Source: a virus (lineage: Duplodnaviria > Caudoviricetes). Taken from it: DNA of 58,711 nucleotides. Both the position numbers and the translations under genes were made by a program. Of this stretch, positions 1 through 58,711 are shown one piece after another. The notes below the pieces were generated by a model that was not told the origin of the DNA, did no database searches, and was given only the letters and a program-made list of their open reading frames with translations. Numbering within the stretch: the first letter of the stretch is position 1; the number at the start of each line of letters is the position of its first letter. The DNA lies in IMG/VR virus record IMGVR_UViG_3300049033_000019, positions 1-58,711 of that record; one strand, given 5' to 3'.

Positions 1-32
1 TGGTCAGTGACGGCAGGACGCTCTTCGAGCAG

Positions 33-632
33 TTGGCCGCGATCGAGCACGAGCGGTGGGCGCACTGGCAGCGATGGATGCACGACCAAGGTCGCCGAGA
101 CGAGCGGACACGTGCGCTGGTGATTCCGGCGACGCTGGTTGATCGGTGGGAGAGGCAAATCGCGACCCCGTACGCCGACCTGTCCGAGGCGGAGAAGGCA
201 AGCAACCGCGAGCAGATCGACCGGTACTGGCTGCTGATCGAGCCGCTGTTGGCCGAGGTGGAGCGGCTGCGGGAGCAGCTTGAGAACGCGCGGGTCGACA
301 AGGATGCTGCGGAACAAGATTCGCGGTCGCGCTTCGCCGAGGTGGAGCGTCTCACCCAGGAGAACGCCCGCCTGCGCCGTGCGCGCCAGATCGTGGAGAT
401 CATCGACGAGATGGCGCTACGCGACCCCGAGACCGCTCCCACGGTGACGCTGGCGCGGGAACTCGTCGATCTTCGCCAGCAGCGCGCAGCCGAGCGGGAC
501 GTCATCGAGAAGGCCAAGGCGTGGCAAAAGACTGTGACGCAGGGACGCTTTGACGCCATACCTAACGCTCAGACAGCTCTGTTGCGAAGCCTGGACGCTT
601 ACGCCGTCCACATGTCAGCCAAGGAGACATGA
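33..632 (+). CDS. Hypothetical coiled-coil phage protein (may be 5'-truncated at the window edge)
   Basis: 199-aa ORF with an EHERWAHWQ...PYADLSEAEK motif seen in phage proteins; ATGA overlap with the next gene. Confidence 0.6.
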   Translation: MAAIEHERWAHWQRWMHDQGRRDERTRALVIPATLVDRWERQIATPYADLSEAEKASNREQIDRYWLLIEPLLAEVERLREQLENARVDKDAAEQDSRSRFAEVERLTQENARLRRARQIVEIIDEMALRDPETAPTVTLARELVDLRQQRAAERDVIEKAKAWQKTVTQGRFDAIPNAQTALLRSLDAYAVHMSAKET

Positions 633-838
633 TCATGACAGGTCACACGGTCTGGCAGATGTCGAGAGTTGATGTCGTGTGGCCGGACGGCACTCACCAG
701 TACTGGTCGACGCATTGCCGTCATGGCCGGCACGACGCATGCAGCGCGCAGGAGCTGGCGCCAGGTGTTCCACGCCAGCCGGCGCAGTGTAAGACCTGCG
801 CGGCGCCGTGCATCTGCCACTGCCACAGCCACACATAG
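629..838 (+). CDS. Small Cys/His-rich (zinc-binding) phage protein
   Basis: YWSTHCRH...C...CKTC..PCICHCH; AAGGAG RBS upstream. Confidence 0.6.
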   Translation: MIMTGHTVWQMSRVDVVWPDGTHQYWSTHCRHGRHDACSAQELAPGVPRQPAQCKTCAAPCICHCHSHT

Positions 839-854
839 TGAAGGAAGAACTGGA

Positions 855-1154
855 ATGACCGGTCATATGTCTTGGCAGATGATGAAGCGTCGCCTGGGCG
901 AAAAGCCGGTGGTCCGGCTCGGCCACATGATCGCTGAGACCCGGGGCTACATCAATGCCCTGGAGGAGACGCTCCAGATGCTGGACGCCTACGCCTACGA
1001 CGAGGTAGGCAGCGGAGCCCAGGACCTGTTGGTCAGCGTCGAGGCCAACGTGAACGAGATGCTGGCCCAGGCCAAGGAGACCATGGCCATGCTCGCCACC
1101 ATGATCAAGAAGGAGGGTGATGACGAACAAGCATCGCCACGGGAAGCTGGTTGA
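855..1154 (+). CDS. Hypothetical protein
   Basis: ATG at 855 after AAGGAAG; phage-like codon usage. Confidence 0.55.
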   Translation: MTGHMSWQMMKRRLGEKPVVRLGHMIAETRGYINALEETLQMLDAYAYDEVGSGAQDLLVSVEANVNEMLAQAKETMAMLATMIKKEGDDEQASPREAG

Positions 1155-1440
1155 TGGAGGTCACAGCCTGGCCCTACCAGGCCTGAAGACATTCCTGCGG
1201 CGACTAGAGGACTGGGACGAGATCAACTTCATCATCCTCGGCCCCATCTCCAGTCGGAAGGGCTGGGGCGGGGAACTCCGCTTCCGGGCCACCCGCTGGG
1301 CCCTCGTCGGCAACGGGACCGCCACCGGACTCAAGTGTGAAGCGGTACGCGGATCCATGACCCAGACCGTCATCCTCACCAGCACCAACCCGGAAGCTCT
1401 CAAGCAGCGGCTCCATGCCGCTGGCTACGTCAATTGGTAA
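1117..1440 (+). CDS. DUF2103-like small protein
   Basis: GGHS..LPGLKTFLRRLEDW.EI..IILGPI pattern recalls DUF2103; GGAGGG RBS. Confidence 0.5.
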   Translation: MMTNKHRHGKLVDGGHSLALPGLKTFLRRLEDWDEINFIILGPISSRKGWGGELRFRATRWALVGNGTATGLKCEAVRGSMTQTVILTSTNPEALKQRLHAAGYVNW

Positions 1441-1454
1441 GGACAGGAGGCGTC

Positions 1455-1871
1455 ATGGTCGACAAGGAACGGATGGAACTATGGGTCCAGGCCCTGGAAT
1501 CGGATGAATACGAGCAGTGCACTGGATCACTATTCGTTGGGCAGAATGTTTACCATAGGCACTGCCAAGATGGAAAAATGGGCTTCGCGCAACAGGACCT
1601 TCACTGCGCCTTGGGCGTGGGCATTTCCGTGGCTCTGAAGAATGGAATGTTCAACGATCACCCCAACCCGCCAGCCGATGTACTGGTATACAACGCTGGC
1701 GGTGGAGCACTTCCTGACTGCGTCCGCACATGGTACGGGATAGAGACCGAAGACCCCTACATTCACATTGATAATGATGCGGACAAGGTGAGCCATTTCA
1801 ACGATAACGGTCAATCCTTCTGGACCATTGCCCAAGCCCTTCGAGCCAAGTACCTGAAGGATGAAGAATGA
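1455..1871 (+). CDS. Hypothetical phage protein
   Basis: WVQALESDEYEQCTGSL...HCALGV...ND.G.SF..IA motif common in phages; AGGAGG RBS. Confidence 0.65.
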   Translation: MVDKERMELWVQALESDEYEQCTGSLFVGQNVYHRHCQDGKMGFAQQDLHCALGVGISVALKNGMFNDHPNPPADVLVYNAGGGALPDCVRTWYGIETEDPYIHIDNDADKVSHFNDNGQSFWTIAQALRAKYLKDEE

Positions 1872-1953
1872 TCCATCTGCTCCTCCAGTTAGGTACCACA
1901 GTCCTGGTTGTATCGGCCGTCGTAACCCTGATCTACATGGCCGGGAGGCGAGG

Positions 1954-2349
1954 ATGAGGGTGATCGTCACCGGCTCCCGCAACTGGGGTGGCATCTACGG
2001 CGCCGACCGGATCCATAAGGTCCTGGAGGCCCTGCACATCCTTGCCGCCGTCCTGGGCCAGAAACTGGTTCTGGTCCATGGAGACGGCCTCGGAGCAGAC
2101 CACATCGTCGATGGCTGGGCCCGCCGCCGGGACAGTGATGGCGTAGAGGTTGAAACGTTTCCAGCCAACTGGGGGATGTACAAGAAGTACGCCGGACCGA
2201 TACGAAACCAGGCAATGGTGGACCGTGGAGCTGACCTGTGCATCGGGTTCTGTCGTGGAACCTCAGCCGGGACCCGGCACACCATGGCTCTGGCCCGCAA
2301 TGCCAACATCCCCACATACGTCATCAACTGGGAAGAGACCATTGAATGA
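1954..2349 (+). CDS. SLOG/YspA-like (DUF2493) protein
   Basis: MRVIVTGSRNW...LVHGDG.GAD...AGPIRNQAMVD.GADLCIGF...S.GT signature. Confidence 0.85.
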   Translation: MRVIVTGSRNWGGIYGADRIHKVLEALHILAAVLGQKLVLVHGDGLGADHIVDGWARRRDSDGVEVETFPANWGMYKKYAGPIRNQAMVDRGADLCIGFCRGTSAGTRHTMALARNANIPTYVINWEETIE

Positions 2350-2534
2350 CCAATCCTTACTCCCAGAACCCTTGGGCCCTGACAGCCGATCCTGACAAGG
2401 ACGCCGTCAGGGTCCTTGTCATGCACCACGTCCAAGACGACACGTACGCGATTTTCGAAGATGGGGAAGTATCCCTCTCGGATGGGGCAAACTTGATCCT
2501 GTTGCTCGAACAGCTATCAGGGAGGGTCCCATGA
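2346..2534 (+). CDS. Hypothetical protein
   Basis: ATGA-coupled ORF in operon. Confidence 0.5.
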   Translation: MTNPYSQNPWALTADPDKDAVRVLVMHHVQDDTYAIFEDGEVSLSDGANLILLLEQLSGRVP

Positions 2535-2815
2535 GTTGGAAGTGGCAGGAGGTGCTGTGGGCTGAGCTGGGTGAGCTTGGCCCGCTAGAGCAGTTTGCCA
2601 TCTGTGGAGAGTGGATCACCGAGATGCAGCAGGGTTTCGTGCCTGCACTGGCTCAACGGCGCCGGGAGAAGCTGATGGAGGCCGTAGAAGAAGTGGAGGG
2701 GGACTACTACCGGGTGGCGGAACAGATCGGCAGTCGGAAGGCCACCGTGGAACGGCTTGTCAATGAAGGTCGGGCCCAAAAAAGAGGCCGCGACCAGTAT
2801 CCTCACTCTACGTAA
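2531..2815 (+). CDS. Small protein with possible C-terminal HTH
   Basis: YYRVAEQIGSRKATVERLV resembles an HTH. Confidence 0.55.
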   Translation: MSWKWQEVLWAELGELGPLEQFAICGEWITEMQQGFVPALAQRRREKLMEAVEEVEGDYYRVAEQIGSRKATVERLVNEGRAQKRGRDQYPHST

Positions 2816-2839
2816 CCAGATGGGGAGACTTACGCCATG

Positions 2840-2868
2840 TTGCCCTCACCCACCCCTCCCGTTAGAGT
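2840..2868 (+). promoter_or_regulatory. Sigma70/HrdB-type promoter with CCCCTCCC motif in the spacer
   Basis: TTGCCC-17 nt-TAGAGT, followed by a hairpin at about 2890-2926. Confidence 0.65.
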
Positions 2869-2942
2869 AAGAGGTGCGCTACAAGACTCGGGCCCGGTGA
2901 GTCGACTGCCATATCCTCACCGGGCCTTGAGATGGAGGGTTC

Positions 2943-3194
2943 ATGACGTATCGAGAAAAGATGATCCACAACCTGGACATGGCTGAAGCCATGACCAAAG
3001 AGATCGAAAAGATGGAAGCCGCTGTCCAGGTACACGCTGAGACAGAGCACATCATGCTGTACCAGATGGCGCATGCCCTTCAGGACAACCTGGTGTACAG
3101 AAACCGAGTCCAACGCAGGGATCTCTACCTGGGTCTGGCTCGGACATATGCGCTAGCCGAGCTGGCGATCTCCAGTCCTCGACTGTTCCCATGA
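2943..3194 (+). CDS. Hypothetical protein
   Basis: GGAGGG RBS, 83 aa. Confidence 0.6.
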   Translation: MTYREKMIHNLDMAEAMTKEIEKMEAAVQVHAETEHIMLYQMAHALQDNLVYRNRVQRRDLYLGLARTYALAELAISSPRLFP

Positions 3195-3490
3195 GCAAGC
3201 CGCTGGACCAGGAAACCTTTCAGCATGTTACCCAGGTCATCGATCGAGCCCGGCGTAACGGGGCCAACATCCCGACCAGGCTCAATGATGCCAAGTTGAT
3301 CTGGACCAAGCAGCGAGAACGCAATGCTCGGGTGGAAACCGTAGAACAGTTGATCATGGAGTTCCAGGTCTGGAAGCCGCACGAGTTCCTCAGGATCATC
3401 AACCGGGAACTGATCAACTGCACCCCGGCGGACATGCACCAGGCCATCTCTCTGTGGCTGGACAAGTACTTGACTCATCTACGCAGTTGA
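3191..3490 (+). CDS. Hypothetical protein immediately upstream of array A
   Basis: ATGA overlap, 99 aa. Confidence 0.6.
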   Translation: MSKPLDQETFQHVTQVIDRARRNGANIPTRLNDAKLIWTKQRERNARVETVEQLIMEFQVWKPHEFLRIINRELINCTPADMHQAISLWLDKYLTHLRS

Positions 3491-3686
3491 CTCATCGATA
3501 CACGTCGCCACAAACCTTTCCCTTCCCTCTGACACATCACGTCCAACCGGGTCGACCCCGACCCACCCGACTACTCAGGCTGTGACGTATCACCTCATTC
3601 CCACTCCCATCGACTACTCAGATCTCCTCTCGATGCCCCAGCTCCTTCCTATTCGACAGACCATGCCCGTCCCCTCCCAATCCACT
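3488..3686 (+). repeat. Pentamer-register array A (5 units: YGAC-NNN + [NCNNN]n), candidate guide/ncRNA array
   Basis: Anchors at 3488, 3530, 3568, 3611, 3654 (spacing 42, 38, 43, 43); e.g. TGAC TCA TCGAT ACACG TCGCC ACAAA CCTTT CCCTT CCCTC. Confidence 0.85.
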
Positions 3687-3701
3687 TAAAAAGGAACCAG
3701 A

Positions 3702-4433
3702 ATGACTGAAGGTGTGTTCGCCACCTGGCGAACCAAGTCGTACCCGTTCACCTTCCACGGGGAGCTGCTCGTTGGCACCCTGGTCGGTGGCGTCCCCTCT
3801 GACCCTAATGTGGCTAAGGGCTGGATCGAGTCCAAGGTCAAGGACTCCAACCAGCAACGGATCCAAGACCTGATCACCCAGACCATGGTCGAACGTGACG
3901 TTACCCAAACTGAAGCTGTAGAGATCGTCAACAACCTGAAGAACCTCAATGGGTTCAAACGAGACCCTGAGCAGGGTCTGTTCATCGAGGGTCGTCAACT
4001 GAAGGCGGCTCTCAAGGAGGCCGTGTCGGTGGCCGTGGCCGCCGGCAAGTTGGAGATGACCAAGTGGGGCAGTACCCGGAAGTGGCTGACCAACTACTTC
4101 CCGGAGCATGTCTTCGTCATGGAGGAGCGCCTGTACCTCGGTGTCATGGAACCGGCTGGGATCTTCCAGCAGTTCGTCCACACTCACAAGGGTTCCAGCG
4201 TCCAGTACCAGGAGTACGTGGAGAAGGTGACCGTCAAGTTCACCGTGCTCACCGACCATGACTTCAAGGATCGAGACTGGGCCATGATCTGGACCACTGG
4301 TGAGATGAACGGTCTGGGGGCCAGCCGATCCCAGGGCTACGGCACCTACCAGGTCACCAAGTGGGAGAAGGTCGTCGACGCAAAAGCGTTGGCGGAGTTG
4401 AAGAAGAAGACCGAAAAAGAGGAGGCCAAGTGA
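3702..4433 (+). CDS. Solo Cas7/RAMP-superfamily-like protein
   Basis: RAMP-like GLFIEGRQLKAALKEA (cf. P.IPGSSLKGALR) and C-terminal glycine-rich loop GLGASRSQGYG followed by a beta strand; 243 aa; AAAGGA RBS. Confidence 0.8.
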   Translation: MTEGVFATWRTKSYPFTFHGELLVGTLVGGVPSDPNVAKGWIESKVKDSNQQRIQDLITQTMVERDVTQTEAVEIVNNLKNLNGFKRDPEQGLFIEGRQLKAALKEAVSVAVAAGKLEMTKWGSTRKWLTNYFPEHVFVMEERLYLGVMEPAGIFQQFVHTHKGSSVQYQEYVEKVTVKFTVLTDHDFKDRDWAMIWTTGEMNGLGASRSQGYGTYQVTKWEKVVDAKALAELKKKTEKEEAK

Positions 4434-4852
4434 ATCGGTCCGTTCGACAGGCTTTGATCTTCATTGCCTTGTTCGTGGCCGTAGTCGCAACTACGCAAAC
4501 TGCCATGCAACGCCCGGCAGATGCCCATCACGTCAACGGACAGTACTGGGACTGGTGCAACACGGCGTACCGGGTCTGTATCTCTTCGGATGCCAACGGT
4601 TACGGCGGCCAGGTGAAGCTCGGCCCGGCGCAGGGCTACTGCCTGAGCCTGCCATGGAACGACAAGTTGACCGGGATCGACAACTTCCACATGGGTACCA
4701 GTTTCCATGTCTGGCAGGACGGCAACTGCAATGGTGCACGACGCGATTACGGAACAACTTTCGTCGGTAACGTGGATGGCCAATTCAATGACCGAGGTAC
4801 GTCCTACTGCATCGGTCCGTTAACGGCCTCATTCTGTGGGCCCTACGTCTGA
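4430..4852 (+). CDS. Secreted peptidase-inhibitor I36 / beta-gamma-crystallin-like protein
   Basis: Signal peptide ending PADA; C...VCISSDANGYG...WNDKLTGIDN...VWQDGNCNG...FNDRGTS; GTGA overlap with the RAMP gene. Confidence 0.65.
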   Translation: MNRSVRQALIFIALFVAVVATTQTAMQRPADAHHVNGQYWDWCNTAYRVCISSDANGYGGQVKLGPAQGYCLSLPWNDKLTGIDNFHMGTSFHVWQDGNCNGARRDYGTTFVGNVDGQFNDRGTSYCIGPLTASFCGPYV

Positions 4853-4864
4853 GAGGAGAAAACC

Positions 4865-5236
4865 GTGCGCAAGCTCAGATCGGCAGCGGTGGCGCTGCTC
4901 GTCGTGCTCGGCTTCACGGTGGCGGTCGCGTCGCCGGCCCACGCCGCGTGGGAGGGCTGCAGCTATGAGATGGTCTGTACCTATTGGAACGGGGGGGGCG
5001 GGCTCCCGGTGTACTACTACACCGGTCCGACTAACGGCACCTGCATCGACATCGGCGAGCCATGGGACAACGACATCTCCTCGGTCTGGAACAGGTTCTT
5101 GAACCACCGGATTTTGCTGTTCCCGCACGAGAACTGCTGGAACTCCGCTCTGGCCGCCTATATCGATCCCCAAGACAGGGGCAATCTGGGCTACTGGAAC
5201 GATACGCCCAGCTCGATGCTGATCCAGCATGTCTGA
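4865..5236 (+). CDS. Secreted peptidase-inhibitor I36 / beta-gamma-crystallin-like protein
   Basis: Signal peptide ending SPAHA; C.YEMVCTYWN...WDNDISSVWN...FPHENC...WNDTPSS. Confidence 0.75.
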   Translation: MRKLRSAAVALLVVLGFTVAVASPAHAAWEGCSYEMVCTYWNGGGGLPVYYYTGPTNGTCIDIGEPWDNDISSVWNRFLNHRILLFPHENCWNSALAAYIDPQDRGNLGYWNDTPSSMLIQHV

Positions 5237-5324
5237 CATACGCATGAACGGATTCATTTGTCATCACTGTCGCTCCGGGGCACATGACATGTGCCCCGGC
5301 GGCACCTGGTGCGACTGCCTGCAC

Positions 5325-5480
5325 CGACAACCCAAGTCGAGCCGCGAACGGCCCGCGTCATCACCGACGGTCCGACCCAGTTCAACGCGGATCTCACCGG
5401 ACCAATGGGGCCTGGAGCAAGCGCGCCAGGCCCCACCCTGGTCAGACACCACCTGGCGACAGGTCTGTGCCATCCTAAGG
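5325..5480 (+). repeat. Pentamer-register array G (2-3 units) with a GC hairpin at 5407-5434
   Basis: CGAC anchors at 5325, 5365, 5457; unit at 5365: CGAC GGT CCGAC CCAGT TCAAC GCGGA TCTCA CCGGA CCAAT (7/7 pentamers with C at position 2). Confidence 0.6.
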
Positions 5481-5508
5481 ATCAATATATAGATAGGAGT
5501 TTACATAT

Positions 5509-5757
5509 ATGAATCTGTACTGTGACCGCTTCGATGTGTGCAAGTCGACCTACCTGGATCGTGGCCCCCGCACCAAGGAGATGGCCCAGGCCCGAGGCTG
5601 GGTCGTGTGGCGGGGGGAGACCATGGGTGGAACCATCCAAGAGGTGACCCTCTGTGACAAGTGTGTAGAAACCTCTCGCCGGGCCATTCGTCGGCACCGG
5701 TACGAGGAACTACCGAACCAGTACCCGATCCCTGAGCTAAGGATCGTGAAGCCATGA
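5509..5757 (+). CDS. Small Cys-containing phage protein
   Basis: CD...C...ARGW...LCDKC motif; AGGAG RBS. Confidence 0.65.
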   Translation: MNLYCDRFDVCKSTYLDRGPRTKEMAQARGWVVWRGETMGGTIQEVTLCDKCVETSRRAIRRHRYEELPNQYPIPELRIVKP

Positions 5758-5957
5758 GCCTGGAGAAGCTAGGACGGTGGGAGGGTGACGTGTTCATCTT
5801 CCATGAGCCGATACAGCTTGGTGACGGCACCATGATGGAGCGGTTGAACTTCGACACCTTCGTGTCTGAAGACGACATCTCCCGAGAAGAAGTGATCACC
5901 GCCATGGCCAACAACCCGATCGTGATACCTAGGGATGTGCCCGACAGTGCTCCGTGA
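5754..5957 (+). CDS. Hypothetical protein
   Basis: ATGA-coupled ORF. Confidence 0.5.
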   Translation: MSLEKLGRWEGDVFIFHEPIQLGDGTMMERLNFDTFVSEDDISREEVITAMANNPIVIPRDVPDSAP

Positions 5958-6092
5958 TCCATTCTTCTGGGAGCTGTACTTCGTCGTGCTGTGCATCGAG
6001 GCCCTCTTGGTGGCCGCCGCGCACTTCATCGGCCTCCGGTTGCGTAGAGAGGGAGACCTGGGGTACCGTGGCCGAAAGAGGAGGAACCATAG

Positions 6093-6422
6093 ATGACAAC
6101 CGATCTTGAGGTTCAGGTACAGCACATCCCCAACGGCGGCATCAACGCACAGGACATCGCTTCGCTGGGCGCCATCATGGCCGGACATGGTCTTGATCAA
6201 GTCCAGGTACAGGGGCTGGTTGCCCGGATGCAGAAGCTGGGCGTCCAGGTAGCACTGGGCACCCTGCCTGAGCTGCTGGAGGACATCCGGCGAATCCAGG
6301 AGGCGAGGATCTGGGGAGCTATCGCCCAAATCCAAGCACTGACCACGTTCGGTGGCTACATCCGTCGGGACCAGGTGCTGATGATCCTCAACGGGTTGTC
6401 TCAACGTACCCCACGTCAATAA
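6093..6422 (+). CDS. Hypothetical protein
   Basis: GAGGAGG RBS, 109 aa. Confidence 0.6.
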   Translation: MTTDLEVQVQHIPNGGINAQDIASLGAIMAGHGLDQVQVQGLVARMQKLGVQVALGTLPELLEDIRRIQEARIWGAIAQIQALTTFGGYIRRDQVLMILNGLSQRTPRQ

Positions 6423-6430
6423 GGAGGATC

Positions 6431-6619
6431 ATGAACAAGAAGCTCATTGGCACCACCGCCCTGGCCGTGGTTGCCGTAGGCGGATACCTGTACTACCAGC
6501 GCCACATGGCCGAGATCCAGAAGCGTGTCCAGCAGTTTGAGGACAAGGCCAATGACCTGTTCATCGGATACCTGGCCAAGCGTCAGGAGGCCGAGTACCA
6601 GAAGCCGACCGATGAGTAA
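6431..6619 (+). CDS. Small membrane-anchored protein
   Basis: N-terminal hydrophobic helix; AAGGAGG RBS. Confidence 0.6.
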   Translation: MNKKLIGTTALAVVAVGGYLYYQRHMAEIQKRVQQFEDKANDLFIGYLAKRQEAEYQKPTDE

Positions 6620-6705
6620 CGGGGTCTGGTTCGGATTCCTACTCATCGCCCTCGGACTGATCGGACTGGGCTACGTCCTAGTCCAAATTGGACGGAGGGT
6701 CAAAG

Positions 6706-6990
6706 ATGGGTAGGGCAATTGTCACCAGCGTAGCGCTAGTGATCATCGTTGCCATCATCGCCTTCGTGATCCGAAAAAGCCTCAAGGAGTCTAACCAAGT
6801 CGGCGACTGGAACCTGAAGCAGGAGCGGGAAGCACGTCAGCTCCTGACTGAAGCAGCTCACGTCATGCGAGGCATCGGTCCAGGTCTGGAGATCCATGAC
6901 TCAGATGTGATCTCGGACCGAAGTCGACGAGCCATTAACAACTGGCTCACTCGCTACGAAGATAACAAGACAAAGGAGATTAATGCGTAA
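6706..6990 (+). CDS. Membrane-anchored protein
   Basis: N-terminal TM helix (AIVTSVALVIIVAIIAFVI). Confidence 0.6.
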   Translation: MGRAIVTSVALVIIVAIIAFVIRKSLKESNQVGDWNLKQEREARQLLTEAAHVMRGIGPGLEIHDSDVISDRSRRAINNWLTRYEDNKTKEINA

Positions 6991-7897
6991 AAAGTTACTT
7001 GCGGTACTGCTTGCGGCAGCCGCTTTGGCAGGTTTCAGCGCCTGTGTAATCGCACCCCCGGACGGAATCGGCCTCTACTACATGGAGGGCTCCAGCGACG
7101 GGTACCACTTCGGGCGTTGCATCGAGCCTGGAGTATCCGGTCCCGGCGAATGGAACAACTCCGTTGTGTACCTGCCCATCAACCTGAGGACCTGGAACAT
7201 CGCCCCCAACGGTGGCGACACCAACGTCCCCATCACCGTGGCCAGTAAGCCGGAGGCGAACCAGCCCTCCGGGGTCCAGGTGAATGTGTGGCCACAGGTG
7301 AACCTGATGCTCAACAGCAACTGCGAAGGTGGCAAGGACAGCATCGTTGTCCAGTTCTGGGAGAAGATCGGCCGCCGCTACCGGGCAGACACGGAAGAGG
7401 GCTGGAAGACCATGCTCCTCAACACCGTCGTCCCCGCTCTGGAGAAGTCGGTCCGGGTCGTGGCACGTAACTACTCCGCTGACCCGCTGGTGGCCGGCAC
7501 CAACCTGCCAGAGATCCAAGACGCCATCGCCAAGGAGTTCAGCTCTGAGCTGGCCAGGGTGACTGGAGCGCCTTTCTTCTGCGGCCCCACCTTCAACCGC
7601 GCCACGAAGAACTGTCCCGCCGTCCAGGTCCTGGTCAAGGATGTGGACTACGCCGACCCTGGTATCCAGAAGGCCCGTAACGAGAAGCAGAAAGCCTTGG
7701 AGACAGCTCAGGCCCTGGTGGCTGAGGCTGAGGGCAAACTGCGGGCAGCCAGTGCTCAAGAGGCCCTGTACGACAACCCGGCCTGGGTCCAACTGGAGAA
7801 GGCTCGGATTCAGCTAGAGATCGCCAAGGCCTGTGGCCAGAACCCGAACTGTCACATGGTGATGGGCGCTGACGGCACCATCATCACTACTGGATAA
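6983..7897 (+). CDS. SPFH/Band-7-like lipoprotein
   Basis: Lipobox-like FSAC, SPFH-like core, C-terminal coiled coil (QKARNEKQKALE...AEAEG). Confidence 0.7.
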   Translation: MRKKLLAVLLAAAALAGFSACVIAPPDGIGLYYMEGSSDGYHFGRCIEPGVSGPGEWNNSVVYLPINLRTWNIAPNGGDTNVPITVASKPEANQPSGVQVNVWPQVNLMLNSNCEGGKDSIVVQFWEKIGRRYRADTEEGWKTMLLNTVVPALEKSVRVVARNYSADPLVAGTNLPEIQDAIAKEFSSELARVTGAPFFCGPTFNRATKNCPAVQVLVKDVDYADPGIQKARNEKQKALETAQALVAEAEGKLRAASAQEALYDNPAWVQLEKARIQLEIAKACGQNPNCHMVMGADGTIITTG

Positions 7898-8145
7898 TCG
7901 AAGACGCCCCGGGTCCATGTTGCGGAGAGAACTGTTGGTGCGAGCTAACAGGAACGGGTTAAACATGGACCCGGGGTTCTCCTTTGGAGGAGCAATGACC
8001 AACGAGGAACTCGCCGAACTGGCCTACGAAGAGTGGGACTTGTACGGCGGCAAAGCCCTGGGTCATTGGGGCGCTCCGTACACCAAGGAAGCCTGGGTCA
8101 AGGTCGTTGAGCTGATTCGGGCCGAGGTGTTGAAGGAGCGGGCCA

Positions 8146-8382
8146 ATGTCACCACCTGACATCTCCCGGTTCTGGCGATACAGGTATGGCTCCTGGCAAC
8201 CACAGTGGTATCGCTACCTGATCCCGGACTTTCGTGGGTCTGATGAGTTAGGGCGCAGGACGGTGGTGTTCCACGTTCCCTTCGTCGGATTCTTGGTGTG
8301 GGCCTACCGCACCTGCAAATGCGAAGACTGCTGTGAGGTTCGCGAAAAGGAGCTGTGGAGGGACTGGCATGCCACTACCTGA
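8146..8382 (+). CDS. Hypothetical protein
   Basis: 78-aa ORF in operon. Confidence 0.45.
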   Translation: MSPPDISRFWRYRYGSWQPQWYRYLIPDFRGSDELGRRTVVFHVPFVGFLVWAYRTCKCEDCCEVREKELWRDWHATT

Positions 8383-8734
8383 CCCGTACGCCGGGGAGAT
8401 GACCGTTGAGCTGGACTCCGACAAAGTCAAGCTCATGGAAGAGGCGAAGGCGCAAATCAAGGCATGGACGCATCACTACAACCGTTTGAAGACGGAACTT
8501 ATCACGGCTTTAGGCGATGCAACTGCGGGTACTGTCAATGGGGAGAAAGTTGTCTATTATCGCCCCAAGGATCAATACGCTATTACTCGCCTAGAGGCGG
8601 ACTATCCGGATCTGGTGGAGCACTTCAAGAAGATGGAGTTCCGGGAAGTATTGGACGTGGAGGCCTTCGCCTCCCAGCACCCGGACATCCTCGACCAATA
8701 CCGAGTGCGTGCCTTCGTGGAGCGTGTAATGTGA
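8369..8734 (+). CDS. Hypothetical phage protein
   Basis: LGDATAGTVNGEKVV...F...HPDI..QY motif typical of actinophage proteins; GGAGGG RBS. Confidence 0.65.
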   Translation: MPLPDPYAGEMTVELDSDKVKLMEEAKAQIKAWTHHYNRLKTELITALGDATAGTVNGEKVVYYRPKDQYAITRLEADYPDLVEHFKKMEFREVLDVEAFASQHPDILDQYRVRAFVERVM

Positions 8735-9048
8735 GCCTCGAAGATCATGTAACGAAGATGTTGGCTCTGGACCTCGTTAAGGCGGTCCGCTGCGAAATCC
8801 TGAACTCTGAAGGAAAGGGTCAGCCTCATGACTGGAGCGATCGGTACAAGCAATGGGGGTTGCGGCGATGGTGGTGGAAGATCTGGTACCCGTACCGCAA
8901 GACCATGAAGATGTGTCTACGCTGCGGCTATGAAGCTCGGATGTTGCGATGACCGTTATAGTCACCTTTGTTGCCGTAGGACTCTATCTGCTCGGAATAG
9001 CGACTGGATGGTTCCTGCGGAAGGAGTTCGAAGAGTTCAGGGTGACCG

Positions 9049-9531
9049 ATGAGGATCGTGGCCTACGGGACCCCAGCTCCCCAGGGGAGCAAGAAGCCGA
9101 TCCGCAACCAACACACGGGCCGTATCGTTACCGTTGAAAACAGTCCCCGTCTGGTGCCCTGGCGCCAGGACGTGAAGCACGCCGCTGAGGCCGTCCTAGA
9201 AGACCTGGGGCGGCCTTCTCCGTTTCTGGGGGCTCTGGTGGTCCGCATGGTGTTCTCCTTCATGAGGCCAAAATCGGTCTCCAGGGCTAAGCGTCCGTTC
9301 CCGTCGGCCTACCCAGACCTGTCCAAGCTCTGCCGCAGTACTGAGGACGCGCTCACGGCGGCCGGGTGCTGGGGGGATGACGCCCTGGTGGTGGAGTACA
9401 CCCGCCTGGCCAAGGTGTACTGCAACGAGGACCCAGAGGCCCTTGATCGCCCAGGGGTCATGATCATAATCGGTGAACTGGTAGACTCAGAAGCATTGGA
9501 AGGGAGCCCTCCCGGAAGGAAGAAGAAGTGA
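9049..9531 (+). CDS. rusA: RusA-like Holliday junction resolvase
   Basis: GTPAPQGSK...PDLSKL.RSTEDALT...WGDDALVV catalytic motifs. Confidence 0.9.
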   Translation: MRIVAYGTPAPQGSKKPIRNQHTGRIVTVENSPRLVPWRQDVKHAAEAVLEDLGRPSPFLGALVVRMVFSFMRPKSVSRAKRPFPSAYPDLSKLCRSTEDALTAAGCWGDDALVVEYTRLAKVYCNEDPEALDRPGVMIIIGELVDSEALEGSPPGRKKK

Positions 9532-9937
9532 ACTTGACCAAGAAGCGACGCAGGTGGCTGGCCTGGTGCCGCTACATGAACCACTACATGTTCTCCGGCG
9601 TCGTGTGTGGCGGGCGGGCCGAATACCGGATCTACAACTTCGCCGTGAACCGGAACTGGCCCTGGCCGTAGGAGGGTTGATGGGACAGTCAAGATGGACC
9701 GTCAACTTGGTTGACGCTTCGGTAAAAGCTCTCCATGGAGCAGCCGCCCTGGTTGAGGAACGTCACACCAATGTGTTCAATCGAGCACTGCAACTATATG
9801 CACTGGTCATTGAGGCCGCCTCTGATGTTGGTGAACGGACCACTGTAGTCAAGAGATTCGACCTCCTGGACTTGACGGGGGACGGAGCAACCTACGAGAT
9901 CCAGATCAGGAGGATTGATGATGGATGGAGAGGATGA

Positions 9938-10225
9938 ATGGAACAGCATCTACTTGAGCTTGGACAGGTGATCAACACCCACGAGCTTGATGGCTGCATG
10001 GGCCGCTGGTGCGCCATCCACCGTCCTATGCCCGGCCCCTGGTCCACCTGGCCCCGCTACTGGCGGGAAGACTTGGGGATCATGGAGCGTCTCTGTCCGT
10101 GCCCGGTAGGTCATCCAGTCGCAGAGATGTACGAGTACACCGTGGCCCAAGGTCGCATGAAGAAACTGGCACATATCTGTTGTGGCATACATCCATGTAC
10201 ACCTATCGATGGAGCGTATCAATGA
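9938..10225 (+). CDS. Cys/His-rich phage protein
   Basis: C.GRWCAIHRP...MERLCPCPVGHP motif. Confidence 0.65.
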   Translation: MEQHLLELGQVINTHELDGCMGRWCAIHRPMPGPWSTWPRYWREDLGIMERLCPCPVGHPVAEMYEYTVAQGRMKKLAHICCGIHPCTPIDGAYQ

Positions 10226-10590
10226 AGTTCTGGTGGGCAACCGGATATCTCTGTGGCCTGCTCACGAGCTACCTGAAGTGGGGCCTGCCAGTTCATGTGG
10301 CGCTGCTCCGGGACCGTAAGGCTCGTAAGATCAGAGCTGAGATCGACCGCATCGAAGGTGGCTTCACGACACGTCTCTACACTCCACTTACCCCCCCTCC
10401 CCCCTCATTTCGGGAAAGGGTTACTGATCGCTTCCTTCAATGGTGTGAGGATTGGCGAAACCTGCCTCAACCCCTGACGCCAGAACTAGTTGCGGAGATT
10501 GCTTATTGGAACAGAGTAGAGGAACTTAATGGCAAACAACAGGACGAAGCAAGGCTTTCCTATTCCCACGGGAAGCATAGCCTGGTGTGA
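10222..10590 (+). CDS. Hypothetical membrane-anchored protein
   Basis: ATGA overlap; hydrophobic N-terminus. Confidence 0.45.
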   Translation: MKFWWATGYLCGLLTSYLKWGLPVHVALLRDRKARKIRAEIDRIEGGFTTRLYTPLTPPPPSFRERVTDRFLQWCEDWRNLPQPLTPELVAEIAYWNRVEELNGKQQDEARLSYSHGKHSLV

Positions 10591-10801
10591 GGAGCATCAG
10601 AAGTTGCTGTACTTCACCAGGAAGGAGGCTCGTCGGGCCGCCCGTCGACACCCGGAACACAAGACTCCGTATCGGTGTAGCGTACTGACTGGCCTCTGGC
10701 ACGTTGGTGCCCTTCACCCGCTTGTTATCGCGGGAGAAAAGACCAAGGATCAGATTCGAAACAGGCCAGAGGAACGGCGACTAGCTGGACTAAAAGACTA
10801 G
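10529..10801 (+). CDS. Small zinc-finger-like phage protein
   Basis: C...K..Y.TRKEA...YRC....WHVG motif. Confidence 0.65.
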   Translation: MANNRTKQGFPIPTGSIAWCEEHQKLLYFTRKEARRAARRHPEHKTPYRCSVLTGLWHVGALHPLVIAGEKTKDQIRNRPEERRLAGLKD

Positions 10802-10808
10802 CCAGTAA

Positions 10809-10901
10809 CGACATCTCTCCTCTCGTCAACGCTCATCGCCTCACATCCAGCCGACACTCCCAGCCACATCACCTTCGATACCCATCAACCCTCTCGACCA
10901 G
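10809..10901 (+). repeat. Pentamer-register array F (2 full units plus terminal anchor)
   Basis: CGAC at 10809, 10852, 10895 (spacing 43, 43); CGAC ATC TCTCC TCTCG TCAAC GCTCA TCGCC TCACA TCCAG (7/7). Confidence 0.75.
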
Positions 10902-11066
10902 GTAGCGATCATGAATGATGGTTAGTACGATAGGGAGGAGTCTCCGGGAGGATTCCCTGCCACCGGCTGGGGTGCGACGGGGCCAGGTCCCAGCTCCTGC
11001 GCCTCCCGGAGCGCTAAGTCCAGAGAGGGTAGGTTGCCTTGGGGGGCGCGGTGCCCTCTCTGGCAT

Positions 11067-11138
11067 AGCGGGATAGTGGAGTAGTACCACGCCGGGCTCA
11101 TAATCCGGAGGTCCCCGGTGCGAATCCGGGTCCCGCCA
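11067..11138 (+). tRNA. tRNA-Met(CAT), initiator-like
   Basis: Cloverleaf: acceptor AGCGGGA/TCCCGCC with a 1:72 mismatch, anticodon arm CCGGG-CTCATAA-TCCGG, T-arm CCCGG-TGCGAAT-CCGGG. Confidence 0.85.
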
Positions 11139-11299
11139 CGTGAGGTCCCCGAAAGCGGACCTCGTCCATGCGCGGGTGGGCGCTAGGCCCTGACAGAGCC
11201 AGATCTGTGACACAGGGCCGAAGTCCGGCGGGGGTTCAAGCTGGTCGAACCGCCGGACACCACTCACCAGACCGCTGGCTGCTAACGGAGGAGTAACTC

Positions 11300-11758
11300 A
11301 TGAAGAGGATCATCACAGCCACTGTCACGGTCATTGCCACGGCCGCAGTCCTGCTGGGACTGGCGGCCGCTCCTGTCTCTGCGGCTCGACTACCAGGTGA
11401 GCCGATTCCAGGGTGCCAACACCGTGCATACCCCCCTTCCCCGCTGTACTGGAGCGATGCACTGAACTTCTGGTACACAGCCAGGTTCCGCACATCCAAT
11501 GGGACCTGTTCCCGTGATGCTGTCCGCTTCTACCTACGACGCTGGTCAGAGAACAGCACCGTCTGTGGCCGGTTTTGGCTGCGTACGTACAACGATGATG
11601 GCACTCTTCGCCGCGTGTGGCCCAGTGTTGAACTGTGCCCTGGCCAGGAGGGTGGCTTCCTCAACGTAGACAATCGGCGCCTGGCTCGACTAGAGATGCG
11701 CGTCAACAGTGGTAACCAGCAGTCCTGGAACTCTCCCAGTGGAAGTCTCAACTACTAG
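11300..11758 (+). CDS. Secreted protein
   Basis: Signal peptide (MKRII...APVSA); GGAGGAG RBS. Confidence 0.7.
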   Translation: MKRIITATVTVIATAAVLLGLAAAPVSAARLPGEPIPGCQHRAYPPSPLYWSDALNFWYTARFRTSNGTCSRDAVRFYLRRWSENSTVCGRFWLRTYNDDGTLRRVWPSVELCPGQEGGFLNVDNRRLARLEMRVNSGNQQSWNSPSGSLNY

Positions 11759-12139
11759 GTGCCATACGGAGACATTGACCGACAGCGCCACTTCCAGGCC
11801 ACCTGGATGTGGCGCCGTCGTATGGAGTGGGTTCTAGCCAACGGCCCCTGTACCTGGTGCGGAAACCGGCAAGATCTTCAGGTTGTGTACAAGGATTCAG
11901 CCAACAAGACCATGAAGACTGCTGCTATCTGGTCCCGCCGAGCTGAGGAACGTGAACGAGTACTGAAGGACTGCATCGTCCTCTGTAAGCCCTGCGCCCA
12001 GTCCAAGCACACCGAGGATCGCCAACCCGTCCACGGCACTTCTGGTCGGTATAAGCAAGGATGCAGGTGTACACCCTGCCGTGCGGCCAAGGCGGTGGAG
12101 ATGGCACAGTACCGGGCAAGGAAGAGGGAGAGAGCATGA
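11759..12139 (+). CDS. HNH-like / zinc-finger protein
   Basis: GPCTWCG...CIVLCKPC...HGTSGRYKQGCRC.PC; HNH His positions look degenerate. Confidence 0.65.
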   Translation: MPYGDIDRQRHFQATWMWRRRMEWVLANGPCTWCGNRQDLQVVYKDSANKTMKTAAIWSRRAEERERVLKDCIVLCKPCAQSKHTEDRQPVHGTSGRYKQGCRCTPCRAAKAVEMAQYRARKRERA

Positions 12140-12327
12140 TTCAGCAAGGTGTCTGGACCACGGCGCAGCGCAGCTCCAGTGACGGATCTTGTGTTGAGGT
12201 CATGAACACTGGCCACGAGATCCTGGTGCGTAACTCTCGTAACCGGGATGGTTCGTTCCTGGTTTTCACTCCGGCGGAGTGGGATGCGTTCCTGGACGGC
12301 GCCAAGAAGGAAGAGTTCGACATCTAA
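12136..12327 (+). CDS. DUF397 family protein
   Basis: W..AQRSSSDGSCVEV....ILVRNSRNRDG.FLVFTPAEWDAFLDGAK.EEFD matches DUF397. Confidence 0.9.
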   Translation: MIQQGVWTTAQRSSSDGSCVEVMNTGHEILVRNSRNRDGSFLVFTPAEWDAFLDGAKKEEFDI

Positions 12328-12377
12328 GATCCGGAAGCCGGGGGAACCCGACGTAACCGCGTCGATGCGGCTTTCGG

Positions 12378-12704
12378 CTAGGAGGCCACGGACACACGTC
12401 CGTGGCCTCTGTTCGTATGTGGGGCTAGTGGCTCCCAGTCCGGCTCTGGCACGTCCTGCTCGTTCATCCCCAGGACGTAATAAACGTCCGTGGCCAGCTT
12501 CAGCGCCCGGTGGTGAGCCCACCACTGATCGCGGCCGGACACGGTGAATGCGAAGGCGAGCCGGGCGTATGGCAGACCGGACACCTCGGGGTCCTGGTAC
12601 CACCAGTTCAGCTCGCAGGCCCGCTCCAGGACCTGTTGGACCAGCTCATGGCCCTCCCGTCTCTCCCCCGGATGCTGGAAGGCGTACCGACGGTGGGTGG
12701 TCAC
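12378..12704 (-). CDS. Hypothetical protein
   Basis: 108-aa ORF, last gene of the leftward late operon. Confidence 0.6.
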   Translation of the reverse strand: MTTHRRYAFQHPGERREGHELVQQVLERACELNWWYQDPEVSGLPYARLAFAFTVSGRDQWWAHHRALKLATDVYYVLGMNEQDVPEPDWEPLAPHTNRGHGRVSVAS

Positions 12705-13093
12705 CGACAGCTCCGGGACGGGAGGTCTGGGATCGGGTGTTCAGCTCGAACCTGGTCGGCCATGGCTCGCTGTCGATCCTGCTCGTCCAGGGCCCGCTGC
12801 AAGGTCATCAGAGCGGCGACCTGCTCCGGTTGTGGCTTTGGTGGGCGGGCCAGGATAACGTTCATGGCGTTCCTGAACGCTCGGTCAGCCCGAATCTCGG
12901 CTTCTCGCTCGCTGTCTACCGACGCTGAACGCAGGGTCAGGACCTGGATGACTCGGTCACTGACCTGGGCCTGACACTCGGCATATCCACGCCACTGCCA
13001 GACCCCAATACCCCATCCAATCAGGGCCATGATCGAAACCACCAGGACTACATGCTCAAGGCGGGTCTTACGCAAGGTGGCTCGCCAGTCCAT
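12701..13093 (-). CDS. Membrane protein of the lysis cassette
   Basis: One TM helix plus coiled coil, downstream of the endolysin. Confidence 0.65.
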   Translation of the reverse strand: MDWRATLRKTRLEHVVLVVSIMALIGWGIGVWQWRGYAECQAQVSDRVIQVLTLRSASVDSEREAEIRADRAFRNAMNVILARPPKPQPEQVAALMTLQRALDEQDRQRAMADQVRAEHPIPDLPSRSCR

Positions 13094-13189
13094 CTCATCT
13101 CCAGAGCATTCGAGCCGCCCGGAACAGGCCGTAGGTCACGACGCCGCCGCCGGCGGCCAGCACCAGTCCTGCGAGCACCTCTAGTCCGG

Positions 13190-13393
13190 TCACGTTGGCT
13201 TCTCCTCGTCCGGGGGCGCTTTGCGCCTGCTGGAGTAGGAGTCATCGGCCCGGAAGACGGCCAAGATGCCTCCTGCACCTATCCCGAGAGTCAACCACAA
13301 CTCTGGAGGGATGCCCCCCGTACGCCAGGCAGTGATCACCATGACCATGAGCCAGGCAGCGGCGAACACGCCCAGGAGCACATCCCTGATCAT
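13190..13393 (-). CDS. Putative holin (2 TM)
   Basis: Two TM helices, charged C-terminus, adjacent to the endolysin. Confidence 0.6.
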   Translation of the reverse strand: MIRDVLLGVFAAAWLMVMVITAWRTGGIPPELWLTLGIGAGGILAVFRADDSYSSRRKAPPDEEKPT

Positions 13394-13440
13394 GTCGCCC
13401 CTGTCTCATGTCGCAGTGATCGTCTAAACCAATTATCCAA

Positions 13441-14310
13441 TCAGGGTGTGACAACTGGGCCGGTGGAGCCGGTCACATCATGGGTGTGTTCACCCACGCC
13501 GTCGTCAGGGGTAGTCAGGTCAGGAAACTCTGGGCCGGCCACCTGGTCGAGGTACTCCTCCCAGGTGTCGTATCCGGCAGCTTCCATACCTTGATCGTTG
13601 AGGATCACCTTCGTGGCTCCGGCCGTTGCGGAGCTAAGAATGGCGCTGGAGGACCGGATCAACCGGCGATGGATACGGTCGGACACGAACGACTTGTTGT
13701 GCCATGCCGGGTCCGCACTTTGAATCGAGTACCACGCGTCTGCCACGTCAGCCACCTCTCCGTTAAGAAGATCTATGAACCAGGTCCAGGGGAAGTTTGG
13801 CCCCGGGTCTGTATGCGTCGTGATGCCGAAGGCTAAACGTAGATCGTTGTGAGAGGTCACCCCTTTTTTGAAAGCCTTCAGGTCGTTCACCGAACATCGC
13901 TGCATGGGGATTCCATAGCGCTCCCCGTCGGACTGGAAGTACGGAGCAACCCTTTTCAGCATGGCTTGGGTGTACTCGTCACCCCACTGCGCACCAGTCT
14001 GAGAGGCGAACCCGGCAAACTCATAGTTAATGCCTCGGTTGTTTCCTGGGGTGTTCCCCACCGTCCAGGCCACGTCCTTCAACAGGACACATTGGACGAT
14101 GGAGTTGTTGTCGCAACAGTAGTGGGCCGACACCTGGCGCCCGTCGCTGGGGTTGGCGAAATAGTTAGCGGTGTTCTCGGCTGTGGTGGAACTCTCCTGG
14201 GCCTCCATGGTGTGGATCACCAGCCACAGTGGCGGGCCATCGGGACGGCCGTGGGAGTATCCTGCCGCTTCAACGAAGGACAGTTCTGGGTGATCAGGAC
14301 TAGCTACCAC
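13441..14310 (-). CDS. Endolysin, N-acetylmuramoyl-L-alanine amidase (Amidase_2)
   Basis: LVIHTME...SAHY...AWTVG...N.RGINYE...SH...HTDPGPNFPW; start codon uncertain (GTG at 14310 chosen). Confidence 0.9.
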   Translation of the reverse strand: MVASPDHPELSFVEAAGYSHGRPDGPPLWLVIHTMEAQESSTTAENTANYFANPSDGRQVSAHYCCDNNSIVQCVLLKDVAWTVGNTPGNNRGINYEFAGFASQTGAQWGDEYTQAMLKRVAPYFQSDGERYGIPMQRCSVNDLKAFKKGVTSHNDLRLAFGITTHTDPGPNFPWTWFIDLLNGEVADVADAWYSIQSADPAWHNKSFVSDRIHRRLIRSSSAILSSATAGATKVILNDQGMEAAGYDTWEEYLDQVAGPEFPDLTTPDDGVGEHTHDVTGSTGPVVTP

Positions 14311-14324
14311 ACGGTAAGAATGAC

Positions 14325-14966
14325 TTACCGTGCATCTCCCTGTCCAGGTTGCCCCGAGGTGTTCTGACCGGCCTGATAGTAGTGCCATGTCCGTTCGGCC
14401 AGGTGGGTCATCTTCAGGCCCCTCTCGCAGGCCAGTTTTGCCACCCCGGTGATGAACGCCCAGTCCTCATTGGCGAACGGTCCAGCGGCGTTATCAGGGA
14501 ACCCTACCTCCCTGGCTATATCGGTACGGACCAGGACGTTCATGGTGGTGTGATGCGGGGTGCATGGATTGAAGGGCAGGCTGAAGTGACCCAGCGGATC
14601 CCCACCGGTAAACCACGAGAACACGTACACAGAGTCTGTATCGACTGCTACACGGTGCAGCTTCTCAAGGTGTTCGGGCATCCACTCATCGTCGCTGTCA
14701 AGCCATGCAGTCCACTCTGTGTCCACGTGGTCAAGAAGGGTACGACGTGTCCAGCCCGCACCCTGACGATCGATATCGTTGACCACGTGTATGGCGGACG
14801 GCTGAAGCGTCTGTGTTACCACGGAGGCGAGAGCCCGAGTGAGTAGCTGGGGGCCACGGAACCGGGCTGGGTGGGCAGCGACACAGACACTGATGCCGGG
14901 GCGTAGAGGCTCCCCGTCGGAGATGTACGCGATGGTCTCACCAGCCAAGTTCATGACCCTGTTCAT
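14325..14966 (-). CDS. Glycosyltransferase family 2
   Basis: RALASVVTQT...WTAWLDSDDEWMPEHL...EDW. Confidence 0.85.
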   Translation of the reverse strand: MNRVMNLAGETIAYISDGEPLRPGISVCVAAHPARFRGPQLLTRALASVVTQTLQPSAIHVVNDIDRQGAGWTRRTLLDHVDTEWTAWLDSDDEWMPEHLEKLHRVAVDTDSVYVFSWFTGGDPLGHFSLPFNPCTPHHTTMNVLVRTDIAREVGFPDNAAGPFANEDWAFITGVAKLACERGLKMTHLAERTWHYYQAGQNTSGQPGQGDAR

Positions 14967-15640
14967 CCGTGCTGGTGTAGGTGCCACCACTGATGCCACG
15001 GCAGATTCATGTTCCATCTGACCTTCCCTTCGCTGAGGCGGAACAGGACAGGTAGGGACAGCTGATCTTGGTGGGACCAGTTGATGCACTCATCCCACCA
15101 CTGATCAGACAGTTCGATCACACTGTCTATGTGACGGCGCACGTTGGCTCCGGTGGCGACCAGGCCCCAGTTCATGGGATGCCCGACGACTTCCTGGTAA
15201 AAGCGGGACTGAGCGAGAATCGATGGGGCGTCGTAGCGTGCGAGTGTGGCCGAGAACCCGGCTTCCGGATAAATACAGCGCCGGGATGGGTGTGGCACAC
15301 AGGCCCAATCATCTTCTCCCAGGGCGGCCACCGACCGCTCTACGTAATCGTCCACGGTGATTTCCATGGATCCGTCTATCCACAGAGAGATGTCAGCTTC
15401 TGGAAGCGCAAGATGCGGATGAGTCTTCCACCACTTGTGGGCAAGCATCGGGCCGACAGTCGAAGGGTTCCCCTTCAGGGTCGTGACATAGTGACTGACC
15501 ACCCGAACATCCCAGCCTATGGCGCTGGCCTTTTCGGCGACCACCCCTGAGTCGGTGTACATGATGCAAGGGATGTCCAGGTGGATCGGCTTAGGAGTCT
15601 CATAGCCTCCGTAGACGGCCGTGTAAAGCGCCAGCCTCAT
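14963..15640 (-). CDS. DUF616/TOD1-MUCI70-like glycosyltransferase
   Basis: YTAVYGGYE...SLWIDGS...HP.R.CIY.E...DQLSLP. Confidence 0.8.
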   Translation of the reverse strand: MRLALYTAVYGGYETPKPIHLDIPCIMYTDSGVVAEKASAIGWDVRVVSHYVTTLKGNPSTVGPMLAHKWWKTHPHLALPEADISLWIDGSMEITVDDYVERSVAALGEDDWACVPHPSRRCIYPEAGFSATLARYDAPSILAQSRFYQEVVGHPMNWGLVATGANVRRHIDSVIELSDQWWDECINWSHQDQLSLPVLFRLSEGKVRWNMNLPWHQWWHLHQHG

Positions 15641-16128
15641 TAGTGGAGAACATCCGGCACTGGTCCTGTCACTGTGAACCGCTGCCCATGCAAGGTGGCC
15701 GGGAACGGACCGTTGACCAGGTTCCGATCACCGTCGAAGTATGACGCCGAGGCCGGGCCATTGAACTTGTCCCCGTTGACTGTGACCTGGAAGGTGACGA
15801 CCAGGATGGTGGTGAACTTGTTCGTGGTCTTGTCTGCGTTCACCTCGAAGAATCGACCCTTGTATACATTCTTCGTGCCGGTCTCCCAGGCACCCATCCC
15901 AGCCGAGCTGGAGTTGGTGGCCTCGGCTGCGTCCGGGTTGGTCAAGTCCAAGGTCTGGTCAGCGTGGAAGGTGATGCCATGAGGCTCGAACGGTGCTCCT
16001 ACGGTGTCGACGTACCAGGCGCCGACGATGCCCTTGCCGCTGTCCGCATCGGCGGTCGTGGCCCCGTATGTGAAAACGGTAACCAGTAGCAACGTGGCCA
16101 TGAGCACGCCAAGAAGAAACTTCTTCAT
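15640..16128 (-). CDS. Secreted beta-barrel-like protein
   Basis: Signal peptide; IVGAW...G.GAW motifs. Confidence 0.65.
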   Translation of the reverse strand: MKKFLLGVLMATLLLVTVFTYGATTADADSGKGIVGAWYVDTVGAPFEPHGITFHADQTLDLTNPDAAEATNSSSAGMGAWETGTKNVYKGRFFEVNADKTTNKFTTILVVTFQVTVNGDKFNGPASASYFDGDRNLVNGPFPATLHGQRFTVTGPVPDVLH

Positions 16129-16130
16129 GA

Positions 16131-16949
16131 TCACTTCCCTCTGTACCACTTGATGGTGTCCTTCAGCCTGTCCCAGGAGAACGTGGGCCGAACGCCCACA
16201 GGCAGTAGGTCCCAGCCTTCACCGGCCGCCATAAGGAAGGTGGGGACCTCTCCATCGCGCATGTCCCGATACTCGACTCCACCAGACGACCTGGTCACCT
16301 CCAGTACGTAACCAGCCACTTGATTGACGGTGAGAGGGGTCCCGGTACCAGCGTCAACTGTCTCGTTGTTCTCCAGGTCTACGGCGGCAACCAGGATCCT
16401 GGCTATGTCATCGACATGGATGAGATCAACCGTCTGCGTACCATCACCCCATACTGGGATAGGGATCTCGCGCCAGGCCCAGGAGGAAAACGTCGGAATG
16501 ATCTTCTGCGGGTGACCAGGGCCGTGCTTCTGGCCAGGACCGTAGGCATTGAACGCGCGCACATGGGACACGCGTAGTCCCCGCGAATGATGAAGCGCAG
16601 TAGCCAGCCGTTGTGATGCGATCTTGGTGGCAGTGTAGATGCTGGGGAAGGCATCGGGCATAGTGATGCCGACATAGTTAGCGTCATTCTCAAGGCACCA
16701 GTTCATGATCCGGTAGGAGCCAGTGACGTTGATGTCGATGGCATCCTGCACGTGGTCGAACAGTTCGTGCGTACCCAAGACTCCGGCTAGATGGATAACC
16801 GAGTCGGCGCCCTTGAGCCCACGCAGGTCCCCCATGATGTCGTTACCGTCGGCCCGGTCGAACGTCCAGGCCTCGTGACCTAGATCCTGGGCCTTGCGCA
16901 GGGTGGCTGCACCTATGAACCCAGACCCCCCCGTAATAGCGATCTTCAC
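16131..16949 (-). CDS. NAD-dependent epimerase/dehydratase
   Basis: ITGGSGFIG, HLAG, YTATK (YxxxK), FNAYGPGQ. Confidence 0.93.
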   Translation of the reverse strand: MKIAITGGSGFIGAATLRKAQDLGHEAWTFDRADGNDIMGDLRGLKGADSVIHLAGVLGTHELFDHVQDAIDINVTGSYRIMNWCLENDANYVGITMPDAFPSIYTATKIASQRLATALHHSRGLRVSHVRAFNAYGPGQKHGPGHPQKIIPTFSSWAWREIPIPVWGDGTQTVDLIHVDDIARILVAAVDLENNETVDAGTGTPLTVNQVAGYVLEVTRSSGGVEYRDMRDGEVPTFLMAAGEGWDLLPVGVRPTFSWDRLKDTIKWYRGK

Positions 16950-17617
16950 AGTCCCAGCTCCTGAAGGTAGAGGGCCACCTGTCCCAGGGCCGCTTCCGCA
17001 GATACGGAACCCTCCCTCGTTAGGACGAACTGGGGTACATCTTGATCGCCCAGCAGCATGTTGTCCAGAACGACCTGATACAAGTTCCGGAGCTTCTTAC
17101 TGGTGGGGTTGAGGTTGTATACGACACAGGTTCCGGTGGGCTCCGTGTCCACGGCCAGGATCTTCAAGTCTGGCCGGTAGATCCTCAGCAGTGGAGGCAC
17201 CTTCCACACGTCTCCGGTCCAGTCGCCAGGGCACTGCTCCCGGGATGCTTCATGCTGGTTACGGGGGAGTACGTCATCGAACACGATCACGGTTCGAGGG
17301 TTGGCGTACCTTTCGACGTTCATGAAGTCCCGGAGTGCGAACTCAGCTAGGTGCATGCCGTCGATGAAGGCTAAGTCAATATGTGGCATGTAATCCTGCT
17401 GCCACTCAGGTTCGGACTTCTCGAAGAACTCGTCACTAGTCATAGTGAAGAGGCGCGTGTCCTTTACGTGACCTTGGAGCATGGGTGCAGGGTCGATACC
17501 GATAGCTGGACACTGAGCCAGGGCCAGGCTAGTCCCGTGCTGGACTCCGATCTCCAGGTACCCACGCGGCTTCAGGGCTGTGTGCAGCATGGCCAGGAAC
17601 TCATGACGGCTGGTCAA
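16946..17617 (-). CDS. Class I SAM-dependent methyltransferase (Methyltransf_24-like)
   Basis: YLEIGV..G.S...IDLAFIDGMH...DD...WTGDVWK. Confidence 0.88.
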   Translation of the reverse strand: MTSRHEFLAMLHTALKPRGYLEIGVQHGTSLALAQCPAIGIDPAPMLQGHVKDTRLFTMTSDEFFEKSEPEWQQDYMPHIDLAFIDGMHLAEFALRDFMNVERYANPRTVIVFDDVLPRNQHEASREQCPGDWTGDVWKVPPLLRIYRPDLKILAVDTEPTGTCVVYNLNPTSKKLRNLYQVVLDNMLLGDQDVPQFVLTREGSVSAEAALGQVALYLQELGL

Positions 17618-17844
17618 AACTTGATCGCCTCCTGGATCCGGTCCCTAAGATCAGAGAGGATGCCCTTTGCTTCCGCCTCCCGATAAGGCTCTTTGTTCCA
17701 TTTCACGCTCAGGCCATCAATAAGGCGGATCCAGATGTCGTACTGAGTGGGGCTAACGGTAATGATTGGCGCAAGCTCAATCCAGACGATGTAATCAAGG
17801 CTAACCATTGATCCGTCGTGTCGGACCAGGAATCCATTCACCAA
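17614..17844 (-). CDS. Hypothetical protein
   Basis: Overlap-coupled ORF in operon. Confidence 0.5.
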   Translation of the reverse strand: MVNGFLVRHDGSMVSLDYIVWIELAPIITVSPTQYDIWIRLIDGLSVKWNKEPYREAEAKGILSDLRDRIQEAIKF

Positions 17845-18512
17845 GGCCTCTTTCCCCAGTAGGCGTGGAACCGGGCAGCATCTTCGGGGACGATGGTCTG
17901 AAGCTCAGCGGTCATCTGCTCATTCGGATATAGATGCTCAACGCCGAACCCTGGGACCACAACCATGCCCCCCATTTTCCGGGCCATCCAGTCCACATGA
18001 TCATCGGAGAAGTACCAGCGCAACTGCTCATTCGCCCTGACACCCTTCTCCCCGGCAAGTACAAAAGCGAAGCCCTTCATACGGGTGATTAAACCCACTG
18101 GTCCAGGCTCCCTGTGGACTACTTGGTAGGGGATGGTCGTACCACCGGAACAGGCTGCCGCCGCATTCTCCTGGCGCATCGCTGAGCAGACTGCACTCAT
18201 CCAGCCAGCGGGAACGATCGTATCGTCGTTGAGGATCGCCACGTCCCAATGCGCTGTCTCCAGTTCCTCGCTAAAATCCTTTGCCTTGACCCGGCCCTGA
18301 ATCAGATGCAGCCCCAGGTTCCACCACTTGGAGATGTTCATCTCCGGCTCTCGGACGATGGTGAATCCCTCGTTCAGGCCTAGCATCTGTGCCTTGGGAC
18401 CTCCCTCAACAACCACGACATGATCGACCTGAGGTTTGATCGCATCTAGACATAACTTGAAGCAGTCCCGGCCATTGGTGGGGATGAGGGCGAAGCGGAG
18501 GGGCCTAGTCAT
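17838..18512 (-). CDS. Glycosyltransferase family 2-like
   Basis: IPT.GR...NISKWWNLG...VAILNDD...WYFSDD. Confidence 0.8.
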   Translation of the reverse strand: MTRPLRFALIPTNGRDCFKLCLDAIKPQVDHVVVVEGGPKAQMLGLNEGFTIVREPEMNISKWWNLGLHLIQGRVKAKDFSEELETAHWDVAILNDDTIVPAGWMSAVCSAMRQENAAAACSGGTTIPYQVVHREPGPVGLITRMKGFAFVLAGEKGVRANEQLRWYFSDDHVDWMARKMGGMVVVPGFGVEHLYPNEQMTAELQTIVPEDAARFHAYWGKRPW

Positions 18513-18514
18513 GG

Positions 18515-18787
18515 TTACTCTCCCCTGACCAGCTTCGCGCGAGCGTTGGCGTTGTTCACGTGTTCGATCAGGTTCCGGAGTAGTTCCGGATTGCTGACTA
18601 CACACTGGGCCACGATTTCGCCGTCCGGAGTAGTGATAAGTAGATTTACCTGACCATCGCGCTCACCGAAGATGAGCTTGTGGTAATAGCCATGACGCCA
18701 CTTGAAACCGCGCATGAACCGCCAGACGAACCTAGACTTCCAAGTGCCGTAGGGACCTGTTTCTCCTGGCGCTATGAGGGCCGTCAT
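18515..18787 (-). CDS. Hypothetical protein
   Basis: 90-aa ORF in operon. Confidence 0.5.
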   Translation of the reverse strand: MTALIAPGETGPYGTWKSRFVWRFMRGFKWRHGYYHKLIFGERDGQVNLLITTPDGEIVAQCVVSNPELLRNLIEHVNNANARAKLVRGE

Positions 18788-18791
18788 CTTG

Positions 18792-19850
18792 CTACCCACG
18801 TTCGATCTCCAAGGCCTTAGTCCACGCCTCCCACCAGCGCCAGGCATTGGCCTGGTACGTCTGCGCCTGCATGTACTCCCTTCCCGCCTCCACCTGCTCC
18901 TTGCGTAGGACTGAGTCGTCCATGAGCAGTTTCAGCTTTGAGTACCAGTCCTTTGGGGTGTCCGCGATCAGGCCGCAACCTGACTCACGGTGCAGCCTAC
19001 GGTACTCCTCCCTGGGTGAAGCAACCCAAGGGACCCCTACCGCCATGTACTCGATGCCTTTGAGCCTGGACTTGGAGGTGTTGAACGAGGTCGGAGCTAG
19101 TGGAATCATGCCCACATCCAGCTCCTCACCGATCCGGGCGGCCCATTGGTTCAGGGGGATGGATCCCGTTACGTCCGGGTCGTTACGCAGCCGGAGACAC
19201 CTCTTGACGGCCGATTTCCCGCCCACGACCTTGAACGTGTACCCAGCGTCCATGAGCCGCTGCACGGCCGGGGTAGTGATCTGAAGATCATTCGGGTGCG
19301 ACTTCGTCGTCCCAGCCCAACCGAACGCTCCGGTCTCTGGGCTGGGGAAGTCCAGGTACGCCTCCGGCACATAGTTGTCCAGCACGGCGCCTCGGCCATG
19401 CTTGGCGTACACCTTCTGAAGTTGGCTGGTGGAGGTGGTGACCATGGTCGCCACCCGACAGGACTCCAGGGCCCATCGCCAGGACACATTGGTGTGGGAG
19501 TTGTGCCGGTACACGTGGAAGGCGATGTTGTCTGGATGGATAGATGACATGTCATCATCCATGTCCACCACCACGGCGATGCCGTTAGCCCGGATCATCT
19601 GGATCATCTGAGGCTGGAGGGGGTGACACGGCCGCTGGATCACGATCACATCGGCATCAGCGGGGATCCCCAGGCCGGTAAGTCGTTCAGTACCGTCAGG
19701 CCCTTCCTCGATCTTGGCCATGAAGCCGGAGTCTTGCTTCGGTGGCATGATCTGAATCTCATGGCCGGACTTCTTCAGCACATCAGCCGGCCAGATCAGT
19801 CGATAGTGGCCGCAGCCGTACGGATCCGAAGGAAGAATGTAAACCTTCAT
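18792..19850 (-). CDS. Glycosyltransferase (GT-B / family 4-like)
   Basis: GCGHYRL..P...VIQR...DMDDD...GWAG..SH..DL...PL....FN.SKS.LK.IEY. Confidence 0.88.
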   Translation of the reverse strand: MKVYILPSDPYGCGHYRLIWPADVLKKSGHEIQIMPPKQDSGFMAKIEEGPDGTERLTGLGIPADADVIVIQRPCHPLQPQMIQMIRANGIAVVVDMDDDMSSIHPDNIAFHVYRHNSHTNVSWRWALESCRVATMVTTSTSQLQKVYAKHGRGAVLDNYVPEAYLDFPSPETGAFGWAGTTKSHPNDLQITTPAVQRLMDAGYTFKVVGGKSAVKRCLRLRNDPDVTGSIPLNQWAARIGEELDVGMIPLAPTSFNTSKSRLKGIEYMAVGVPWVASPREEYRRLHRESGCGLIADTPKDWYSKLKLLMDDSVLRKEQVEAGREYMQAQTYQANAWRWWEAWTKALEIERG

Positions 19851-20515
19851 TGGATGAAGTCCACGTACAGGTAGGAGGGGAAGCTAGCGGAGGCGTTGAG
19901 GTTTGCGGTGCCGCCGCCGGAGAGCACGTCCCCGGTGGCAACAAATGTTTTGTCCTCTGTTGCCGTTGCTGTGTATTGGCCCTCGACCCATAGGCCAGTG
20001 GCAGTACCAACGTTGTCGACCCAAACGTCCCGGAGCTGAACAATGGTGCCACCCACGGTGTTCTCGCGAAGTGTGCCACGGATGACACCGTCAACGGTGA
20101 GTTCCAGTCCAACGTTGAACACGACCTTGTAGGTGTAGCCCTCCACCACCGAGGCGACAACGCTGGCAAGCTGCGTCTCAGTGGTGGTGAATCCTGCCGA
20201 GTCAGTCGTGACCGTGGTTGTGGCAATCCGCTGACCGGGGTACAGACGACTGACTGCACCAACGACAAAGTTCCCAGCCGGTGGAAGAGAAATCACATAG
20301 ACCCGGCTGCCGTCTATCACAGTGCCGATCATGGATGCAGCACTGATGGATTCAGAGTCACCGTCCAGGCGCACTTTGACCGAGTTGGCGTTGCTGACCT
20401 CCGTAACCACGGCCAGTCGAAGGAGCCAGGTCAGGCCGAGTCGGTTGGCTGTCTGAACCAGCGTACGGGCAGCAACAGTGATCAGTTCTGTGGTGTTCTT
20501 CGCCTCCGGGGTCAT
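19847..20515 (-). CDS. Minor tail protein
   Basis: Position after the tail genes; OB-like N-terminus (V.LDGD...G.RV.V...PPAG.FVVG). Confidence 0.7.
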   Translation of the reverse strand: MTPEAKNTTELITVAARTLVQTANRLGLTWLLRLAVVTEVSNANSVKVRLDGDSESISAASMIGTVIDGSRVYVISLPPAGNFVVGAVSRLYPGQRIATTTVTTDSAGFTTTETQLASVVASVVEGYTYKVVFNVGLELTVDGVIRGTLRENTVGGTIVQLRDVWVDNVGTATGLWVEGQYTATATEDKTFVATGDVLSGGGTANLNASASFPSYLYVDFIQ

Positions 20516-21579
20516 GGTGCATACGCCTTCCGGAGCAGGTGACTCATGACCCCATCCTCGGTCAACTGCATAGTCCAGGCCAATTCAAGCCACAGCCCAC
20601 CATCCCAGCGGATGGTGTTGTAGGAGTCATGGCGGGGATCTAGGGCGGTGGTCAAGCCGACCTGTTCGAAGACAGTTGCTCGCTGGGCGATCCCTTCCGC
20701 CACGGCCTGGGCTTGGGTCACATTGGACAGTTGAAGGTTCTGTACCTCTGGGATGGCAAAGCCTCGGTTGGCGATGGAGTGCGGTGCAGTAGACGGAACG
20801 TCAGCCGTTCCTACTACCTCTACGTCAGGATCTTCAGAGGAGTTGGACACGACGATGAAGCGGTTGGGTGCTGTGAGCAGATCATCGGTCTCTATGATGT
20901 TGCTGCGGATGACCTTGAAGCCGGTGTCCCAGTCGAAGTCAGGCAACCTGGTGATTGGATTAAAGGTCCTGATGAAGTGCAATTTGCCATCATTACCGAA
21001 CCAGGGAGAGAAGTAGTCCCCGGACACCGCCACCGATTCCAGGATCTGTCCTCGATATGCTCCTATACCCCAGTTCTCGGTGGAGTTGAAGGGGCTGGAT
21101 TCCATGATGAGGTTCACCGGAAGATCCAGCAAGATTGTCTGAACGATCTCCATGACCGATCGACCGGTGCCGTCAACACCGGCTTCTATCTGTTGATCGA
21201 TCTGGAACATTTCATCGCTCAGGGTCATGTTCCCCAGATGCCCAGAGGTGAACTGCTGGCGACTGGCGTCAGTGAACATGTACTTGCCCAAGGGGTACTC
21301 GGCCCCACCAGGAAAAGTCATGAACACCTCGACACGAGCCGTCTGCGTATTCACCGAAGCGGTATCGACCACTCCCAAGTCCAGGGTGAGCTGGCGTTTG
21401 ATCGTGCGGTTCGTGTCATGACTGAGGGTGGCACTACGGAGAGGGGTGATGTTTCCTAGTCGTTCCCCGGTTACACCGTCGCTGAGTTCAAATCGGAAAC
21501 CACACTGACGCTGCCCGACCCAAGGTTCCAGATCTAATACTGGATCCTCGGGGAACGTGGTCAGTTGTTGATGACTCAA
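20512..21579 (-). CDS. Minor tail / baseplate hub-like protein
   Basis: YPLGKY.F...WFGNDGKL...PNRFIVV...HS..NRG motifs; synteny. Confidence 0.75.
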   Translation of the reverse strand: MSHQQLTTFPEDPVLDLEPWVGQRQCGFRFELSDGVTGERLGNITPLRSATLSHDTNRTIKRQLTLDLGVVDTASVNTQTARVEVFMTFPGGAEYPLGKYMFTDASRQQFTSGHLGNMTLSDEMFQIDQQIEAGVDGTGRSVMEIVQTILLDLPVNLIMESSPFNSTENWGIGAYRGQILESVAVSGDYFSPWFGNDGKLHFIRTFNPITRLPDFDWDTGFKVIRSNIIETDDLLTAPNRFIVVSNSSEDPDVEVVGTADVPSTAPHSIANRGFAIPEVQNLQLSNVTQAQAVAEGIAQRATVFEQVGLTTALDPRHDSYNTIRWDGGLWLELAWTMQLTEDGVMSHLLRKAYAP

Positions 21580-23735
21580 GGATTCACCTCACTGGGTGTA
21601 TCCGTCACCTCGATGACTTCCACTGGAGCCAAGTACAGGCGCCGGTCCCGTAGTACCCGACCACTGGGTACCAGAACTGTGGAGAACCACCGGTTCCCAT
21701 CCTCGTCACGGACGCAGATATAAGACACGTTGGCCCAAGCCATATCCCGGAGGCTAGTGAAGTCCGCCAACGTTTCCGGAGAGATGGCAGCAGCCTGAAC
21801 CAGCAGTGTCCGACTGAACTGTTCTCCACCACGTTCCATGGGTCGGAACGCAATGAAGAAGTCCCGGTTGTACATGGCCTGAAGCTGGACGAACTGAGCT
21901 TCCGGGAACACGAAGCTCTCCTCCACGGTGCGTCCGCCCTCCCAGACGCTGGAGTAAGCCAGGCTCAGTGAGCCGTCCTGCTCCTCGTTCGAGGTGAAGA
22001 TCAGCAGGTGGCCGTCTTCGCATTCGATCGTGACACCAGGCGAGGACAGCGTACGGGTGATCGTGCTCGACCATGGACCAGGGAAGTCGTACACGTTGAC
22101 CGTGCGGATGCGGTAGGAGGATTCGATGCCGACCCGAGCCTCGTAGTCGTTGAAGGAGAGGGTCGCTGGATTGGTCGCCTTCATGATGGTCTGCCACTCA
22201 GTGGTGACGGTGTCCATGCGCTGAAGCTCGTAGTACCCAAACCAGTAGTCGGGGGGAGCTACCTGGAAGTCATCGAAGTAGAAGGTGGTCGGTCCAGCGC
22301 CAGTGGTCTCATCCCGAGCGAAGGCACCGGCATTGTTGCCGGTGAGTAGGCTGCTGTCTGTCGTCTCAATCTGCCAGTCAGGCTCGTCCTCACCCACCCC
22401 CCATAGCTTGGCCTTGATGAAGATTCCGTTGACCTGGAACCTGATATGACGCCAGGCCGTGGAGCTGGGGTTGAGGGTCGGCAGCGTTACCGTTGCTACG
22501 TCGCTGGCCGATCCACCCACCCGCTTACTGATGTGTAGCTGAGCCGTCTGGGAGGTGGTGTACCGCATCTGAGCCAGGTAGTAGTTGCTGGTGTCGGCTA
22601 GTCGAGTGATGATGCCTTGACGTAGAGGGCCGGTTCCTTCCGACACGTCAGCGGTGCGGATGAGCATCTGTACGTCCTGATTCGGCCCACCAACATCGAC
22701 ATAGGCAAGTCGGTCATTGTTCAGGACAGAGGGGGCGATCTGCCCGGTGCCATCAGCAACGGAGAAGTTACTCGACGGCGTTCCGGCCGTGGTCCAGGTC
22801 TTGCCATCTGAGGCGGTGCCCCAGCCGCCGGCAACGGTGCGGTCGTCGAAGGTGTCCTCAGCCGTGCCTGTGTTGACCGGTTGCGCCCAGGTGACCTGGA
22901 TGTACTGGATCTCGGAGGGGATACAGCACGGGTCTATCCCGCAATCCAAGCCGATGCCAGTGACGGCATAGTCCTCTTCTGTGCTGGAGAAGCCGGTTAT
23001 CAGCGGCGGGTACTGGGAAAAGATCAGAATGGCGTCAGCGGTGGTGTCATCGGTGGTGGCACTGACCAATGGTGCGTAGCCAGGTATCCAACCCAAGTTG
23101 ACGTTGGAACCGCTGACTGGTGCCCCATAGGTAGCCAGGCTTAACTGGTTGGGGGCTGGGACGAAGTTGTTGAAGTTGCCCGGGATGCCTGACAGGGCCG
23201 GGGCGTAGGCCCCCAGCACCTCCCACCGGTTCCGGGAGTATTCCCCGGTGGCGGACCACCTCCACTGTGGAGTGGTGCCTGTGCCCATGGCTGGAGGGGT
23301 GGTGAACTCCAGGCTCACCTCTTTCCAGCCGTCGATGATCTCGCTCAGGGCATCGAACTCGGCGGGGGTGATCTGCACACTGGAGCCGGCGATGCTGGGC
23401 GAGTCCAGCAACAACGGAACGGTGGTGTCCCCGAACCGACGGGCGTAGTACCGCACCCAGGGGTACTGGGCAGAGCCCACAGCTACCCCATCCAAGATCT
23501 CCTGCGTGGCGGTGACGTTCCCATACACCTGAGCGATGGCCAGGCGTCCGTAGACATGAGAGTCCAGCACGGTACCGCCGCTGGTGTGCAAGGTGACCTG
23601 GGGGATCAGCATGCTTTGCGACTTGGCTGGTAGCTCATCAGGGCTGGCATAGATCCAGCGGTTAATCTTCACGCCTCGATGTGACACCAGCTCGTAGAGC
23701 TGGCGCAGCATGTTGATCTCGTAGTAGAGGCTCAT
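21576..23735 (-). CDS. Minor tail protein with lectin-like and Fn3-like segments
   Basis: 719 aa; DTFD.RTV.GGWG...AKLW..G..EP.WQ lectin-like insert; DYEARVG.ESSYRIR. Confidence 0.75.
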   Translation of the reverse strand: MSLYYEINMLRQLYELVSHRGVKINRWIYASPDELPAKSQSMLIPQVTLHTSGGTVLDSHVYGRLAIAQVYGNVTATQEILDGVAVGSAQYPWVRYYARRFGDTTVPLLLDSPSIAGSSVQITPAEFDALSEIIDGWKEVSLEFTTPPAMGTGTTPQWRWSATGEYSRNRWEVLGAYAPALSGIPGNFNNFVPAPNQLSLATYGAPVSGSNVNLGWIPGYAPLVSATTDDTTADAILIFSQYPPLITGFSSTEEDYAVTGIGLDCGIDPCCIPSEIQYIQVTWAQPVNTGTAEDTFDDRTVAGGWGTASDGKTWTTAGTPSSNFSVADGTGQIAPSVLNNDRLAYVDVGGPNQDVQMLIRTADVSEGTGPLRQGIITRLADTSNYYLAQMRYTTSQTAQLHISKRVGGSASDVATVTLPTLNPSSTAWRHIRFQVNGIFIKAKLWGVGEDEPDWQIETTDSSLLTGNNAGAFARDETTGAGPTTFYFDDFQVAPPDYWFGYYELQRMDTVTTEWQTIMKATNPATLSFNDYEARVGIESSYRIRTVNVYDFPGPWSSTITRTLSSPGVTIECEDGHLLIFTSNEEQDGSLSLAYSSVWEGGRTVEESFVFPEAQFVQLQAMYNRDFFIAFRPMERGGEQFSRTLLVQAAAISPETLADFTSLRDMAWANVSYICVRDEDGNRWFSTVLVPSGRVLRDRRLYLAPVEVIEVTDTPSEVNP

Positions 23736-24727
23736 GACGTGAAGAACGTGTTGCCACGGAAGTCGGCCAGATTCATGGTCACCGTATAGTCCCCTGCCGT
23801 GATCTGAACTGGATACTGGAAAGTGGTGCCCCGCAGTATCACGGGAGTTGCACCGATGACGTAGCTCTGTCCACCGGTGACCGAAGCGCCTACTCGCTTA
23901 GCGCCTTCGGCCACACGGGTCTCGGCACAGTAGAAGATCTCCATAGCCAAGTAGCTCATGAACGAGTCATCCAAGCTGGACACGCTGCACCTGACCCGCA
24001 GGCGGGGGGTAGGTCCAGTGGTGCTGAACCGCTCCAGAGTCAGGTAGCGCCAAGCATGCAGCTCATTGGCTTCTTCACCCAGGGTTGTCGCTGTACTCCA
24101 CAGTGGTGTCACCTCACCGGCTGGGATGAGGAACTCTCCGCCGCCCACTTCACCGATATCGAAGCTGCCGAGCGTGATACCTGGACCCTGCGGGGTGGCG
24201 TCCATGGTCCAGGAGAAGGACTTTTGAGGAGCGTCCACAATGCCTACCAGGTTCACCCGCAGGATGCGTTTGTCACTGAGCAGTCCCGCGTAACCGGTGG
24301 TATTGAAGTTGACCGTCAATGTCCCGAAGCCGTTACCAAAGTCGATATACCCGCTGTTGGCTGAGTTGTTGGCCAGGGCTCCCTGTACCGTGCTCTGGCC
24401 CTGGATCGTTGCGGTACCGCTCACGGAGCCAGACATCACCGGGATCAGGGCGCGGCCAATGGGTCCGGTGAGATCCTCTGTGTAGGTGGGATATACCGAG
24501 ACCTGGAAGACCAGAGTCCCGGACGCACCTAGTCCTGGCGTGGAGGCCAGGGCAATGTCAATCGGGTCTGGGCTGGTGTACCAGCGGGCATGGGTCAGGT
24601 TATGAGTGTTGATGGTGGCGAACGTGTACCCGAACTCTTGGAACACATCCGGAGTGAAGAACTCATTCTTGATGGGCGCCCACTCTTGGCCCAAGATGTA
24701 CGGCGTATGCGGGTTGTAGTCGCCCAT
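23732..24727 (-). CDS. Minor tail protein
   Basis: Directly follows the tape measure gene. Confidence 0.7.
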   Translation of the reverse strand: MGDYNPHTPYILGQEWAPIKNEFFTPDVFQEFGYTFATINTHNLTHARWYTSPDPIDIALASTPGLGASGTLVFQVSVYPTYTEDLTGPIGRALIPVMSGSVSGTATIQGQSTVQGALANNSANSGYIDFGNGFGTLTVNFNTTGYAGLLSDKRILRVNLVGIVDAPQKSFSWTMDATPQGPGITLGSFDIGEVGGGEFLIPAGEVTPLWSTATTLGEEANELHAWRYLTLERFSTTGPTPRLRVRCSVSSLDDSFMSYLAMEIFYCAETRVAEGAKRVGASVTGGQSYVIGATPVILRGTTFQYPVQITAGDYTVTMNLADFRGNTFFTS

Positions 24728-26802
24728 CAGAGTGTCCTCACCGCTAGCCGGGTGTTCCGCGCCGCGATCATGTTGGCGGCGGCCTGACCCATGGCACTGC
24801 CGGCCATCCGTGCCTGATTCTGGTCCGGCACGCCACCTGCCACATTCACCTGTACTGCGTTGGGACCGAAGACGATGTTGCTTGCTGCATTCATAGTCAC
24901 CTGGCGCAGCTCCGGAATCTCAGACCGGATGCCTTCGATGAGGTCCTCAATCATGCGCTGACCGCGAACTTTGGTCCAGCCTCGTCCTGACAGGGGACCC
25001 TCTTTGGCGGGAGATGCTCCGAAGAATCCGCCGATTCTTCCTGCGATTCCACCAATGAGGTTGAACAGTTCACCGATCTTCTGTCGGATGCCGTTGATGA
25101 GGCCCTGGATTAGGGCTCGACCTGAATTGACAAGCAGACTGCCGAACTTACTGAACGAGGCAACAATCCGCTTCGGGAAGTTCAGGATCTCTACCAGCGT
25201 TTTGGCAATCCAGTAAATGACACCCTTGACGAAACTGATGAAGCTGGCCCGCATATTGGCACCGAGTCGGTTGACCGAAACGAAGAAGCCTCCGATCGCC
25301 GAGATGATCCTGGTAATCCATACACCCAGGAACGTAGACATGTCGACCAATGCCCGACCGAGCGTCTTTATGTCAGCGATGATTGCCGGAATGGCTGTGT
25401 CCTTGAGCCATTCCGCCAGGTATTGGAAGGCGGCCAGCACCAAGGCAACCACTTCGATCAGACCGGTGAAGGTTCTGATACCGATGATGCCTAGATTGAT
25501 CAAGCCCTCCATGGCTTTGGCGCCGACCGGAGAGGCGAAGAAGAAGCTCAATTGCGTGATGGCTTCGGACAGAACCCTGATCAATTCGGCACCGCCGGCC
25601 TGGTCCAACTGTCGCATGAAGACGAACAGGAAGTCGCCCACGTTGAACAGGAGGTCAAAGACCATTTGCAGGGTGGCGGCCATCCGGTCCAACCATGTCT
25701 GCGTAGCTGGGTTGCTGGCCAAGTTGAAGATCAACCCAGACAGGGTGCCCAGGTTCCGAAGAATGATTTCCCCGAACTTGGTCATGAACGGCATCAGAGC
25801 TGTGGCCATCTCCAACAAGGCAACGATGAAGCCACGTCGGCCAAACAATGATGTAGACAAGCCCCTAATCCACTTCGTAGTGGCAGGGACTAGGGTGTTG
25901 AAGAACCTTACAAACACGGGACTGGCGAACAGTTCAATGAAGGCCCTGGTGAACTCACCAGCGGCACCTGCGACCTTTTGAAAGCCTAAGACCAGGCTGG
26001 GTCCCAGAGCCTTTCTGACATTGGTGATGGCTCCGGCCAGACGCAGGAAGAAGGCTTCCTGAGTCTTGGTACCTATCTCCTTGAACAAGTCCCGGAGTGG
26101 GAGCAGCTCCTTGACGAAGCTCCGAGCCGATCGAGTCAGAGGCTTCAGGGCTTCTCGTAATTCTTTAGCGTTCTTGGCCGCAAATGCCTTTTGGACCGCT
26201 GTCCCTAGCCCCTGGAACGCGATCGCCACGACCCCAACCTGAAGGCCGATAGAGGCCAATAGACCGGGGACGATGAACAGGACAGCGATCAGTGCATTGA
26301 CAGCCTGAACCGCTGCCAAGATGACGCCCACTAAGGCGGCCAGGGCTGGGATGAGGATAGCGATCAGGGGCGACCGACCGGAGACATTGAAACCGGCACC
26401 GATGGCATCAGCGATACCCGAGCCAAACCTGCTGAGAACCCCGCCCCTCCTGGTGGACTTATCCAGTGCGTCGCCGATCTCCTTAGAGATCGTCTCCCCT
26501 ACGTCCCGGCGGAAGCTGCGCCGGATAGAGTCTCGGATCCGGTCGAACCGGATGATGCTACGGACGCGGACGATGGTGTTCTTAGTACCATCCTCGATGG
26601 ACTTGGCGAACTTCTTACCTCGACGCTTCAGCTCCTTGCCGATACCATCGCCCATCTTGCCGCCGACTTTTTGGCCGGTCTTATCGAACTCACCCTCAGC
26701 AAGATCAGCAGCCTTGTCGAGGTCGTTGGGTAGCTCGCGATGGAAGGGGCTGGTGTCAGCGTGAACTTCGATGAAGGCTTTGCCAATAGAGGGCTCAGCC
26801 AT
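24727..26802 (-). CDS. Tape measure protein
   Basis: IGKAFIEVHADT N-terminus, helical Ala/Leu/Gly-rich body, SPAKEGPLSG motif. Confidence 0.9.
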   Translation of the reverse strand: MAEPSIGKAFIEVHADTSPFHRELPNDLDKAADLAEGEFDKTGQKVGGKMGDGIGKELKRRGKKFAKSIEDGTKNTIVRVRSIIRFDRIRDSIRRSFRRDVGETISKEIGDALDKSTRRGGVLSRFGSGIADAIGAGFNVSGRSPLIAILIPALAALVGVILAAVQAVNALIAVLFIVPGLLASIGLQVGVVAIAFQGLGTAVQKAFAAKNAKELREALKPLTRSARSFVKELLPLRDLFKEIGTKTQEAFFLRLAGAITNVRKALGPSLVLGFQKVAGAAGEFTRAFIELFASPVFVRFFNTLVPATTKWIRGLSTSLFGRRGFIVALLEMATALMPFMTKFGEIILRNLGTLSGLIFNLASNPATQTWLDRMAATLQMVFDLLFNVGDFLFVFMRQLDQAGGAELIRVLSEAITQLSFFFASPVGAKAMEGLINLGIIGIRTFTGLIEVVALVLAAFQYLAEWLKDTAIPAIIADIKTLGRALVDMSTFLGVWITRIISAIGGFFVSVNRLGANMRASFISFVKGVIYWIAKTLVEILNFPKRIVASFSKFGSLLVNSGRALIQGLINGIRQKIGELFNLIGGIAGRIGGFFGASPAKEGPLSGRGWTKVRGQRMIEDLIEGIRSEIPELRQVTMNAASNIVFGPNAVQVNVAGGVPDQNQARMAGSAMGQAAANMIAARNTRLAVRTL

Positions 26803-26878
26803 GCGCCGTCACCACCTCCATGCCTAGGTAGTGGGCAATAAGGCGATGCGCCACTGGCTGGGATTATAGGGGAGGAAG

Positions 26879-27499
26879 TTAGTCGGCCATAGCCATGAAC
26901 TGCGAAGGGGACATCTCCATCGCAGACTCATCGATCTTTTCGTTAGCTGGCGGTGCCTCCAGCCTCATGCACCACATCTGAACCTCCTTAGGTTCCAGGG
27001 ATCTGATGATCGTCAAGAGGGCTACGTCCAGCCACGAAGACAGGGAGACCTGGGCGGCGTTGATGCCACGGAGCGTCATCTCAGCTCCAATGGTGTCCCA
27101 GCTCGTCCTGACCGTTTCGATCAGGCGGATAGCCACCCACCATGACCGGGAGGAGACTGTCTCGATGATGTCAAAGATGATGGCTTCGTACTCTTCCAGG
27201 CTCAGGTGGCCATCCAGAATCATCTCCTCGACGATCCGAGAATCGCCCTCCTTCAGTAAGCCAGGGAAGATGTCGTCTAGGTTCAGCTCCTCCACCATCA
27301 AGATCGCAAGCCAGTCACAGGCGGGTAGCGCCGGGATCTCCACATCCTCTTTACCCACGGCGATGTGCACCGAGAACGGGCACAGGGACTGGATCGGATC
27401 TTGGTTGAACTTAGGTACCGTTACCCGGCCGGACCCTATGTCAGGTTGACTTGGCTGCGTAACGGCCACGACGGATCCGAGGCTTCGGCTGGTCTTCAC
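26879..27499 (-). CDS. Tail assembly chaperone-like (second); start uncertain
   Basis: Precedes the tape measure gene; SRSWWVAIRL motif. Confidence 0.65.
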   Translation of the reverse strand: MKTSRSLGSVVAVTQPSQPDIGSGRVTVPKFNQDPIQSLCPFSVHIAVGKEDVEIPALPACDWLAILMVEELNLDDIFPGLLKEGDSRIVEEMILDGHLSLEEYEAIIFDIIETVSSRSWWVAIRLIETVRTSWDTIGAEMTLRGINAAQVSLSSWLDVALLTIIRSLEPKEVQMWCMRLEAPPANEKIDESAMEMSPSQFMAMAD

Positions 27500-27788
27500 T
27501 GAAGGCGGAGATGAAGCTCAGCAGATCGCTCAGCTCCAGTTCACCCTTGATAGTGATATCGAGCAGATGCTCACGATCGTCTTCCTGGATCACTGCTGAC
27601 TCCAGGATGTCGAAGATGCGTCCTACCGCCACCAGGCGCCGCTGCGCTTCGGTGTCGTCCTTGGAGGCCAGTCGTGCCTCACGGGCCAGCAGTAGAAGTT
27701 GAGCATCGTTGAGTTGACGGACCACAACGGCACGGCCTCGTACATCAACGATTCTGGTTTCCTTGCCGGTGTCCTCAGAATCAGCCAT
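27441..27788 (-). CDS. Tail assembly chaperone-like (first)
   Basis: Acidic 115-aa ORF two genes before the tape measure gene. Confidence 0.65.
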   Translation of the reverse strand: MADSEDTGKETRIVDVRGRAVVVRQLNDAQLLLLAREARLASKDDTEAQRRLVAVGRIFDILESAVIQEDDREHLLDITIKGELELSDLLSFISAFSEDQPKPRIRRGRYAAKST

Positions 27789-27803
27789 AGCTGGGACTAT
27801 ACG

Positions 27804-28232
27804 TCAGTAGATGACGACCCTGAGGTTGTAGCGACGCCCGGCCGTCCGGGCTGCTTCAGCCAGATATCCCTTACCCCTCATGCCCGGGTGGTTGACCTTC
27901 CTCAGCCGTACAACCTGGCCCACCTTGCGCCAGTAGAACTTCATGTATCGGCGAGGAGGGTTCGGGAGGATCACATGAGGTGCGGCCCCATCTTCCACGA
28001 TGCGGGCGTAGGACTTATCCGAGCCGACCTCGCCCCGGACGATGCCGCCGAGGCTAAGTACCGGTCCCTTGGCCTCGATGCTCCGAGCCAGGGCCCCGGT
28101 GGTGTAGGAACCGTGGGACACACTGAGTCGGGCGATGAACCTGATCTCGTGGAGGACCTTGCGAATGAATCGCATCGCGTCCTCAGTGCTCTCCCGCTTA
28201 GCCTGGGCGTAGTGGATCACAATTTTAGCCAT
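27804..28232 (-). CDS. Neck / HK97-gp10-like tail completion protein
   Basis: TGALARSI...YA.IVEDG..PHVI...V.HPG...YL..A. Confidence 0.8.
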   Translation of the reverse strand: MAKIVIHYAQAKRESTEDAMRFIRKVLHEIRFIARLSVSHGSYTTGALARSIEAKGPVLSLGGIVRGEVGSDKSYARIVEDGAAPHVILPNPPRRYMKFYWRKVGQVVRLRKVNHPGMRGKGYLAEAARTAGRRYNLRVVIY

Positions 28233-29523
28233 TACAGCAGTCCAGGTTAGGGATCTGAGCCACCAGGTTGACATAACGTTCGGTGCACCCACCAGAAGTG
28301 GAGCCCTGGGTCTGGCGTTCGATCACGATATTGAATCCAGAGAACAGCTCTGAGGTCCGGATGAACTCTCGGAAGCAACATACGGCCGTGTTGATCGACT
28401 GAACATCATAAATGTTCTGAATGAACGCTTCGTTGTTGATCGTGCAGTCACTGACTGTGGGAGCGCAACGTACGATCCCGATCCGAAACCCTACCGCCCA
28501 GGCTGGCCAGGCACAGGCGCCCTGAATCTGTCGGACGATGTCGTTGTCCGGGAACGACTCTGAGGACGGGTACACGTCCCGGAGCAGGACATAGGCCAGA
28601 CCCTGGCAGCACAGGTCAATCTGAGTTTCCGGGTCCACGTCATGTACGGGCTCAGTTCCCACCCGGTAGCAGCAGTGCTCCGGGGGGCTCGGATTGTCGG
28701 TTATGGCGGTGCAGAGACAGTTCAATAACTCAGCGGACAACTGAGATATGAACGTAGCCGAGTTTTGTGCCGTCCCGGAAATCTCACCAGTAAGCCCGAT
28801 GGTGACATCGCTGCTTCCAGTCAACTGTGGAACGGCGATCATCTCGCCGGTAGCTCCGACAGTTACCGCCGACGCCCCGGTTAGCTCAACCACACCCGAA
28901 GCCGTGAAGGTAAGGGTGAGCATGTAGCGGTCCTCAACCGCATCACCGGACCAGGTCACCTGAGGCGCCAAGGCCGCTGTTCCGCCATCGGTGCGGTAGC
29001 CAGCAAAGCCAACAACTCCGGTACTACCGGTCCCCTGAGGTCCAGCAGTGTTCAGGGCCGTGAAGCTGGCTGACCATACTGGAGTGTTCTGGTTAGCGGA
29101 GACGATGCCATGCAGGGCACCAAAAGCAATGACCAATTCCCCGGTGTCGGCCATGATCCCGGTGGAATGGGCAGGGGTGGAGTTGGCTAGTACTCCGTTG
29201 GCCTGCGTGGACGCGGTGGCATCGACAGCAAGACACTGATCCCAACGGGACCATTGAACCGCAGTGTTGTGATCACCCGTTGTGGTGATCGTGACAGTGG
29301 ATCCTTCACCACCAACAGCGAACCGGTAGAAGATATAGGAACCCTGGTTAGTGACCGCCGTAGTCCCGACCAGGAAGCCGGCCGGCGTAGAAACCACTGT
29401 GTTGCTGTTGACGCACAGGATGTCCAGGTCACCAACGGCCGGAGCAGACCCCAGATTGCACACATGACCCGCGTTCCCGTCAGCAAACGTGAACGTGTTC
29501 TGAGTCAGGAGTGTGGCCGCCAT
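28225..29523 (-). CDS. Virion protein: N-terminal beta-rich domain fused to a Cys-rich tail-terminator-like domain
   Basis: C-terminal CC.GLAYV...GIVRCAP...GGC pattern; synteny. Confidence 0.6.
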   Translation of the reverse strand: MAATLLTQNTFTFADGNAGHVCNLGSAPAVGDLDILCVNSNTVVSTPAGFLVGTTAVTNQGSYIFYRFAVGGEGSTVTITTTGDHNTAVQWSRWDQCLAVDATASTQANGVLANSTPAHSTGIMADTGELVIAFGALHGIVSANQNTPVWSASFTALNTAGPQGTGSTGVVGFAGYRTDGGTAALAPQVTWSGDAVEDRYMLTLTFTASGVVELTGASAVTVGATGEMIAVPQLTGSSDVTIGLTGEISGTAQNSATFISQLSAELLNCLCTAITDNPSPPEHCCYRVGTEPVHDVDPETQIDLCCQGLAYVLLRDVYPSSESFPDNDIVRQIQGACAWPAWAVGFRIGIVRCAPTVSDCTINNEAFIQNIYDVQSINTAVCCFREFIRTSELFSGFNIVIERQTQGSTSGGCTERYVNLVAQIPNLDCCNG

Positions 29524-29909
29524 CAGTCAGCAGTGATGTCCAGGGCTCCGACAGCGAACTCAGCCGGCTCCCCAGCCGCCACCACAACCGAGGATCCGAA
29601 GGCAGCCCAATGCCACCTCACGGCCGTCCCAGCCGAGTCCCAGATCTCGAATCCCACCACCGTGGCGGCAGGCATGTTGTCGAACCGGACCAGGTTGGTG
29701 TTCTGGGCTGGCCCACCTGAGGGAGCGGAGCCGAATGTGACGGACTGTGGGGTGTACGACCCGCCAACCACTTCGGTGCCGGCAGCGGCATCGCTACCGT
29801 TCGAGGTCATCAAGCGGACCATGAGCGGCAACGTTGGGGCAGTGGTGCTGTTACCGGTCAGCCAGTTGAGTACGTGCCCCTCGGTGACATTGGTCAAGCT
29901 CATGATCAT
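29523..29909 (-). CDS. Small virion structural protein
   Basis: EV.GGSY..QSVTF...IWDSA motif common in actinophage virion proteins. Confidence 0.65.
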   Translation of the reverse strand: MIMSLTNVTEGHVLNWLTGNSTTAPTLPLMVRLMTSNGSDAAAGTEVVGGSYTPQSVTFGSAPSGGPAQNTNLVRFDNMPAATVVGFEIWDSAGTAVRWHWAAFGSSVVVAAGEPAEFAVGALDITAD

Positions 29910-29912
29910 TCC

Positions 29913-30728
29913 TTAGGGGTACGTGACAGTTCGAGGAAGAGGCGGCCAGTCGGGAGACGCGATGTTCATCTTGCTAGGCAGCCGGTAGGGGTTGAATCTC
30001 AAGATCACTTGATCGACAGTCGGGATCCCTGTTAACCCGTCCCTGAGCAGAGCATCGATGTCTGACATGGACACAGACACCCCCTGCCGGGAGATGGAGG
30101 TGACCCGCTGCGGGAGCCGGCAGTCTGCCCCTGCGCAGGCTCTGGCCCACTCACAGGCCAGTTCACCGGCTGCCCGCAGCAGAACGTTGGGGACAGGTTG
30201 GCCCTTGAAGTATGTGACCTGGAAAAACGTGTCCCCGGAGTCAGTGTTGAAGTCCTGGCATTCTGGCCAGCAGTCACCGTCTGTACGAACTAGCCATTTA
30301 GAATCGTCAACACGCCAGGAATCAATCGGAATAATTTCTGAGCCGACGGTGATGCCGGTGGCAGGGATTGAGTAGATCGGGCTGGGCAGGTATACCTGGC
30401 ACCGGGGCTCACAGCTACAGCAGCCCAGGGTGGTGATGTCGCACCCGGAGCAGTTACGCCACACGCCCCCGAAGATGTACGGCATCCAGGTGCCGGCTGC
30501 CCAGTAGTAGCCGTACGGGGCGTTCGTGGCGCTACTGGAGCGGCCACAGGGCCGTACGGTCCGCTCACACAGCCCGAACCGGCGACCGGTGGCGGCCCAG
30601 ACGGTCAGCGCGCCGTACTCCATGGCGGCATCCTGAAGCGTCTCCGAATAGGTGTCCCACTCGGAGCAGCAGTCGACATTCACATCCCAGTTGCACGGCA
30701 GGGAGGGTGCCGAATCAGTGAAGACCAT
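29913..30728 (-). CDS. Head-to-tail adaptor
   Basis: WAATGRRFG.C...RPC...ELACE...CRLPQRVTSISRQGVS...TGIP.VD. Confidence 0.8.
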   Translation of the reverse strand: MVFTDSAPSLPCNWDVNVDCCSEWDTYSETLQDAAMEYGALTVWAATGRRFGLCERTVRPCGRSSSATNAPYGYYWAAGTWMPYIFGGVWRNCSGCDITTLGCCSCEPRCQVYLPSPIYSIPATGITVGSEIIPIDSWRVDDSKWLVRTDGDCWPECQDFNTDSGDTFFQVTYFKGQPVPNVLLRAAGELACEWARACAGADCRLPQRVTSISRQGVSVSMSDIDALLRDGLTGIPTVDQVILRFNPYRLPSKMNIASPDWPPLPRTVTYP

Positions 30729-30770
30729 GGCACCCTCCCTGGGTGTGCAGGAGATCTATCAGCCCAGATC

Positions 30771-31484
30771 CTAACCAGGAGTCAGGCTGTTGAGAGCAGT
30801 ACAGCCACAGGCCGAGTCGGGCGGTGGCTTCCTGCTCATGAACATACGCATGTGCTGAGTGGACAGGATCGGCGTCAGCAATGCAATGTCCGTCGTGGAG
30901 CCGGCTGGGTTGTCGGAGTAGTCCACGAAGTACGGACCAGTCCCCCAGGCGGAGCCGGCACTGGTGCGGGCGTTGACGACGAAGTTGGCGACCCCGTTCT
31001 CCAGGGTCATGTCGCCGATTGTGCCCTCCTTGACGAACGGCCACAGGAAGTAGCCGTACTCGGTACCGCCCGTACATGGTACGGACAGGCCACTGAGTCG
31101 AGTCCAGCCCTCCAGGGCAAAGTAGGAGCTGGCAGCCGACCCTTCCTGGGTGTTGAAGCCGGTGGCGATGGGCGAGGAGGCATCGTCGTAGACGAGTGGC
31201 TCCGCACTCATGATGTTGGCGGCCTCTGGATCCACGTTACAGAGGGTGACCACCAGGTTGATCCACTTCAGGATCGGTGGGTTGGTCTCCCGGACACAGA
31301 ACTGGCCGTCACCGTTCTTGACGAAGAACTCTTCCCGGTCCTCGTACTCCTTGGTCATTTCCACGGAAATGATGCCGTCGGTAACCACCGTGGAACAGGA
31401 ACCAGTGACCGGGCGACCACAGGAATCCAGTTGGGTGACTCGGATCCGAGGGATCTTGAAGGGGGTGTAGCAGCGCGAACTCAC
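30771..31484 (-). CDS. Major tail protein
   Basis: RVTQLDSCGRP...KNGDG.FC...LCNVDP...YFLWPFV pattern of actinophage tail tube proteins. Confidence 0.8.
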   Translation of the reverse strand: MSSRCYTPFKIPRIRVTQLDSCGRPVTGSCSTVVTDGIISVEMTKEYEDREEFFVKNGDGQFCVRETNPPILKWINLVVTLCNVDPEAANIMSAEPLVYDDASSPIATGFNTQEGSAASSYFALEGWTRLSGLSVPCTGGTEYGYFLWPFVKEGTIGDMTLENGVANFVVNARTSAGSAWGTGPYFVDYSDNPAGSTTDIALLTPILSTQHMRMFMSRKPPPDSACGCTALNSLTPG

Positions 31485-31663
31485 TTCTTCTTACCCCCCT
31501 TCTCCTCCACGGACTGGTACTTCTCGTACCGGTCCCACAGCTCATCCGGGACCACCAGAACCATGTCGGGTCCCTGGGTATCGGTCTTGACTTGCTTCGG
31601 GTTGTCCGCCAGGTCCAGCAGGATCCGCGCGACGACCGGATCAAAGTCCACACGCTTACTCAT
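31481..31663 (-). CDS. Small hypothetical virion-module protein
   Basis: 60 aa, overlap-coupled on both sides. Confidence 0.55.
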   Translation of the reverse strand: MSKRVDFDPVVARILLDLADNPKQVKTDTQGPDMVLVVPDELWDRYEKYQSVEEKGGKKK

Positions 31664-32517
31664 GTCGCTCCTGTCGTGGCGCAGGTTCTTGTTACTTGCG
31701 TGGTGAACACGGCGCACTCCACCAGGGCCAGGTACACCCGTTCCGCGATTGCGATCCGTTCGTTGCTGGACTGACGGAACACTTGGTCCAGGTTCGGGAT
31801 GTGGATTTCCGGGTCCTGCCAGACCAGCACCCGACCGGAGGCGTACATCCACTCAGTCGACCCATCAGCCGGCTGACCCGAGGGACCCGATCCGTCATAG
31901 CCCTGTCCGAACACGAACGGGGTACCGAGGCAGGTCTGGAGCCGGCGCCCGGTGGCGTACTGGATCTGGTGAGCCTGCTCCAGGTGAGCCGCCATACCGG
32001 GGCGGGCGTGGATCATCCCGCCGACGATGCCGTTGTCAGCTAGAGCTTGTTCCAGAAGCTCTACAGCCTCGGTAGCACAGTCCGCCGGCCCCACGTTCTG
32101 AGCGTTGCGGAACAGGCCAGTGATGGCTCCCTGGCCCTGGGCTAGGGTCTGGCCCTGCCATACGCGCCGTTCCACCGCCCGCTGCTCGTGCAGCGACATT
32201 CGCACCAGCGCCCGCTGCCGGATCTCCTCCTGGGTGATGCCTACGGCGCCACACAGGAAGCTGGTGATGACCGCGAACGGGCTACCGGACAGGGACGCTT
32301 CCATGACATCGAAGGTCTTGGAACCGGAGACAGCCGGGCACGACATGTCGTACAGGTAGACGTTGTTCTCGCACGTATCCGGCATGTACTGGATGCCGCC
32401 CCCAACGGCCTCCTCGACCGGGAACGGCATGGGACCCAGGGCAACGTCAAACAGACCGTACGGCCGCTGCGGCGGCGGTGGCGGCTCGATGAACTTCGGG
32501 CCGAAGAACGTGGCCAC
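31660..32517 (-). CDS. Second capsid protein (pentamer/minor capsid-like)
   Basis: Follows the major capsid gene; GTP.V.G.GY...W.YASG.V...N...AER motif. Confidence 0.7.
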   Translation of the reverse strand: MATFFGPKFIEPPPPPQRPYGLFDVALGPMPFPVEEAVGGGIQYMPDTCENNVYLYDMSCPAVSGSKTFDVMEASLSGSPFAVITSFLCGAVGITQEEIRQRALVRMSLHEQRAVERRVWQGQTLAQGQGAITGLFRNAQNVGPADCATEAVELLEQALADNGIVGGMIHARPGMAAHLEQAHQIQYATGRRLQTCLGTPFVFGQGYDGSGPSGQPADGSTEWMYASGRVLVWQDPEIHIPNLDQVFRQSSNERIAIAERVYLALVECAVFTTQVTRTCATTGAT

Positions 32518-32576
32518 TGGTCTCCTCCTAGCTCAGGTGGCCAATGGGGACCGGTTGCCCGGCCCCCTGGTCACGG

Positions 32577-34334
32577 CTAGCAGGTCACGTCTCGCTGGAG
32601 ACCGGTCTTACCGTTCGGGCAAATGGTGATCGTGTAGACACGCGATAGCGGACACATTCGCACCATCGCCCAACCCGTCTCCGTGAAGAGATGGGTGACC
32701 TGGTTGGTGGCCAGCTTCGTGCTGTCGTACACCGAGTTCAGGGTGATGACATCCGAAACCGCCCGGACCCAGGTACCGGCCGGGTAGACGATGAACGACA
32801 GCTCTGTCGGCAAAGCCGACAGAGCTGTGTCCGAGCCCGGGGAGCCGGAGGCGGCACAGGTGGCGAAAGCGTCCTGCCAGTCGTAGACGTACTGGGCCCG
32901 AGCCCCGCGACGAGCGAAGCCCTCCGAGATGGCCGAGTCGGCCAGCATGACCGAATCGCTCCAGCCACCGACGGCGTTGCGCCGTACCCAGTCCGCCCGC
33001 ATCTGGGCGAGGATCCAGTACGGCATGATGACTTCCAGCGTGGCCGACTGCTGAAGCCGCAGCCGGTACTTGATGTCCACGATGGCCATCTCGACCGCGC
33101 TCATGACCTGGCTGACCACGCTCAGGTCGGTGGCCCACGGGGCACCGGAGAGAGTGACAGCGGTCGAGTCGGCGATAACGTCGGCGATCTGCTCCCGGTT
33201 GACCTGGTGCGCGTGCGCGGCCAGAGCACCCCGGGTGAAGGTGGCGGTGTACTCCGGGTAGCCCCGGATCGCCAGGATGTTGCCAGTCAGGCACAGGCCC
33301 GTGACACCCAGTCGGGTGTCGACGAAGCTGGGGCAGGGGATCTCCAGACACGTCTTCGTCGTGCCGGAGGCGACCTGGGCTTCAGTCAGGTCGAAGAAGC
33401 CGGTCGGGCTGGAGCAGGAGCCGCCACCGAAGATCGAATCGAACTCGATGCCGGTGTTGTGCCGGATGCCGCCCCGGCGAGCTTGGACCTCGGGGAAGTC
33501 GGCCAGGCCGTCCGTGCTGATCTGGAGGCAGATGCTGTAGTCGGTCTCCGATGGGGCACACCAGCCCTGGGCGGCGACCAGAGAGTCGCGCTCCGGAGCG
33601 ATGGTGGCCAGCTCCTTCTGCCGGGCTTCGACCGCCCGGAGTAGGGAGCCGCCGGGCAGCCGGCGCTCGTTACCGATCTCCAGCAGCTTGGCGTAGTCGG
33701 TCTCATCGCCGTTGACCGAAAATTCGGTCGGGTAGTCCCGGACCAACTGGGCTACCGGGTAGGTCTGTACCGTGCCCTGGCTGCCACTGGGGCGGCGCAT
33801 GGCACCGTGGGCGAAGGAGCGGGCCTCGAACGCCTTGGCGATGTCCAGCATGCTGTCCAGGTGCTGGCCAGCCTCATAGTTAGGCACGCCGGCAGCAGCC
33901 ACGAGGGTGCTGTAGACGGGACGAGAGTCCTTCACTGGCATCTGCGGCGGTGGGGCCTTGTCCACGATGTCGCTGAGCTTGACATCGATGACGGCCTCGG
34001 AGCCGGAGCTGAAGGTTTGGGCCGGAGCTGGAGCTGGCGGGGGCGGTGGAGTAACGGGGTCGTCGCCTCCGTCGTCGCCGTCATCTGGCTCGTCCGGCTG
34101 GGTCTGGAGGGCCGAGAACCGGGTGCCTCGGTCCTGGCGCCGCTTCATTTCATCGGGAACGGAAACCCGGTAGAAGGTCTGAAGCTCCTCCAGGTCATCG
34201 AGCTGTTCATCGGTGACACTGTCACGGGAGACGGAAGCAAACAGAGCGTTGTACTCGACCTCTGCCTGCTTGGCTAGGTCAGCAAGGCCACTGGCACTGA
34301 ACTGACCAAGATCCTCAGGGATCTGGAAATCCAT
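32577..34334 (-). CDS. Major capsid protein (with N-terminal scaffold-like extension)
   Basis: LVAAQGWCAPSETDY, PEVQARRGG, CP.F.D.RL, YPAGTWV, DS..L.TN motifs. Confidence 0.9.
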   Translation of the reverse strand: MDFQIPEDLGQFSASGLADLAKQAEVEYNALFASVSRDSVTDEQLDDLEELQTFYRVSVPDEMKRRQDRGTRFSALQTQPDEPDDGDDGGDDPVTPPPPPAPAPAQTFSSGSEAVIDVKLSDIVDKAPPPQMPVKDSRPVYSTLVAAAGVPNYEAGQHLDSMLDIAKAFEARSFAHGAMRRPSGSQGTVQTYPVAQLVRDYPTEFSVNGDETDYAKLLEIGNERRLPGGSLLRAVEARQKELATIAPERDSLVAAQGWCAPSETDYSICLQISTDGLADFPEVQARRGGIRHNTGIEFDSIFGGGSCSSPTGFFDLTEAQVASGTTKTCLEIPCPSFVDTRLGVTGLCLTGNILAIRGYPEYTATFTRGALAAHAHQVNREQIADVIADSTAVTLSGAPWATDLSVVSQVMSAVEMAIVDIKYRLRLQQSATLEVIMPYWILAQMRADWVRRNAVGGWSDSVMLADSAISEGFARRGARAQYVYDWQDAFATCAASGSPGSDTALSALPTELSFIVYPAGTWVRAVSDVITLNSVYDSTKLATNQVTHLFTETGWAMVRMCPLSRVYTITICPNGKTGLQRDVTC

Positions 34335-34461
34335 TGGATGGGCCCTTTCGGGAGTCTGAATGCTCGCAACTCCCGGTGCGGCCCACAGCTTTCAGCCACC
34401 GGAACAAATATCCGTGTGTAAGGTCCGGCCCACAGCGCAGCAACCTTGATCGAGATAGTAA

Positions 34462-34626
34462 CTACTTTCGGGAGAAATCGCCACCACCGGCACGGGTGAT
34501 TGCTACCCGTGCCTCATGCTCGCTGTTGACGGTGAGGGTCTGGCCGTCCGGTAGCCGGACCTCGAACTGCTGCATGTTCTGGCCGGTGTTCACCGGATCC
34601 GAACTGCCCCCCCGGCACCCGCACAT
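34462..34626 (-). CDS. Small MCGC-type phage protein
   Basis: Manual translation MCGCRGGSSDPVNTGQNMQQFEVRLPDGQ...; GGAGGGGGAG RBS. Confidence 0.6.
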   Translation of the reverse strand: MCGCRGGSSDPVNTGQNMQQFEVRLPDGQTLTVNSEHEARVAITRAGGGDFSRK

Positions 34627-34639
34627 GGGACTCCCCCTC

Positions 34640-34792
34640 CTACATGAATTGAACCCATAGCCCCACGGTGAGGGCTACCATCCCAAACCAGCCTAAATGA
34701 ACGTTGGAAGGGTTCCCCCTGGGATATGTCATCCCCGCCAGGATAAACAGAACGATGGCAACGACGAAGCAGATGACCGTGATGAGATCCAT
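34640..34792 (-). CDS. Small 2-TM membrane protein
   Basis: Manual translation MDLITVICFVVAIVLFILAG...LGWFGMVALTVGLWVQFM; AGGAG RBS. Confidence 0.55.
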   Translation of the reverse strand: MDLITVICFVVAIVLFILAGMTYPRGNPSNVHLGWFGMVALTVGLWVQFM

Positions 34793-34800
34793 GTCAACTC

Positions 34801-37800
34801 CTATGTCCTAGCTGGCTCACGCATGATGCGGTCCAGTGCGTCCATGGCCTTCCGGATCGCTCGGTCGATCTCCAGCTTCCCTTCCATGCTCTCGTGGCGG
34901 TGGTTATACAGTTTTGTCCGTAGCGATTCCATGAGCCGCATAGCCTTTACCCGTTCATTGCTAAACGGACGCTTCATGGCCTCAGTCATCAGCTCCTGAA
35001 GCGCGTCCATCTCATTGAACGTGCCACCACTGTCGTTGGGTCGACGGCTGGTGCCTCGAGCCAATGGGATCTTGCTCAGATCTTCCATAAGCTGCCGGAT
35101 CGGAGCCGGGGTCTCTTCGGGCAGGCTTAATGGAGCCTTGGCCGGGGCGTCCAGTTCTGACACCATCCTGTCAATCTTGCGTCGAGCGCTGGAATCAGCC
35201 GGCAGCCGCTGACCAAGTGCCCGTAGTTGATCAATCAACTGCTCCTGGCTGATCTGTCCTCGTGCTGCCCGGGTGGCTAAACGACCAACGACGTTGGCCA
35301 GAGCATCTCCGTCTACTTCAAGTTTTTGGTCATCACCCATGGTGCGCAGAGTGGTACCGATGATGCCGTCAGCATGGAACCCGATCTCACCCTGTCCGAA
35401 GTCGCCCCATGTGTTTTCAATGATCGGCTTATCGGACATACGAGGGGCCGCAGCTTCTGTGGCCTTGGCTGACTGGACCACCTTCAGCGCTGGCCGTGTT
35501 GCCTTAGACGGTCCCCCACCAGCGCCACCGCCCTCAATGACCTTGAGCCGGGCAGCTCGCTGAGCCTGGGTCGTGGCCGGAGCCTCCGGAGCGCTGGGGG
35601 TGGCCTTCTTGGCCGGGGTCGATTTCTTGTCCTCCTGCTGTATCAGGGAGGCCACCCGACGCAGGTACTCGGCGTTGGACTTGCGGATGGACCGGAGGCT
35701 GTCCCGGTCATGTTCGACCTTGAACCGGCGACCCTCCTCACTCAGGTCAGCCTTGGCTACCTGAGCGGCCCGCTCCCGTAGCTCCCGAGCCACATCTGCG
35801 GACGAATCACCGGACCGGAGGCGGCGATCAGCGCGATCCACAGCCGACTGAACGTCACTGAAGTACTCACCCGGTTCAGGGATGTCAGCGTTCCGGGCTC
35901 GACGAGCCAGCGGGAGCTTATCGGCGGCGCGCCCCAGGCCACCCTCACCCGAGGCCGACGGTAGCTCCGGCTTGATCCGGTCCAGGATCTTGTTCCGTAG
36001 GTCCTGCTTGCTACGGCCCTTGAGCCCACCGAGCTGCTCCCCGACCCGGCGAAGCTCAGGCATCGTCAACCCGTCCAGGGCGGATTCACCCTGCTCCCTG
36101 CTCCGGGCCTTGCTTAGTTGGTCCAGGCGCTCGTTAATGAGCCGGGCTTCAGCGCTGTCAGCTCGGGTTTCGGCAGCCTTGACCTCGGGGGTGGCAGCCT
36201 TCTTCGCGGGCCGGCGCCGAGTCTTCTTCAGCCGCTCGGCCAGCTCCCGGATCTTGGTGACCTCAGCCTTGACCCGGTCATACTCGGCAGCATTCGCGGC
36301 CTTGCGCTCCCCCCTTTCCTCCGGGGTGAGGAGAGAGCTTTCGCTGTGCCAATTGCCCACCTCATAAACGGCTGTGGTCATGCGACTAGTGGCGCGGTCG
36401 TCTAGCTCAGATCCGATCTTGGCGGGGGACACCTTCCCCTCATCCATGTCCTTCTGTGCCTCGTCCAGGGTGCGCTTGACCCACGGATCATTCTCATCGA
36501 AATCGATCCCAGCCCCGATGGTCCGGACATCCAACTTCTCCCGGTCGGTGGGGATAGTGGGGGCAGCCTTCTTCGCGGCCTTAGCGGCTTTCTTGGCCGG
36601 GGCCTTCTTCGGGATCAGGCCACGCTCCCGGGCAACCTTCCCGGCCACCTGGCGGACCAGGTCCTGGAGCATCTCCTCCTTAGTCTCACCCTTCGGCGGG
36701 TCCAAGCCCTGCATCCGGGCAGCTTCACGGAGATCGTCCGGGGTGGCCTTCTGGAGCGCTTCGAAGCCTTCCGCATCCAGGTTGACCCGTACCTCAGCGA
36801 TGGTCGGCTTTTCGTCGCTGAGGTACATCCGCATGAACTTCGACGCCTTCTTCTGCGCGTCGATAGCACTCTGGAGCTTGGCTGCATCAGATTGGAGCCT
36901 GGTCCGCTGCTCCGGACTGAGGTCAGGCTGGCGCAGGTTGGCGTCGACCTCGTTCAGGTCCTCCTGGTTGAAGCTGATCTCACCTTCGATGCGGCGGACA
37001 CCCTCCTCAGGGGTGATCTTCCCGCTGGCTACGTCGTCTCGGATCTCTTTCAGGCTCCGGCCGGCAGCACCGTCAGCATCCAAGTCAGCTGCATCCCAGG
37101 CATCACCGAACTCACGCTTACGGGGTTCGTTACTGACGGGGGTCTGCGTACGGTCCCCCTTCACCGATCCCTCAGGGACCACCCGGGCACCACGTTCGGA
37201 CCGTTCGGCACCAGCCGCCTCCTTGGGGCTGGCTACTTCGACCGTGGCCCGGTCGAGCTGAATGTCCTCGTCACGCCACCTGGTGCTGCTGCCTGGACGG
37301 ACGATGTGAACCATCGTCCCTTCGGGGATGTCCCCAGCGATGCCCTTGTGCAGGCGCCGATTGAATGGCACCACGTCCCCGGCCTTGCCCTGGAGGGACA
37401 CATCATCGGCTGCAGTAATCCGGTCGACGAAGGAGCGTGCTCCATCCACATCCCCACGGCCGAGCATCTCGACGATAGCGTCAGCCCACTTAGCGTCGGA
37501 ACCTTCGGTGCCGAGACGGGCCCTGACCCTGGCACTGATCGCTTCAGCCGACGCTTCGTTAGCAACCAGCTCATCGAACTCTGCTGCCAGCCGTCCGTAC
37601 TTACGGCCACGATCAATCTTGGCCTGACGGTTACGGGCTACCTCAACGGAGTCCTCTGGAGCCAAGGGGACGGCCTCAGGGCGAGCTTCCGTGAAGCCAC
37701 GAGTAGCAATGGAGTCACGGCGACTGCCTACCGTCGCCTCAACAATCTCCCGTTGCAGTTCTGGCTTCGTCAGAGTGGTACGGCGCGGGATCTCCAGCTC

Positions 37801-40470
37801 CTTGGCCATCTCCTGGAGCTGAGCCTTGTTGAAGTCACTGACCATCTCCTGAGCTTGTTCACGGCTCGGAGGGTTCTCTTGGCCACTGAGCCTGGCCAGG
37901 GTTTCGGATGGAGTGAGCTTCCGTGCCTCGGCTGAAGCCTCAAGTTCTGGGGCCTGTCCGCCACGGCGAACGTTCATCTTGCCGTTCGGGTTGACCGAGT
38001 CGATCAGCTTCCCGTCGGCGTCGTAGAACTGATACCGCCTCGTGGGGGATCGCTCGATGCGTGCAACCTCACGACCGGAGGCTCCCGGCTTTACTCGGGA
38101 TAATGGACGACTCCCGTCCCGACCGAGAAGGATGGTGTCTCCAACCTGGACAGTTTGCGGACCAATCCGCTCCAGGCGCCCAGGTGCAGCCTCGGGTACG
38201 GCGGCCTTGGCTGCCTTCTTGGCTGGGGCCGGAGCCTCAGGTGCCTGTGCCGCTGCCTCTTCCCGACCTCGAATCGCTGCCTTGATCTTGTCCTTTGTCC
38301 AGCCACCTCGTGCCGTTACACCACGGCGACCGGCCTCAGCGATCAACTCCTGCTTCGTCATCCGGTCCAGGTCATCACCCGGAGCCTCCGGTGCAGCCTT
38401 CTTGGCCGTCTTTTTGCCGGGAGGACCAGCTTTCCGCACCCGCTGTACTGCCTCTTCTACCGCACGCCGGTCTCCTTCCGGCATGTCGGCCAGGATCTGG
38501 TCCCGCACCTCTGGGTTCATCCGGTCCAGGAGGTGAGTGGCAACCCGGTCCTCTGTACTGACCCTTTTTGCCGCCTTCTTCGGAGCCTCTACCGGCACCT
38601 CCCCCCGCTGCCGGCCACGACTGGGCCGGGCACCGAGGATGGCCAGAATCATCTCAGAGCGTGGCTCCTTGGGTCCGAAGCCGAGGTTGTTGCGTTCCCC
38701 CATCTCCCGTAGCTGAGCATTGGTTGGCCGCTTACCGTTGAACAGGCCCTTTATCTCCTGCTCAGGGGTTAGTTCAGCAGGAGGAACCACCGGCGCTGCC
38801 ATCTTCGCCGGAGCCTTCTTGGCCACCGGAGCAGGCGCCTTCGGTGCCTCACCACGTCGCCGTGCCAAGATCTCATCGGCCGTCCCGACAATCCGCTGTT
38901 CCTCTTCGTTACGCTCGTTACCCCGGAACTGCTGGGCCCGAGCAATGACGCGGTTCTCCTGGTCCCGGCTCATGCCAGACTTCTTGGCCGGCGCCTTCAC
39001 TGGTGTCGGAGTCGGAGCCGCCTCTGGAGCCGTTGCCTTCCCGGCCTTGGCTGCCTTCTTGCGCTCGTCCAGCTCCTGCATCTGAGACTTGGCAACCTTT
39101 GGCAGCCCAGCCTCAGTGCGTGGTACCGCCTTACCCGGCGCCTGCTTCGTCTCAGGCTGCTCCAGTCCGTACTCTCGCTTGATCACATCCGAGAGCTGGC
39201 GCAGGTCCTCAGCATCCGGATCCCCAGCGGCGTCTAGATCTGCCGCATCCCGGTCCAACTCCCGGACCGCGTCAATCGGATCTTTCCGTCCGGAGACGAC
39301 GCCTTCGTAAGCCTCGTTGAACCGCCTCCGGTTGGGGCCGGCGGCCGGAGACGGAACACCTGCATCACGGACAGCGCGGCGCAGGTCCACAGAGCGAGTC
39401 GTTGCTGTCGGAGCCTCCGGGGCGCCGGGGGCCGCCGGTTGGCCACCGGGACCTGTCGCCGGACGCGGCTCCCCGCCGATGGACGGGGCATGGATTGGCT
39501 CGGTGCGAGGTTGGACGCCAGCCTGTTGCTGTAGCTGTTCAACGCGCCGCCGTTCTGCTTCCTGCATCGGGGACGGGGTGACTGGGGTTTTGGCCGCCTC
39601 AGCCGCAGCCTCGGCTCGGGCCTGCTCATCAGCAGCCTCCTGCTCATCATCTGGCCGCTTCTCGAACTTCCCCAGTCGTTGGCCCGTTTCGCGGATGCTG
39701 GCTTCCCGCTCCTTCGACGGGCGCCGTCCTTCACCGATGGGTCCAGCGATCGGTTCTGGCGTCTTGTGTCGGCCGGACGAGTCGGCCGTGACGAACATGG
39801 TCCAGCCACCGACACCATCAGGCTCCACTTTGGTCACCCGAAGTGGCTGGTCCCGATCAAGGAAGATGGTGGAGTCTTCCGGACCAGCGGCCGGAACGAC
39901 GACCTTGGTGCCCTTCTTGGCAGCGATGACCATCCGGACACTGCCAGCCGGCTGCGTCCCTTCCACGCCACCGATGGTGGTGAGGCTGTAGCCCCGGTCG
40001 GCGATGAGCTTTCCGGCCATCTCCCGGATCCCAGGGTCGGCATCTGAGCTGGTGCCGGCTGCGGTCTGTGGGGTGTACCCGAAGGAATCCACACCCACGA
40101 CCCGGGTGAGGATTACATCGTCTGGCAACTCGGTGGCCGACCGGTCCATCATCTGCACGAACCGTTGTGTCGACGGCTCGTCTATGACCCCGTCGCGGAG
40201 GTCGGCGTTGGTGGCACCCAGGTCGCTACGGAGGCGGAGGTGGTCAGCTCGACCCATCCGGCCCCGACCCTGACGGGAAGCAATGTTCGTCAGGTACTGA
40301 TTGGACTGTCGCTTGTTCTGGAACATGCGGGGCCGGAAGCTGGCCAAGAAGTCCAAGACTCCCTGGATGAGGCTCTTGGCCATTCCGGCCTTACGGATCC
40401 AGCGACCATCAGGGCCACGAGGGTGGAGTAACTCCTCCTTCGTGCCCCACGAGTCGCCGATCCCGGGCAT
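34801..40470 (-). CDS. Large polyvalent (probably packaged/ejected) protein with ART-like, Rho-N/SAP-like and GrpE-like segments
   Basis: 1889 aa; HPRGPDGRW N-motif; LTRVVG...DRGYSLTT; several short helix-loop-helix repeats; AKKA linkers. Confidence 0.75.
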   Translation of the reverse strand: MPGIGDSWGTKEELLHPRGPDGRWIRKAGMAKSLIQGVLDFLASFRPRMFQNKRQSNQYLTNIASRQGRGRMGRADHLRLRSDLGATNADLRDGVIDEPSTQRFVQMMDRSATELPDDVILTRVVGVDSFGYTPQTAAGTSSDADPGIREMAGKLIADRGYSLTTIGGVEGTQPAGSVRMVIAAKKGTKVVVPAAGPEDSTIFLDRDQPLRVTKVEPDGVGGWTMFVTADSSGRHKTPEPIAGPIGEGRRPSKEREASIRETGQRLGKFEKRPDDEQEAADEQARAEAAAEAAKTPVTPSPMQEAERRRVEQLQQQAGVQPRTEPIHAPSIGGEPRPATGPGGQPAAPGAPEAPTATTRSVDLRRAVRDAGVPSPAAGPNRRRFNEAYEGVVSGRKDPIDAVRELDRDAADLDAAGDPDAEDLRQLSDVIKREYGLEQPETKQAPGKAVPRTEAGLPKVAKSQMQELDERKKAAKAGKATAPEAAPTPTPVKAPAKKSGMSRDQENRVIARAQQFRGNERNEEEQRIVGTADEILARRRGEAPKAPAPVAKKAPAKMAAPVVPPAELTPEQEIKGLFNGKRPTNAQLREMGERNNLGFGPKEPRSEMILAILGARPSRGRQRGEVPVEAPKKAAKRVSTEDRVATHLLDRMNPEVRDQILADMPEGDRRAVEEAVQRVRKAGPPGKKTAKKAAPEAPGDDLDRMTKQELIAEAGRRGVTARGGWTKDKIKAAIRGREEAAAQAPEAPAPAKKAAKAAVPEAAPGRLERIGPQTVQVGDTILLGRDGSRPLSRVKPGASGREVARIERSPTRRYQFYDADGKLIDSVNPNGKMNVRRGGQAPELEASAEARKLTPSETLARLSGQENPPSREQAQEMVSDFNKAQLQEMAKELEIPRRTTLTKPELQREIVEATVGSRRDSIATRGFTEARPEAVPLAPEDSVEVARNRQAKIDRGRKYGRLAAEFDELVANEASAEAISARVRARLGTEGSDAKWADAIVEMLGRGDVDGARSFVDRITAADDVSLQGKAGDVVPFNRRLHKGIAGDIPEGTMVHIVRPGSSTRWRDEDIQLDRATVEVASPKEAAGAERSERGARVVPEGSVKGDRTQTPVSNEPRKREFGDAWDAADLDADGAAGRSLKEIRDDVASGKITPEEGVRRIEGEISFNQEDLNEVDANLRQPDLSPEQRTRLQSDAAKLQSAIDAQKKASKFMRMYLSDEKPTIAEVRVNLDAEGFEALQKATPDDLREAARMQGLDPPKGETKEEMLQDLVRQVAGKVARERGLIPKKAPAKKAAKAAKKAAPTIPTDREKLDVRTIGAGIDFDENDPWVKRTLDEAQKDMDEGKVSPAKIGSELDDRATSRMTTAVYEVGNWHSESSLLTPEERGERKAANAAEYDRVKAEVTKIRELAERLKKTRRRPAKKAATPEVKAAETRADSAEARLINERLDQLSKARSREQGESALDGLTMPELRRVGEQLGGLKGRSKQDLRNKILDRIKPELPSASGEGGLGRAADKLPLARRARNADIPEPGEYFSDVQSAVDRADRRLRSGDSSADVARELRERAAQVAKADLSEEGRRFKVEHDRDSLRSIRKSNAEYLRRVASLIQQEDKKSTPAKKATPSAPEAPATTQAQRAARLKVIEGGGAGGGPSKATRPALKVVQSAKATEAAAPRMSDKPIIENTWGDFGQGEIGFHADGIIGTTLRTMGDDQKLEVDGDALANVVGRLATRAARGQISQEQLIDQLRALGQRLPADSSARRKIDRMVSELDAPAKAPLSLPEETPAPIRQLMEDLSKIPLARGTSRRPNDSGGTFNEMDALQELMTEAMKRPFSNERVKAMRLMESLRTKLYNHRHESMEGKLEIDRAIRKAMDALDRIMREPART

Positions 40471-40568
40471 GGGTTACGGACGCTTCAGGCCGCAGGTAAT
40501 AGGAAAGATCTTGGTACTTTTCTTGCCACCGTACCCTCCGGCTCCATGCATGCCATCGCCGCGACGGA

Positions 40569-43199
40569 TCATTGCTGCACCTCGGATTCAGTAGGGGAGG
40601 TGGCACCGGCCGGGGGAGTAGTTTGCTGGCGATCTGCGCCAGGAACCACTTCCGCCCCTCCGGCCGGCTCCTCGATGATAGAGAAACGGGCATCCATCTG
40701 CATTTGCATCAGGGTCTCCGGGTCTGGTGGCCAAGGCTGGTCAGACATCCCAGCTTCGGGGGCCGGAGCCTGCTCCGGGGTGACCGGGGGAGAGGCCACA
40801 GTGGAACTCGGAGCAGGCTCCGGCGGCTGTGCCGCAGCGGTCAAGGCACTGAACCGCTCCATCCGGGCCCGCTCAGCATAGATCTGCTCGTCCTCCAGCA
40901 GATCCGCCAGACGCTCAGCTCGTTCCTGCTGAGCCTGGTCATCCTGGATGGTGGCGAACACCTGCTCCACGGTCTCCCGGATGAAGCGGCCAAGGTCCAG
41001 GTCGGGAGTAACACCAGTCGGAGGCTCCTGGACCTTGGCCGGCTCCAGGGTACCGGCGGCCACCAGAGCTAGCTGATCCTCGCCATCCATGGCGTAGACC
41101 GGGAAGGCTGGGACGTTGACCGCCAGTGCGGCAGTCAACTCCAGGTTGTCCCCTACTCGGCGCCAGTCCCCAGAAATGGGGGAACGACGCAGCTTGGCCA
41201 CCTTCGCCGGGGTCATCTCGGGGACGACTGCCCCAGCCACCCAGACTCCGAAGTTGCCGTCGCTGGCTCGGATGACGGCGGCCTCGTCTCCGGTGTTGTC
41301 GTAGTGGATGGCGGCGGCGGTGTACCCAAGGCTGATGTCAGCGTGGCGAGTGTCCATGACAATTTTGCCAACTCGGACTGGATCTCCTTCAGCCGTGTAG
41401 ACAGTTCCCAGATGAAATGGCTCATAGCCTTTACGCGACTTAGGGGCAAGGACACATTCTCTTCCGGCGAAGTCACGGTGGCACTCTCCCCAGGCAGCGA
41501 TGTGACCGAACACCTGACCTTCAGGGGTGACGGTCAGGGGGGTTCGACTGGGCAGTTCCGGCTTACTGAACCAGGCCGCTGGCGGCTCCACCGGGTACAT
41601 GGTCATGCTGTACTCCCCATTCTCATCCCGGCGCCGCTTCTTCTTCCGCATGTTTGAACCGTTGGCCGACATCTCGGAATCAGAGATCTCGATGCCGGCC
41701 TTCTTGGCCGCCGCCTTGATCCGACCCTTGATCGCCTCAACCTGCTCGTCCGTGTAATCAGTCTGATTCTTCGGCATGTTGATGTACGACCAAGCGGCCC
41801 GAATGTGGTCCGGCGTGTCGATCGGGTAGCGTTTCCGGTTGTCCCGGTAGCCAGGGTCGGCGTACTTCACGTCCCCGTACGGCTCTGTAGCGGCATAGGT
41901 GTCGGCAGACATCTGGACTCCTGGCTGAGCAGACCGGTCCCAGGGGGCACGGATGGAGGCGTCGTTGAACTCCCGGGCCATCTCCGGGTAGATCTCACTG
42001 ATCACATTGCGCAGGTCAGCCCGGTCGGCTTCGTCGATTCCGGGCAGGCCACCATGGGCACCGGACAGCAGAGCTGCCGCTGCGTAGATAGCGTGGTAGA
42101 TGAGGGTCAGGTCCCCATTGATGACATCTCCTACCGGTAGCCGGTAGGAGGTCGGGTCCGTCGGGGGGAGGTTCGGGTCGTACCACATGAATGCGCGCCG
42201 GAGCTTATCGACGTCAGCACCCTGGGCACCGACGTTGGCCCACGCAGTGATCCGCTTGACCGCGTCGTCATTGTCAAAGACCGCATCACGAGGTGCCAGG
42301 GGTAGCCCCCGCCATCCGGATGAGTTGACCGTGAATGACGCACCCGAAGCCAGAATCGCTGGCGCTGCGTCTGCGCAACCACAGTCATCCCCACCAGATA
42401 CCTCCATCATGTCCGGGTCGTCGTCGGGCCAGTCCCCATCGGCGTCGAACACGTACATACGCATGGCGGAGAAGGCCGGGATGGGGACCAGGGTCGCCCC
42501 ACCGATGGTGAACTCGGACATGTGGGTGGCCCCGGTCTCCGGGTTCAGCATGCCCACGATGCGCCCCCCCGGGTCCACACTGGTCCCGGCGACCCCCATC
42601 TCGGTCAGGTGCCGAGCCTTCTTCACATCCGGGATGATCTCCTCGTCCAGGAAGTCGCCCCAGGCCCACGCATACTCCAGTCCAGTGTGGTCAGGACCGT
42701 AGACAATGCCGAGTTGACGGCCGACGGTGACGGCACCCTCATGCCCGGGGGCGACCCGCTCCCGCCAGTCCAGGGGCAGCGGCAGCATCCGGTGCCGGAG
42801 CGCTCCCGGTTCGAAGACTCGGATACGGCTCGGCTCCTGGGTGGGACGACCGACCGGGGCCAGGGGGCCGGCCCAGGTGTACTGGCCCAGCTTGGGCTGC
42901 TTGTCCATTAGCTCCTGGGCCGCCACCAGGGCGTCCCGATCAGTGATCATCAGCCCGGCACTGAAGGTGATACTTGCTTCCCCCGGGTGCCCCTTGCCTG
43001 GAGGTGCGCCCAAAGCCTTCTGGTGCAGAATGTTGCACAGCCCTTGCGGGTTCTTAGGAAAGTACTTACGTAGGTTGCGTACGCAGCGGTTGAAATCGTG
43101 CGGCACTCCCCAGCGGATCTTGGCGGCACCTTTACCGGTGAGCCAGTAGCGCTGAAGCTGGAGCGGCATCCCCCGTGCTGGGTTGGGATCGACCATCAC
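40569..43199 (-). CDS. Capsid maturation protease / scaffold multidomain protein
   Basis: Between MuF and capsid genes; R.LPLPL, GATLVPIPAF, GHIAAWGECH, SGDWR, AVNVPAFP; YADPGY..KRYPIDT insert. Confidence 0.75.
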   Translation of the reverse strand: MMVDPNPARGMPLQLQRYWLTGKGAAKIRWGVPHDFNRCVRNLRKYFPKNPQGLCNILHQKALGAPPGKGHPGEASITFSAGLMITDRDALVAAQELMDKQPKLGQYTWAGPLAPVGRPTQEPSRIRVFEPGALRHRMLPLPLDWRERVAPGHEGAVTVGRQLGIVYGPDHTGLEYAWAWGDFLDEEIIPDVKKARHLTEMGVAGTSVDPGGRIVGMLNPETGATHMSEFTIGGATLVPIPAFSAMRMYVFDADGDWPDDDPDMMEVSGGDDCGCADAAPAILASGASFTVNSSGWRGLPLAPRDAVFDNDDAVKRITAWANVGAQGADVDKLRRAFMWYDPNLPPTDPTSYRLPVGDVINGDLTLIYHAIYAAAALLSGAHGGLPGIDEADRADLRNVISEIYPEMAREFNDASIRAPWDRSAQPGVQMSADTYAATEPYGDVKYADPGYRDNRKRYPIDTPDHIRAAWSYINMPKNQTDYTDEQVEAIKGRIKAAAKKAGIEISDSEMSANGSNMRKKKRRRDENGEYSMTMYPVEPPAAWFSKPELPSRTPLTVTPEGQVFGHIAAWGECHRDFAGRECVLAPKSRKGYEPFHLGTVYTAEGDPVRVGKIVMDTRHADISLGYTAAAIHYDNTGDEAAVIRASDGNFGVWVAGAVVPEMTPAKVAKLRRSPISGDWRRVGDNLELTAALAVNVPAFPVYAMDGEDQLALVAAGTLEPAKVQEPPTGVTPDLDLGRFIRETVEQVFATIQDDQAQQERAERLADLLEDEQIYAERARMERFSALTAAAQPPEPAPSSTVASPPVTPEQAPAPEAGMSDQPWPPDPETLMQMQMDARFSIIEEPAGGAEVVPGADRQQTTPPAGATSPTESEVQQ

Positions 43200-43924
43200 C
43201 GCCCCCTCTCGTCCATGATCACCAGATCACAGCGACAGTTAATCACCGTCTCGGGTGGTCCCATTGGATCACCCGGGTACTGAATAGGGAAGCCATCCAC
43301 GTAGTACGGCATGAATAGCGCCTGCACCTGTCCGTCTACAGCTCGGTGGGAGGCGCGCACCCGCATGTCGTGCTCTGTGTCCCAGCGCTTCTGCAACACC
43401 CTTCCGGTAACTCGGGACTGCTCAAGTCCGGCGGCAAGGGTACCTGCGCCATAAGCCCGAGTAACTTCTGTCTGGGCGATAACCCGGGCTCGATTTGGCC
43501 ATCTTTCGGACCCGCTATATTCCAGTACTCTGTCCACTCTTTCTGCAACTCGTTCACTGTCGGACCCCTCGTTGACTGCATCGGTTATCTCGGCGAAGAC
43601 GAGGTTGTAAACCTCGTCAGGAATCCGAACCAGGAAGTTCTCGGTCTGGGCTAATTGACTCATCAGGAAGGCGTGCCTGGACACCGGTGGCACGTCCGTA
43701 GCCTCTGACCAGGCGCCCATGGCTATCTGACCGATGGTTGTCATGATCGTTTCGACTTCCTGATCCCAGGCGGCCTGAACTCGGAAAACTGCTGTCGCGT
43801 CTGGCTGCATGCGAAACCGGCGAAATGGCGCCATGACCACGGCCCGAGCTTGCTGAAGCCACCGGGACAACGCTCCACCCACCACACCCGCCAGGTGCCT
43901 TTCGTCTTGCTCACGACTTGGCAT
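43196..43924 (-). CDS. Phage Mu gpF-like minor head protein
   Basis: RARVIAQTE...KRW....D.RVR.SH...PGDP.GPPE.VINCRC. Confidence 0.9.
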   Translation of the reverse strand: MPSREQDERHLAGVVGGALSRWLQQARAVVMAPFRRFRMQPDATAVFRVQAAWDQEVETIMTTIGQIAMGAWSEATDVPPVSRHAFLMSQLAQTENFLVRIPDEVYNLVFAEITDAVNEGSDSERVAERVDRVLEYSGSERWPNRARVIAQTEVTRAYGAGTLAAGLEQSRVTGRVLQKRWDTEHDMRVRASHRAVDGQVQALFMPYYVDGFPIQYPGDPMGPPETVINCRCDLVIMDERGR

Positions 43925-45833
43925 CCATGAGTCCTTGATGAGTCAAATATTGAGCCAGCAAGTTTACGTGGTGTGGTTGTTCCTGTACTAAGAGTGTTGT
44001 GCAGTAGTCCTGGAGAGCGAACTGGAGCTTGGCGGTATCCATCTCCGGGTCCACCGCCTCAGCTAGGACGGAGAGATGGTCCCACGATCCATCCAGCAGT
44101 CGGCCGGCATGATCCGTCCCGCCCACCCGGATCCTGGTGTGTAGTTCATACGGGGGGACATCCGGCCATCGGTCTCGGGAGTGTCGATCCAGCAGCCGCT
44201 TCCCGGCCCTCTCCAGCGCCCGCAGCACGGTGGCGTTGGCCACCACGAACATGTTCATGGAGGTGGGCACGGCAGCCAGCGGGACCACCGCCGACGCCGT
44301 TATCCCAGCCGGGGCCGGCGGTGGACCACTCAGAGCATTCTGAGCTTCGGAGGGACCTACCGGCATCGGCCCACCAGGTGTTTCAGAGATGCCCGTGGGG
44401 GGTGGTGGTGGAGGAGGCGGTCCAGCGCCGGGCTGGCCTGGTTGCTGGACGGTCACCACGGTGTCCGGTGGGAGAATGTCAGGGGTGTACCCAGCGACTT
44501 CGCGGACCTTAGGGATCTGGAACAGGTTGGGGTCCCGCAGCATCAGTTCCCGGGTGAAGTTGCGCAGGTCCTCCTCATCTTCGGGGGCGTCGCTGATCTT
44601 GTAGTTACCGGCCAGCAGCACTGTTTCACGTGAAACAATGCCCTTGTCGTACAGCTCCAGGCTGTCCTTCAGCCGCTCGGGGCGGACCGTTAGCGGAGAA
44701 GTGTCGTACCAGAAGACGTACCGTTCGGCATCTTCCTTGATCGTCTTCAGGGCTGGTTGTAGGTAGGCCGTGGTCAACGCGTCACAGATTCTGGTCATCA
44801 ACGGCACGATGTGCACGTTGATCTGACCCTCCATGATCTGCCAGGCACCCCAGTGATTGGCCTCTCCGGCTCCGGACAAGATGGATGGTTCGATGTCCAT
44901 GGCCAGGGCAAACCTGCGGATGGCCTCCGACCTAAGATCCAGAGCTTGCTTGGACAGCTCGCTGCTGAACTGGATTAGGTCAATTTTCCCCAGAGCTTCC
45001 AGGGGCATTTCCACGAACGTGGGAACGACACCAGCGGCCGTACCCTCACCTTTAAGGGAAGCTGAGCCCGTCTCCAGGAGACGTTGTGTCAATGCCTCGG
45101 CCCCAGAAAGTTCTGGATCTTCATCCGGGAAGGAAACATCCTTAGGAATGGGCAGCAGGCCGGCACTCACCAGCCGGGAGTCGATTTGAGCGAAGACGTA
45201 GCGGGTGAGCCGTTCGATCTCCCAGAGCATGGGGAGGGCGGCATGAGTAGGACTGTCAGCCCAGAGGTTTCGTCTGGGGTGTGGAGTCCATACGCGGATT
45301 ACGAGGTCTTTGCCAGGGTTGAGGTGTTCCTTCGAGCCGTCCGGGTTGAGCTGGATGATGTTGCTACCCCAACGCTTAAGTTCGCTCGTCGACACCACAT
45401 ACCACTCGTCCGACTCCGGATCGTCGGTACTGCGGCCGACTATGAAGCAGTCACCCGCAATAGTGAGGTTGATCCCCAGCATGCGAAGGGCTTCAGCCTT
45501 AGCTGGAGGTCCGCCGAACAGGGTGTCCGCGAGGCCAGCGACCTTCTTCTTCGTTACCTCTTTCTGGACACGCCCGTTGTCGTCCACCTCGGCGACATAG
45601 ATACGGACGCGCGAGCAGGCAGATCCGATCCAGTTGGAGACGAAACGTAGCTCCCCGACAATGTCGTAGAGACGCCAGGCCTCGGTTTGCCAGGTGTCAT
45701 CCCCGAACTTGTACGTACGCCAGCCGAGCCCATCCATCTTGATCCGGGCGGCTGAGGCGACCAGGCTCCGCGATGTTTCACGTGAAACATCAGAGATCAA
45801 CTCCGGAGTCTTGGCTCGTCTACTGAGGCGCAC
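43911..45833 (-). CDS. Portal protein
   Basis: WQ.EAW..YD.VGEL.F, R.W.PHP...ADSP, SRL..AG.L.IP, NHW.AW motifs; follows terminase. Confidence 0.9.
   Translation of the reverse strand: MRLSRRAKTPELISDVSRETSRSLVASAARIKMDGLGWRTYKFGDDTWQTEAWRLYDIVGELRFVSNWIGSACSRVRIYVAEVDDNGRVQKEVTKKKVAGLADTLFGGPPAKAEALRMLGINLTIAGDCFIVGRSTDDPESDEWYVVSTSELKRWGSNIIQLNPDGSKEHLNPGKDLVIRVWTPHPRRNLWADSPTHAALPMLWEIERLTRYVFAQIDSRLVSAGLLPIPKDVSFPDEDPELSGAEALTQRLLETGSASLKGEGTAAGVVPTFVEMPLEALGKIDLIQFSSELSKQALDLRSEAIRRFALAMDIEPSILSGAGEANHWGAWQIMEGQINVHIVPLMTRICDALTTAYLQPALKTIKEDAERYVFWYDTSPLTVRPERLKDSLELYDKGIVSRETVLLAGNYKISDAPEDEEDLRNFTRELMLRDPNLFQIPKVREVAGYTPDILPPDTVVTVQQPGQPGAGPPPPPPPPTGISETPGGPMPVGPSEAQNALSGPPPAPAGITASAVVPLAAVPTSMNMFVVANATVLRALERAGKRLLDRHSRDRWPDVPPYELHTRIRVGGTDHAGRLLDGSWDHLSVLAEAVDPEMDTAKLQFALQDYCTTLLVQEQPHHVNLLAQYLTHQGLMDAKS
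44622..44637. promoter_or_regulatory. parS: parS site (perfect consensus) inside the portal gene
   Basis: TGTTTCACGTGAAACA. Confidence 0.8.
45774..45789. promoter_or_regulatory. parS: parS site (perfect consensus) inside the portal gene
   Basis: TGTTTCACGTGAAACA; the palindrome extends to 20 bp (45772-45791). Confidence 0.8.
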
Positions 45834-45835
45834 TG

Positions 45836-46150
45836 TTACCCCTTGTCAAGGAGGAGGCCGGTAATCATGGACGCGGCCGGGATTGAGAGGGGAGCAATGA
45901 CCCAGATGGAGGGCCACAGGGCGGCGACAGGCATGATCAGTATGCCGATCCAGATACTCATGCACCAGGGGCACGTGATCAGATAACTTTGCCAGGAGGT
46001 ATCGCCCCATTTTTGGAGCGTCCAACGGCGAAATCCGATAAACAGTTGATCATCAACTACCAGTCGTGTCAGGCGGGCAACAGCTAAAGTCGCCACAATC
46101 AACGACACGACCAACATCATGCGCATAGCGTAAAGGTCAAAGTACGTCAA
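45836..46150 (-). CDS. DUF1360-like membrane protein
   Basis: LAVARLTRLVVDD...LITCPWCMSIW; true start may be slightly downstream. Confidence 0.8.
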   Translation of the reverse strand: MTYFDLYAMRMMLVVSLIVATLAVARLTRLVVDDQLFIGFRRWTLQKWGDTSWQSYLITCPWCMSIWIGILIMPVAALWPSIWVIAPLSIPAASMITGLLLDKG

Positions 46151-46177
46151 GAGCTACGGGCGCCACGAATCGGATGT

Positions 46178-46207
46178 TTGCCCCAGGCATCCCTGTCGAG
46201 GTAGGGT
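46178..46207 (+). promoter_or_regulatory. Promoter driving array B, antisense to the late operon
   Basis: TTGCCC-18 nt-TAGGGT; predicted start falls at the first array anchor (~46212). Confidence 0.6.
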
Positions 46208-46211
46208 ACGG

Positions 46212-46449
46212 AGACAGGTCTACCCGTCCCGTGTCGTCTCGACTTGTCTGGCCGAGCCCGATCCAAAACTGCCCCATCCGACTATCCCCTTCTGCGCGTC
46301 ACGACCCGAAACGACTGGTCAGTACGGACCACCCCTCTATCGTCGACTCATCTCGCCAGGACAGTTCAGAGCCGTTCGCCACTTTCCGTCTCGACTTGTC
46401 AGTTCCCCTCATTTCCTCTCCGCTTCATCTCCTATCTACATCAATCGAT
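46212..46449 (+). repeat. Pentamer-register array B (6 units)
   Basis: Anchors at 46212, 46240, 46279, 46312, 46344, 46392 (28, 39, 33, 32, 48); CGAC TCA TCTCG CCAGG ACAGT TCAGA GCCGT TCGCC ACTTT CCGTC (8/8). Confidence 0.85.
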
Positions 46450-47893
46450 TGAGGTCATAGAGACTCTGGTCCAGACGAAAGTCATATTGGCTCGGATCAC
46501 TGACCCGCATCTGCCGCTTCTCCCCCGCCAGGAGGTGAATGGAGGCATGGACCAGTGCATCCATACGGTCGGGACTCTCTCTGGTACTGGTCGGGTCGTA
46601 CAGAACCATCTGGTTCTCCAGGTCGTCCCAGTTGCCAACCATGTGGAGACGACCCTGTTCACACCGCATAGCCACCGGCTCGGCACGAGTCTTTTTGCCG
46701 TGTCGGGCATGGACCGGCTTCATGGCGGGGGATGATCCGCGAGGAAAGATTCCCTGCTCTATCAGCTCGTAGTAGGCATCCTGGAGAACTTCTTGCAGGT
46801 AACGCTTGCCCAGGTTCTCCTCATACACCAGCAGGTCCGCCTGGTAGCGAGCCACCGTTTTCCAGGCAGCCAAAGCGGCATGACGCCCCGAGTCGGGGAC
46901 GCTATGGTCCCCAAGCACGTACTGGTGATTATCTGCGGTCCGACAGACCACGACGAGGCCGGTCTGTGCCTCCTCACCAGTGAGGTTCGGGTCCATGCCC
47001 ACGACTGTGGTCACGATCTCACCGGGGTCGGGTGGCGCATTGACCCGGTGCTTGACGATGTCCATGCGCTTGAACAGTCCACCGGAGGCCAGCTCCAGGA
47101 GCTTGCCATACAGCTCCTGTTCCCCCAGGGAGGTGCCGTGGTATCGGATCTTCAACTCACGCAGAGCGTGCTTGGATAGGTTGGTGGCGTTGTCGAAGGT
47201 GGATCCGGTGATGACGTGAACGGTCCCGTCGTCCCTGGCCAGCCACTCAATCAGGAGCTTGATCGGCTTCGGGGTTGTGGTGACGAAGGCACGTGGATGA
47301 TCGTCAAGAAGGTCGGCACGCAGAGCTGGCAGGAGACCCTCGTACCATGTCTCATACGGCTTAATCCACTTGGCGAGTTCGTCACAGAGCACACCCGAAG
47401 CGTTGTACCCACGACCCGTATCCGGGTCATCGGCCCCCTCCAGATAGATCTTCGCCCCGTCCGGGAATAGGATCATCGGCCGGGGACTCTGCTTGTATCG
47501 GTGATCTACCTTTCTCCTGGACAGGACGTTGAGGATCCCGCTGGGGCCCTCGGCATTGATAGTCCTTGCATCGGCCAAGGTGTCGGCAACTACCAGCCAT
47601 TCGGTAGGGACCCCCGATCGGTCAAAGGGATGCTTCAGCACCCGCTCTACAATCCACTCGGATCCCGCCCTGGACTTTCCGGCGCCTCGACCGGCCATGT
47701 AGAGGTAGACAAGTTCTGGACCCTGGGGCGGGATCTGCTCGGGTCGAGCGACGTACCACCACTCGCCCCGGTTCATCTCGGCCAGAACCTCGTCCGGCAA
47801 CGTACGGATGTAGGTCTCCCGGACATCGTTAGGTAGACCGGCGATCCGTTGTGCTATGGACAACCCCATGCGATCATGATAAGTGCGCGCCAA
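46436..47893 (-). CDS. terL: Terminase large subunit
   Basis: ARPEQ..P, AGRGAGKSR Walker A, CDELA Walker B, TTTP, QELYG, SPDRMDALVH; start may be 47869. Confidence 0.95.
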   Translation of the reverse strand: MARTYHDRMGLSIAQRIAGLPNDVRETYIRTLPDEVLAEMNRGEWWYVARPEQIPPQGPELVYLYMAGRGAGKSRAGSEWIVERVLKHPFDRSGVPTEWLVVADTLADARTINAEGPSGILNVLSRRKVDHRYKQSPRPMILFPDGAKIYLEGADDPDTGRGYNASGVLCDELAKWIKPYETWYEGLLPALRADLLDDHPRAFVTTTPKPIKLLIEWLARDDGTVHVITGSTFDNATNLSKHALRELKIRYHGTSLGEQELYGKLLELASGGLFKRMDIVKHRVNAPPDPGEIVTTVVGMDPNLTGEEAQTGLVVVCRTADNHQYVLGDHSVPDSGRHAALAAWKTVARYQADLLVYEENLGKRYLQEVLQDAYYELIEQGIFPRGSSPAMKPVHARHGKKTRAEPVAMRCEQGRLHMVGNWDDLENQMVLYDPTSTRESPDRMDALVHASIHLLAGEKRQMRVSDPSQYDFRLDQSLYDLNRLM

Positions 47894-47898
47894 CGCAA

Positions 47899-47939
47899 AG
47901 AAGCCCCGTAAGCAGTCATAGCCTACGGGGCTTCTCTTC
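47899..47939. terminator. Stem-loop, possible terminator/attenuator upstream of terL
   Basis: AGAAGCCCCGTA...TACGGGGCTTCT inverted repeat. Confidence 0.5.
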
Positions 47940-48025
47940 CGTACAGGACCGCCCAGTCCTCACGGGATTGTCTCACGTATTCGGTTGTGTAGGTCCCAGG
48001 TCCCGAGTGATGAAGGCTGAAGTGA

Positions 48026-48097
48026 TTCCAGAAGCTGGAATTGAACCAGCAACCTTCGGTTCCTTATACCGACGTCCTACCATTGGACGACTCTGGG
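48026..48097 (-). tRNA. Atypical tRNA, anticodon AAG (Leu by anticodon), short variable arm
   Basis: CCCAGAG TC GTCC AATGGTA GGAC G TCGGT ATAAGGA ACCGA AGGTT GCTGG TTCAATT CCAGC TTCTGGA A. Confidence 0.7.
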
Positions 48098-48138
48098 TGC
48101 GTGTAAGCATTCATTGGCTGGAACCCGGAACGATCTTC

Positions 48139-48167
48139 ACTATACCCCATCCCTCCCTGTGTCGCAA
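48139..48167 (-). promoter_or_regulatory. Leftward promoter for the tRNA/late operon, shared operator in spacer
   Basis: TTGCGA-17-TATAGT; spacer contains CAGGGAGGG. Confidence 0.65.
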
Positions 48168-48304
48168 ACCACGATAGACTTGGGCCGGACATCCCCGCCC
48201 TAAGCCTCCCTTTGGTCCCCACGGGCGGGGATGTTCCGTTTCTGTCGGCCCCCCCTACTACTGTGTTGCTCATCGGTGATGCAGGAAGGGAGGTCTGGCC
48301 ATCA

Positions 48305-48748
48305 ATGAACAAACTCAGACATTTGGAGCATGTCACCGTGTCGATGAGTACCGAAGAGGCAGTCCAACTCGGTCAGGACGTTATAGACGATGGCCGGTTA
48401 AAGGACCTTCGTGAGCAACTGGGCCTGACCAGGTTCGCCATGGCCGAGCTGCTCCAGGTGGCCTGGCCCACCTACGCCAACTGGGAGAAGCGCCCGGTCC
48501 GGCTACGGAAGCTGACCGCCGCCAGGGTGGGCCGCTTCTACAAAACTGCCACCCTGGAGCTTGGTATCCTGCGTGATCACCAGATCGACATCCGGAACAT
48601 GGTGCCGTTCCATGTCGTGGCTACGTTCCTGGGCATACCTCAGGAACAACTGCTCTACCGCTACCGGAACGGCGAGTTTGAAGCCACAGATCTTGGCATC
48701 TTGGGCCTTTGGATGTTCCAGTCCGACGTAGACGAGCTGAGGTCATGA
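48305..48748 (+). CDS. XRE-type HTH DNA-binding protein
   Basis: LKDLREQLGLTRFAMAELLQVAWPTYANWEK; possible second HTH near the C-terminus. Confidence 0.8.
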   Translation: MNKLRHLEHVTVSMSTEEAVQLGQDVIDDGRLKDLREQLGLTRFAMAELLQVAWPTYANWEKRPVRLRKLTAARVGRFYKTATLELGILRDHQIDIRNMVPFHVVATFLGIPQEQLLYRYRNGEFEATDLGILGLWMFQSDVDELRS

Positions 48749-49581
48749 GATGTCTGATCTGTGGAACGATCATGGATTCAGTCAACGCCGGCTTCGGAAC
48801 TCACCCGAACTGTGACATGAAACTACTGCCGGTAACCGAAGACGAGGATCCTTTCATCACCCTGCTCAAGGACCAGATCATCACCATGGTCAAGTGGGCT
48901 GAGCAACAGAACCCCAGGTCCAAGCAGGTCCTGATGGGGCCGTCGGAGATCGGGACCATGTGCGACCGCCGGATCGGGTACCGACTGGCCCAGATACCTG
49001 CATGCAACACGGGCTTTGACGGGTGGCCGGCCATCGTAGGTACGGCGATACACAGTTGGATGGACCAAGCGGTCACGTCCTGGATGGAGTCGCATGCCCA
49101 GTGGGACTGGTTCACTGAGCAGACCCTCACGATCAACCAGTTCATTGAGGGGCACGCGGACCTGTACTCCAAGGAACATCGCTCAGTGATCGACTACAAG
49201 ACTGTCGGTCCTGACGTGATGAAGAAGATCCGCAGGGACGGGCCGCCGCTGGGTTACCAGATCCAGACCCACATTTACGGCTACGGGTTCGAGCAACAGA
49301 ACCACCCGGTGGACAGGGTCTGTCTTGTTTTCCTGCCCCGCGCTGGCTGGCTCAAGGACATGTACGTCTGGTGTGCGCGGTACAGCCAGGAGATCGCGTT
49401 GACGGCTATCCGCCGAACCCACCTGATCGCCCAGCAGATCCTGCAAATCGACGCATTGACGTATCCAGATAAATGGAATGATGTAGAAGCTGTCCCGTCG
49501 AACGAGTGCGGGTTCTGCCCGTGGTATAACCCAGGACGGGAAAATCATGGCGCAGATGACCAAGGTTGCCCAGGGAGGTGA
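48745..49581 (+). CDS. PD-(D/E)XK exonuclease (Cas4/RecB-like, phage type)
   Basis: GPSEIG..CDR...GTAIH...E...GHADL...VIDYKT...Q.HIYG.G...C.FCPW. Confidence 0.85.
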   Translation: MRCLICGTIMDSVNAGFGTHPNCDMKLLPVTEDEDPFITLLKDQIITMVKWAEQQNPRSKQVLMGPSEIGTMCDRRIGYRLAQIPACNTGFDGWPAIVGTAIHSWMDQAVTSWMESHAQWDWFTEQTLTINQFIEGHADLYSKEHRSVIDYKTVGPDVMKKIRRDGPPLGYQIQTHIYGYGFEQQNHPVDRVCLVFLPRAGWLKDMYVWCARYSQEIALTAIRRTHLIAQQILQIDALTYPDKWNDVEAVPSNECGFCPWYNPGRENHGADDQGCPGR

Positions 49582-49585
49582 AAAC

Positions 49586-49786
49586 ATGACCCTAGACGAA
49601 CAGTGGGTTTCAGAGATGGCAAAACTCTTCCGTGACCGCGACCACGCTCGACAGATGCTGGACCGGTGGACAAAGAAGGTCGAGGAGGCAGAAGCGGCCA
49701 TCATCGCACTCAAGGTGCAACAGGATAATCCGCCCGAGGCCACAGAGCCGACACCAGAACCAACTGAACCAGCGCCAGTCGCCTAA
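49586..49786 (+). CDS. Small coiled-coil protein
   Basis: GGAGGTG RBS before ATG at 49586. Confidence 0.55.
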   Translation: MTLDEQWVSEMAKLFRDRDHARQMLDRWTKKVEEAEAAIIALKVQQDNPPEATEPTPEPTEPAPVA

Positions 49787-49798
49787 GGAGACAGAACA

Positions 49799-50398
49799 AT
49801 GCCATTCGCCGAACCAGAGAAAGCTGGCGGCCCGTATGCAGCCGAGCTGGTCAACCACCTGCTCATGGTCTGGGCGGTTGACTACCTCGACGATGTCCCC
49901 AGCAAGTTCAGTCGTGCTGGGGGGCAGTCCGATGTCATCGTTGTGGATCTTGTAGATCTGGACGTGATCGATGAGTTCACCGGGGAACCAGGGCAATTGT
50001 CCCGAGGTGCTTGGTGGCGTCCGGGTCGACTGATCGGTTCCCTGAAGCGTCGACTCGGCTCCAAGGATCCGGTGCTGGCGTGGATGCGGCTGGGGGTTGC
50101 ATCCACAGGGTTCAATGCACCGTACGAACTGGTGAGCGCCACCGGAGATCCCAGCGCTCGGGCTCGGGCCACAGCCTGGCTGGACGCTAACCCCGACTTC
50201 CAACCCACCGGATTCGACCTGCCCCGGTCGCGGGGGTTCAGTCAGGCAGCAGCGCCACCCGCACAAGCGGAAAACCCTAACCCTCAACCTGAGGTTGAGA
50301 GTCAGCGGATACGCAGTGACCTGGAGCGAATGGCTCAGCAGGCCCAGCGAGGGGCGGAACGGCTGCCAGAACCACGGCCGGAACGGTTCCCTTACTGA
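49799..50398 (+). CDS. Putative ssDNA-binding / recombination protein
   Basis: Follows the exonuclease; DVIVVDLVDLD core, low-complexity C-tail; AAGGAG RBS. Confidence 0.55.
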   Translation: MPFAEPEKAGGPYAAELVNHLLMVWAVDYLDDVPSKFSRAGGQSDVIVVDLVDLDVIDEFTGEPGQLSRGAWWRPGRLIGSLKRRLGSKDPVLAWMRLGVASTGFNAPYELVSATGDPSARARATAWLDANPDFQPTGFDLPRSRGFSQAAAPPAQAENPNPQPEVESQRIRSDLERMAQQAQRGAERLPEPRPERFPY

Positions 50399-50403
50399 GT
50401 TAA

Positions 50404-50433
50404 CAGGCCCCGGGCTGCATTACCCGGGGCCTG
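50404..50433. terminator. GC-rich hairpin between ssb and array D (probably bidirectional terminator)
   Basis: CAGGCCCCGGG-CTGCATTA-CCCGGGGCCTG. Confidence 0.65.
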
Positions 50434-50468
50434 ACTCAACTGCTGCTCTGAGGAGCATGGAAGATGCT

Positions 50469-50646
50469 ACTGCACCGTGGGGGGAGGAGCAGACGTGTCA
50501 GGCAGTGTGGGCCGGACGGTTCTGACGTGACGAGTCGAGCAGATTGGGTTCGTCTCGGGATGACATGTCGGTAATGAACCGAAGAGGGTGGCCAAGACTC
50601 GGCTTGACGTGTCGAAACGGTTGGAGTGACACGAGGTAACAAGTCG
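50469..50646 (-). repeat. Pentamer-register array D (5 units, minus strand)
   Basis: Minus-strand anchors start at 50646, 50614, 50570, 50537, 50500 (32, 44, 33, 37); CGAC ACG TCAAG CCGAG TCTTG GCCAC CCTCT TCGGT TCATT (7/7). Confidence 0.8.
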
Positions 50647-50761
50647 TGCCCCCTGGACCGGGCCAACCAATGGTGGCATCATGTTGCCCACCAAGCTCAC
50701 CATCAGTGGGCCCGGTCTCTTGCGAGGGCCAGGTATAGCCCGGTCCACTAGGGACCTCCCC

Positions 50762-50818
50762 CTCCTGAAGAGTCAGGTGCCCCCTGAGTAATCAGGTGCT
50801 CCTCGAAGGGTCAGGTGC
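50762..50818 (+). repeat. Three 19-bp iteron-like direct repeats ending TCAGGTGC
   Basis: TCAGGTGC at 50773, 50792, 50811. Confidence 0.7.
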
Positions 50819-50854
50819 AAGCCCGGTCTCCCGTAGGGGACCCCTCCCGGAGGG

Positions 50855-53434
50855 TTGGATATGACATTAGCAGATGTTGCCAGGACGTGGCGAAACAGTG
50901 GTGTATCTGTAGTCCCCATCAAGTCGAACAAGACGAAGCGTCCAGCCGTCCGGTGGGCTGAATATCAAGTTGAAGTTCCGACCTTGAACCAGGTCGACGA
51001 ATGGTGGTCGAACGGCAAGTCCTACGGCCTGGCCCTGATCTGCGGCTCAGTCTCCGGGAACCTGGAGATGACTGAAATCGAGGGCCGCGCCTGCGACGGC
51101 GAATCCATGACAGAGATCCAGAACCGTATGGACGAGCTGGGCGTGGGTGAGGTCTGGAACTTGCTGACCGGGCCGTACGGCTACTCGGAGATGAGTCCAT
51201 CTGGCGGCCTGCACCTTCTGTACCGGATCTCTGATCACCCGGTCCCGGGAAACACGAAGATTGCTCAGCGCGCTGATGAGGACCCGACCAAGCGCCTGGT
51301 CCTGGCCGAGACCCGGGGGGAAGGCGGCTACGTCATCGTGGCCCCCACATCCGGGCTCTGTCACCCTACCGGCGAGGCCTGGGTGATCCTCTCCGGCGAG
51401 TACGGAGCCCTCCCTACGGTAGACTGGGAGGACCGGTGCAGGATTCATGAAGCACTGCGCCTCGCACTCGACGAATCAGCCCAATCTCTAACCGCATCAA
51501 GCCTCATCCCTACCGACATCGCGAATCATGTCCTACCCAATCAGCTCGACGGACCGCACCTGGCCCGTTCCTTACGTCTCCACGCCGACAACTCAGTGCC
51601 GGACTGGTCAGTTCTCACTCACTCCGACGTATCCCCACGACCCGTCTCCGACGCCGACTCACCCTTCCACGCCCCCTCACGGCCGTCCTCCTCCCTGACC
51701 CCCGGGGATCATTTCGAAGCGGTCACTGACTGGGCAGAGATTCTTGAACCCCAAGGCTGGCATGCCGCCGGCAGACAGGGACCGGAACGTCTTTGGACCC
51801 GTCCCGGTAAGAACCCCCGTGAGGGCCACTCGGCCACCACGGGGTACCGGGACGACCGGGACCGGATGTTCGTCTTCAGTACGTCCACGTCCCTGCCGCA
51901 TGAAGAACCTCTGACTAAGTTCGCGGTCTACGCCCACCTGAACCATGGCGGGGACTTCCATGTGGCCGCTCGTGAGCTACGCCGGTTGGGCTTCGGCGAG
52001 CCGTCCCGAGCCTTGGACGTGCTCCATCATGAACCACAGGCGGAGGCCGACCCTGGCTACCAACCCAACGACGCCGGCAACGCTCGTTACCTGGCGGACC
52101 GGGTCCGGGGCCGGTACTTGTACCTGGCGGAGGAGAAAGAGTTCGTTCGGTGGGACGGATCGTGTTGGCGTCGTGACCAACGGTTCATGTTAGAGAACGA
52201 GTTCACAGAAATGGCCTTGGCCAGGTCCGTACGAGCCCGGGAGCTTGGTGACGAGTCTGGCGCTAAGTGGTGGATGCGAGCTGGCAACCGGTCACGGGCA
52301 GAGGCAGCAGTCAAAAGTCTGCGGGCTATTCCAGGGTTCACGGTCACAGTGGACGAGATGGACCACGACCGGAACCTGCTGAACCTGGCCAACGGCACCT
52401 ACGATCTCACGTCTCACGAATTGCTGCCGCACAACCCTAATCAGTTGATGACCAGAACCATGGGCGCCTCCTACGACCCACGGGCAACCTGCCCACAGTT
52501 CGAAGGGTTCATGGAGCGCGTACTGCCAGACCCAGGCATGAGGTCGTACGTGCAGCGGGCGCTGGGCTACAGCCTGCTGGGGGAAGCAGATCAGCGCTCC
52601 CTGTTCCTGGTCTGTGGCCCGTCGGGGACTGGTAAGTCCACGCTGATGGCCACGATGGAGCTGCTGTTTGGTGATTATGGTGTACCGGCCCCATCGGGTA
52701 CGCTGCGCGCCCGGGGATCTGAGGGATCCAGCCCATCGAATGATTTACATATGTTGCGGGGCAAGCGGTTCGTATCCACCTCGGAGACAAATGAGCACAC
52801 CGCCTACAATGAGGACTTGATCAAACGGCTAACCGGCCGCGACCAGATCCAGTCCCGCGAGCTGTACCAGAAGTTCCAGAGTTGGGCACCTCGGTGCACG
52901 ATCTGGTTGGCCACGAACCATCCACCCCGTTTCAGTTCTGACGACGATGCGATCTGGCGCCGTGCCAAGATCATACCTTTTACTACGGTCCTACTGGGCG
53001 AAGGGGAGATTTCGGACTACGCCCACAAGATCCTGGCCAAGGAATTGAACGGGATCTTGAACTGGCTGCTCGTTGGCCTCCGGGACTACCAGGTCCATGG
53101 CCTCCAGGAGCCTGAGCATGTCCAGGGCTCCGTGCGCGAGGTGCGCCTCCAGTCCGATCCGGTGGCCAGGTTCCTGGAGGAGAAGGTCAACGACTCGATC
53201 TTGATCGTCGACCCAGGCCAGCAGATCCGTACCTCCGACCTGTACTCCATGTACATGGAGTGGGCCAAGATGGCCGGGGAACGCCCCCTCGGCAACCGTC
53301 GGTTCAGCCACCGGATCCTGTACGCCTCCCAGGATATCGATCAGGTCCGGTTCAACGGGACCACGTTCTGGCGAGGACTGGGCAGGGCGACTGGGGTCGG
53401 GGTGCTGGGGATGATCCCGGCAATCCTCAGCTAG
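50855..53434 (+). CDS. Bifunctional DNA primase/polymerase fused to D5-like SF3 helicase
   Basis: Prim-pol N-domain (SPSGGLHLLYR, ETRGEGGYVIVAP); helicase GPSGTGKST, IKRLTGRD, TNHPP, AIWRR. Confidence 0.93.
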   Translation: MDMTLADVARTWRNSGVSVVPIKSNKTKRPAVRWAEYQVEVPTLNQVDEWWSNGKSYGLALICGSVSGNLEMTEIEGRACDGESMTEIQNRMDELGVGEVWNLLTGPYGYSEMSPSGGLHLLYRISDHPVPGNTKIAQRADEDPTKRLVLAETRGEGGYVIVAPTSGLCHPTGEAWVILSGEYGALPTVDWEDRCRIHEALRLALDESAQSLTASSLIPTDIANHVLPNQLDGPHLARSLRLHADNSVPDWSVLTHSDVSPRPVSDADSPFHAPSRPSSSLTPGDHFEAVTDWAEILEPQGWHAAGRQGPERLWTRPGKNPREGHSATTGYRDDRDRMFVFSTSTSLPHEEPLTKFAVYAHLNHGGDFHVAARELRRLGFGEPSRALDVLHHEPQAEADPGYQPNDAGNARYLADRVRGRYLYLAEEKEFVRWDGSCWRRDQRFMLENEFTEMALARSVRARELGDESGAKWWMRAGNRSRAEAAVKSLRAIPGFTVTVDEMDHDRNLLNLANGTYDLTSHELLPHNPNQLMTRTMGASYDPRATCPQFEGFMERVLPDPGMRSYVQRALGYSLLGEADQRSLFLVCGPSGTGKSTLMATMELLFGDYGVPAPSGTLRARGSEGSSPSNDLHMLRGKRFVSTSETNEHTAYNEDLIKRLTGRDQIQSRELYQKFQSWAPRCTIWLATNHPPRFSSDDDAIWRRAKIIPFTTVLLGEGEISDYAHKILAKELNGILNWLLVGLRDYQVHGLQEPEHVQGSVREVRLQSDPVARFLEEKVNDSILIVDPGQQIRTSDLYSMYMEWAKMAGERPLGNRRFSHRILYASQDIDQVRFNGTTFWRGLGRATGVGVLGMIPAILS
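51469..51699 (+). repeat. Pentamer-register array C, in frame within the primase linker (6 units)
   Basis: CGAC at 51469, 51514, 51547, 51586, 51625, 51655 (45, 33, 39, 39, 30); each GAC is an in-frame Asp codon. Confidence 0.8.
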
Positions 53435-53437
53435 AGT

Positions 53438-53465
53438 TTGACCCTACCCCTCCCTGTGGTATGCT
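53438..53465 (+). promoter_or_regulatory. Promoter of the ParB-like operon, shared operator in spacer
   Basis: TTGACC-16-TATGCT; spacer contains ACCCCTCCCTGTG. Confidence 0.65.
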
Positions 53466-53496
53466 TCGGTGTACAAGCACGACCGAAGGGAGACCT

Positions 53497-54294
53497 ATGG
53501 CTAAGCGCGTCGCCATCGACCTGATCGTCACCGACCGGGTCCTAACCCCCGGCGACGATCTACAAGAACTCATGGCAAGCATCAAAGAACATGGCGTCGA
53601 GATACCACCTCTGGTCACTCAAGACCTTGAGCTGATTGATGGTCTTCGACGCATAGAGACACTACGGGCCCTCGGTGAGACCGAGATTGTTGTGTCCCCC
53701 ACGTTCATGTACCCCAGGGCCTGTGACCAGCTCAAACAGGCTCGTGAACATGGCGTAGCTGCATTGCCTTTGACCCCCCAGCGCATCTGGGAGATCTACA
53801 ACGCTATGCAGCCGCTGCTCATCATCACCAAGGCACATAACCAGCGCGGTAAGCCAAGAGCGGAGGGAACGACACGCGAATCAGCCGGAGGTGCCGACCT
53901 ACTGTCCAATGCGCTAGGCATGGCGTCACCAGGACAACTAGCGGCACTGGTCTACACCTACCGAGCCCTTCAGGACCCGGTCCGAGCAACTCGGGCGGCC
54001 GAGGCCATCGACATGATGACTCAAGGCAAATTGACTGGTTACGGTGCTGCTGAATACACCAGAAAGACCATTGGCCTCACTGGTGACATCGTGTCCTTGA
54101 CCCAGCAACAGGAAGCCCTGTCGTCGGCTGTTGCCTCCCTCAACGGAACAGTTGCCGCGCTGCGTCGTCTTGGTCCACTGAATAGGAAGTTCAAGAAGGA
54201 GGAGGCAGAAGCGAAGCGCTCCGAGCTACTTCTGGTGCGCACCAAACTCAATGCGTTCATTAAACTGCTTACTGAGGAGATCAACAACAAATGA
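53497..54294 (+). CDS. ParB/Srx N-terminal domain protein
   Basis: L..SIKEHGVEIPPLV...LIDGLRRIE.LR.LG. Confidence 0.8.
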   Translation: MAKRVAIDLIVTDRVLTPGDDLQELMASIKEHGVEIPPLVTQDLELIDGLRRIETLRALGETEIVVSPTFMYPRACDQLKQAREHGVAALPLTPQRIWEIYNAMQPLLIITKAHNQRGKPRAEGTTRESAGGADLLSNALGMASPGQLAALVYTYRALQDPVRATRAAEAIDMMTQGKLTGYGAAEYTRKTIGLTGDIVSLTQQQEALSSAVASLNGTVAALRRLGPLNRKFKKEEAEAKRSELLLVRTKLNAFIKLLTEEINNK

Positions 54295-55121
54295 CCCAAA
54301 CACTGGAACAGACCTACACGGTCGAGAAACTGAAGGCTGCCGATCTTCTGGTCGACAAGAGAGTGCAGCGTGACGAGATCCAGGCCAGGAAGGTCGACAA
54401 CATCGTCAAGGCCTTCAACGCTGATGCCCTGGGCGTGATCCACGTGTCCCGGCGTATCGACGGTGACTATGTCATCGATGGATGGCACCGGAAGGAAGTA
54501 GTCATCCGGGTTACCGACGGTACCGGGGAGATCACCGCCCACGTGTACAAGGGCCTGACCCTGGCCCAGGAAGCGCAAATGTTCCTGGACCTGAACTACG
54601 CCAACCAGCCCAGTCCCCTGGAGAAGCACAAGGCCAGGGTTTCCGCCGAGGACGAGCAGGCCCTGCGTATCGAGGCTAGCGTCCATGCCTACGGCTGGGC
54701 CGTCCACCCGCATGCGGCCACCGGCCACGTCAACGCGATCAACAAGCTGTACCGGCTCGATGAGATCTCTCAGAATGCTCCTGGTGGGCCGAAGGAGCCG
54801 AGCCTGCTCCAGTTGGTATTCCTGACCATCACCAGGGCTTGGAGCACGGATCGTTACGGCTCTCAGGCAGTCCTCCTGGAGGGTCTGGGGGCACTGTTCA
54901 ATGAGCACGGCTCCAAGATCGACGTGGATCACCTGGTCGACCGGCTGAAGAACTACAAGGGCGGTGCCCGCAAGCTGCACGCGGAGGCGAAGCAGTTCGC
55001 CAACACTACCGGCGGCTCCGTATCTATGTCGCTGGCCTGGCTGGTCACCGAGATCTACAACAAGGGCAAGAAGAACGATGCCAAGTCGGCTCTGCCCACC
55101 TGGCGGAAGCGGCGGCTCTAA
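54291..55121 (+). CDS. ParB-like (DUF6551-type) protein
   Basis: LLVD.RVQR...I...FN..ALG.I.VS.R..GDYVIDGWHR...EA.MFL.LN. Confidence 0.8.
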   Translation: MTQTLEQTYTVEKLKAADLLVDKRVQRDEIQARKVDNIVKAFNADALGVIHVSRRIDGDYVIDGWHRKEVVIRVTDGTGEITAHVYKGLTLAQEAQMFLDLNYANQPSPLEKHKARVSAEDEQALRIEASVHAYGWAVHPHAATGHVNAINKLYRLDEISQNAPGGPKEPSLLQLVFLTITRAWSTDRYGSQAVLLEGLGALFNEHGSKIDVDHLVDRLKNYKGGARKLHAEAKQFANTTGGSVSMSLAWLVTEIYNKGKKNDAKSALPTWRKRRL

Positions 55122-55123
55122 CC

Positions 55124-55306
55124 ATGGCCACGGTACTGGTGTTCCGTTACGACTGCGGCTGGGAGCACAATGTGCGCCTTTTGCCGGGTCAGTCCAAGAC
55201 ACAAGTCATCAGTAGGCTGGGACCGGAGATACGGCGCAGGCACAAGCGGGCATGTGGAGTCTGTTTCAGAAAGAGATCACGACAGGTCGAGTCTCACCCC
55301 AACTGA
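55124..55306 (+). CDS. Small hypothetical protein
   Basis: 60 aa; its 3' end overlaps array E. Confidence 0.4.
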   Translation: MATVLVFRYDCGWEHNVRLLPGQSKTQVISRLGPEIRRRHKRACGVCFRKRSRQVESHPN

Positions 55307-55382
55307 TCTAATCAGGTCCATTCGACATGTCACGCCGTATCCCGACTAGTCAAGTCACCTCCACCCGTGGCGACTAACCAAG
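55280..55382 (+). repeat. Pentamer-register array E (2 full units plus terminal anchor)
   Basis: CGAC at 55280, 55323, 55371 (43, 48); 15/15 pentamers have C at position 2. Confidence 0.85.
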
Positions 55383-55389
55383 GGGACAA

Positions 55390-55428
55390 AAAAAGGCCCC
55401 GTACCTGATACAGGTACGGGGCCTTTTT
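55390..55428. terminator. Bidirectional intrinsic terminator
   Basis: AAAAAGGCCCCGTACCTG-ATA-CAGGTACGGGGCCTTTTT between convergent genes. Confidence 0.85.
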
Positions 55429-55475
55429 CCTGTCCACCCCTGGACACATTAACCACGTGAATGGCGGTAACTATG

Positions 55476-56216
55476 CTACAGGGTGGCGGTGGCCGGTTGT
55501 CCGGTTCCGTTGGTGGCACGTTGCGTCTTCTTCAGCCTGCTGACCTCAGTGGCGGTGTACGCCTCTGTGGTCCCAGCCCTGGTCGCGATGTCCTTGACCG
55601 AGGCCCACGGCATGTCCATGAAGGCCATGGCGATGCGCTCGCGGCCGTTCAGCGGCTTCTCCGGGGCCACCTTCGCGTCCTCCTTGGCACTGGCGGACAG
55701 GTCCATGGCTGCGATCTTCTCCTCCATGTTGCGGATAAAGATCATGACCTCCAGCACGCTGAGAGAGCCCACGAGCATGAAGGCGTCGATCGCCCCAGGC
55801 AACATGATGGCCTGGAGGTGGTCACCTCCGTACGTCTCAAGGGCGCTCCGCTGGTGCCGGAACGAGGTCACTACAGTCACGGTGGCGATGGTGAACATCG
55901 CCAGGATCCGCAGGCCAGTAGCCCAGTACCGGAGGCTGTACCACTTCAACCCCGCTGGGGGCAGTGGGATCCGGCTGATGGCCTCGAACGCTCCCAGGAG
56001 GAGGATCGGGGCGAGGAGGGCGATGGCGACTCGGATGGGCAGTGGTTGTCCCACCGCCGCCTTACTGACAGCGTGAAGCACGTTCCCACCGGCCGAGGTA
56101 ACGAATCCGAAGATGATCATTCCTCGACAGGCCCATAGCACATTGATGAATACGTCAAGCTTCTGTTGCGCACGCTCCCTCGGGGTCTTGGGCAGCGGCT
56201 TCCTTTTGAATAGCAT
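55476..56216 (-). CDS. DUF2637/SpdB-like membrane protein with C-terminal HTH
   Basis: S.GGNVLHA...AP..LL..FE...SF.H...P..IDA.M; C-terminal SVKDIATRAGTTEAY. Confidence 0.7.
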   Translation of the reverse strand: MLFKRKPLPKTPRERAQQKLDVFINVLWACRGMIIFGFVTSAGGNVLHAVSKAAVGQPLPIRVAIALLAPILLLGAFEAISRIPLPPAGLKWYSLRYWATGLRILAMFTIATVTVVTSFRHQRSALETYGGDHLQAIMLPGAIDAFMLVGSLSVLEVMIFIRNMEEKIAAMDLSASAKEDAKVAPEKPLNGRERIAMAFMDMPWASVKDIATRAGTTEAYTATEVSRLKKTQRATNGTGQPATATL

Positions 56217-56303
56217 GAGGTTCCCTCCTTAAAGGGCTAAAAAAGGTGATTGGTCCGGTTTACGGGGGCATGAAGCCGCGTCCGTCATTCACCGGTAAAA
56301 GTA

Positions 56304-56332
56304 AGAGTAGCTCAGGGAGGGGTCCCTGTCAA
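56304..56332 (-). promoter_or_regulatory. Promoter with shared operator in spacer
   Basis: TTGACA-17-TACTCT; spacer GGGACCCCTCCCTGAGC. Confidence 0.7.
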
Positions 56333-56333
56333 G

Positions 56334-56407
56334 TGGCCAGGGTCAGTTTCGAACTGACACCCTGCGGATTATGAGTCCGCTGCTCTAACCTGTTGAGCTA
56401 CCTGGCC
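56334..56407 (-). tRNA. tRNA with CAT anticodon (Ile2-like or elongator Met)
   Basis: GGCCAGG TA GCTC AACAGGTTA GAGC A GCGGA CTCATAA TCCGC AGGGT GTCAG TTCGAAA CTGAC CCTGGCC A. Confidence 0.92.
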
Positions 56408-56502
56408 TGATAGATGGGGAGAAGGACCAGTGTCAACAGCACGCCCAGCCAGCCCGGCGCGCTGATCCCTCTTCTTACCTGGCTGTCCAGCCCATCAACT
56501 GA

Positions 56503-56616
56503 TTACCTCCCAGGTGCCGGCACTGGTTTTGGAGCTGGGGCCGGCGCTGGCCTAGGTGGCGGGGGTGGTGGATTGTATGGAGGCCTTGGTGGGGGTGGAC
56601 TGGGTGGTCTACTCAT
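56503..56616 (-). CDS. 37-aa proline-rich peptide
   Basis: AAGGAGG RBS just upstream of ATG; MSRPPSPPPPRPPYNPPPPPPRPAPAPAPKPVPAPGR. Confidence 0.55.
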   Translation of the reverse strand: MSRPPSPPPPRPPYNPPPPPPRPAPAPAPKPVPAPGR

Positions 56617-56881
56617 GATCCTCCTTAAGTTAGAAGATCCCCTCCCGGTCGAGAGTCGGGAGGGGATCTTGCGTGGAACTTCGTTGGGAGCCCACACGTG
56701 GGGGACAGAGGTGTCGATCCTCGCTTTACACCCACGGATTGAGCCGCCCCAAGGGGCCTGGCGCTCGTTCCGTGGGGGTGCGCCGGCACTTCCCCCTCGG
56801 ATCCCGGGAGAGGTGAACGTGAACCCATCCGCCCCCGGGATCCTCACTTCAGCGGGCCTTCTCTTCCTGCTGGAGGACTCT

Positions 56882-56910
56882 AGTATACACACCCCTCCCT
56901 GTGATCACAA
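56882..56910 (-). promoter_or_regulatory. Promoter with shared operator in spacer
   Basis: TTGTGA-17-TATACT; spacer contains CAGGGAGGGGT. Confidence 0.65.
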
Positions 56911-57135
56911 GGGGTCTTCTGGGTCAGCCTTCCGCATACCGAGCGTGGCTTGAAAACCGGCCATGAAGGACAACCACATCGTGATCACCGAGATGGCGTT
57001 CAGGTTGCGCACCGAGTCCATCCAGAACACGAACGTGGCCACGCCCCAGACCATGGCGAGAACAGCCACCCCAGACCAGAACCACATCCAGAACACCCCG
57101 GAACCGAACCACCTGCTGGCACGGCTCCGGGGCAT
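56905..57135 (-). CDS. Small 2-TM membrane protein
   Basis: Trp-rich hydrophobic helices. Confidence 0.65.
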   Translation of the reverse strand: MPRSRASRWFGSGVFWMWFWSGVAVLAMVWGVATFVFWMDSVRNLNAISVITMWLSFMAGFQATLGMRKADPEDPL

Positions 57136-57153
57136 AAACCCACTGTAGGCGAA

Positions 57154-57345
57154 CTAGGTTCCAACGTAGCTGCCGAAGGCGCTGATGACGCCGTCAGGGT
57201 CGTCCAAGCTGGCTAGGACCCGGCGGAGGGCGTGCTCAATAACCGGCTTCATCTCAGTTGTGGGTCGGGTGGCATTCTGGATCAGTTCCAGAAGACTCTT
57301 GCCGCCCAGATCTGGGAGTAGATCAAACGATTCATCGGCAACCAT
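57154..57345 (-). CDS. FxSxx-COOH (FxsA-like) RiPP precursor-like peptide
   Basis: LPDLGGKSLLEL...HALRRVLASLDDPDGVISAFGSYVGT. Confidence 0.75.
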   Translation of the reverse strand: MVADESFDLLPDLGGKSLLELIQNATRPTTEMKPVIEHALRRVLASLDDPDGVISAFGSYVGT

Positions 57346-57525
57346 TCACTCAACGTAGGAACTAAAGGCGCTGATGACACCGTTTGGATCGTCAAGACTG
57401 GACAAGAGGCGGCCAAGAGCGGCAGATAGTTGCGACTTCACCTCCTCGGGCTCGTCGAGGATCACGCTGAGCTGTTCCCGGGACATGTCCGGTAGCGGGG
57501 CCCAGTCGTCCAGGTTGATGGCCAT
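57346..57525 (-). CDS. FxSxx-COOH (FxsA-like) RiPP precursor-like peptide, second copy (not in ORF track)
   Basis: Manual translation MAINLDDWAPLPDMSREQLSVILDEPEEVKSQLSAALGRLLSSLDDPNGVISAFSSYVE. Confidence 0.75.
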   Translation of the reverse strand: MAINLDDWAPLPDMSREQLSVILDEPEEVKSQLSAALGRLLSSLDDPNGVISAFSSYVE

Positions 57526-57640
57526 GGCCTAGTTGTAGACCCCCTGGTGTCAGAAGTCAGGCTCCAGCCTGTCCACTCTTGTCAACCGGCCCGAGCGGCC
57601 CCGGCCCCACGCCCCCCGGCTCTACAACAGTCGCCATAGC

Positions 57641-57883
57641 GCAAACTGTACCAGGGGCACAACTGGTTCTAGTAGTCTCGCCATTTCCCCTTCTTTTTTA
57701 TGTTTTTTCAGGCTCCCTTCTCTCTGTTTTTTCTGTTTTTTTCCCCGGGATCTGAAGCTACTAGCGCCACTTGTGCCTTATGAACAGTTTGCTGGGCGTT
57801 TTGCCCTGATCCTAGCCTGGAAAGGGGCCCGAAAAAGGCCCATGAAGCACAAACTGCTTCAGGGGCCTAAGTGGCACAACTAG
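57641..57883. other. Candidate replication origin (or packaging site)
   Basis: 35-bp imperfect inverted repeats (57641-57675, 57758-57792) flank an 82-bp T/C-rich tract; third degenerate copy at 57849-57883. Confidence 0.5.
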
Positions 57884-57909
57884 TCTCAGCCCTGTCTGGG
57901 CCAAGATCA

Positions 57910-58233
57910 TCAGGTCAGTGGGTCCTGCATCCGAGCCTCCAGCTCCCGCAACCCGGCCAACACCAGGTCCGCCTTCGCCACCAGCTCACCATCCGGCTGA
58001 TCCGACCCAGGAACAGGTTGATCAAGCCGATACAGCCGCGCCAACCGGTCACAGACCCTGATCCCAGCCTCAATGAAGCGAGGATCGGGCTTACCAACCT
58101 CACCGGTGGCATGCGGCTGGCACACCGACCAGAGCTGTTCGTAGCGTTCCACCAGCAGGGCTCGGACCAGGGGGGCGGATTCGTGAATCTCCTCGTCCCG
58201 GATACCGCGCTGCGGGGTCAACTCCTGGGTCAT
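57910..58233 (-). CDS. Possible terminase small subunit-like protein
   Basis: ERYEQLW...G...IRVCDRLARLYRLDQP resembles the R..LLGLD.P motif of actinophage TerS-like proteins. Confidence 0.5.
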   Translation of the reverse strand: MTQELTPQRGIRDEEIHESAPLVRALLVERYEQLWSVCQPHATGEVGKPDPRFIEAGIRVCDRLARLYRLDQPVPGSDQPDGELVAKADLVLAGLRELEARMQDPLT

Positions 58234-58711
58234 GGGCACAGTGTCCAAACATGCATATTGACATGCACAGTCATCAGCTAGAGCTGATACAGGGAAGGGT
58301 ACACGTACCGGCTGTGAAAACTGGACCCAGTCCAATGTTACATTGAAGAGGAGTCATGGACAGGTGAACGGGACAGGCAACCGAGCTGACTATGCGGCCG
58401 CCTGGACCATGATCATGATCATTCCGGTCGTGCCTGCCCCATGATCCTTGATCATGTACTGGTTAGGCTACACAGCGTGACATGGCACATAGGGCCATGG
58501 GGCCTGGGCAGGTGTCAAGATCACTGATCATGGTGCCTGGTATGGGGGACATGGGGCCTAGGTCTGGTACCTGGCCTATGTCCGGTATGGGGGCTGGGTC
58601 GAGCTAGGGCACCTGGACCCCTGGCCCCTGCCCCAGGGTGCCCATGAGCGGGCCGGGGGCAGGAGCCTGGGGCTGGGGTTCAGCGGGTCGACCGCCAGTC
58701 GTGGCGGGGCG

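What the first reader, a model, noticed from the sequence alone, without database searches (positions are those of the whole stretch)
3488..4433. Solo Cas7/RAMP-like gene preceded by a non-CRISPR array with a 5-nt register: candidate new RNA-guided system
Seen: 3702-4433 has RAMP hallmarks (IEGRQLKAALKEA; C-terminal G-rich loop GLGASRSQGYG). The 200 bp upstream are five units of YGAC-NNN plus 5-7 pentamers with C almost always at position 2 and usually a pyrimidine at position 1, e.g. CGAC TAC TCAGA TCTCC TCTCG ATGCC CCAGC TCCTT CCTAT. The other three bases differ in every pentamer. No cas1/2/3/5/6/8/10 and no identical CRISPR repeats are present. Established: Cas7 polymerises along crRNA with a fixed nucleotide register per subunit. 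Inference: each unit is a small RNA coated by one RAMP subunit per pentamer, with conserved bases bound by protein and variable bases encoding a non-contiguous target. From memory (not verified here), phage 'VIPR' systems pair a solo RAMP with GGY/NN pentamer RNAs. The grammar here (GAC anchor plus NC-NNN) is different, so it would be a distinct variant. Alternative: a solo Cas7-like anti-CRISPR with decoy RNAs.
Basis: partly seen in the sequence, partly recalled or inferred. Interest (0 to 1): 0.97.

Follow-up and report, generated by a model that had tools for sequence, protein, structure and literature searches.

The report
Phage VIPR-type RAMP with pentamer array
A phage gene for a lone Cas7-like protein sits beside a short array of five-base repeats, matching the recently described VIPR RNA-guided silencing systems, so it is a real system but not a new kind.

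Summary
Gene 3702-4433 folds as a Cas7-type RAMP (pLDDT 90; Foldseek top hits type VII Cas7 and Csm3, E 2.5e-8). The 211-nt spacer upstream carries a 5-nt register.

Read on the minus strand, the spacer is GTC followed by 7-8 pentamers of G-R-N-N-N. There are units of 43, 43 and 38 nt, each followed by the next GTC.

Homologues show the same grammar. At least 2 units occur in 62 of 80 viral loci and 10 of 11 genome loci, against 1 and 0 after local shuffling. The relatives' consensus is GTC(GG-NNN)4-10.

The protein family aligns with the phage SUSP1 Vipr clade (hhalign 94.7%, E 6e-8). VIPR was published in 2026 preprints, so this is a member of a known kind from an actinomycete-phage clade.

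Unusual points:
- 63% of the pentamers start GA rather than GG.
- The guanine-contacting residues of SUSP1 Vipr are not kept.
- The array's G-rich strand is antisense to the gene in 65 of 70 oriented loci.
- Three further mini-arrays lie elsewhere in the genome.

The transcribed strand and the targets remain unresolved.

The parts
3702..4433 (+). vipr-like gene: solo Cas7-fold RAMP, 243 aa, with a G-rich loop at residues 204-214 and a long beta-hairpin (thumb-like) at 153-184
   Evidence: ORF. AF2 pLDDT 90.1. Foldseek top hits Cas7/Csm3. hhalign to the SUSP1 Vipr clade 94.7%. 568 cluster representatives at E <= 1e-3.
3500..3683 (-). Main array, read on the minus strand. Partial unit 3658-3683. 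Complete units 3615-3657 (43 nt), 3572-3614 (43 nt) and 3534-3571 (38 nt), each GTC + (GR-NNN)7-8. Degenerate tail 3500-3533. The transcribed strand is not established.
   Evidence: Parses. 3 detector units against 0.33 expected per strand in the whole window. 11-nt repeat 43 nt apart.
10813..10898 (-). Mini-array 2: two 43-nt units of the same grammar (GR in 5 of 8 and 7 of 8 pentamers). It lies in the spacer between ORF 10529-10801 and tRNA-Met at 11067.
46216..46282 (-). Mini-array 3: one irregular 39-nt unit and one 28-nt unit (5 of 5 GR). It lies between the large terminase gene and a 104-aa gene upstream of the portal gene.
55284..55374 (-). Mini-array 4: a 28-nt unit, a 20-nt irregular piece and a 43-nt unit (7 of 8 GR). 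It lies between two minus-strand genes.
55389..55432 (.). Hairpin with an A-run before it and a T-run after it, 13 nt from mini-array 4. It scores as a terminator on the minus strand. It lies upstream of the array on the G-rich strand and downstream of it on the C-rich strand.

Best explanation
This is a VIPR-type system of a tailed phage that probably infects actinomycetes.

Shown here:
- Gene 3702-4433 encodes a Vipr-like solo RAMP.
- The spacer upstream holds a short guide array.
- Three smaller copies of the same array type lie at 10.8, 46.2 and 55.3 kb.

Inferred by analogy with SUSP1 VIPR:
- The array is transcribed.
- RAMP protomers coat it one per pentamer.
- The fixed G-R, and partly the next base, is held by the protein.
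- The variable bases are presented to read a gapped DNA target in a competing phage or mobile element, which is then silenced.

My own inference: the 3-nt GTC breaks the 5-nt register and so delimits guides of 28-48 nt. It would act either as a filament stop or as an exposed cleavage point.

I favour the G-rich minus strand as the RNA, at about 60:40 over the C-rich sense strand.
For: Fold. The top PDB matches are Cas7-type RAMPs, E 2.5e-8, probability 1.00, on a pLDDT 90 model.

Homology.
- hhalign of the 77-sequence family profile against a 27-sequence SUSP1 Vipr clade profile gives 94.7%, E 6.3e-8, over 129 columns. The alignment runs from helix 1 to the G-loop.
- The same profile found nothing better than a Csm4 G-loop at E 0.38 among all PDB chain sequences.

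Arrays travel with the gene.
- At least 2 units occur in 62 of 80 IMG/VR loci and 10 of 11 genome loci. After local shuffling the figures are 1 of 80 and 0 of 11.
- Total units are 427 + 96, against 14 + 3 after shuffling.
- The 32%-identical Microcystis phage homologue also has such a tract.

Unit architecture.
- Start-to-start spacings peak at 28, 33, 38, 43 and 48 nt, i.e. 3 + 5n.
- Among 444 complete distinct units, n is 4-10.
- The first base is G (0.95-0.99, partly by selection). The second base is G in 75% and A in 18%. The third is G-biased (0.47). The last two are near-free.

Context.
- The window is a 58.7-kb virus record, 94% complete. It has terminase, portal, head, tape-measure and primase genes.
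- It has no cas genes and no CRISPR array.
- Relatives in genomes are mostly from actinomycetes.

Published mechanism.
Against: - No RNA evidence.
- The strand is unresolved. The C-rich strand is the sense strand of the RAMP gene in 56 + 9 loci, against 5 loci with the G-rich strand. The array abuts both flanking genes, leaving no room for a promoter. No sigma-70-like promoter was found on either side: 1 and 2 of 65 arrays.
- The SUSP1 residues that read the two guanines are not kept in the hhalign alignment: D177 to A207, W178 to S208, R138 to Q170. H17 lies outside the aligned region.
- HMMER with the family profile finds nothing in the SUSP1 genome. The single-sequence hhalign probability is only 31%.
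- The window's array is short and 63% GA rather than GG.
- Its nearest relatives keep the GTCGG anchors but have a poor pentamer register. The array could therefore be decaying.
- There is no vap-like gene. The roughly 175-aa gene conserved upstream of relatives' arrays is absent from the window.
- No invariant 3' tail was recognised.
Confidence: 0.75

Rival explanations
1. It is the same kind of system, but the guide is the C-rich sense strand. The array would be co-transcribed with the RAMP mRNA as (NNN-YC)n-GAC units. This clade of Vipr would then read pyrimidines instead of guanines.
For: - The C-rich strand is sense to the RAMP gene in 65 of 70 oriented loci.
- In 47 of 86 arrays both flanking genes share that strand. 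In 6 both share the G-rich strand (crude gene calls).
- The array abuts the upstream stop codon and the RAMP ribosome-binding site.
- No promoters were found.
- In SUSP1 the vrRNAs are on the vipr strand.
- The guanine-reading residues D177, W178 and R138 are replaced.
- Non-canonical fixed trinucleotides are already reported for divergent Vipr-like clusters.
- At 55.3 kb the hairpin lies at the 3' end of the C-rich reading.
Against: - All experimentally tested vrRNAs have GG.
- Two well-supported subclades (L026/L045/L049 and L048/L038/L047) have large arrays with the G-rich strand sense to the gene. Orientation relative to the gene is therefore not fixed.
- In the window, two of the four arrays have the G-rich strand co-directional with local genes.
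- The conservation gradient matches GGY only on the G strand.
- SUSP1's pyrimidine-pocket residue E71 aligns to the conserved R98. An arginine suits a guanine at the third position. This is inference.
Confidence: 0.3
2. The RAMP gene is functional, but the window's arrays are decaying relics. They would be few, short, GA-rich units that no longer guide anything.
For: - Only 3 good units lie next to the gene, against up to 41 units in relatives.
- GA makes up 63% of GR pentamers here, against 19% in relatives.
- The nearest relatives have a poor register.
- No target was found.
Against: - Five of the window's units keep exactly 43 nt between GTC marks at three separate sites. That argues for constraint.
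- A at the second position is also tolerated in relatives (18%).
- The protein keeps every family-invariant residue.
Confidence: 0.2
3. The repeats act as DNA, for example as iterons or operator sites for a DNA-binding protein or a replication or packaging function. Their association with the RAMP would then be incidental.
For: - No RNA data are available.
- The arrays keep one absolute orientation at four sites, regardless of local gene direction.
- GTCGG is the best-conserved element even where the pentamers decay.
Against: - Fixed 2-3 bases alternating with freely varying bases is the signature of guide arrays, not of iterons.
- The arrays co-occur with a RAMP homologous to Vipr across 72 of 91 loci.
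Confidence: 0.05
4. The protein is a Cas7 mimic that acts as an anti-CRISPR with decoy RNAs.
For: It is a phage-encoded solo Cas7-fold protein.
Against: - By sequence profile the protein is closer to Vipr than to any CRISPR RAMP in the PDB.
- The arrays have no CRISPR-repeat-like handles.
- The variable positions are diverse, which suits guides rather than decoys.
Confidence: 0.03

Closest known systems
VIPR type II (Escherichia phage SUSP1 Vipr + vrRNAs; bioRxiv 10.64898/2026.04.26.720920 and ...720927; Results and named methods sections read)
   Same: - Phage-encoded solo RAMP without cas genes.
- Profile-level homology.
- 5-nt repeats with a fixed G-containing core and variable bases.
- Arrays directly beside the gene.
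- Further guide units elsewhere, as SUSP1 has upstream and downstream vrRNAs.
   Different: - The protein has 243 aa, against 195.
- The core is G-R-(G-biased) rather than GGY.
- Units are 28-48 nt and delimited by GTC, not about 100-nt RNAs with a structured 3' tail.
- The guanine-contact residues are not conserved.
- The G-rich strand is antisense to the gene in most loci.
- The window has no vap1-like gene.
Other VIPR types and array forms named in the same preprint: 'staggered arrays', and NNNGG / YNNNG / NNNNG repeats
   Same: - The GG-NNN grammar equals NNNGG.
- Abutting units, where one ends as the next begins, resemble the legend of the paper's fig. S18.
   Different: - I could not see the figures or supplementary tables, so I cannot say whether this clade is one of the seven types.
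- The main text mentions neither GTC punctuation nor actinomycete hosts (searched).
Non-canonical VIPR-like arrays found with a genomic language model (bioRxiv 10.64898/2026.10.21.760802; passages and methods 4.22 read)
   Same: Period-5 arrays next to Vipr-like folds, with cores that depart from GGY.
   Different: - The cores reported there are GAC/NN, CAC/NN, WGT/NN and TGH/NN, with about 10 repeats.
- The passages I read mention neither GR-NNN nor GTC punctuation.
CRISPR class 1 backbone subunits (type VII Cas7, Csm3, Cmr4)
   Same: Best structural matches. RRM core, G-rich loop and thumb-like hairpin.
   Different: - Only 8-14% identity.
- No CRISPR repeats and no partner cas genes.
- The register is 5 nt rather than 6 nt.

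Membership tests
VIPR | Solo RAMP protein with RRM core, G-rich loop and thumb | tested here: met
   AF2 pLDDT 90.1. Foldseek top hits are Cas7-type RAMPs at E 2.5e-8. G-loop at residues 204-214. Weak Csm4, Cas6_C and RAMPs motif hits.
VIPR | Homology to an experimentally characterised Vipr (SUSP1) | tested here: met
   Profile-profile hhalign gives 94.7%, E 6.3e-8, over 129 columns. The weaker tests fail: single sequence 31%, and HMMER on the SUSP1 genome gives no hit.
VIPR | Minimal locus in a virus or provirus, without cas genes or a CRISPR array | tested here: met
   Virus record, 94% complete. Phage structural genes. 0 of 61 ORFs hit Cas models. No CRISPR-like repeats.
VIPR | Adjacent tandem pentamers with fixed and variable positions | tested here: met
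   Window units, significant against shuffles. Present in 72 of 91 homologue loci.
VIPR | Canonical GGY/NN core | tested here: not met
   The third position is G-biased (0.47), not pyrimidine. The second position is A in 63% of the window's GR pentamers. The array fits only the 'related consensus' NNNGG.
VIPR | Guanine-reading residues of SUSP1 Vipr (H17, R138, D177, W178) | tested here: not met
   The hhalign columns give Q170, A207 and S208. H17 is not aligned. R179 aligns to the invariant R209. Alignment in the thumb may be imprecise.
VIPR | Array transcribed into small RNAs that co-purify with the protein | not testable with these tools
VIPR | Invariant structured 3' tail after the repeat tract (type II) | tested here: inconclusive
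   None was seen by eye in the window. A short motif recurs after some arrays in L026 and L045, but I did not test it systematically.
VIPR | Accessory vap gene (typical, not universal) | tested here: not met
   Neighbouring ORFs have no Pfam hit at E <= 0.01, apart from one sub-threshold SirA hit on 2943-3191. The downstream ORF looks like a secreted protein. The 175-aa gene conserved in relatives is absent. There is no similarity to SUSP1 vap1.
VIPR | Variable bases match DNA targets under a gapped (1-nt skip) rule | tested here: inconclusive
   Exact NNx patterns from four window units gave 3, 7, 83 and 10 IMG/VR hits. Backward controls gave 7 and 25. There is no excess and no convergence.
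CRISPR-Cas class 1 | CRISPR repeat-spacer array and partner cas genes (cas5, cas6, large subunit, cas1/2) | tested here: not met

The most novel reading that the evidence does not exclude
This large actinomycete-phage clade may be a VIPR branch with switched base readout.
- The guide would be the C-rich sense strand, (NNN-YC)n closed by GAC. It would be cut or partitioned out of the RAMP operon transcript itself.
- It would be read by a G-loop carrying A-S where SUSP1 has D-W.
- Solo guide units would be scattered through the phage genome.

Even if the G-rich strand is the RNA, two features may be undescribed: 3-nt punctuation that sets guide length through a register shift, and guides antisense to their own effector gene.
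Probability: 0.3. Interest if true: 0.75.

Novelty: new member of a known kind. Interest (0 to 1): 0.45.

Why it matters
VIPR is a newly described way of reading DNA with RNA: gapped pairing from 5-nt repeats. It has been proposed as older than CRISPR.

This window shows three things:
- A large clade in actinomycete phages and prophages carries the system. The clade has 568 cluster representatives at 50% identity.
- The clade uses a different punctuation (GTC every 28-48 nt), different RNA-contact residues, and mostly inverted arrays.
- One phage can hold several dispersed mini-arrays.

If the strand or the base specificity differs from the E. coli model, the clade would widen the known code. 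It would also widen the design space for small programmable DNA binders. If not, it is a further natural example and useful for comparison.

Tried and rejected
Sequence-only annotation of the protein gave nothing useful:
- Pfam: 0 families.
- PHROGs: only E 0.12.
- PDB phmmer: only BetP at E 0.64.
- PADLOC: a weak REase_III hit, E 2.9e-4, which I discount.

Other negative results:
- Megablast of 20 kb against phage records found no match.
- Rfam at gathering score found only three tRNAs and no hammerhead.
- Whole-spacer Fourier power at period 5 was modest, because the register resets at each GTC.
- A fixed-register 100-nt scan of relatives underperformed for the same reason.

Tests of the transcribed strand all failed to decide:
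- Consensus promoter and terminator scans of three window regions and of L012 found one terminator at 55.4 kb and nothing else above shuffles.
- My own terminator scan of 76 arrays gave 3 upstream on the G strand, 0 downstream on the G strand, and 1 each on the C strand.
- My own promoter scan gave 1 and 2 of 65 arrays.
- A stop-codon depletion test on the variable triplets was negative: 45 observed against 48 expected, and 40 against 49.

Target search:
- 440 units against 1.18 Mb of held loci, under four 3-nt-spacing rules, gave no excess over shuffled guides.
- One 20-base pattern from an L006 unit had 0 IMG/VR hits.
- Window units gave hits, including a 16-of-16 match at the portal start codon of a 65% GC provirus. 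They also gave four matches in one giant-protein gene of 60% GC phages.
- Backward controls gave as many or more hits, and no other unit converged on the provirus. I therefore reject these as evidence.
- Skip positions falling at codon wobble positions are expected by chance in high-GC genes.

The tree is the quick tree. The careful search did not finish. It used 84 of 92 proteins; identical or shorter than 180 aa translations were dropped.

Supplementary tables and figures of the VIPR papers could not be seen. They may show whether this clade is already classified.
Full report
THE WINDOW. It is a complete-looking virus record of 58,711 bases, estimated 94% complete. It encodes a large terminase (46436-47893), portal (43911-45833), Mu-F-like head protein, major head protein (32577-34334), tape measure (24727-26802) and primase/helicase (50855-53434). 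It also has three tRNAs. No phage record in GenBank is close at the DNA level.

THE PROTEIN. ORF 3702-4433 (+) gives 243 aa.
- Pfam, PHROGs and a sequence search of the PDB give nothing useful.
- A full HMMER scan of 1.84 billion cluster representatives finds 568 relatives at E <= 1e-3 and 104 at E <= 1e-30.
- An alignment of 77 of them has invariant P32, E135 and R209, and a conserved G-x-G-A-S-R-S-Q-G-x-G loop.
- AlphaFold2 on that alignment gives pLDDT 90.1 and pTM 0.84.
- Foldseek against the PDB returns 121 matches at E <= 0.001. The best are all Cas7-type RAMPs: type VII Cas7, Csm3, Cmr-beta subunit and gRAMP domains. Best E is 2.5e-8, probability 1.00, TM 0.47-0.57, identity 8-14%.

THE ARRAY IN THE WINDOW. 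The spacer 3491-3701 is C-rich on the plus strand. Read on the minus strand it parses as follows:
- A partial unit at 3658-3683.
- GTC + 8 pentamers at 3615-3657.
- GTC + 8 pentamers at 3572-3614.
- GTC + 7 pentamers at 3534-3571.
- A degenerate tail.
- Each unit is followed by the next GTC.
- The pentamers start with G-purine in 7 of 8, 6 of 8 and 7 of 7 cases.

The two 43-nt units end in the same 11-mer.

My detector finds 3 units here and 7 on the minus strand of the window, plus 1 on the plus strand. In 200 locally shuffled windows the mean is 0.33 and the maximum 3 per strand. The generic measures are weak. Tandem Repeats Finder finds nothing. Period-5 power for C over the whole spacer is 0.71. 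A sliding chi-square puts the spacer in the top 0.1-0.5% of positions but not first.

FURTHER MINI-ARRAYS. The same sliding scan pointed to other sites. Three of them have the same grammar on the minus strand and lie in spacers without long ORFs:
- 10813-10898: two 43-nt units.
- 46216-46282: units of 39 and 28 nt.
- 55284-55374: pieces of 28, 20 and 43 nt.

Five of the window's units are exactly 43 nt. Over the nine units parsed, 33 pentamers start GA and 19 start GG.

RELATIVES.
- Eighty IMG/VR loci and eleven genome loci encoding homologues were fetched. The genome loci are mostly from actinomycetes: Streptomyces, Nocardiopsis, Streptosporangium, Streptacidiphilus and Pedococcus. One MAG each is labelled Burkholderiaceae and Caldilineaceae.
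- The detector finds 427 minus-strand and 96 plus-strand units in the 80 viral loci, against 14 and 3 after local shuffling.
- At least two units occur in 62 of 80 viral and 10 of 11 genome loci, against 1 and 0 after shuffling.
- In 43 of 71 and 8 of 10 loci with enough upstream sequence, at least 2 units lie within 600 nt upstream of the gene.
- Aligned on the anchor, GG recurs every 5 nt on both sides of GTC. Start-to-start spacings peak at 28, 33, 38, 43 and 48 nt, so a unit is GTC + (GG-NNN)n.
- Among 444 complete distinct units, n runs from 4 to 10. The second base is G in 2241, A in 525 and C or T in 224 pentamers. The third base is G in 47%. The last triplet before GTC tends to x-T-A.
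- The 32%-identical homologue in Microcystis phage Mae-JY09 is also followed by such a tract.
- A conserved gene of about 175 aa without Pfam match lies upstream of many relatives' arrays. The window lacks it.

COMPARISON WITH WHAT IS KNOWN.
- The VIPR preprint (Results and methods sections read) describes phage-encoded solo RAMPs (Vipr). Their vrRNAs are made of 9-16 YNNGG repeats and read dsDNA through the NN bases with a 1-nt skip. There are seven types, 'related' repeat forms (NNNGG, YNNNG, NNNNG) and 'staggered' arrays.
- I located the SUSP1 locus in KT454805 from its repeats. The residue numbers of the 195-aa protein match those named in the structure preprint.
- HMMER with the window's family profile finds nothing in SUSP1. 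hhalign to the single protein gives 31%.
- hhalign to a 27-sequence alignment of the SUSP1 clade gives 94.7%, E 6.3e-8, over 129 columns from helix 1 to the G-loop.
- In that alignment the guanine-contacting D177, W178 and R138 correspond to A207, S208 and Q170. The pyrimidine-pocket residues E71 and M72 correspond to R98 and Q99. R179 corresponds to the invariant R209.
- A later preprint (passages read) reports 99 period-5 clusters beside Vipr-like folds. Of these, 21 have non-canonical cores.
- A third preprint mentions solo vrRNAs (passages only).
- I found no text on GTC punctuation or on actinomycete hosts in the first preprint. Its figures and supplements were not available to me.

STRAND. 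This is the main open point.
- Relative to the RAMP gene, the G-rich strand is antisense in 56 viral and 9 genome loci, and sense in 5.
- With crude gene calls, both flanks share the C-rich strand in 47 of 86 arrays and the G-rich strand in 6. The other 33 are mixed, partly through miscalled antisense ORFs.
- The arrays abut both neighbours. Neither promoter nor terminator scans help.
- The five G-sense loci fall in two well-supported small clades nested among C-sense loci in a quick tree. There a terminator separates the RAMP gene from the array.
- In the window, two arrays lie in plus-strand gene blocks and two in minus-strand blocks, yet all have the G-rich strand on the minus strand.
- For the G strand speak the homology to a GG-reading family and the 5'-to-3' fall in conservation. 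Arg98 at the third-base pocket also fits, but that is inference.
- For the C strand speak the operon layout and the loss of the guanine-reading residues.
- I put it at about 60:40 for G.

TARGETS. None was established.
- A local search gave no excess over shuffled guides.
- Exact gapped patterns from four window units gave 3, 7, 83 and 10 IMG/VR hits. Two backward controls gave 7 and 25. High-GC hits were no more frequent per pattern than in the controls.
- The most attractive hit was 16 of 16 bases across the portal start codon of a 65% GC provirus. No other unit supports it.

THE WINDOW'S SUBCLADE. The nearest relatives (L002, L066, L007, L010; up to 65% identity) keep frequent GTCGG anchors upstream of the gene. 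Their register is poor and their spacings irregular. They also have few detector units. The window's own units are more regular than theirs.

VERDICT. It is not a new class. It belongs to a large actinomycete-phage clade, and its array punctuation, orientation and RNA-contact residues differ from the characterised type II system. Whether that clade is already among the published seven types could not be checked.

Noticed in passing
window 51517-51589 (-) and 50534 (+): Three GTC-anchored stretches (spacings 39 and 33 nt; one passes the detector) lie antisense inside the primase/helicase gene. One plus-strand unit lies at 50534. They may be chance or embedded units.
   Followed up: partly
window 3716-3733: A perfect 8-bp inverted repeat with a 2-nt loop lies within the first 32 nt of the RAMP ORF (I10). 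It could be an operator or an mRNA hairpin. Conservation was not examined.
   Followed up: no
window 3470-3496: A 10-nt direct repeat starting TTGACT occurs twice, 17 nt apart. It spans the stop of the upstream ORF, just before the array (D3).
   Followed up: no
window 4430-5236: Two consecutive small ORFs downstream of the RAMP gene begin with hydrophobic signal-like segments and are Cys-rich. They are probably secreted proteins. The first has no Pfam match; the second gave no hit in the pooled Pfam scan.
   Followed up: partly
L012 1609-2124 and equivalents in L004, L011, L015, L031, L059, L061, L063, L065, L073: A conserved gene of about 175 aa and unknown family lies directly upstream of the arrays in many relatives (alignment A3, mean column identity 51%). 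It is a candidate accessory gene of this clade and is absent from the window.
   Followed up: partly
window 34801-40470 (-): A giant 1,889-aa ORF lies in the structural block. It has only two weak PHROG hits.
   Followed up: no
window ~12-21 kb: A pooled Pfam scan of 61 ORFs gave hits to an NAD-dependent epimerase/dehydratase, glycosyltransferases and a methyltransferase. This sugar-modification set is unusual for a phage of this size. The scan does not say which ORFs matched, so the location is my guess.
   Followed up: no
L026 ~2940-3000, L045 ~1300-1450 and ~3830-3930: After the arrays of the G-sense subclade, a short motif (GTAGCCG..., then CAGTATAG) recurs. It may be a tail or a promoter element.
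   Followed up: no

Follow-up and report, generated by a model that had tools for sequence, protein, structure and literature searches.

Organization of the peptide locus

The window, i.e., the whole 58,711-nt stretch of DNA analyzed here, is a siphovirus record (IMGVR_UViG_3300049033_000019) that encodes a terminase, a portal, a major head protein, a tape measure and a primase, and the carrier of the genes described below is a soil phage, presumably one of actinobacteria. An initial annotation of this DNA had noticed two abutting peptides with a common C-terminal block, one of which was absent from its open reading frame track. Both peptides are encoded on the minus strand. The gene pepA (57346-57525) specifies 59 aa ending in ...SLDDPNGVISAFSSYVE, of an '...AFSS[FY]VE' type, while pepB (57154-57345) specifies 63 aa ending in ...SLDDPDGVISAFGSYVGT, of an '...AF[GQ]S[FY]...' type; the two products are homologues of FxsA-like precursors, as detailed below. 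The ATG of pepB directly follows the TGA stop of pepA, leaving a 0-nt spacer. Overall identity between the peptides is 41%, they have a common end, ...SLDDP(N/D)GVISAF(S/G)SYV, and their DNA contains a 71-nt direct repeat of 72% identity. GC content by codon position is gene-like in both (0.64/0.39/0.75 and 0.67/0.41/0.67). The remark about the missing reading frame also fits, in that the exact pepA protein occurs in a public collection (P0004, on a 58711-nt contig; 5 contigs in all) and the best public matches of pepB have 98% identity (P0001) and then 71%. Relatives of pepB carry the precomputed annotation PF27839.1.

A third gene on the minus strand, 56905-57135, starts 18 nt past the pepB stop and encodes a small, Trp-rich protein of 76 aa that is apparently membrane-spanning, as read from the sequence itself and not by a predictor. 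It is probably the third gene of a pepA-pepB operon. Its product has 80% identity to that of the gene following the peptide pair in a related phage contig, L018, and no Pfam, PHROG or PADLOC match; likewise, PADLOC returned nothing for the peptides and their neighbors, and no annotated PHROGs matched them. RNA-library contigs span parts of the pair in two of the three runs examined, from two studies, although presence in such libraries cannot prove transcription: one (57154-57447) contains all of pepB and overlaps pepA, and another (57264-57476) overlaps pepA, each with 0 differences. Within 55400-58711 there are also segments without such contigs (e.g., 56621-57064 and 57509-57841), which is no sign of silence. 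Judging by the 0-nt and 18-nt spacers and the RNA-library contigs, pepA, pepB and the small membrane protein gene seem to be co-expressed from one compact operon.

Upstream of pepA lies a 384-nt non-coding stretch (57526-57909) that is part of a variable island. It contains a 35-nt inverted repeat (57641-57675 and 57758-57792) enclosing 82 nt with a T-rich plus strand; for the minus-strand RNA of 57630-57800, the folding energy is -55.6 kcal/mol (z = -4.9), which none of 200 shuffles equaled. No Rfam family and no sigma-70-like site was found in this stretch, and blastn detected no similarity to the equivalent stretch of L018. Two terminator-like sites were within shuffle expectation. The upstream flank of the island is a conserved phage gene (57910-58335, minus strand) with 85% identity to L018 positions 92-430; in the Atlas it lies closest to clusters of hypothetical viral proteins, and a small terminase came up as a weak lead at 0.90.

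Relationship of the peptides to FxsA

The annotation had likened the two peptides to actinobacterial FxSxx-COOH (FxsA) precursors, whose family is described by TIGR04268, a model with 'cyclophane-containing RiPP peptide' in its NCBIfam name. FxsB is said to form a Phe-Ser cyclophane. As whole proteins, pepA scored 13.4 bits (E = 0.071) and pepB 18.4 bits (E = 0.0019; 17.6 bits in a six-frame search) against this model, and neither reaches its curated 28-bit cut-off. The alignments are nonetheless in register, covering profile positions 17/18-42 of 44 and placing the F-x-S of each peptide on model positions 40-42. The annotation had named the lack of an HMM match as grounds for giving up the assignment; since it is the curated cut-off that is missed, that outcome is only half realized. 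A literal FxSxx-COOH end, which the family name would imply, is not borne out: TIGR04268 describes F-x-S followed by exactly two C-terminal residues, and three (YVE) follow it in pepA and four (YVGT) in pepB.

A family profile built from pepA, pepB and five relatives was searched against 1.84 billion protein representatives and found 153 proteins at E ≤ 1e-3, 48 of them at E ≤ 1e-10, amounting to ~150 peptide clusters. pepA (77.2 bits) and pepB (70.3 bits) score within the range of the FxsB-linked bacterial peptides (62-91 bits), and TIGR04268 matches 39 of the 61 members of the family alignment at E ≤ 0.01, the best at 2e-10. Among the 149 motif-bearing peptides of this subfamily, a tail of 3-5 residues is found in 112 and the exact FxSxx end in 9; FxsB-linked bacterial peptides share their ends with the phage ones, e.g., ...ISAFSSFVE in L026-L028. 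The 150 profile matches listed also include the long proteins P0121, P0131, P0142 and P0147, of which three were inspected and proved not to be short peptides of the FxsA kind. In P0131, the match rests on repeated ...LDDPNG... motifs, which by eye resemble HEAT repeats.

Thus, pepA and pepB have a significant sequence relationship to the broad FxsA family, taken as the peptides encoded beside FxsB, and the likeness first noted is upheld as homology by the family profile and the in-register TIGR04268 alignment. Because the bacterial members of the family sit immediately upstream of FxsB and are flanked on both sides by NB-ARC/TPR proteins of the FxSxx system, sequence comparison identifies the phage peptides as true FxsA homologues, belonging to a subfamily with 3-5 residues after FxS and not 2. 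They resemble FxsA in general build (55-80 aa, leader elements PL-x-D-x-S, L-x-R and R-[LV]-x-x-S-L-D-D-P, and a C-terminal F-x-S core) and differ from it in their sub-cut-off scores and in the 3-4 residue tail, the latter as in most of the subfamily. They also differ in being carried by a phage, in tandem, without a gene for FxsB, the peptidase, a TIR protein or an NB-ARC/TPR protein.

Maturase and partner genes in bacteria and in the phage

The genomic context of the bacterial peptides agrees with the expectation that FxsA is encoded together with FxsB and a TPR/NTPase partner, as canonical Fxs loci surround the bacterial members of the subfamily. FxsB above its 370-bit cut-off adjoins the peptide in 5 of 5 bacterial genomes, and an FxsB-like (radical SAM/SPASM) open reading frame lies downstream of the peptide in 22 of 26 single-peptide loci. 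All nine of the large flanking proteins tested are FxSxx_TPR proteins (NF040586, 658-885 bits) with NB-ARC, TPR, EAD2 and VMAP-M0 domains, and two of them also have KGGVGR ParA-like ATPase domains. In the window, a six-frame HMM search returned 0 matches at E ≤ 10 for FxsB, radical SAM and the peptidase (TIGR04269, PF04055, TIGR04267) and 0 matches for TIR (PF13676) and FxSxx-TPR (NF040586), in keeping with the earlier claim that the window lacks maturases and partners. The position held by FxsB, with the HExxH peptidase, in the bacterial loci is taken after pepB by the gene for the 76-aa membrane-type protein, and the TIR and NB-ARC/TPR partners, present around the bacterial homologues, are missing here.

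Kaur et al. (2020; PMC7159879, section 24) describe an FxSxx peptide, a metallopeptidase and an rSAM-SPASM enzyme that are coupled to VMAP/TIR-AP-ATPase-TPR conflict systems, and predict that the peptide acts as a toxin or signal. A 2026 bioRxiv preprint (10.64898/2026.10.19.760177) presents FxsC as an active TIR protein and FxsT as a combination of ParA with an inactive TIR, and predicts an antiviral or alarm-signal role for the peptide. The annotation had raised the possibility that Fxs is an immunity or signaling system; this stands as a published prediction in both sources, and its backing there is purely computational. The layout described for the Fxs-linked VMAP/TIR-ParA-STAND systems (NB-ARC/TPR, peptide, rSAM, and NB-ARC/TPR with EAD2 and VMAP-M0) is that of the bacterial loci examined here; such a system is the predicted host target, its immune role is itself predicted, and the phage has the peptide component alone. 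Fxs parts are not catalogued in PADLOC-DB 2.0, which yielded merely generic similarities to radical SAM/pVip and ParA-like PDC-M28B entries. A complex prediction of unmodified pepB with the TPR part (residues 560-1017) of one NB-ARC/TPR protein (L007:6210-9263), both supplied as alignments, gave a score of 0.00 (mark 0.32); it was run without controls and counts neither way.

Phage GC is 0.60, compared with 0.65-0.73 for the bacterial Fxs loci. The nearest capsid protein, that of Actinoplanes phage phiAsp2, has merely 39% identity, those of Gordonia phages have ≤39%, and capsid matches at ≤39% identity occur in 8 of 301 Micromonosporaceae genomes. Considering this capsid identity and the GC gap, an Fxs system in the host of this phage is an assumption only. 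The peptide subfamily (A1 profile) was found in 31 of the 301 Micromonosporaceae genomes vs. 1 of 401 in a class sample, that one being the center genome; this enrichment marks the home of the peptide subfamily and is not a pointer to the phage host. An Rfam search of the window found three tRNAs and no other family.

Recurrence and evolution of orphan FxsA-like genes in phages

A survey of phages for orphan FxsA, as had been proposed, found such genes in three or more phage lineages. A peptide pair occurs in L018, which shares synteny with the window; in L011 the pair precedes, on its upstream side, a gene for terminase with 85% identity to that of the window; and in L010 a pair is followed by a small, helix-turn-helix-like open reading frame. 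Each phage pair consists of one '...AFSS[FY]VE' and one '...AF[GQ]S[FY]...' peptide, and tandem pairs were found in 4 of 4 phage/mobile-type loci (the window, L010, L011 and L018) vs. 0 of 26 other loci. Three further IMG/VR records, recovered only with a looser search pattern, have one peptide copy each and no PF04055 match: L031 and L032, which by eye have portal, MuF-like and capsid-type genes, and L033, a 132.7-kb record flanked by direct terminal repeats, with a completeness rating of 100%. Since the copy is single in 3 of 7 phage-context records, the tandem pair is not general. Earlier IMG/VR scans gave 21 pattern matches without a relative among them, and 0 matches for the strict pattern DP[ND]GVISAF. 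Among 50,697 GenBank phage isolate records, three queries found 0 credible matches: pepA and a bacterial FxsA had none at E ≤ 10, and the two pepB matches, inside RusA genes of Gordonia phages (E = 0.8), were judged spurious. The window also encodes a YAcAr/SLOG protein. A similar-looking glycine-rich motif occurs in an L033 reading frame beside the peptide, and a SLOG link between the two phages was rejected (BLASTP E = 1.0; no PF10686 match in L033).

In the lineage of the window, the peptides occur as tandem pairs that evolve fast and lie in a variable island; in one relative the pair is found at another locus. Whereas the genes flanking the pair have 85% and 80% identity between the window and L018, the best peptide matches have merely 52% and 46%, and blastn found no similarity in the DNA between the flanks. 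The longest terminal branches of the peptide tree are phage rows (1.4-2.5 vs. a median of 0.36); this tree has 62 columns and leaves 17 of 30 forks open, and a single origin of the phage copies has a p-AU of 0.126. The FxS core, together with the SLDDPxGVISA block before it, shows little or no variation among the phage copies, while the leader motifs of the bacterial peptides, W-x-PL-x-DVS and ALAR, are relaxed or lost in several of them (pepB has FDLLPDLG, and L031 and L032 are without the block).

Possible roles of the phage peptides

Homology shows pepA and pepB to be copies of the actinobacterial FxsA precursor that a phage carries without the maturases. Since the phage lacks FxsB, the HExxH peptidase and the NB-ARC/TPR-TIR partner, any activity tied to the conserved R-L-x-x-S-L-D-D-P-x-G-V-I-S-A-F-x-S-[FY] end must presumably use host Fxs proteins. 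Most likely, the peptides would serve to subvert the NB-ARC/TPR-TIR conflict system that is linked to Fxs in the host. We put the probability that the phage copies act through host machinery in this way, most likely against Fxs-linked immunity, at roughly 45%. As rival precursors, the peptides may tie up FxsB or the peptidase; alternatively, they may supply the peptide ligand read by the host sensor, so that infection would go unnoticed. As the phage cores are nearly identical to the bacterial ones, processing would give much the same product, which fits ligand supply and not a simple dead-end decoy. More speculatively, the two peptide types of each pair may address two host Fxs paralogues.

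Host-dependent processing might instead serve the phage itself. The peptides could be full substrates that host FxsB and peptidase convert to a mature cyclophane peptide that might, for instance, signal infection density in an arbitrium-like manner, or else attack or exclude rival phages or neighboring cells, with the 76-aa membrane protein perhaps aiding export. The near invariance of the core and its preceding block is what a competent substrate would show, two phages (the window and L018) encode a small membrane protein right after the pair, and a serine-recombinase-like reading frame seen by eye in L033 indicates that this carrier may be temperate. Arbitrium AimP (PMC12360287) is likewise a small precursor peptide that a phage encodes and that the host must process; it differs, however, in having its own receptor, AimR, and no radical SAM chemistry, and no receptor candidate is seen beside pepA and pepB, whose neighbors have no Pfam, PHROG or PADLOC match. 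Moreover, no tyrosine integrase was found in the window, the membrane protein is missing after the pairs of L010 and L011, and the fast divergence is more in line with conflict than with a signal-receptor code that stays stable, though arbitrium diversifies too. We consider exploitation of the pathway by the phage unlikely, if the strongest of the competing explanations. A lesser chance is given to action independent of Fxs, whereby small helical proteins bind some other host or phage target through the conserved C-terminal block and the FxsA likeness reflects ancestry only. The relaxed or lost leader motifs would agree with this, but the part that phages conserve is exactly that at and beside the FxS crosslink site, which is hard to explain for an unrelated target, and no neighbor suggests an alternative one.

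That the genes are recently captured host fragments without function in the phage seems improbable. They do sit in a variable island, and the isolate records returned no credible match; yet both reading frames are uninterrupted and recur in several phage contigs that have diverged, their GC3 of 0.67-0.75 is typical of the phage and not of the bacterial loci (0.8-0.97), there is no sign of host DNA at the flanks or of an FxsB remnant, the tandem layout is confined to phage-type contexts among the loci compared, and the genes are present in RNA libraries. The locus was also detected, at half or more of its sampled words, in 21 of the 24 soil or rhizosphere runs listed. Least probable of all is an ordinary, complete phage-borne RiPP cluster with a maturase in the unsequenced part of the genome. 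The record is linear, lacks a terminal repeat and is 94% complete by CheckV, therefore ~3.5 kb (~6%) of the genome may lie unseen, and the peptides are 1.2 kb from the right end. However, the FxsB slot directly after the peptide holds other genes in the window, L018, L011 and L010, and the complete 132.7-kb genome of L033 has the peptide and no radical SAM gene.

The preferred reading, subversion of host Fxs, can be extended to an evolutionary scheme that we offer tentatively, as a distinctly less probable proposition. Actinophages would have repeatedly captured the Fxs precursor gene and kept it without its enzymes as a fast-evolving anti-defense cassette, whose peptide would feed or jam the FxsB/peptidase-NB-ARC/TPR-TIR circuit so that no suicide response follows, with the two types in the lineage of the window directed at two Fxs classes. 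Phage mimics of a labile host immune component exist, e.g., antitoxin mimics such as pseudo-ToxI. The likeness is that the phage carries a homologue of the small part with fast turnover in a host suicide system, and no effector parts; the difference is that the mimicked part would here be a RiPP precursor dependent on host enzymes. We know of no phage immune mimic of this latter kind, and our literature search found no such case. The search also found no phage-borne FxsA in print, including the available parts of PMC7159879 and 10.64898/2026.10.19.760177.

Significance

The Fxs system, widespread in filamentous actinobacteria, has two known faces: a pathway for radical-SAM cyclophanes, and a TIR/STAND 'apoptosis' system that is purely a prediction. 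A phage that keeps the peptide gene alone is a natural experiment on the role of the Fxs peptide, and the intact, diverging, expressed-looking copies in several phage lineages argue that the peptide matters during infection. If the copies are substrates for phage signaling, phage communication would gain a new class of peptide. If they are mimics, hijacking of a host RiPP maturation step would be a new logic of counter-defense and the peptides a tool for switching Fxs signaling on or off. An anti-defense cassette of the kind proposed would, if true, be the first RiPP-precursor mimicry to serve as counter-immunity, and would give the first natural evidence for Fxs as an anti-phage immune system with its peptide as the regulatory ligand.

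The tandem peptide genes and their surroundings

The initial annotation described two abutting peptides, and both lie on the minus strand of the window: pepA (57346-57525; 59 aa, C-terminus ...SLDDPNGVISAFSSYVE) and pepB (57154-57345; 63 aa, C-terminus ...SLDDPDGVISAFGSYVGT), the ATG of pepB directly following the TGA stop of pepA. Codon-position GC was gene-like in both ORFs. The pepA protein has an exact counterpart among public proteins (P0004, which occurs on 5 contigs of up to 58711 nt), and the closest public protein to pepB is 98% identical, which fits the annotation's remark that one of the two had gone uncalled. A 76-aa, Trp-rich and apparently membrane-spanning ORF (56905-57135) starts 18 bases past the pepB stop, and 5' of pepA, beyond 384 non-coding bases, comes a co-oriented gene of 141 aa. 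At 100-270 nt 5' of pepA there is an inverted repeat of 35 nt (77% complementary; arms 57641-57675 and 57758-57792). Its arms enclose 82 nt rich in A on the minus strand, and the arm recurs in part a third time at 57870-57884. Minus-strand RNA from 57630-57800 is predicted to form a long hairpin (-55.6 kcal/mol, z -4.9, 0/200 shuffles as good); it had no Rfam match. Candidate identities are a regulatory element, an origin and a packaging site.

In bacteria, the place 3' of the peptide gene is held by the radical SAM/SPASM maturase, FxsB; in the window it is taken by the membrane-type 76-aa gene. Six-frame HMM searches of the window at permissive E-values returned no matches to TIGR04269 (FxsB), PF04055 (Radical_SAM), TIGR04267 (HExxH domain), PF13676 (TIR_2) or NF040586 (FxSxx_TPR), bearing out the earlier reading that maturase, TIR and TPR partners are all absent from it, and Pfam and PHROG scans of 30 further window ORFs showed nothing Fxs-like. 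The window, an entire IMG/VR virus record, is linear, 94% complete (CheckV) and lacks a terminal repeat of 10-399 nt. Since ~6% of the genome is perhaps missing, a distant maturase is still conceivable for this record; we consider its presence in that portion extremely improbable.

A 1.6-kb stretch around the peptides was represented by at least half of the sampled words in 21 of the 24 listed sequencing runs, all from soil or rhizosphere and dated 2025, one of which may be the source. In two of three runs compared, metatranscriptome contigs matched 57154-57447 and 57264-57476 with 0 differences, each spanning the pepA/pepB junction. These contigs show presence in RNA libraries; transcription, strand and a single transcript are beyond their proof.

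The carrier phage

The window encodes a large terminase, portal, MuF-like protein, major head protein, tape measure and primase, as well as an exonuclease, amidase, glycosyltransferase, epimerase, methyltransferase, RusA and a SLOG-family protein; a search of it for a tyrosine integrase was negative. The closest capsid proteins are those of Actinoplanes phage phiAsp2 (39%) and Gordonia phages (35%), and the 870 phage records matching the window capsid protein are dominated by actinophages. From this kinship, the host is an actinobacterium. Three tRNA genes were located: tRNA-Met(cat) at 56333-56407 (-), just downstream of the peptide operon, tRNA-Leu(aag) at 48026-48097 (-) and tRNA-Met(cat) at 11067-11139 (+). 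At the first of these, contigs of all four runs compared break, with unrelated sequence beyond.

The SLOG protein (162 aa; 1861-2349, +) has a domain related to YAcAr/YspA (PF10686, 43.5 bits, above cut-off), and joining the ends of the record would place its gene ~3 kb from the peptides. SLOG domains are predicted to bind signals derived from nucleotides, and this one could serve as a signal sponge alongside mimics of a TIR-linked system. A candidate counterpart beside the peptide of another phage record, L033, was unconfirmed (BLASTP E=1.0; no PF10686 match). A sugar-modifying cluster (14963-19850, -) adjoining the tail and lysis genes comprises a TOD1/MUCI70-like glycosyltransferase, an NAD-dependent epimerase/dehydratase, a methyltransferase and a group-1 glycosyltransferase, and may act in virion or DNA glycosylation. 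Between the MuF-like and capsid genes lies an ORF of 1889 aa (34801-40470, -), unusually large for that place, with only weak PHROG matches (an endonuclease VII-like stretch and an unknown family).

A distinct FxsA subfamily and its bacterial loci

The HMM check proposed in the initial annotation was borne out in part: pepA and pepB both align with TIGR04268 in register, with FxS at model positions 40-42, but score 13.4 and 18.4 bits, respectively, against a cut-off of 28 bits. A profile built from both peptides and five close relatives (A1), searched against 1.84 billion representatives, matched 153 proteins at E<=1e-3, of which 48 reached E<=1e-10. Among the 150 listed matches are four long repeat proteins from outside the family; the others are peptides of 40-112 aa. 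The family pattern is PL-x-D-x-S ... L-x-R ... R-[LV]-x-x-S-L-D-D-P-[ND]-G-V-I-S-A-F-x-S-[FY], and 39 of 61 aligned members matched TIGR04268 at E<=0.01 (best, 2e-10). The tail after FxS has the two-residue textbook form in 9 of 149 motif-bearing peptides and 3-5 residues in 112. A Cys-rich, CCGGxCGC-like N-terminal motif, a candidate tag for binding metal or Fe-S, was found by regular expression in seven proteins (P0010, P0014, P0021, P0027, P0043, P0053 and P0124); it occurs in 2/11 phage-context peptides (L010, 1-219; L011, 552-746) and 0/22 distinct FxsB-linked bacterial peptides.

Locus scans yielded 8 loci from one genome per species and 21 from JGI metagenomes. FxsB above the 370-bit cut-off adjoined the peptide in 5/5 genomes searched, and a downstream FxsB-like ORF (seed from bacterial locus L004) was present in 22 of 26 single-peptide loci. 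As to the exceptions, contigs L021 and L025 stop within about 150 nt, L026 stops before FxsB while its near-identical twins L027 and L028 have it, and L002 holds only an FxsB fragment (94.7 bits). Several bacterial loci are near-duplicates, leaving 22 distinct peptides, and the FxsB-linked ones end in ...AFSSFVE, ...AFSSFVS, ...AFESFVET and the like. All nine large flanking proteins tested matched NF040586, 'FxSxx-COOH system TPR protein' (658-885 bits), two of them carrying a KGGVGR ParA-like ATPase; Pfam identified NB-ARC and TPR domains, with EAD2 and VMAP-M0 also in one. The same architecture is described in section 24 of Kaur et al. (2020; PMC7159879) and in a 2026 preprint (10.64898/2026.10.19.760177).

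The A1 profile matched 31/301 Micromonosporaceae genomes versus 1/401 in a class-wide sample (the centre genome), the subfamily thus being concentrated in Micromonosporaceae. Single genomes of this family (G001, G002 and G004; loci L002-L004 and L007) contain 3-5 FxsB paralogues that pass the curated threshold and usually one SAFxS[FY]-subfamily peptide only, so that each genome runs several Fxs systems with different peptide types.

The family match, together with the Fxs context shared by its bacterial members beside FxsB, supports the original description of the peptides as FxsA-like and makes pepA and pepB true homologues within a distinct FxsA subfamily, although they score below the NCBIfam equivalog threshold. 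They descend from FxsA and are predicted to work alike, but differ from TIGR04268 FxsA in failing that threshold and in being without the defining gene neighborhood.

Recurrence and divergence of the phage copies

Related peptide genes recur in other phages. Gene order in L018 (1788 nt) follows that of the window: a homologue of the 141-aa gene (85%), two overlapping peptide genes and a homologue of the 76-aa gene (80%). In L011 (1302 nt), a peptide pair separates a helix-turn-helix gene from a terminase gene (85% identity across 98 aa), two genes comparable to those at window 47.6-48.5 kb; at that place the window holds some 220 nt and the tRNA-Leu region. This is another locus than that of the window pair, so the pair moves from place to place like a cassette. 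The peptide genes of L010 (1092 nt, GC 0.635) overlap as a pair; after them comes a small helix-turn-helix-like ORF, and FxsB is absent from the following 700 nt. Proteins P0002 (71% identical to pepB) and P0005 (92% to pepA) come from one probable 984-nt contig.

A looser DNA pattern retrieved three further IMG/VR records, each with one peptide gene and no Radical_SAM match across the record: L031 and L032, two related fragments some of whose ORFs read as portal-, MuF- and capsid-like, and L033, whose 132.7-kb record has direct terminal repeats and a completeness rating of 100%. The survey for orphan FxsA that the annotation had called for therefore uncovered additional maturase-less copies, one of them in a complete genome; GenBank phage isolates had no detectable copy. 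Directly 3' of the single FxsA-like gene in L032 and L031, a second phage lineage, is a conserved 60-63-aa ORF (L032, 744-935; L031, 1545-1727; …CESAHCV.V.F…EWDAF..GVK.G..D), which appears to resemble Streptomyces DUF397 proteins.

Tandem pairs were found in 4/4 phage/mobile-type loci of the two locus scans, including the window, and 0/26 other loci, a count made without the single-copy L031-L033. Every pair combines an ...AFSS[FY]VE peptide with an ...AF[GQ]S[FY]... peptide, and which of the two comes first varies. Flanking genes of the window and L018 are 85% and 80% identical as protein and 78-80% as DNA; the best matches between their peptides reach only 52% and 46%, and the 783/990 nt between the flanks had no blastn similarity. 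In a poorly resolved tree, terminal branches were longest in phage rows (1.4-2.5 versus a median of 0.36), and a single origin of the phage copies was neither supported nor rejected. The phage copies have relaxed N-terminal leader motifs and retain the last ~25 residues.

Possible role of the phage peptides

With FxsA homology, phage context, absence of the enzymes, recurrence and fast divergence around a conserved core established, the question is what the peptides do. Conservation falls on the enzyme-proximal core, from which we infer that they act through host Fxs proteins; an Fxs-independent role seems unlikely, and that the genes are passenger DNA very improbable. The processed Fxs peptide is predicted, in the two papers on the system, to be a toxin, antiviral molecule or alarm signal tied to TIR/NB-ARC-TPR effectors (PMC7159879; 10.64898/2026.10.19.760177). 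As the peptide is the only component kept by the phage, this predicted role makes tampering with the host TIR/NB-ARC-TPR circuit the best explanation, to which we assign a probability of roughly 0.45. Use of the mature peptide for the phage's own benefit, as a signal or weapon, is a rather doubtful alternative.

The Fxs system is absent from PADLOC-DB 2.0 and experiments on its immune role are not known to us, which makes the function of the target itself a prediction. The full-text literature covered, mostly outside subscription journals, held no report of phage-borne FxsA or RiPP-precursor mimicry. Tampering with the circuit could take two routes. The phage peptide would act as a competing precursor at FxsB or a peptidase, or it would be a supplied ligand whose loss or change would trip a sensor. 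The near-identity of phage and host cores fits the latter, in which the phage would supply the ligand.
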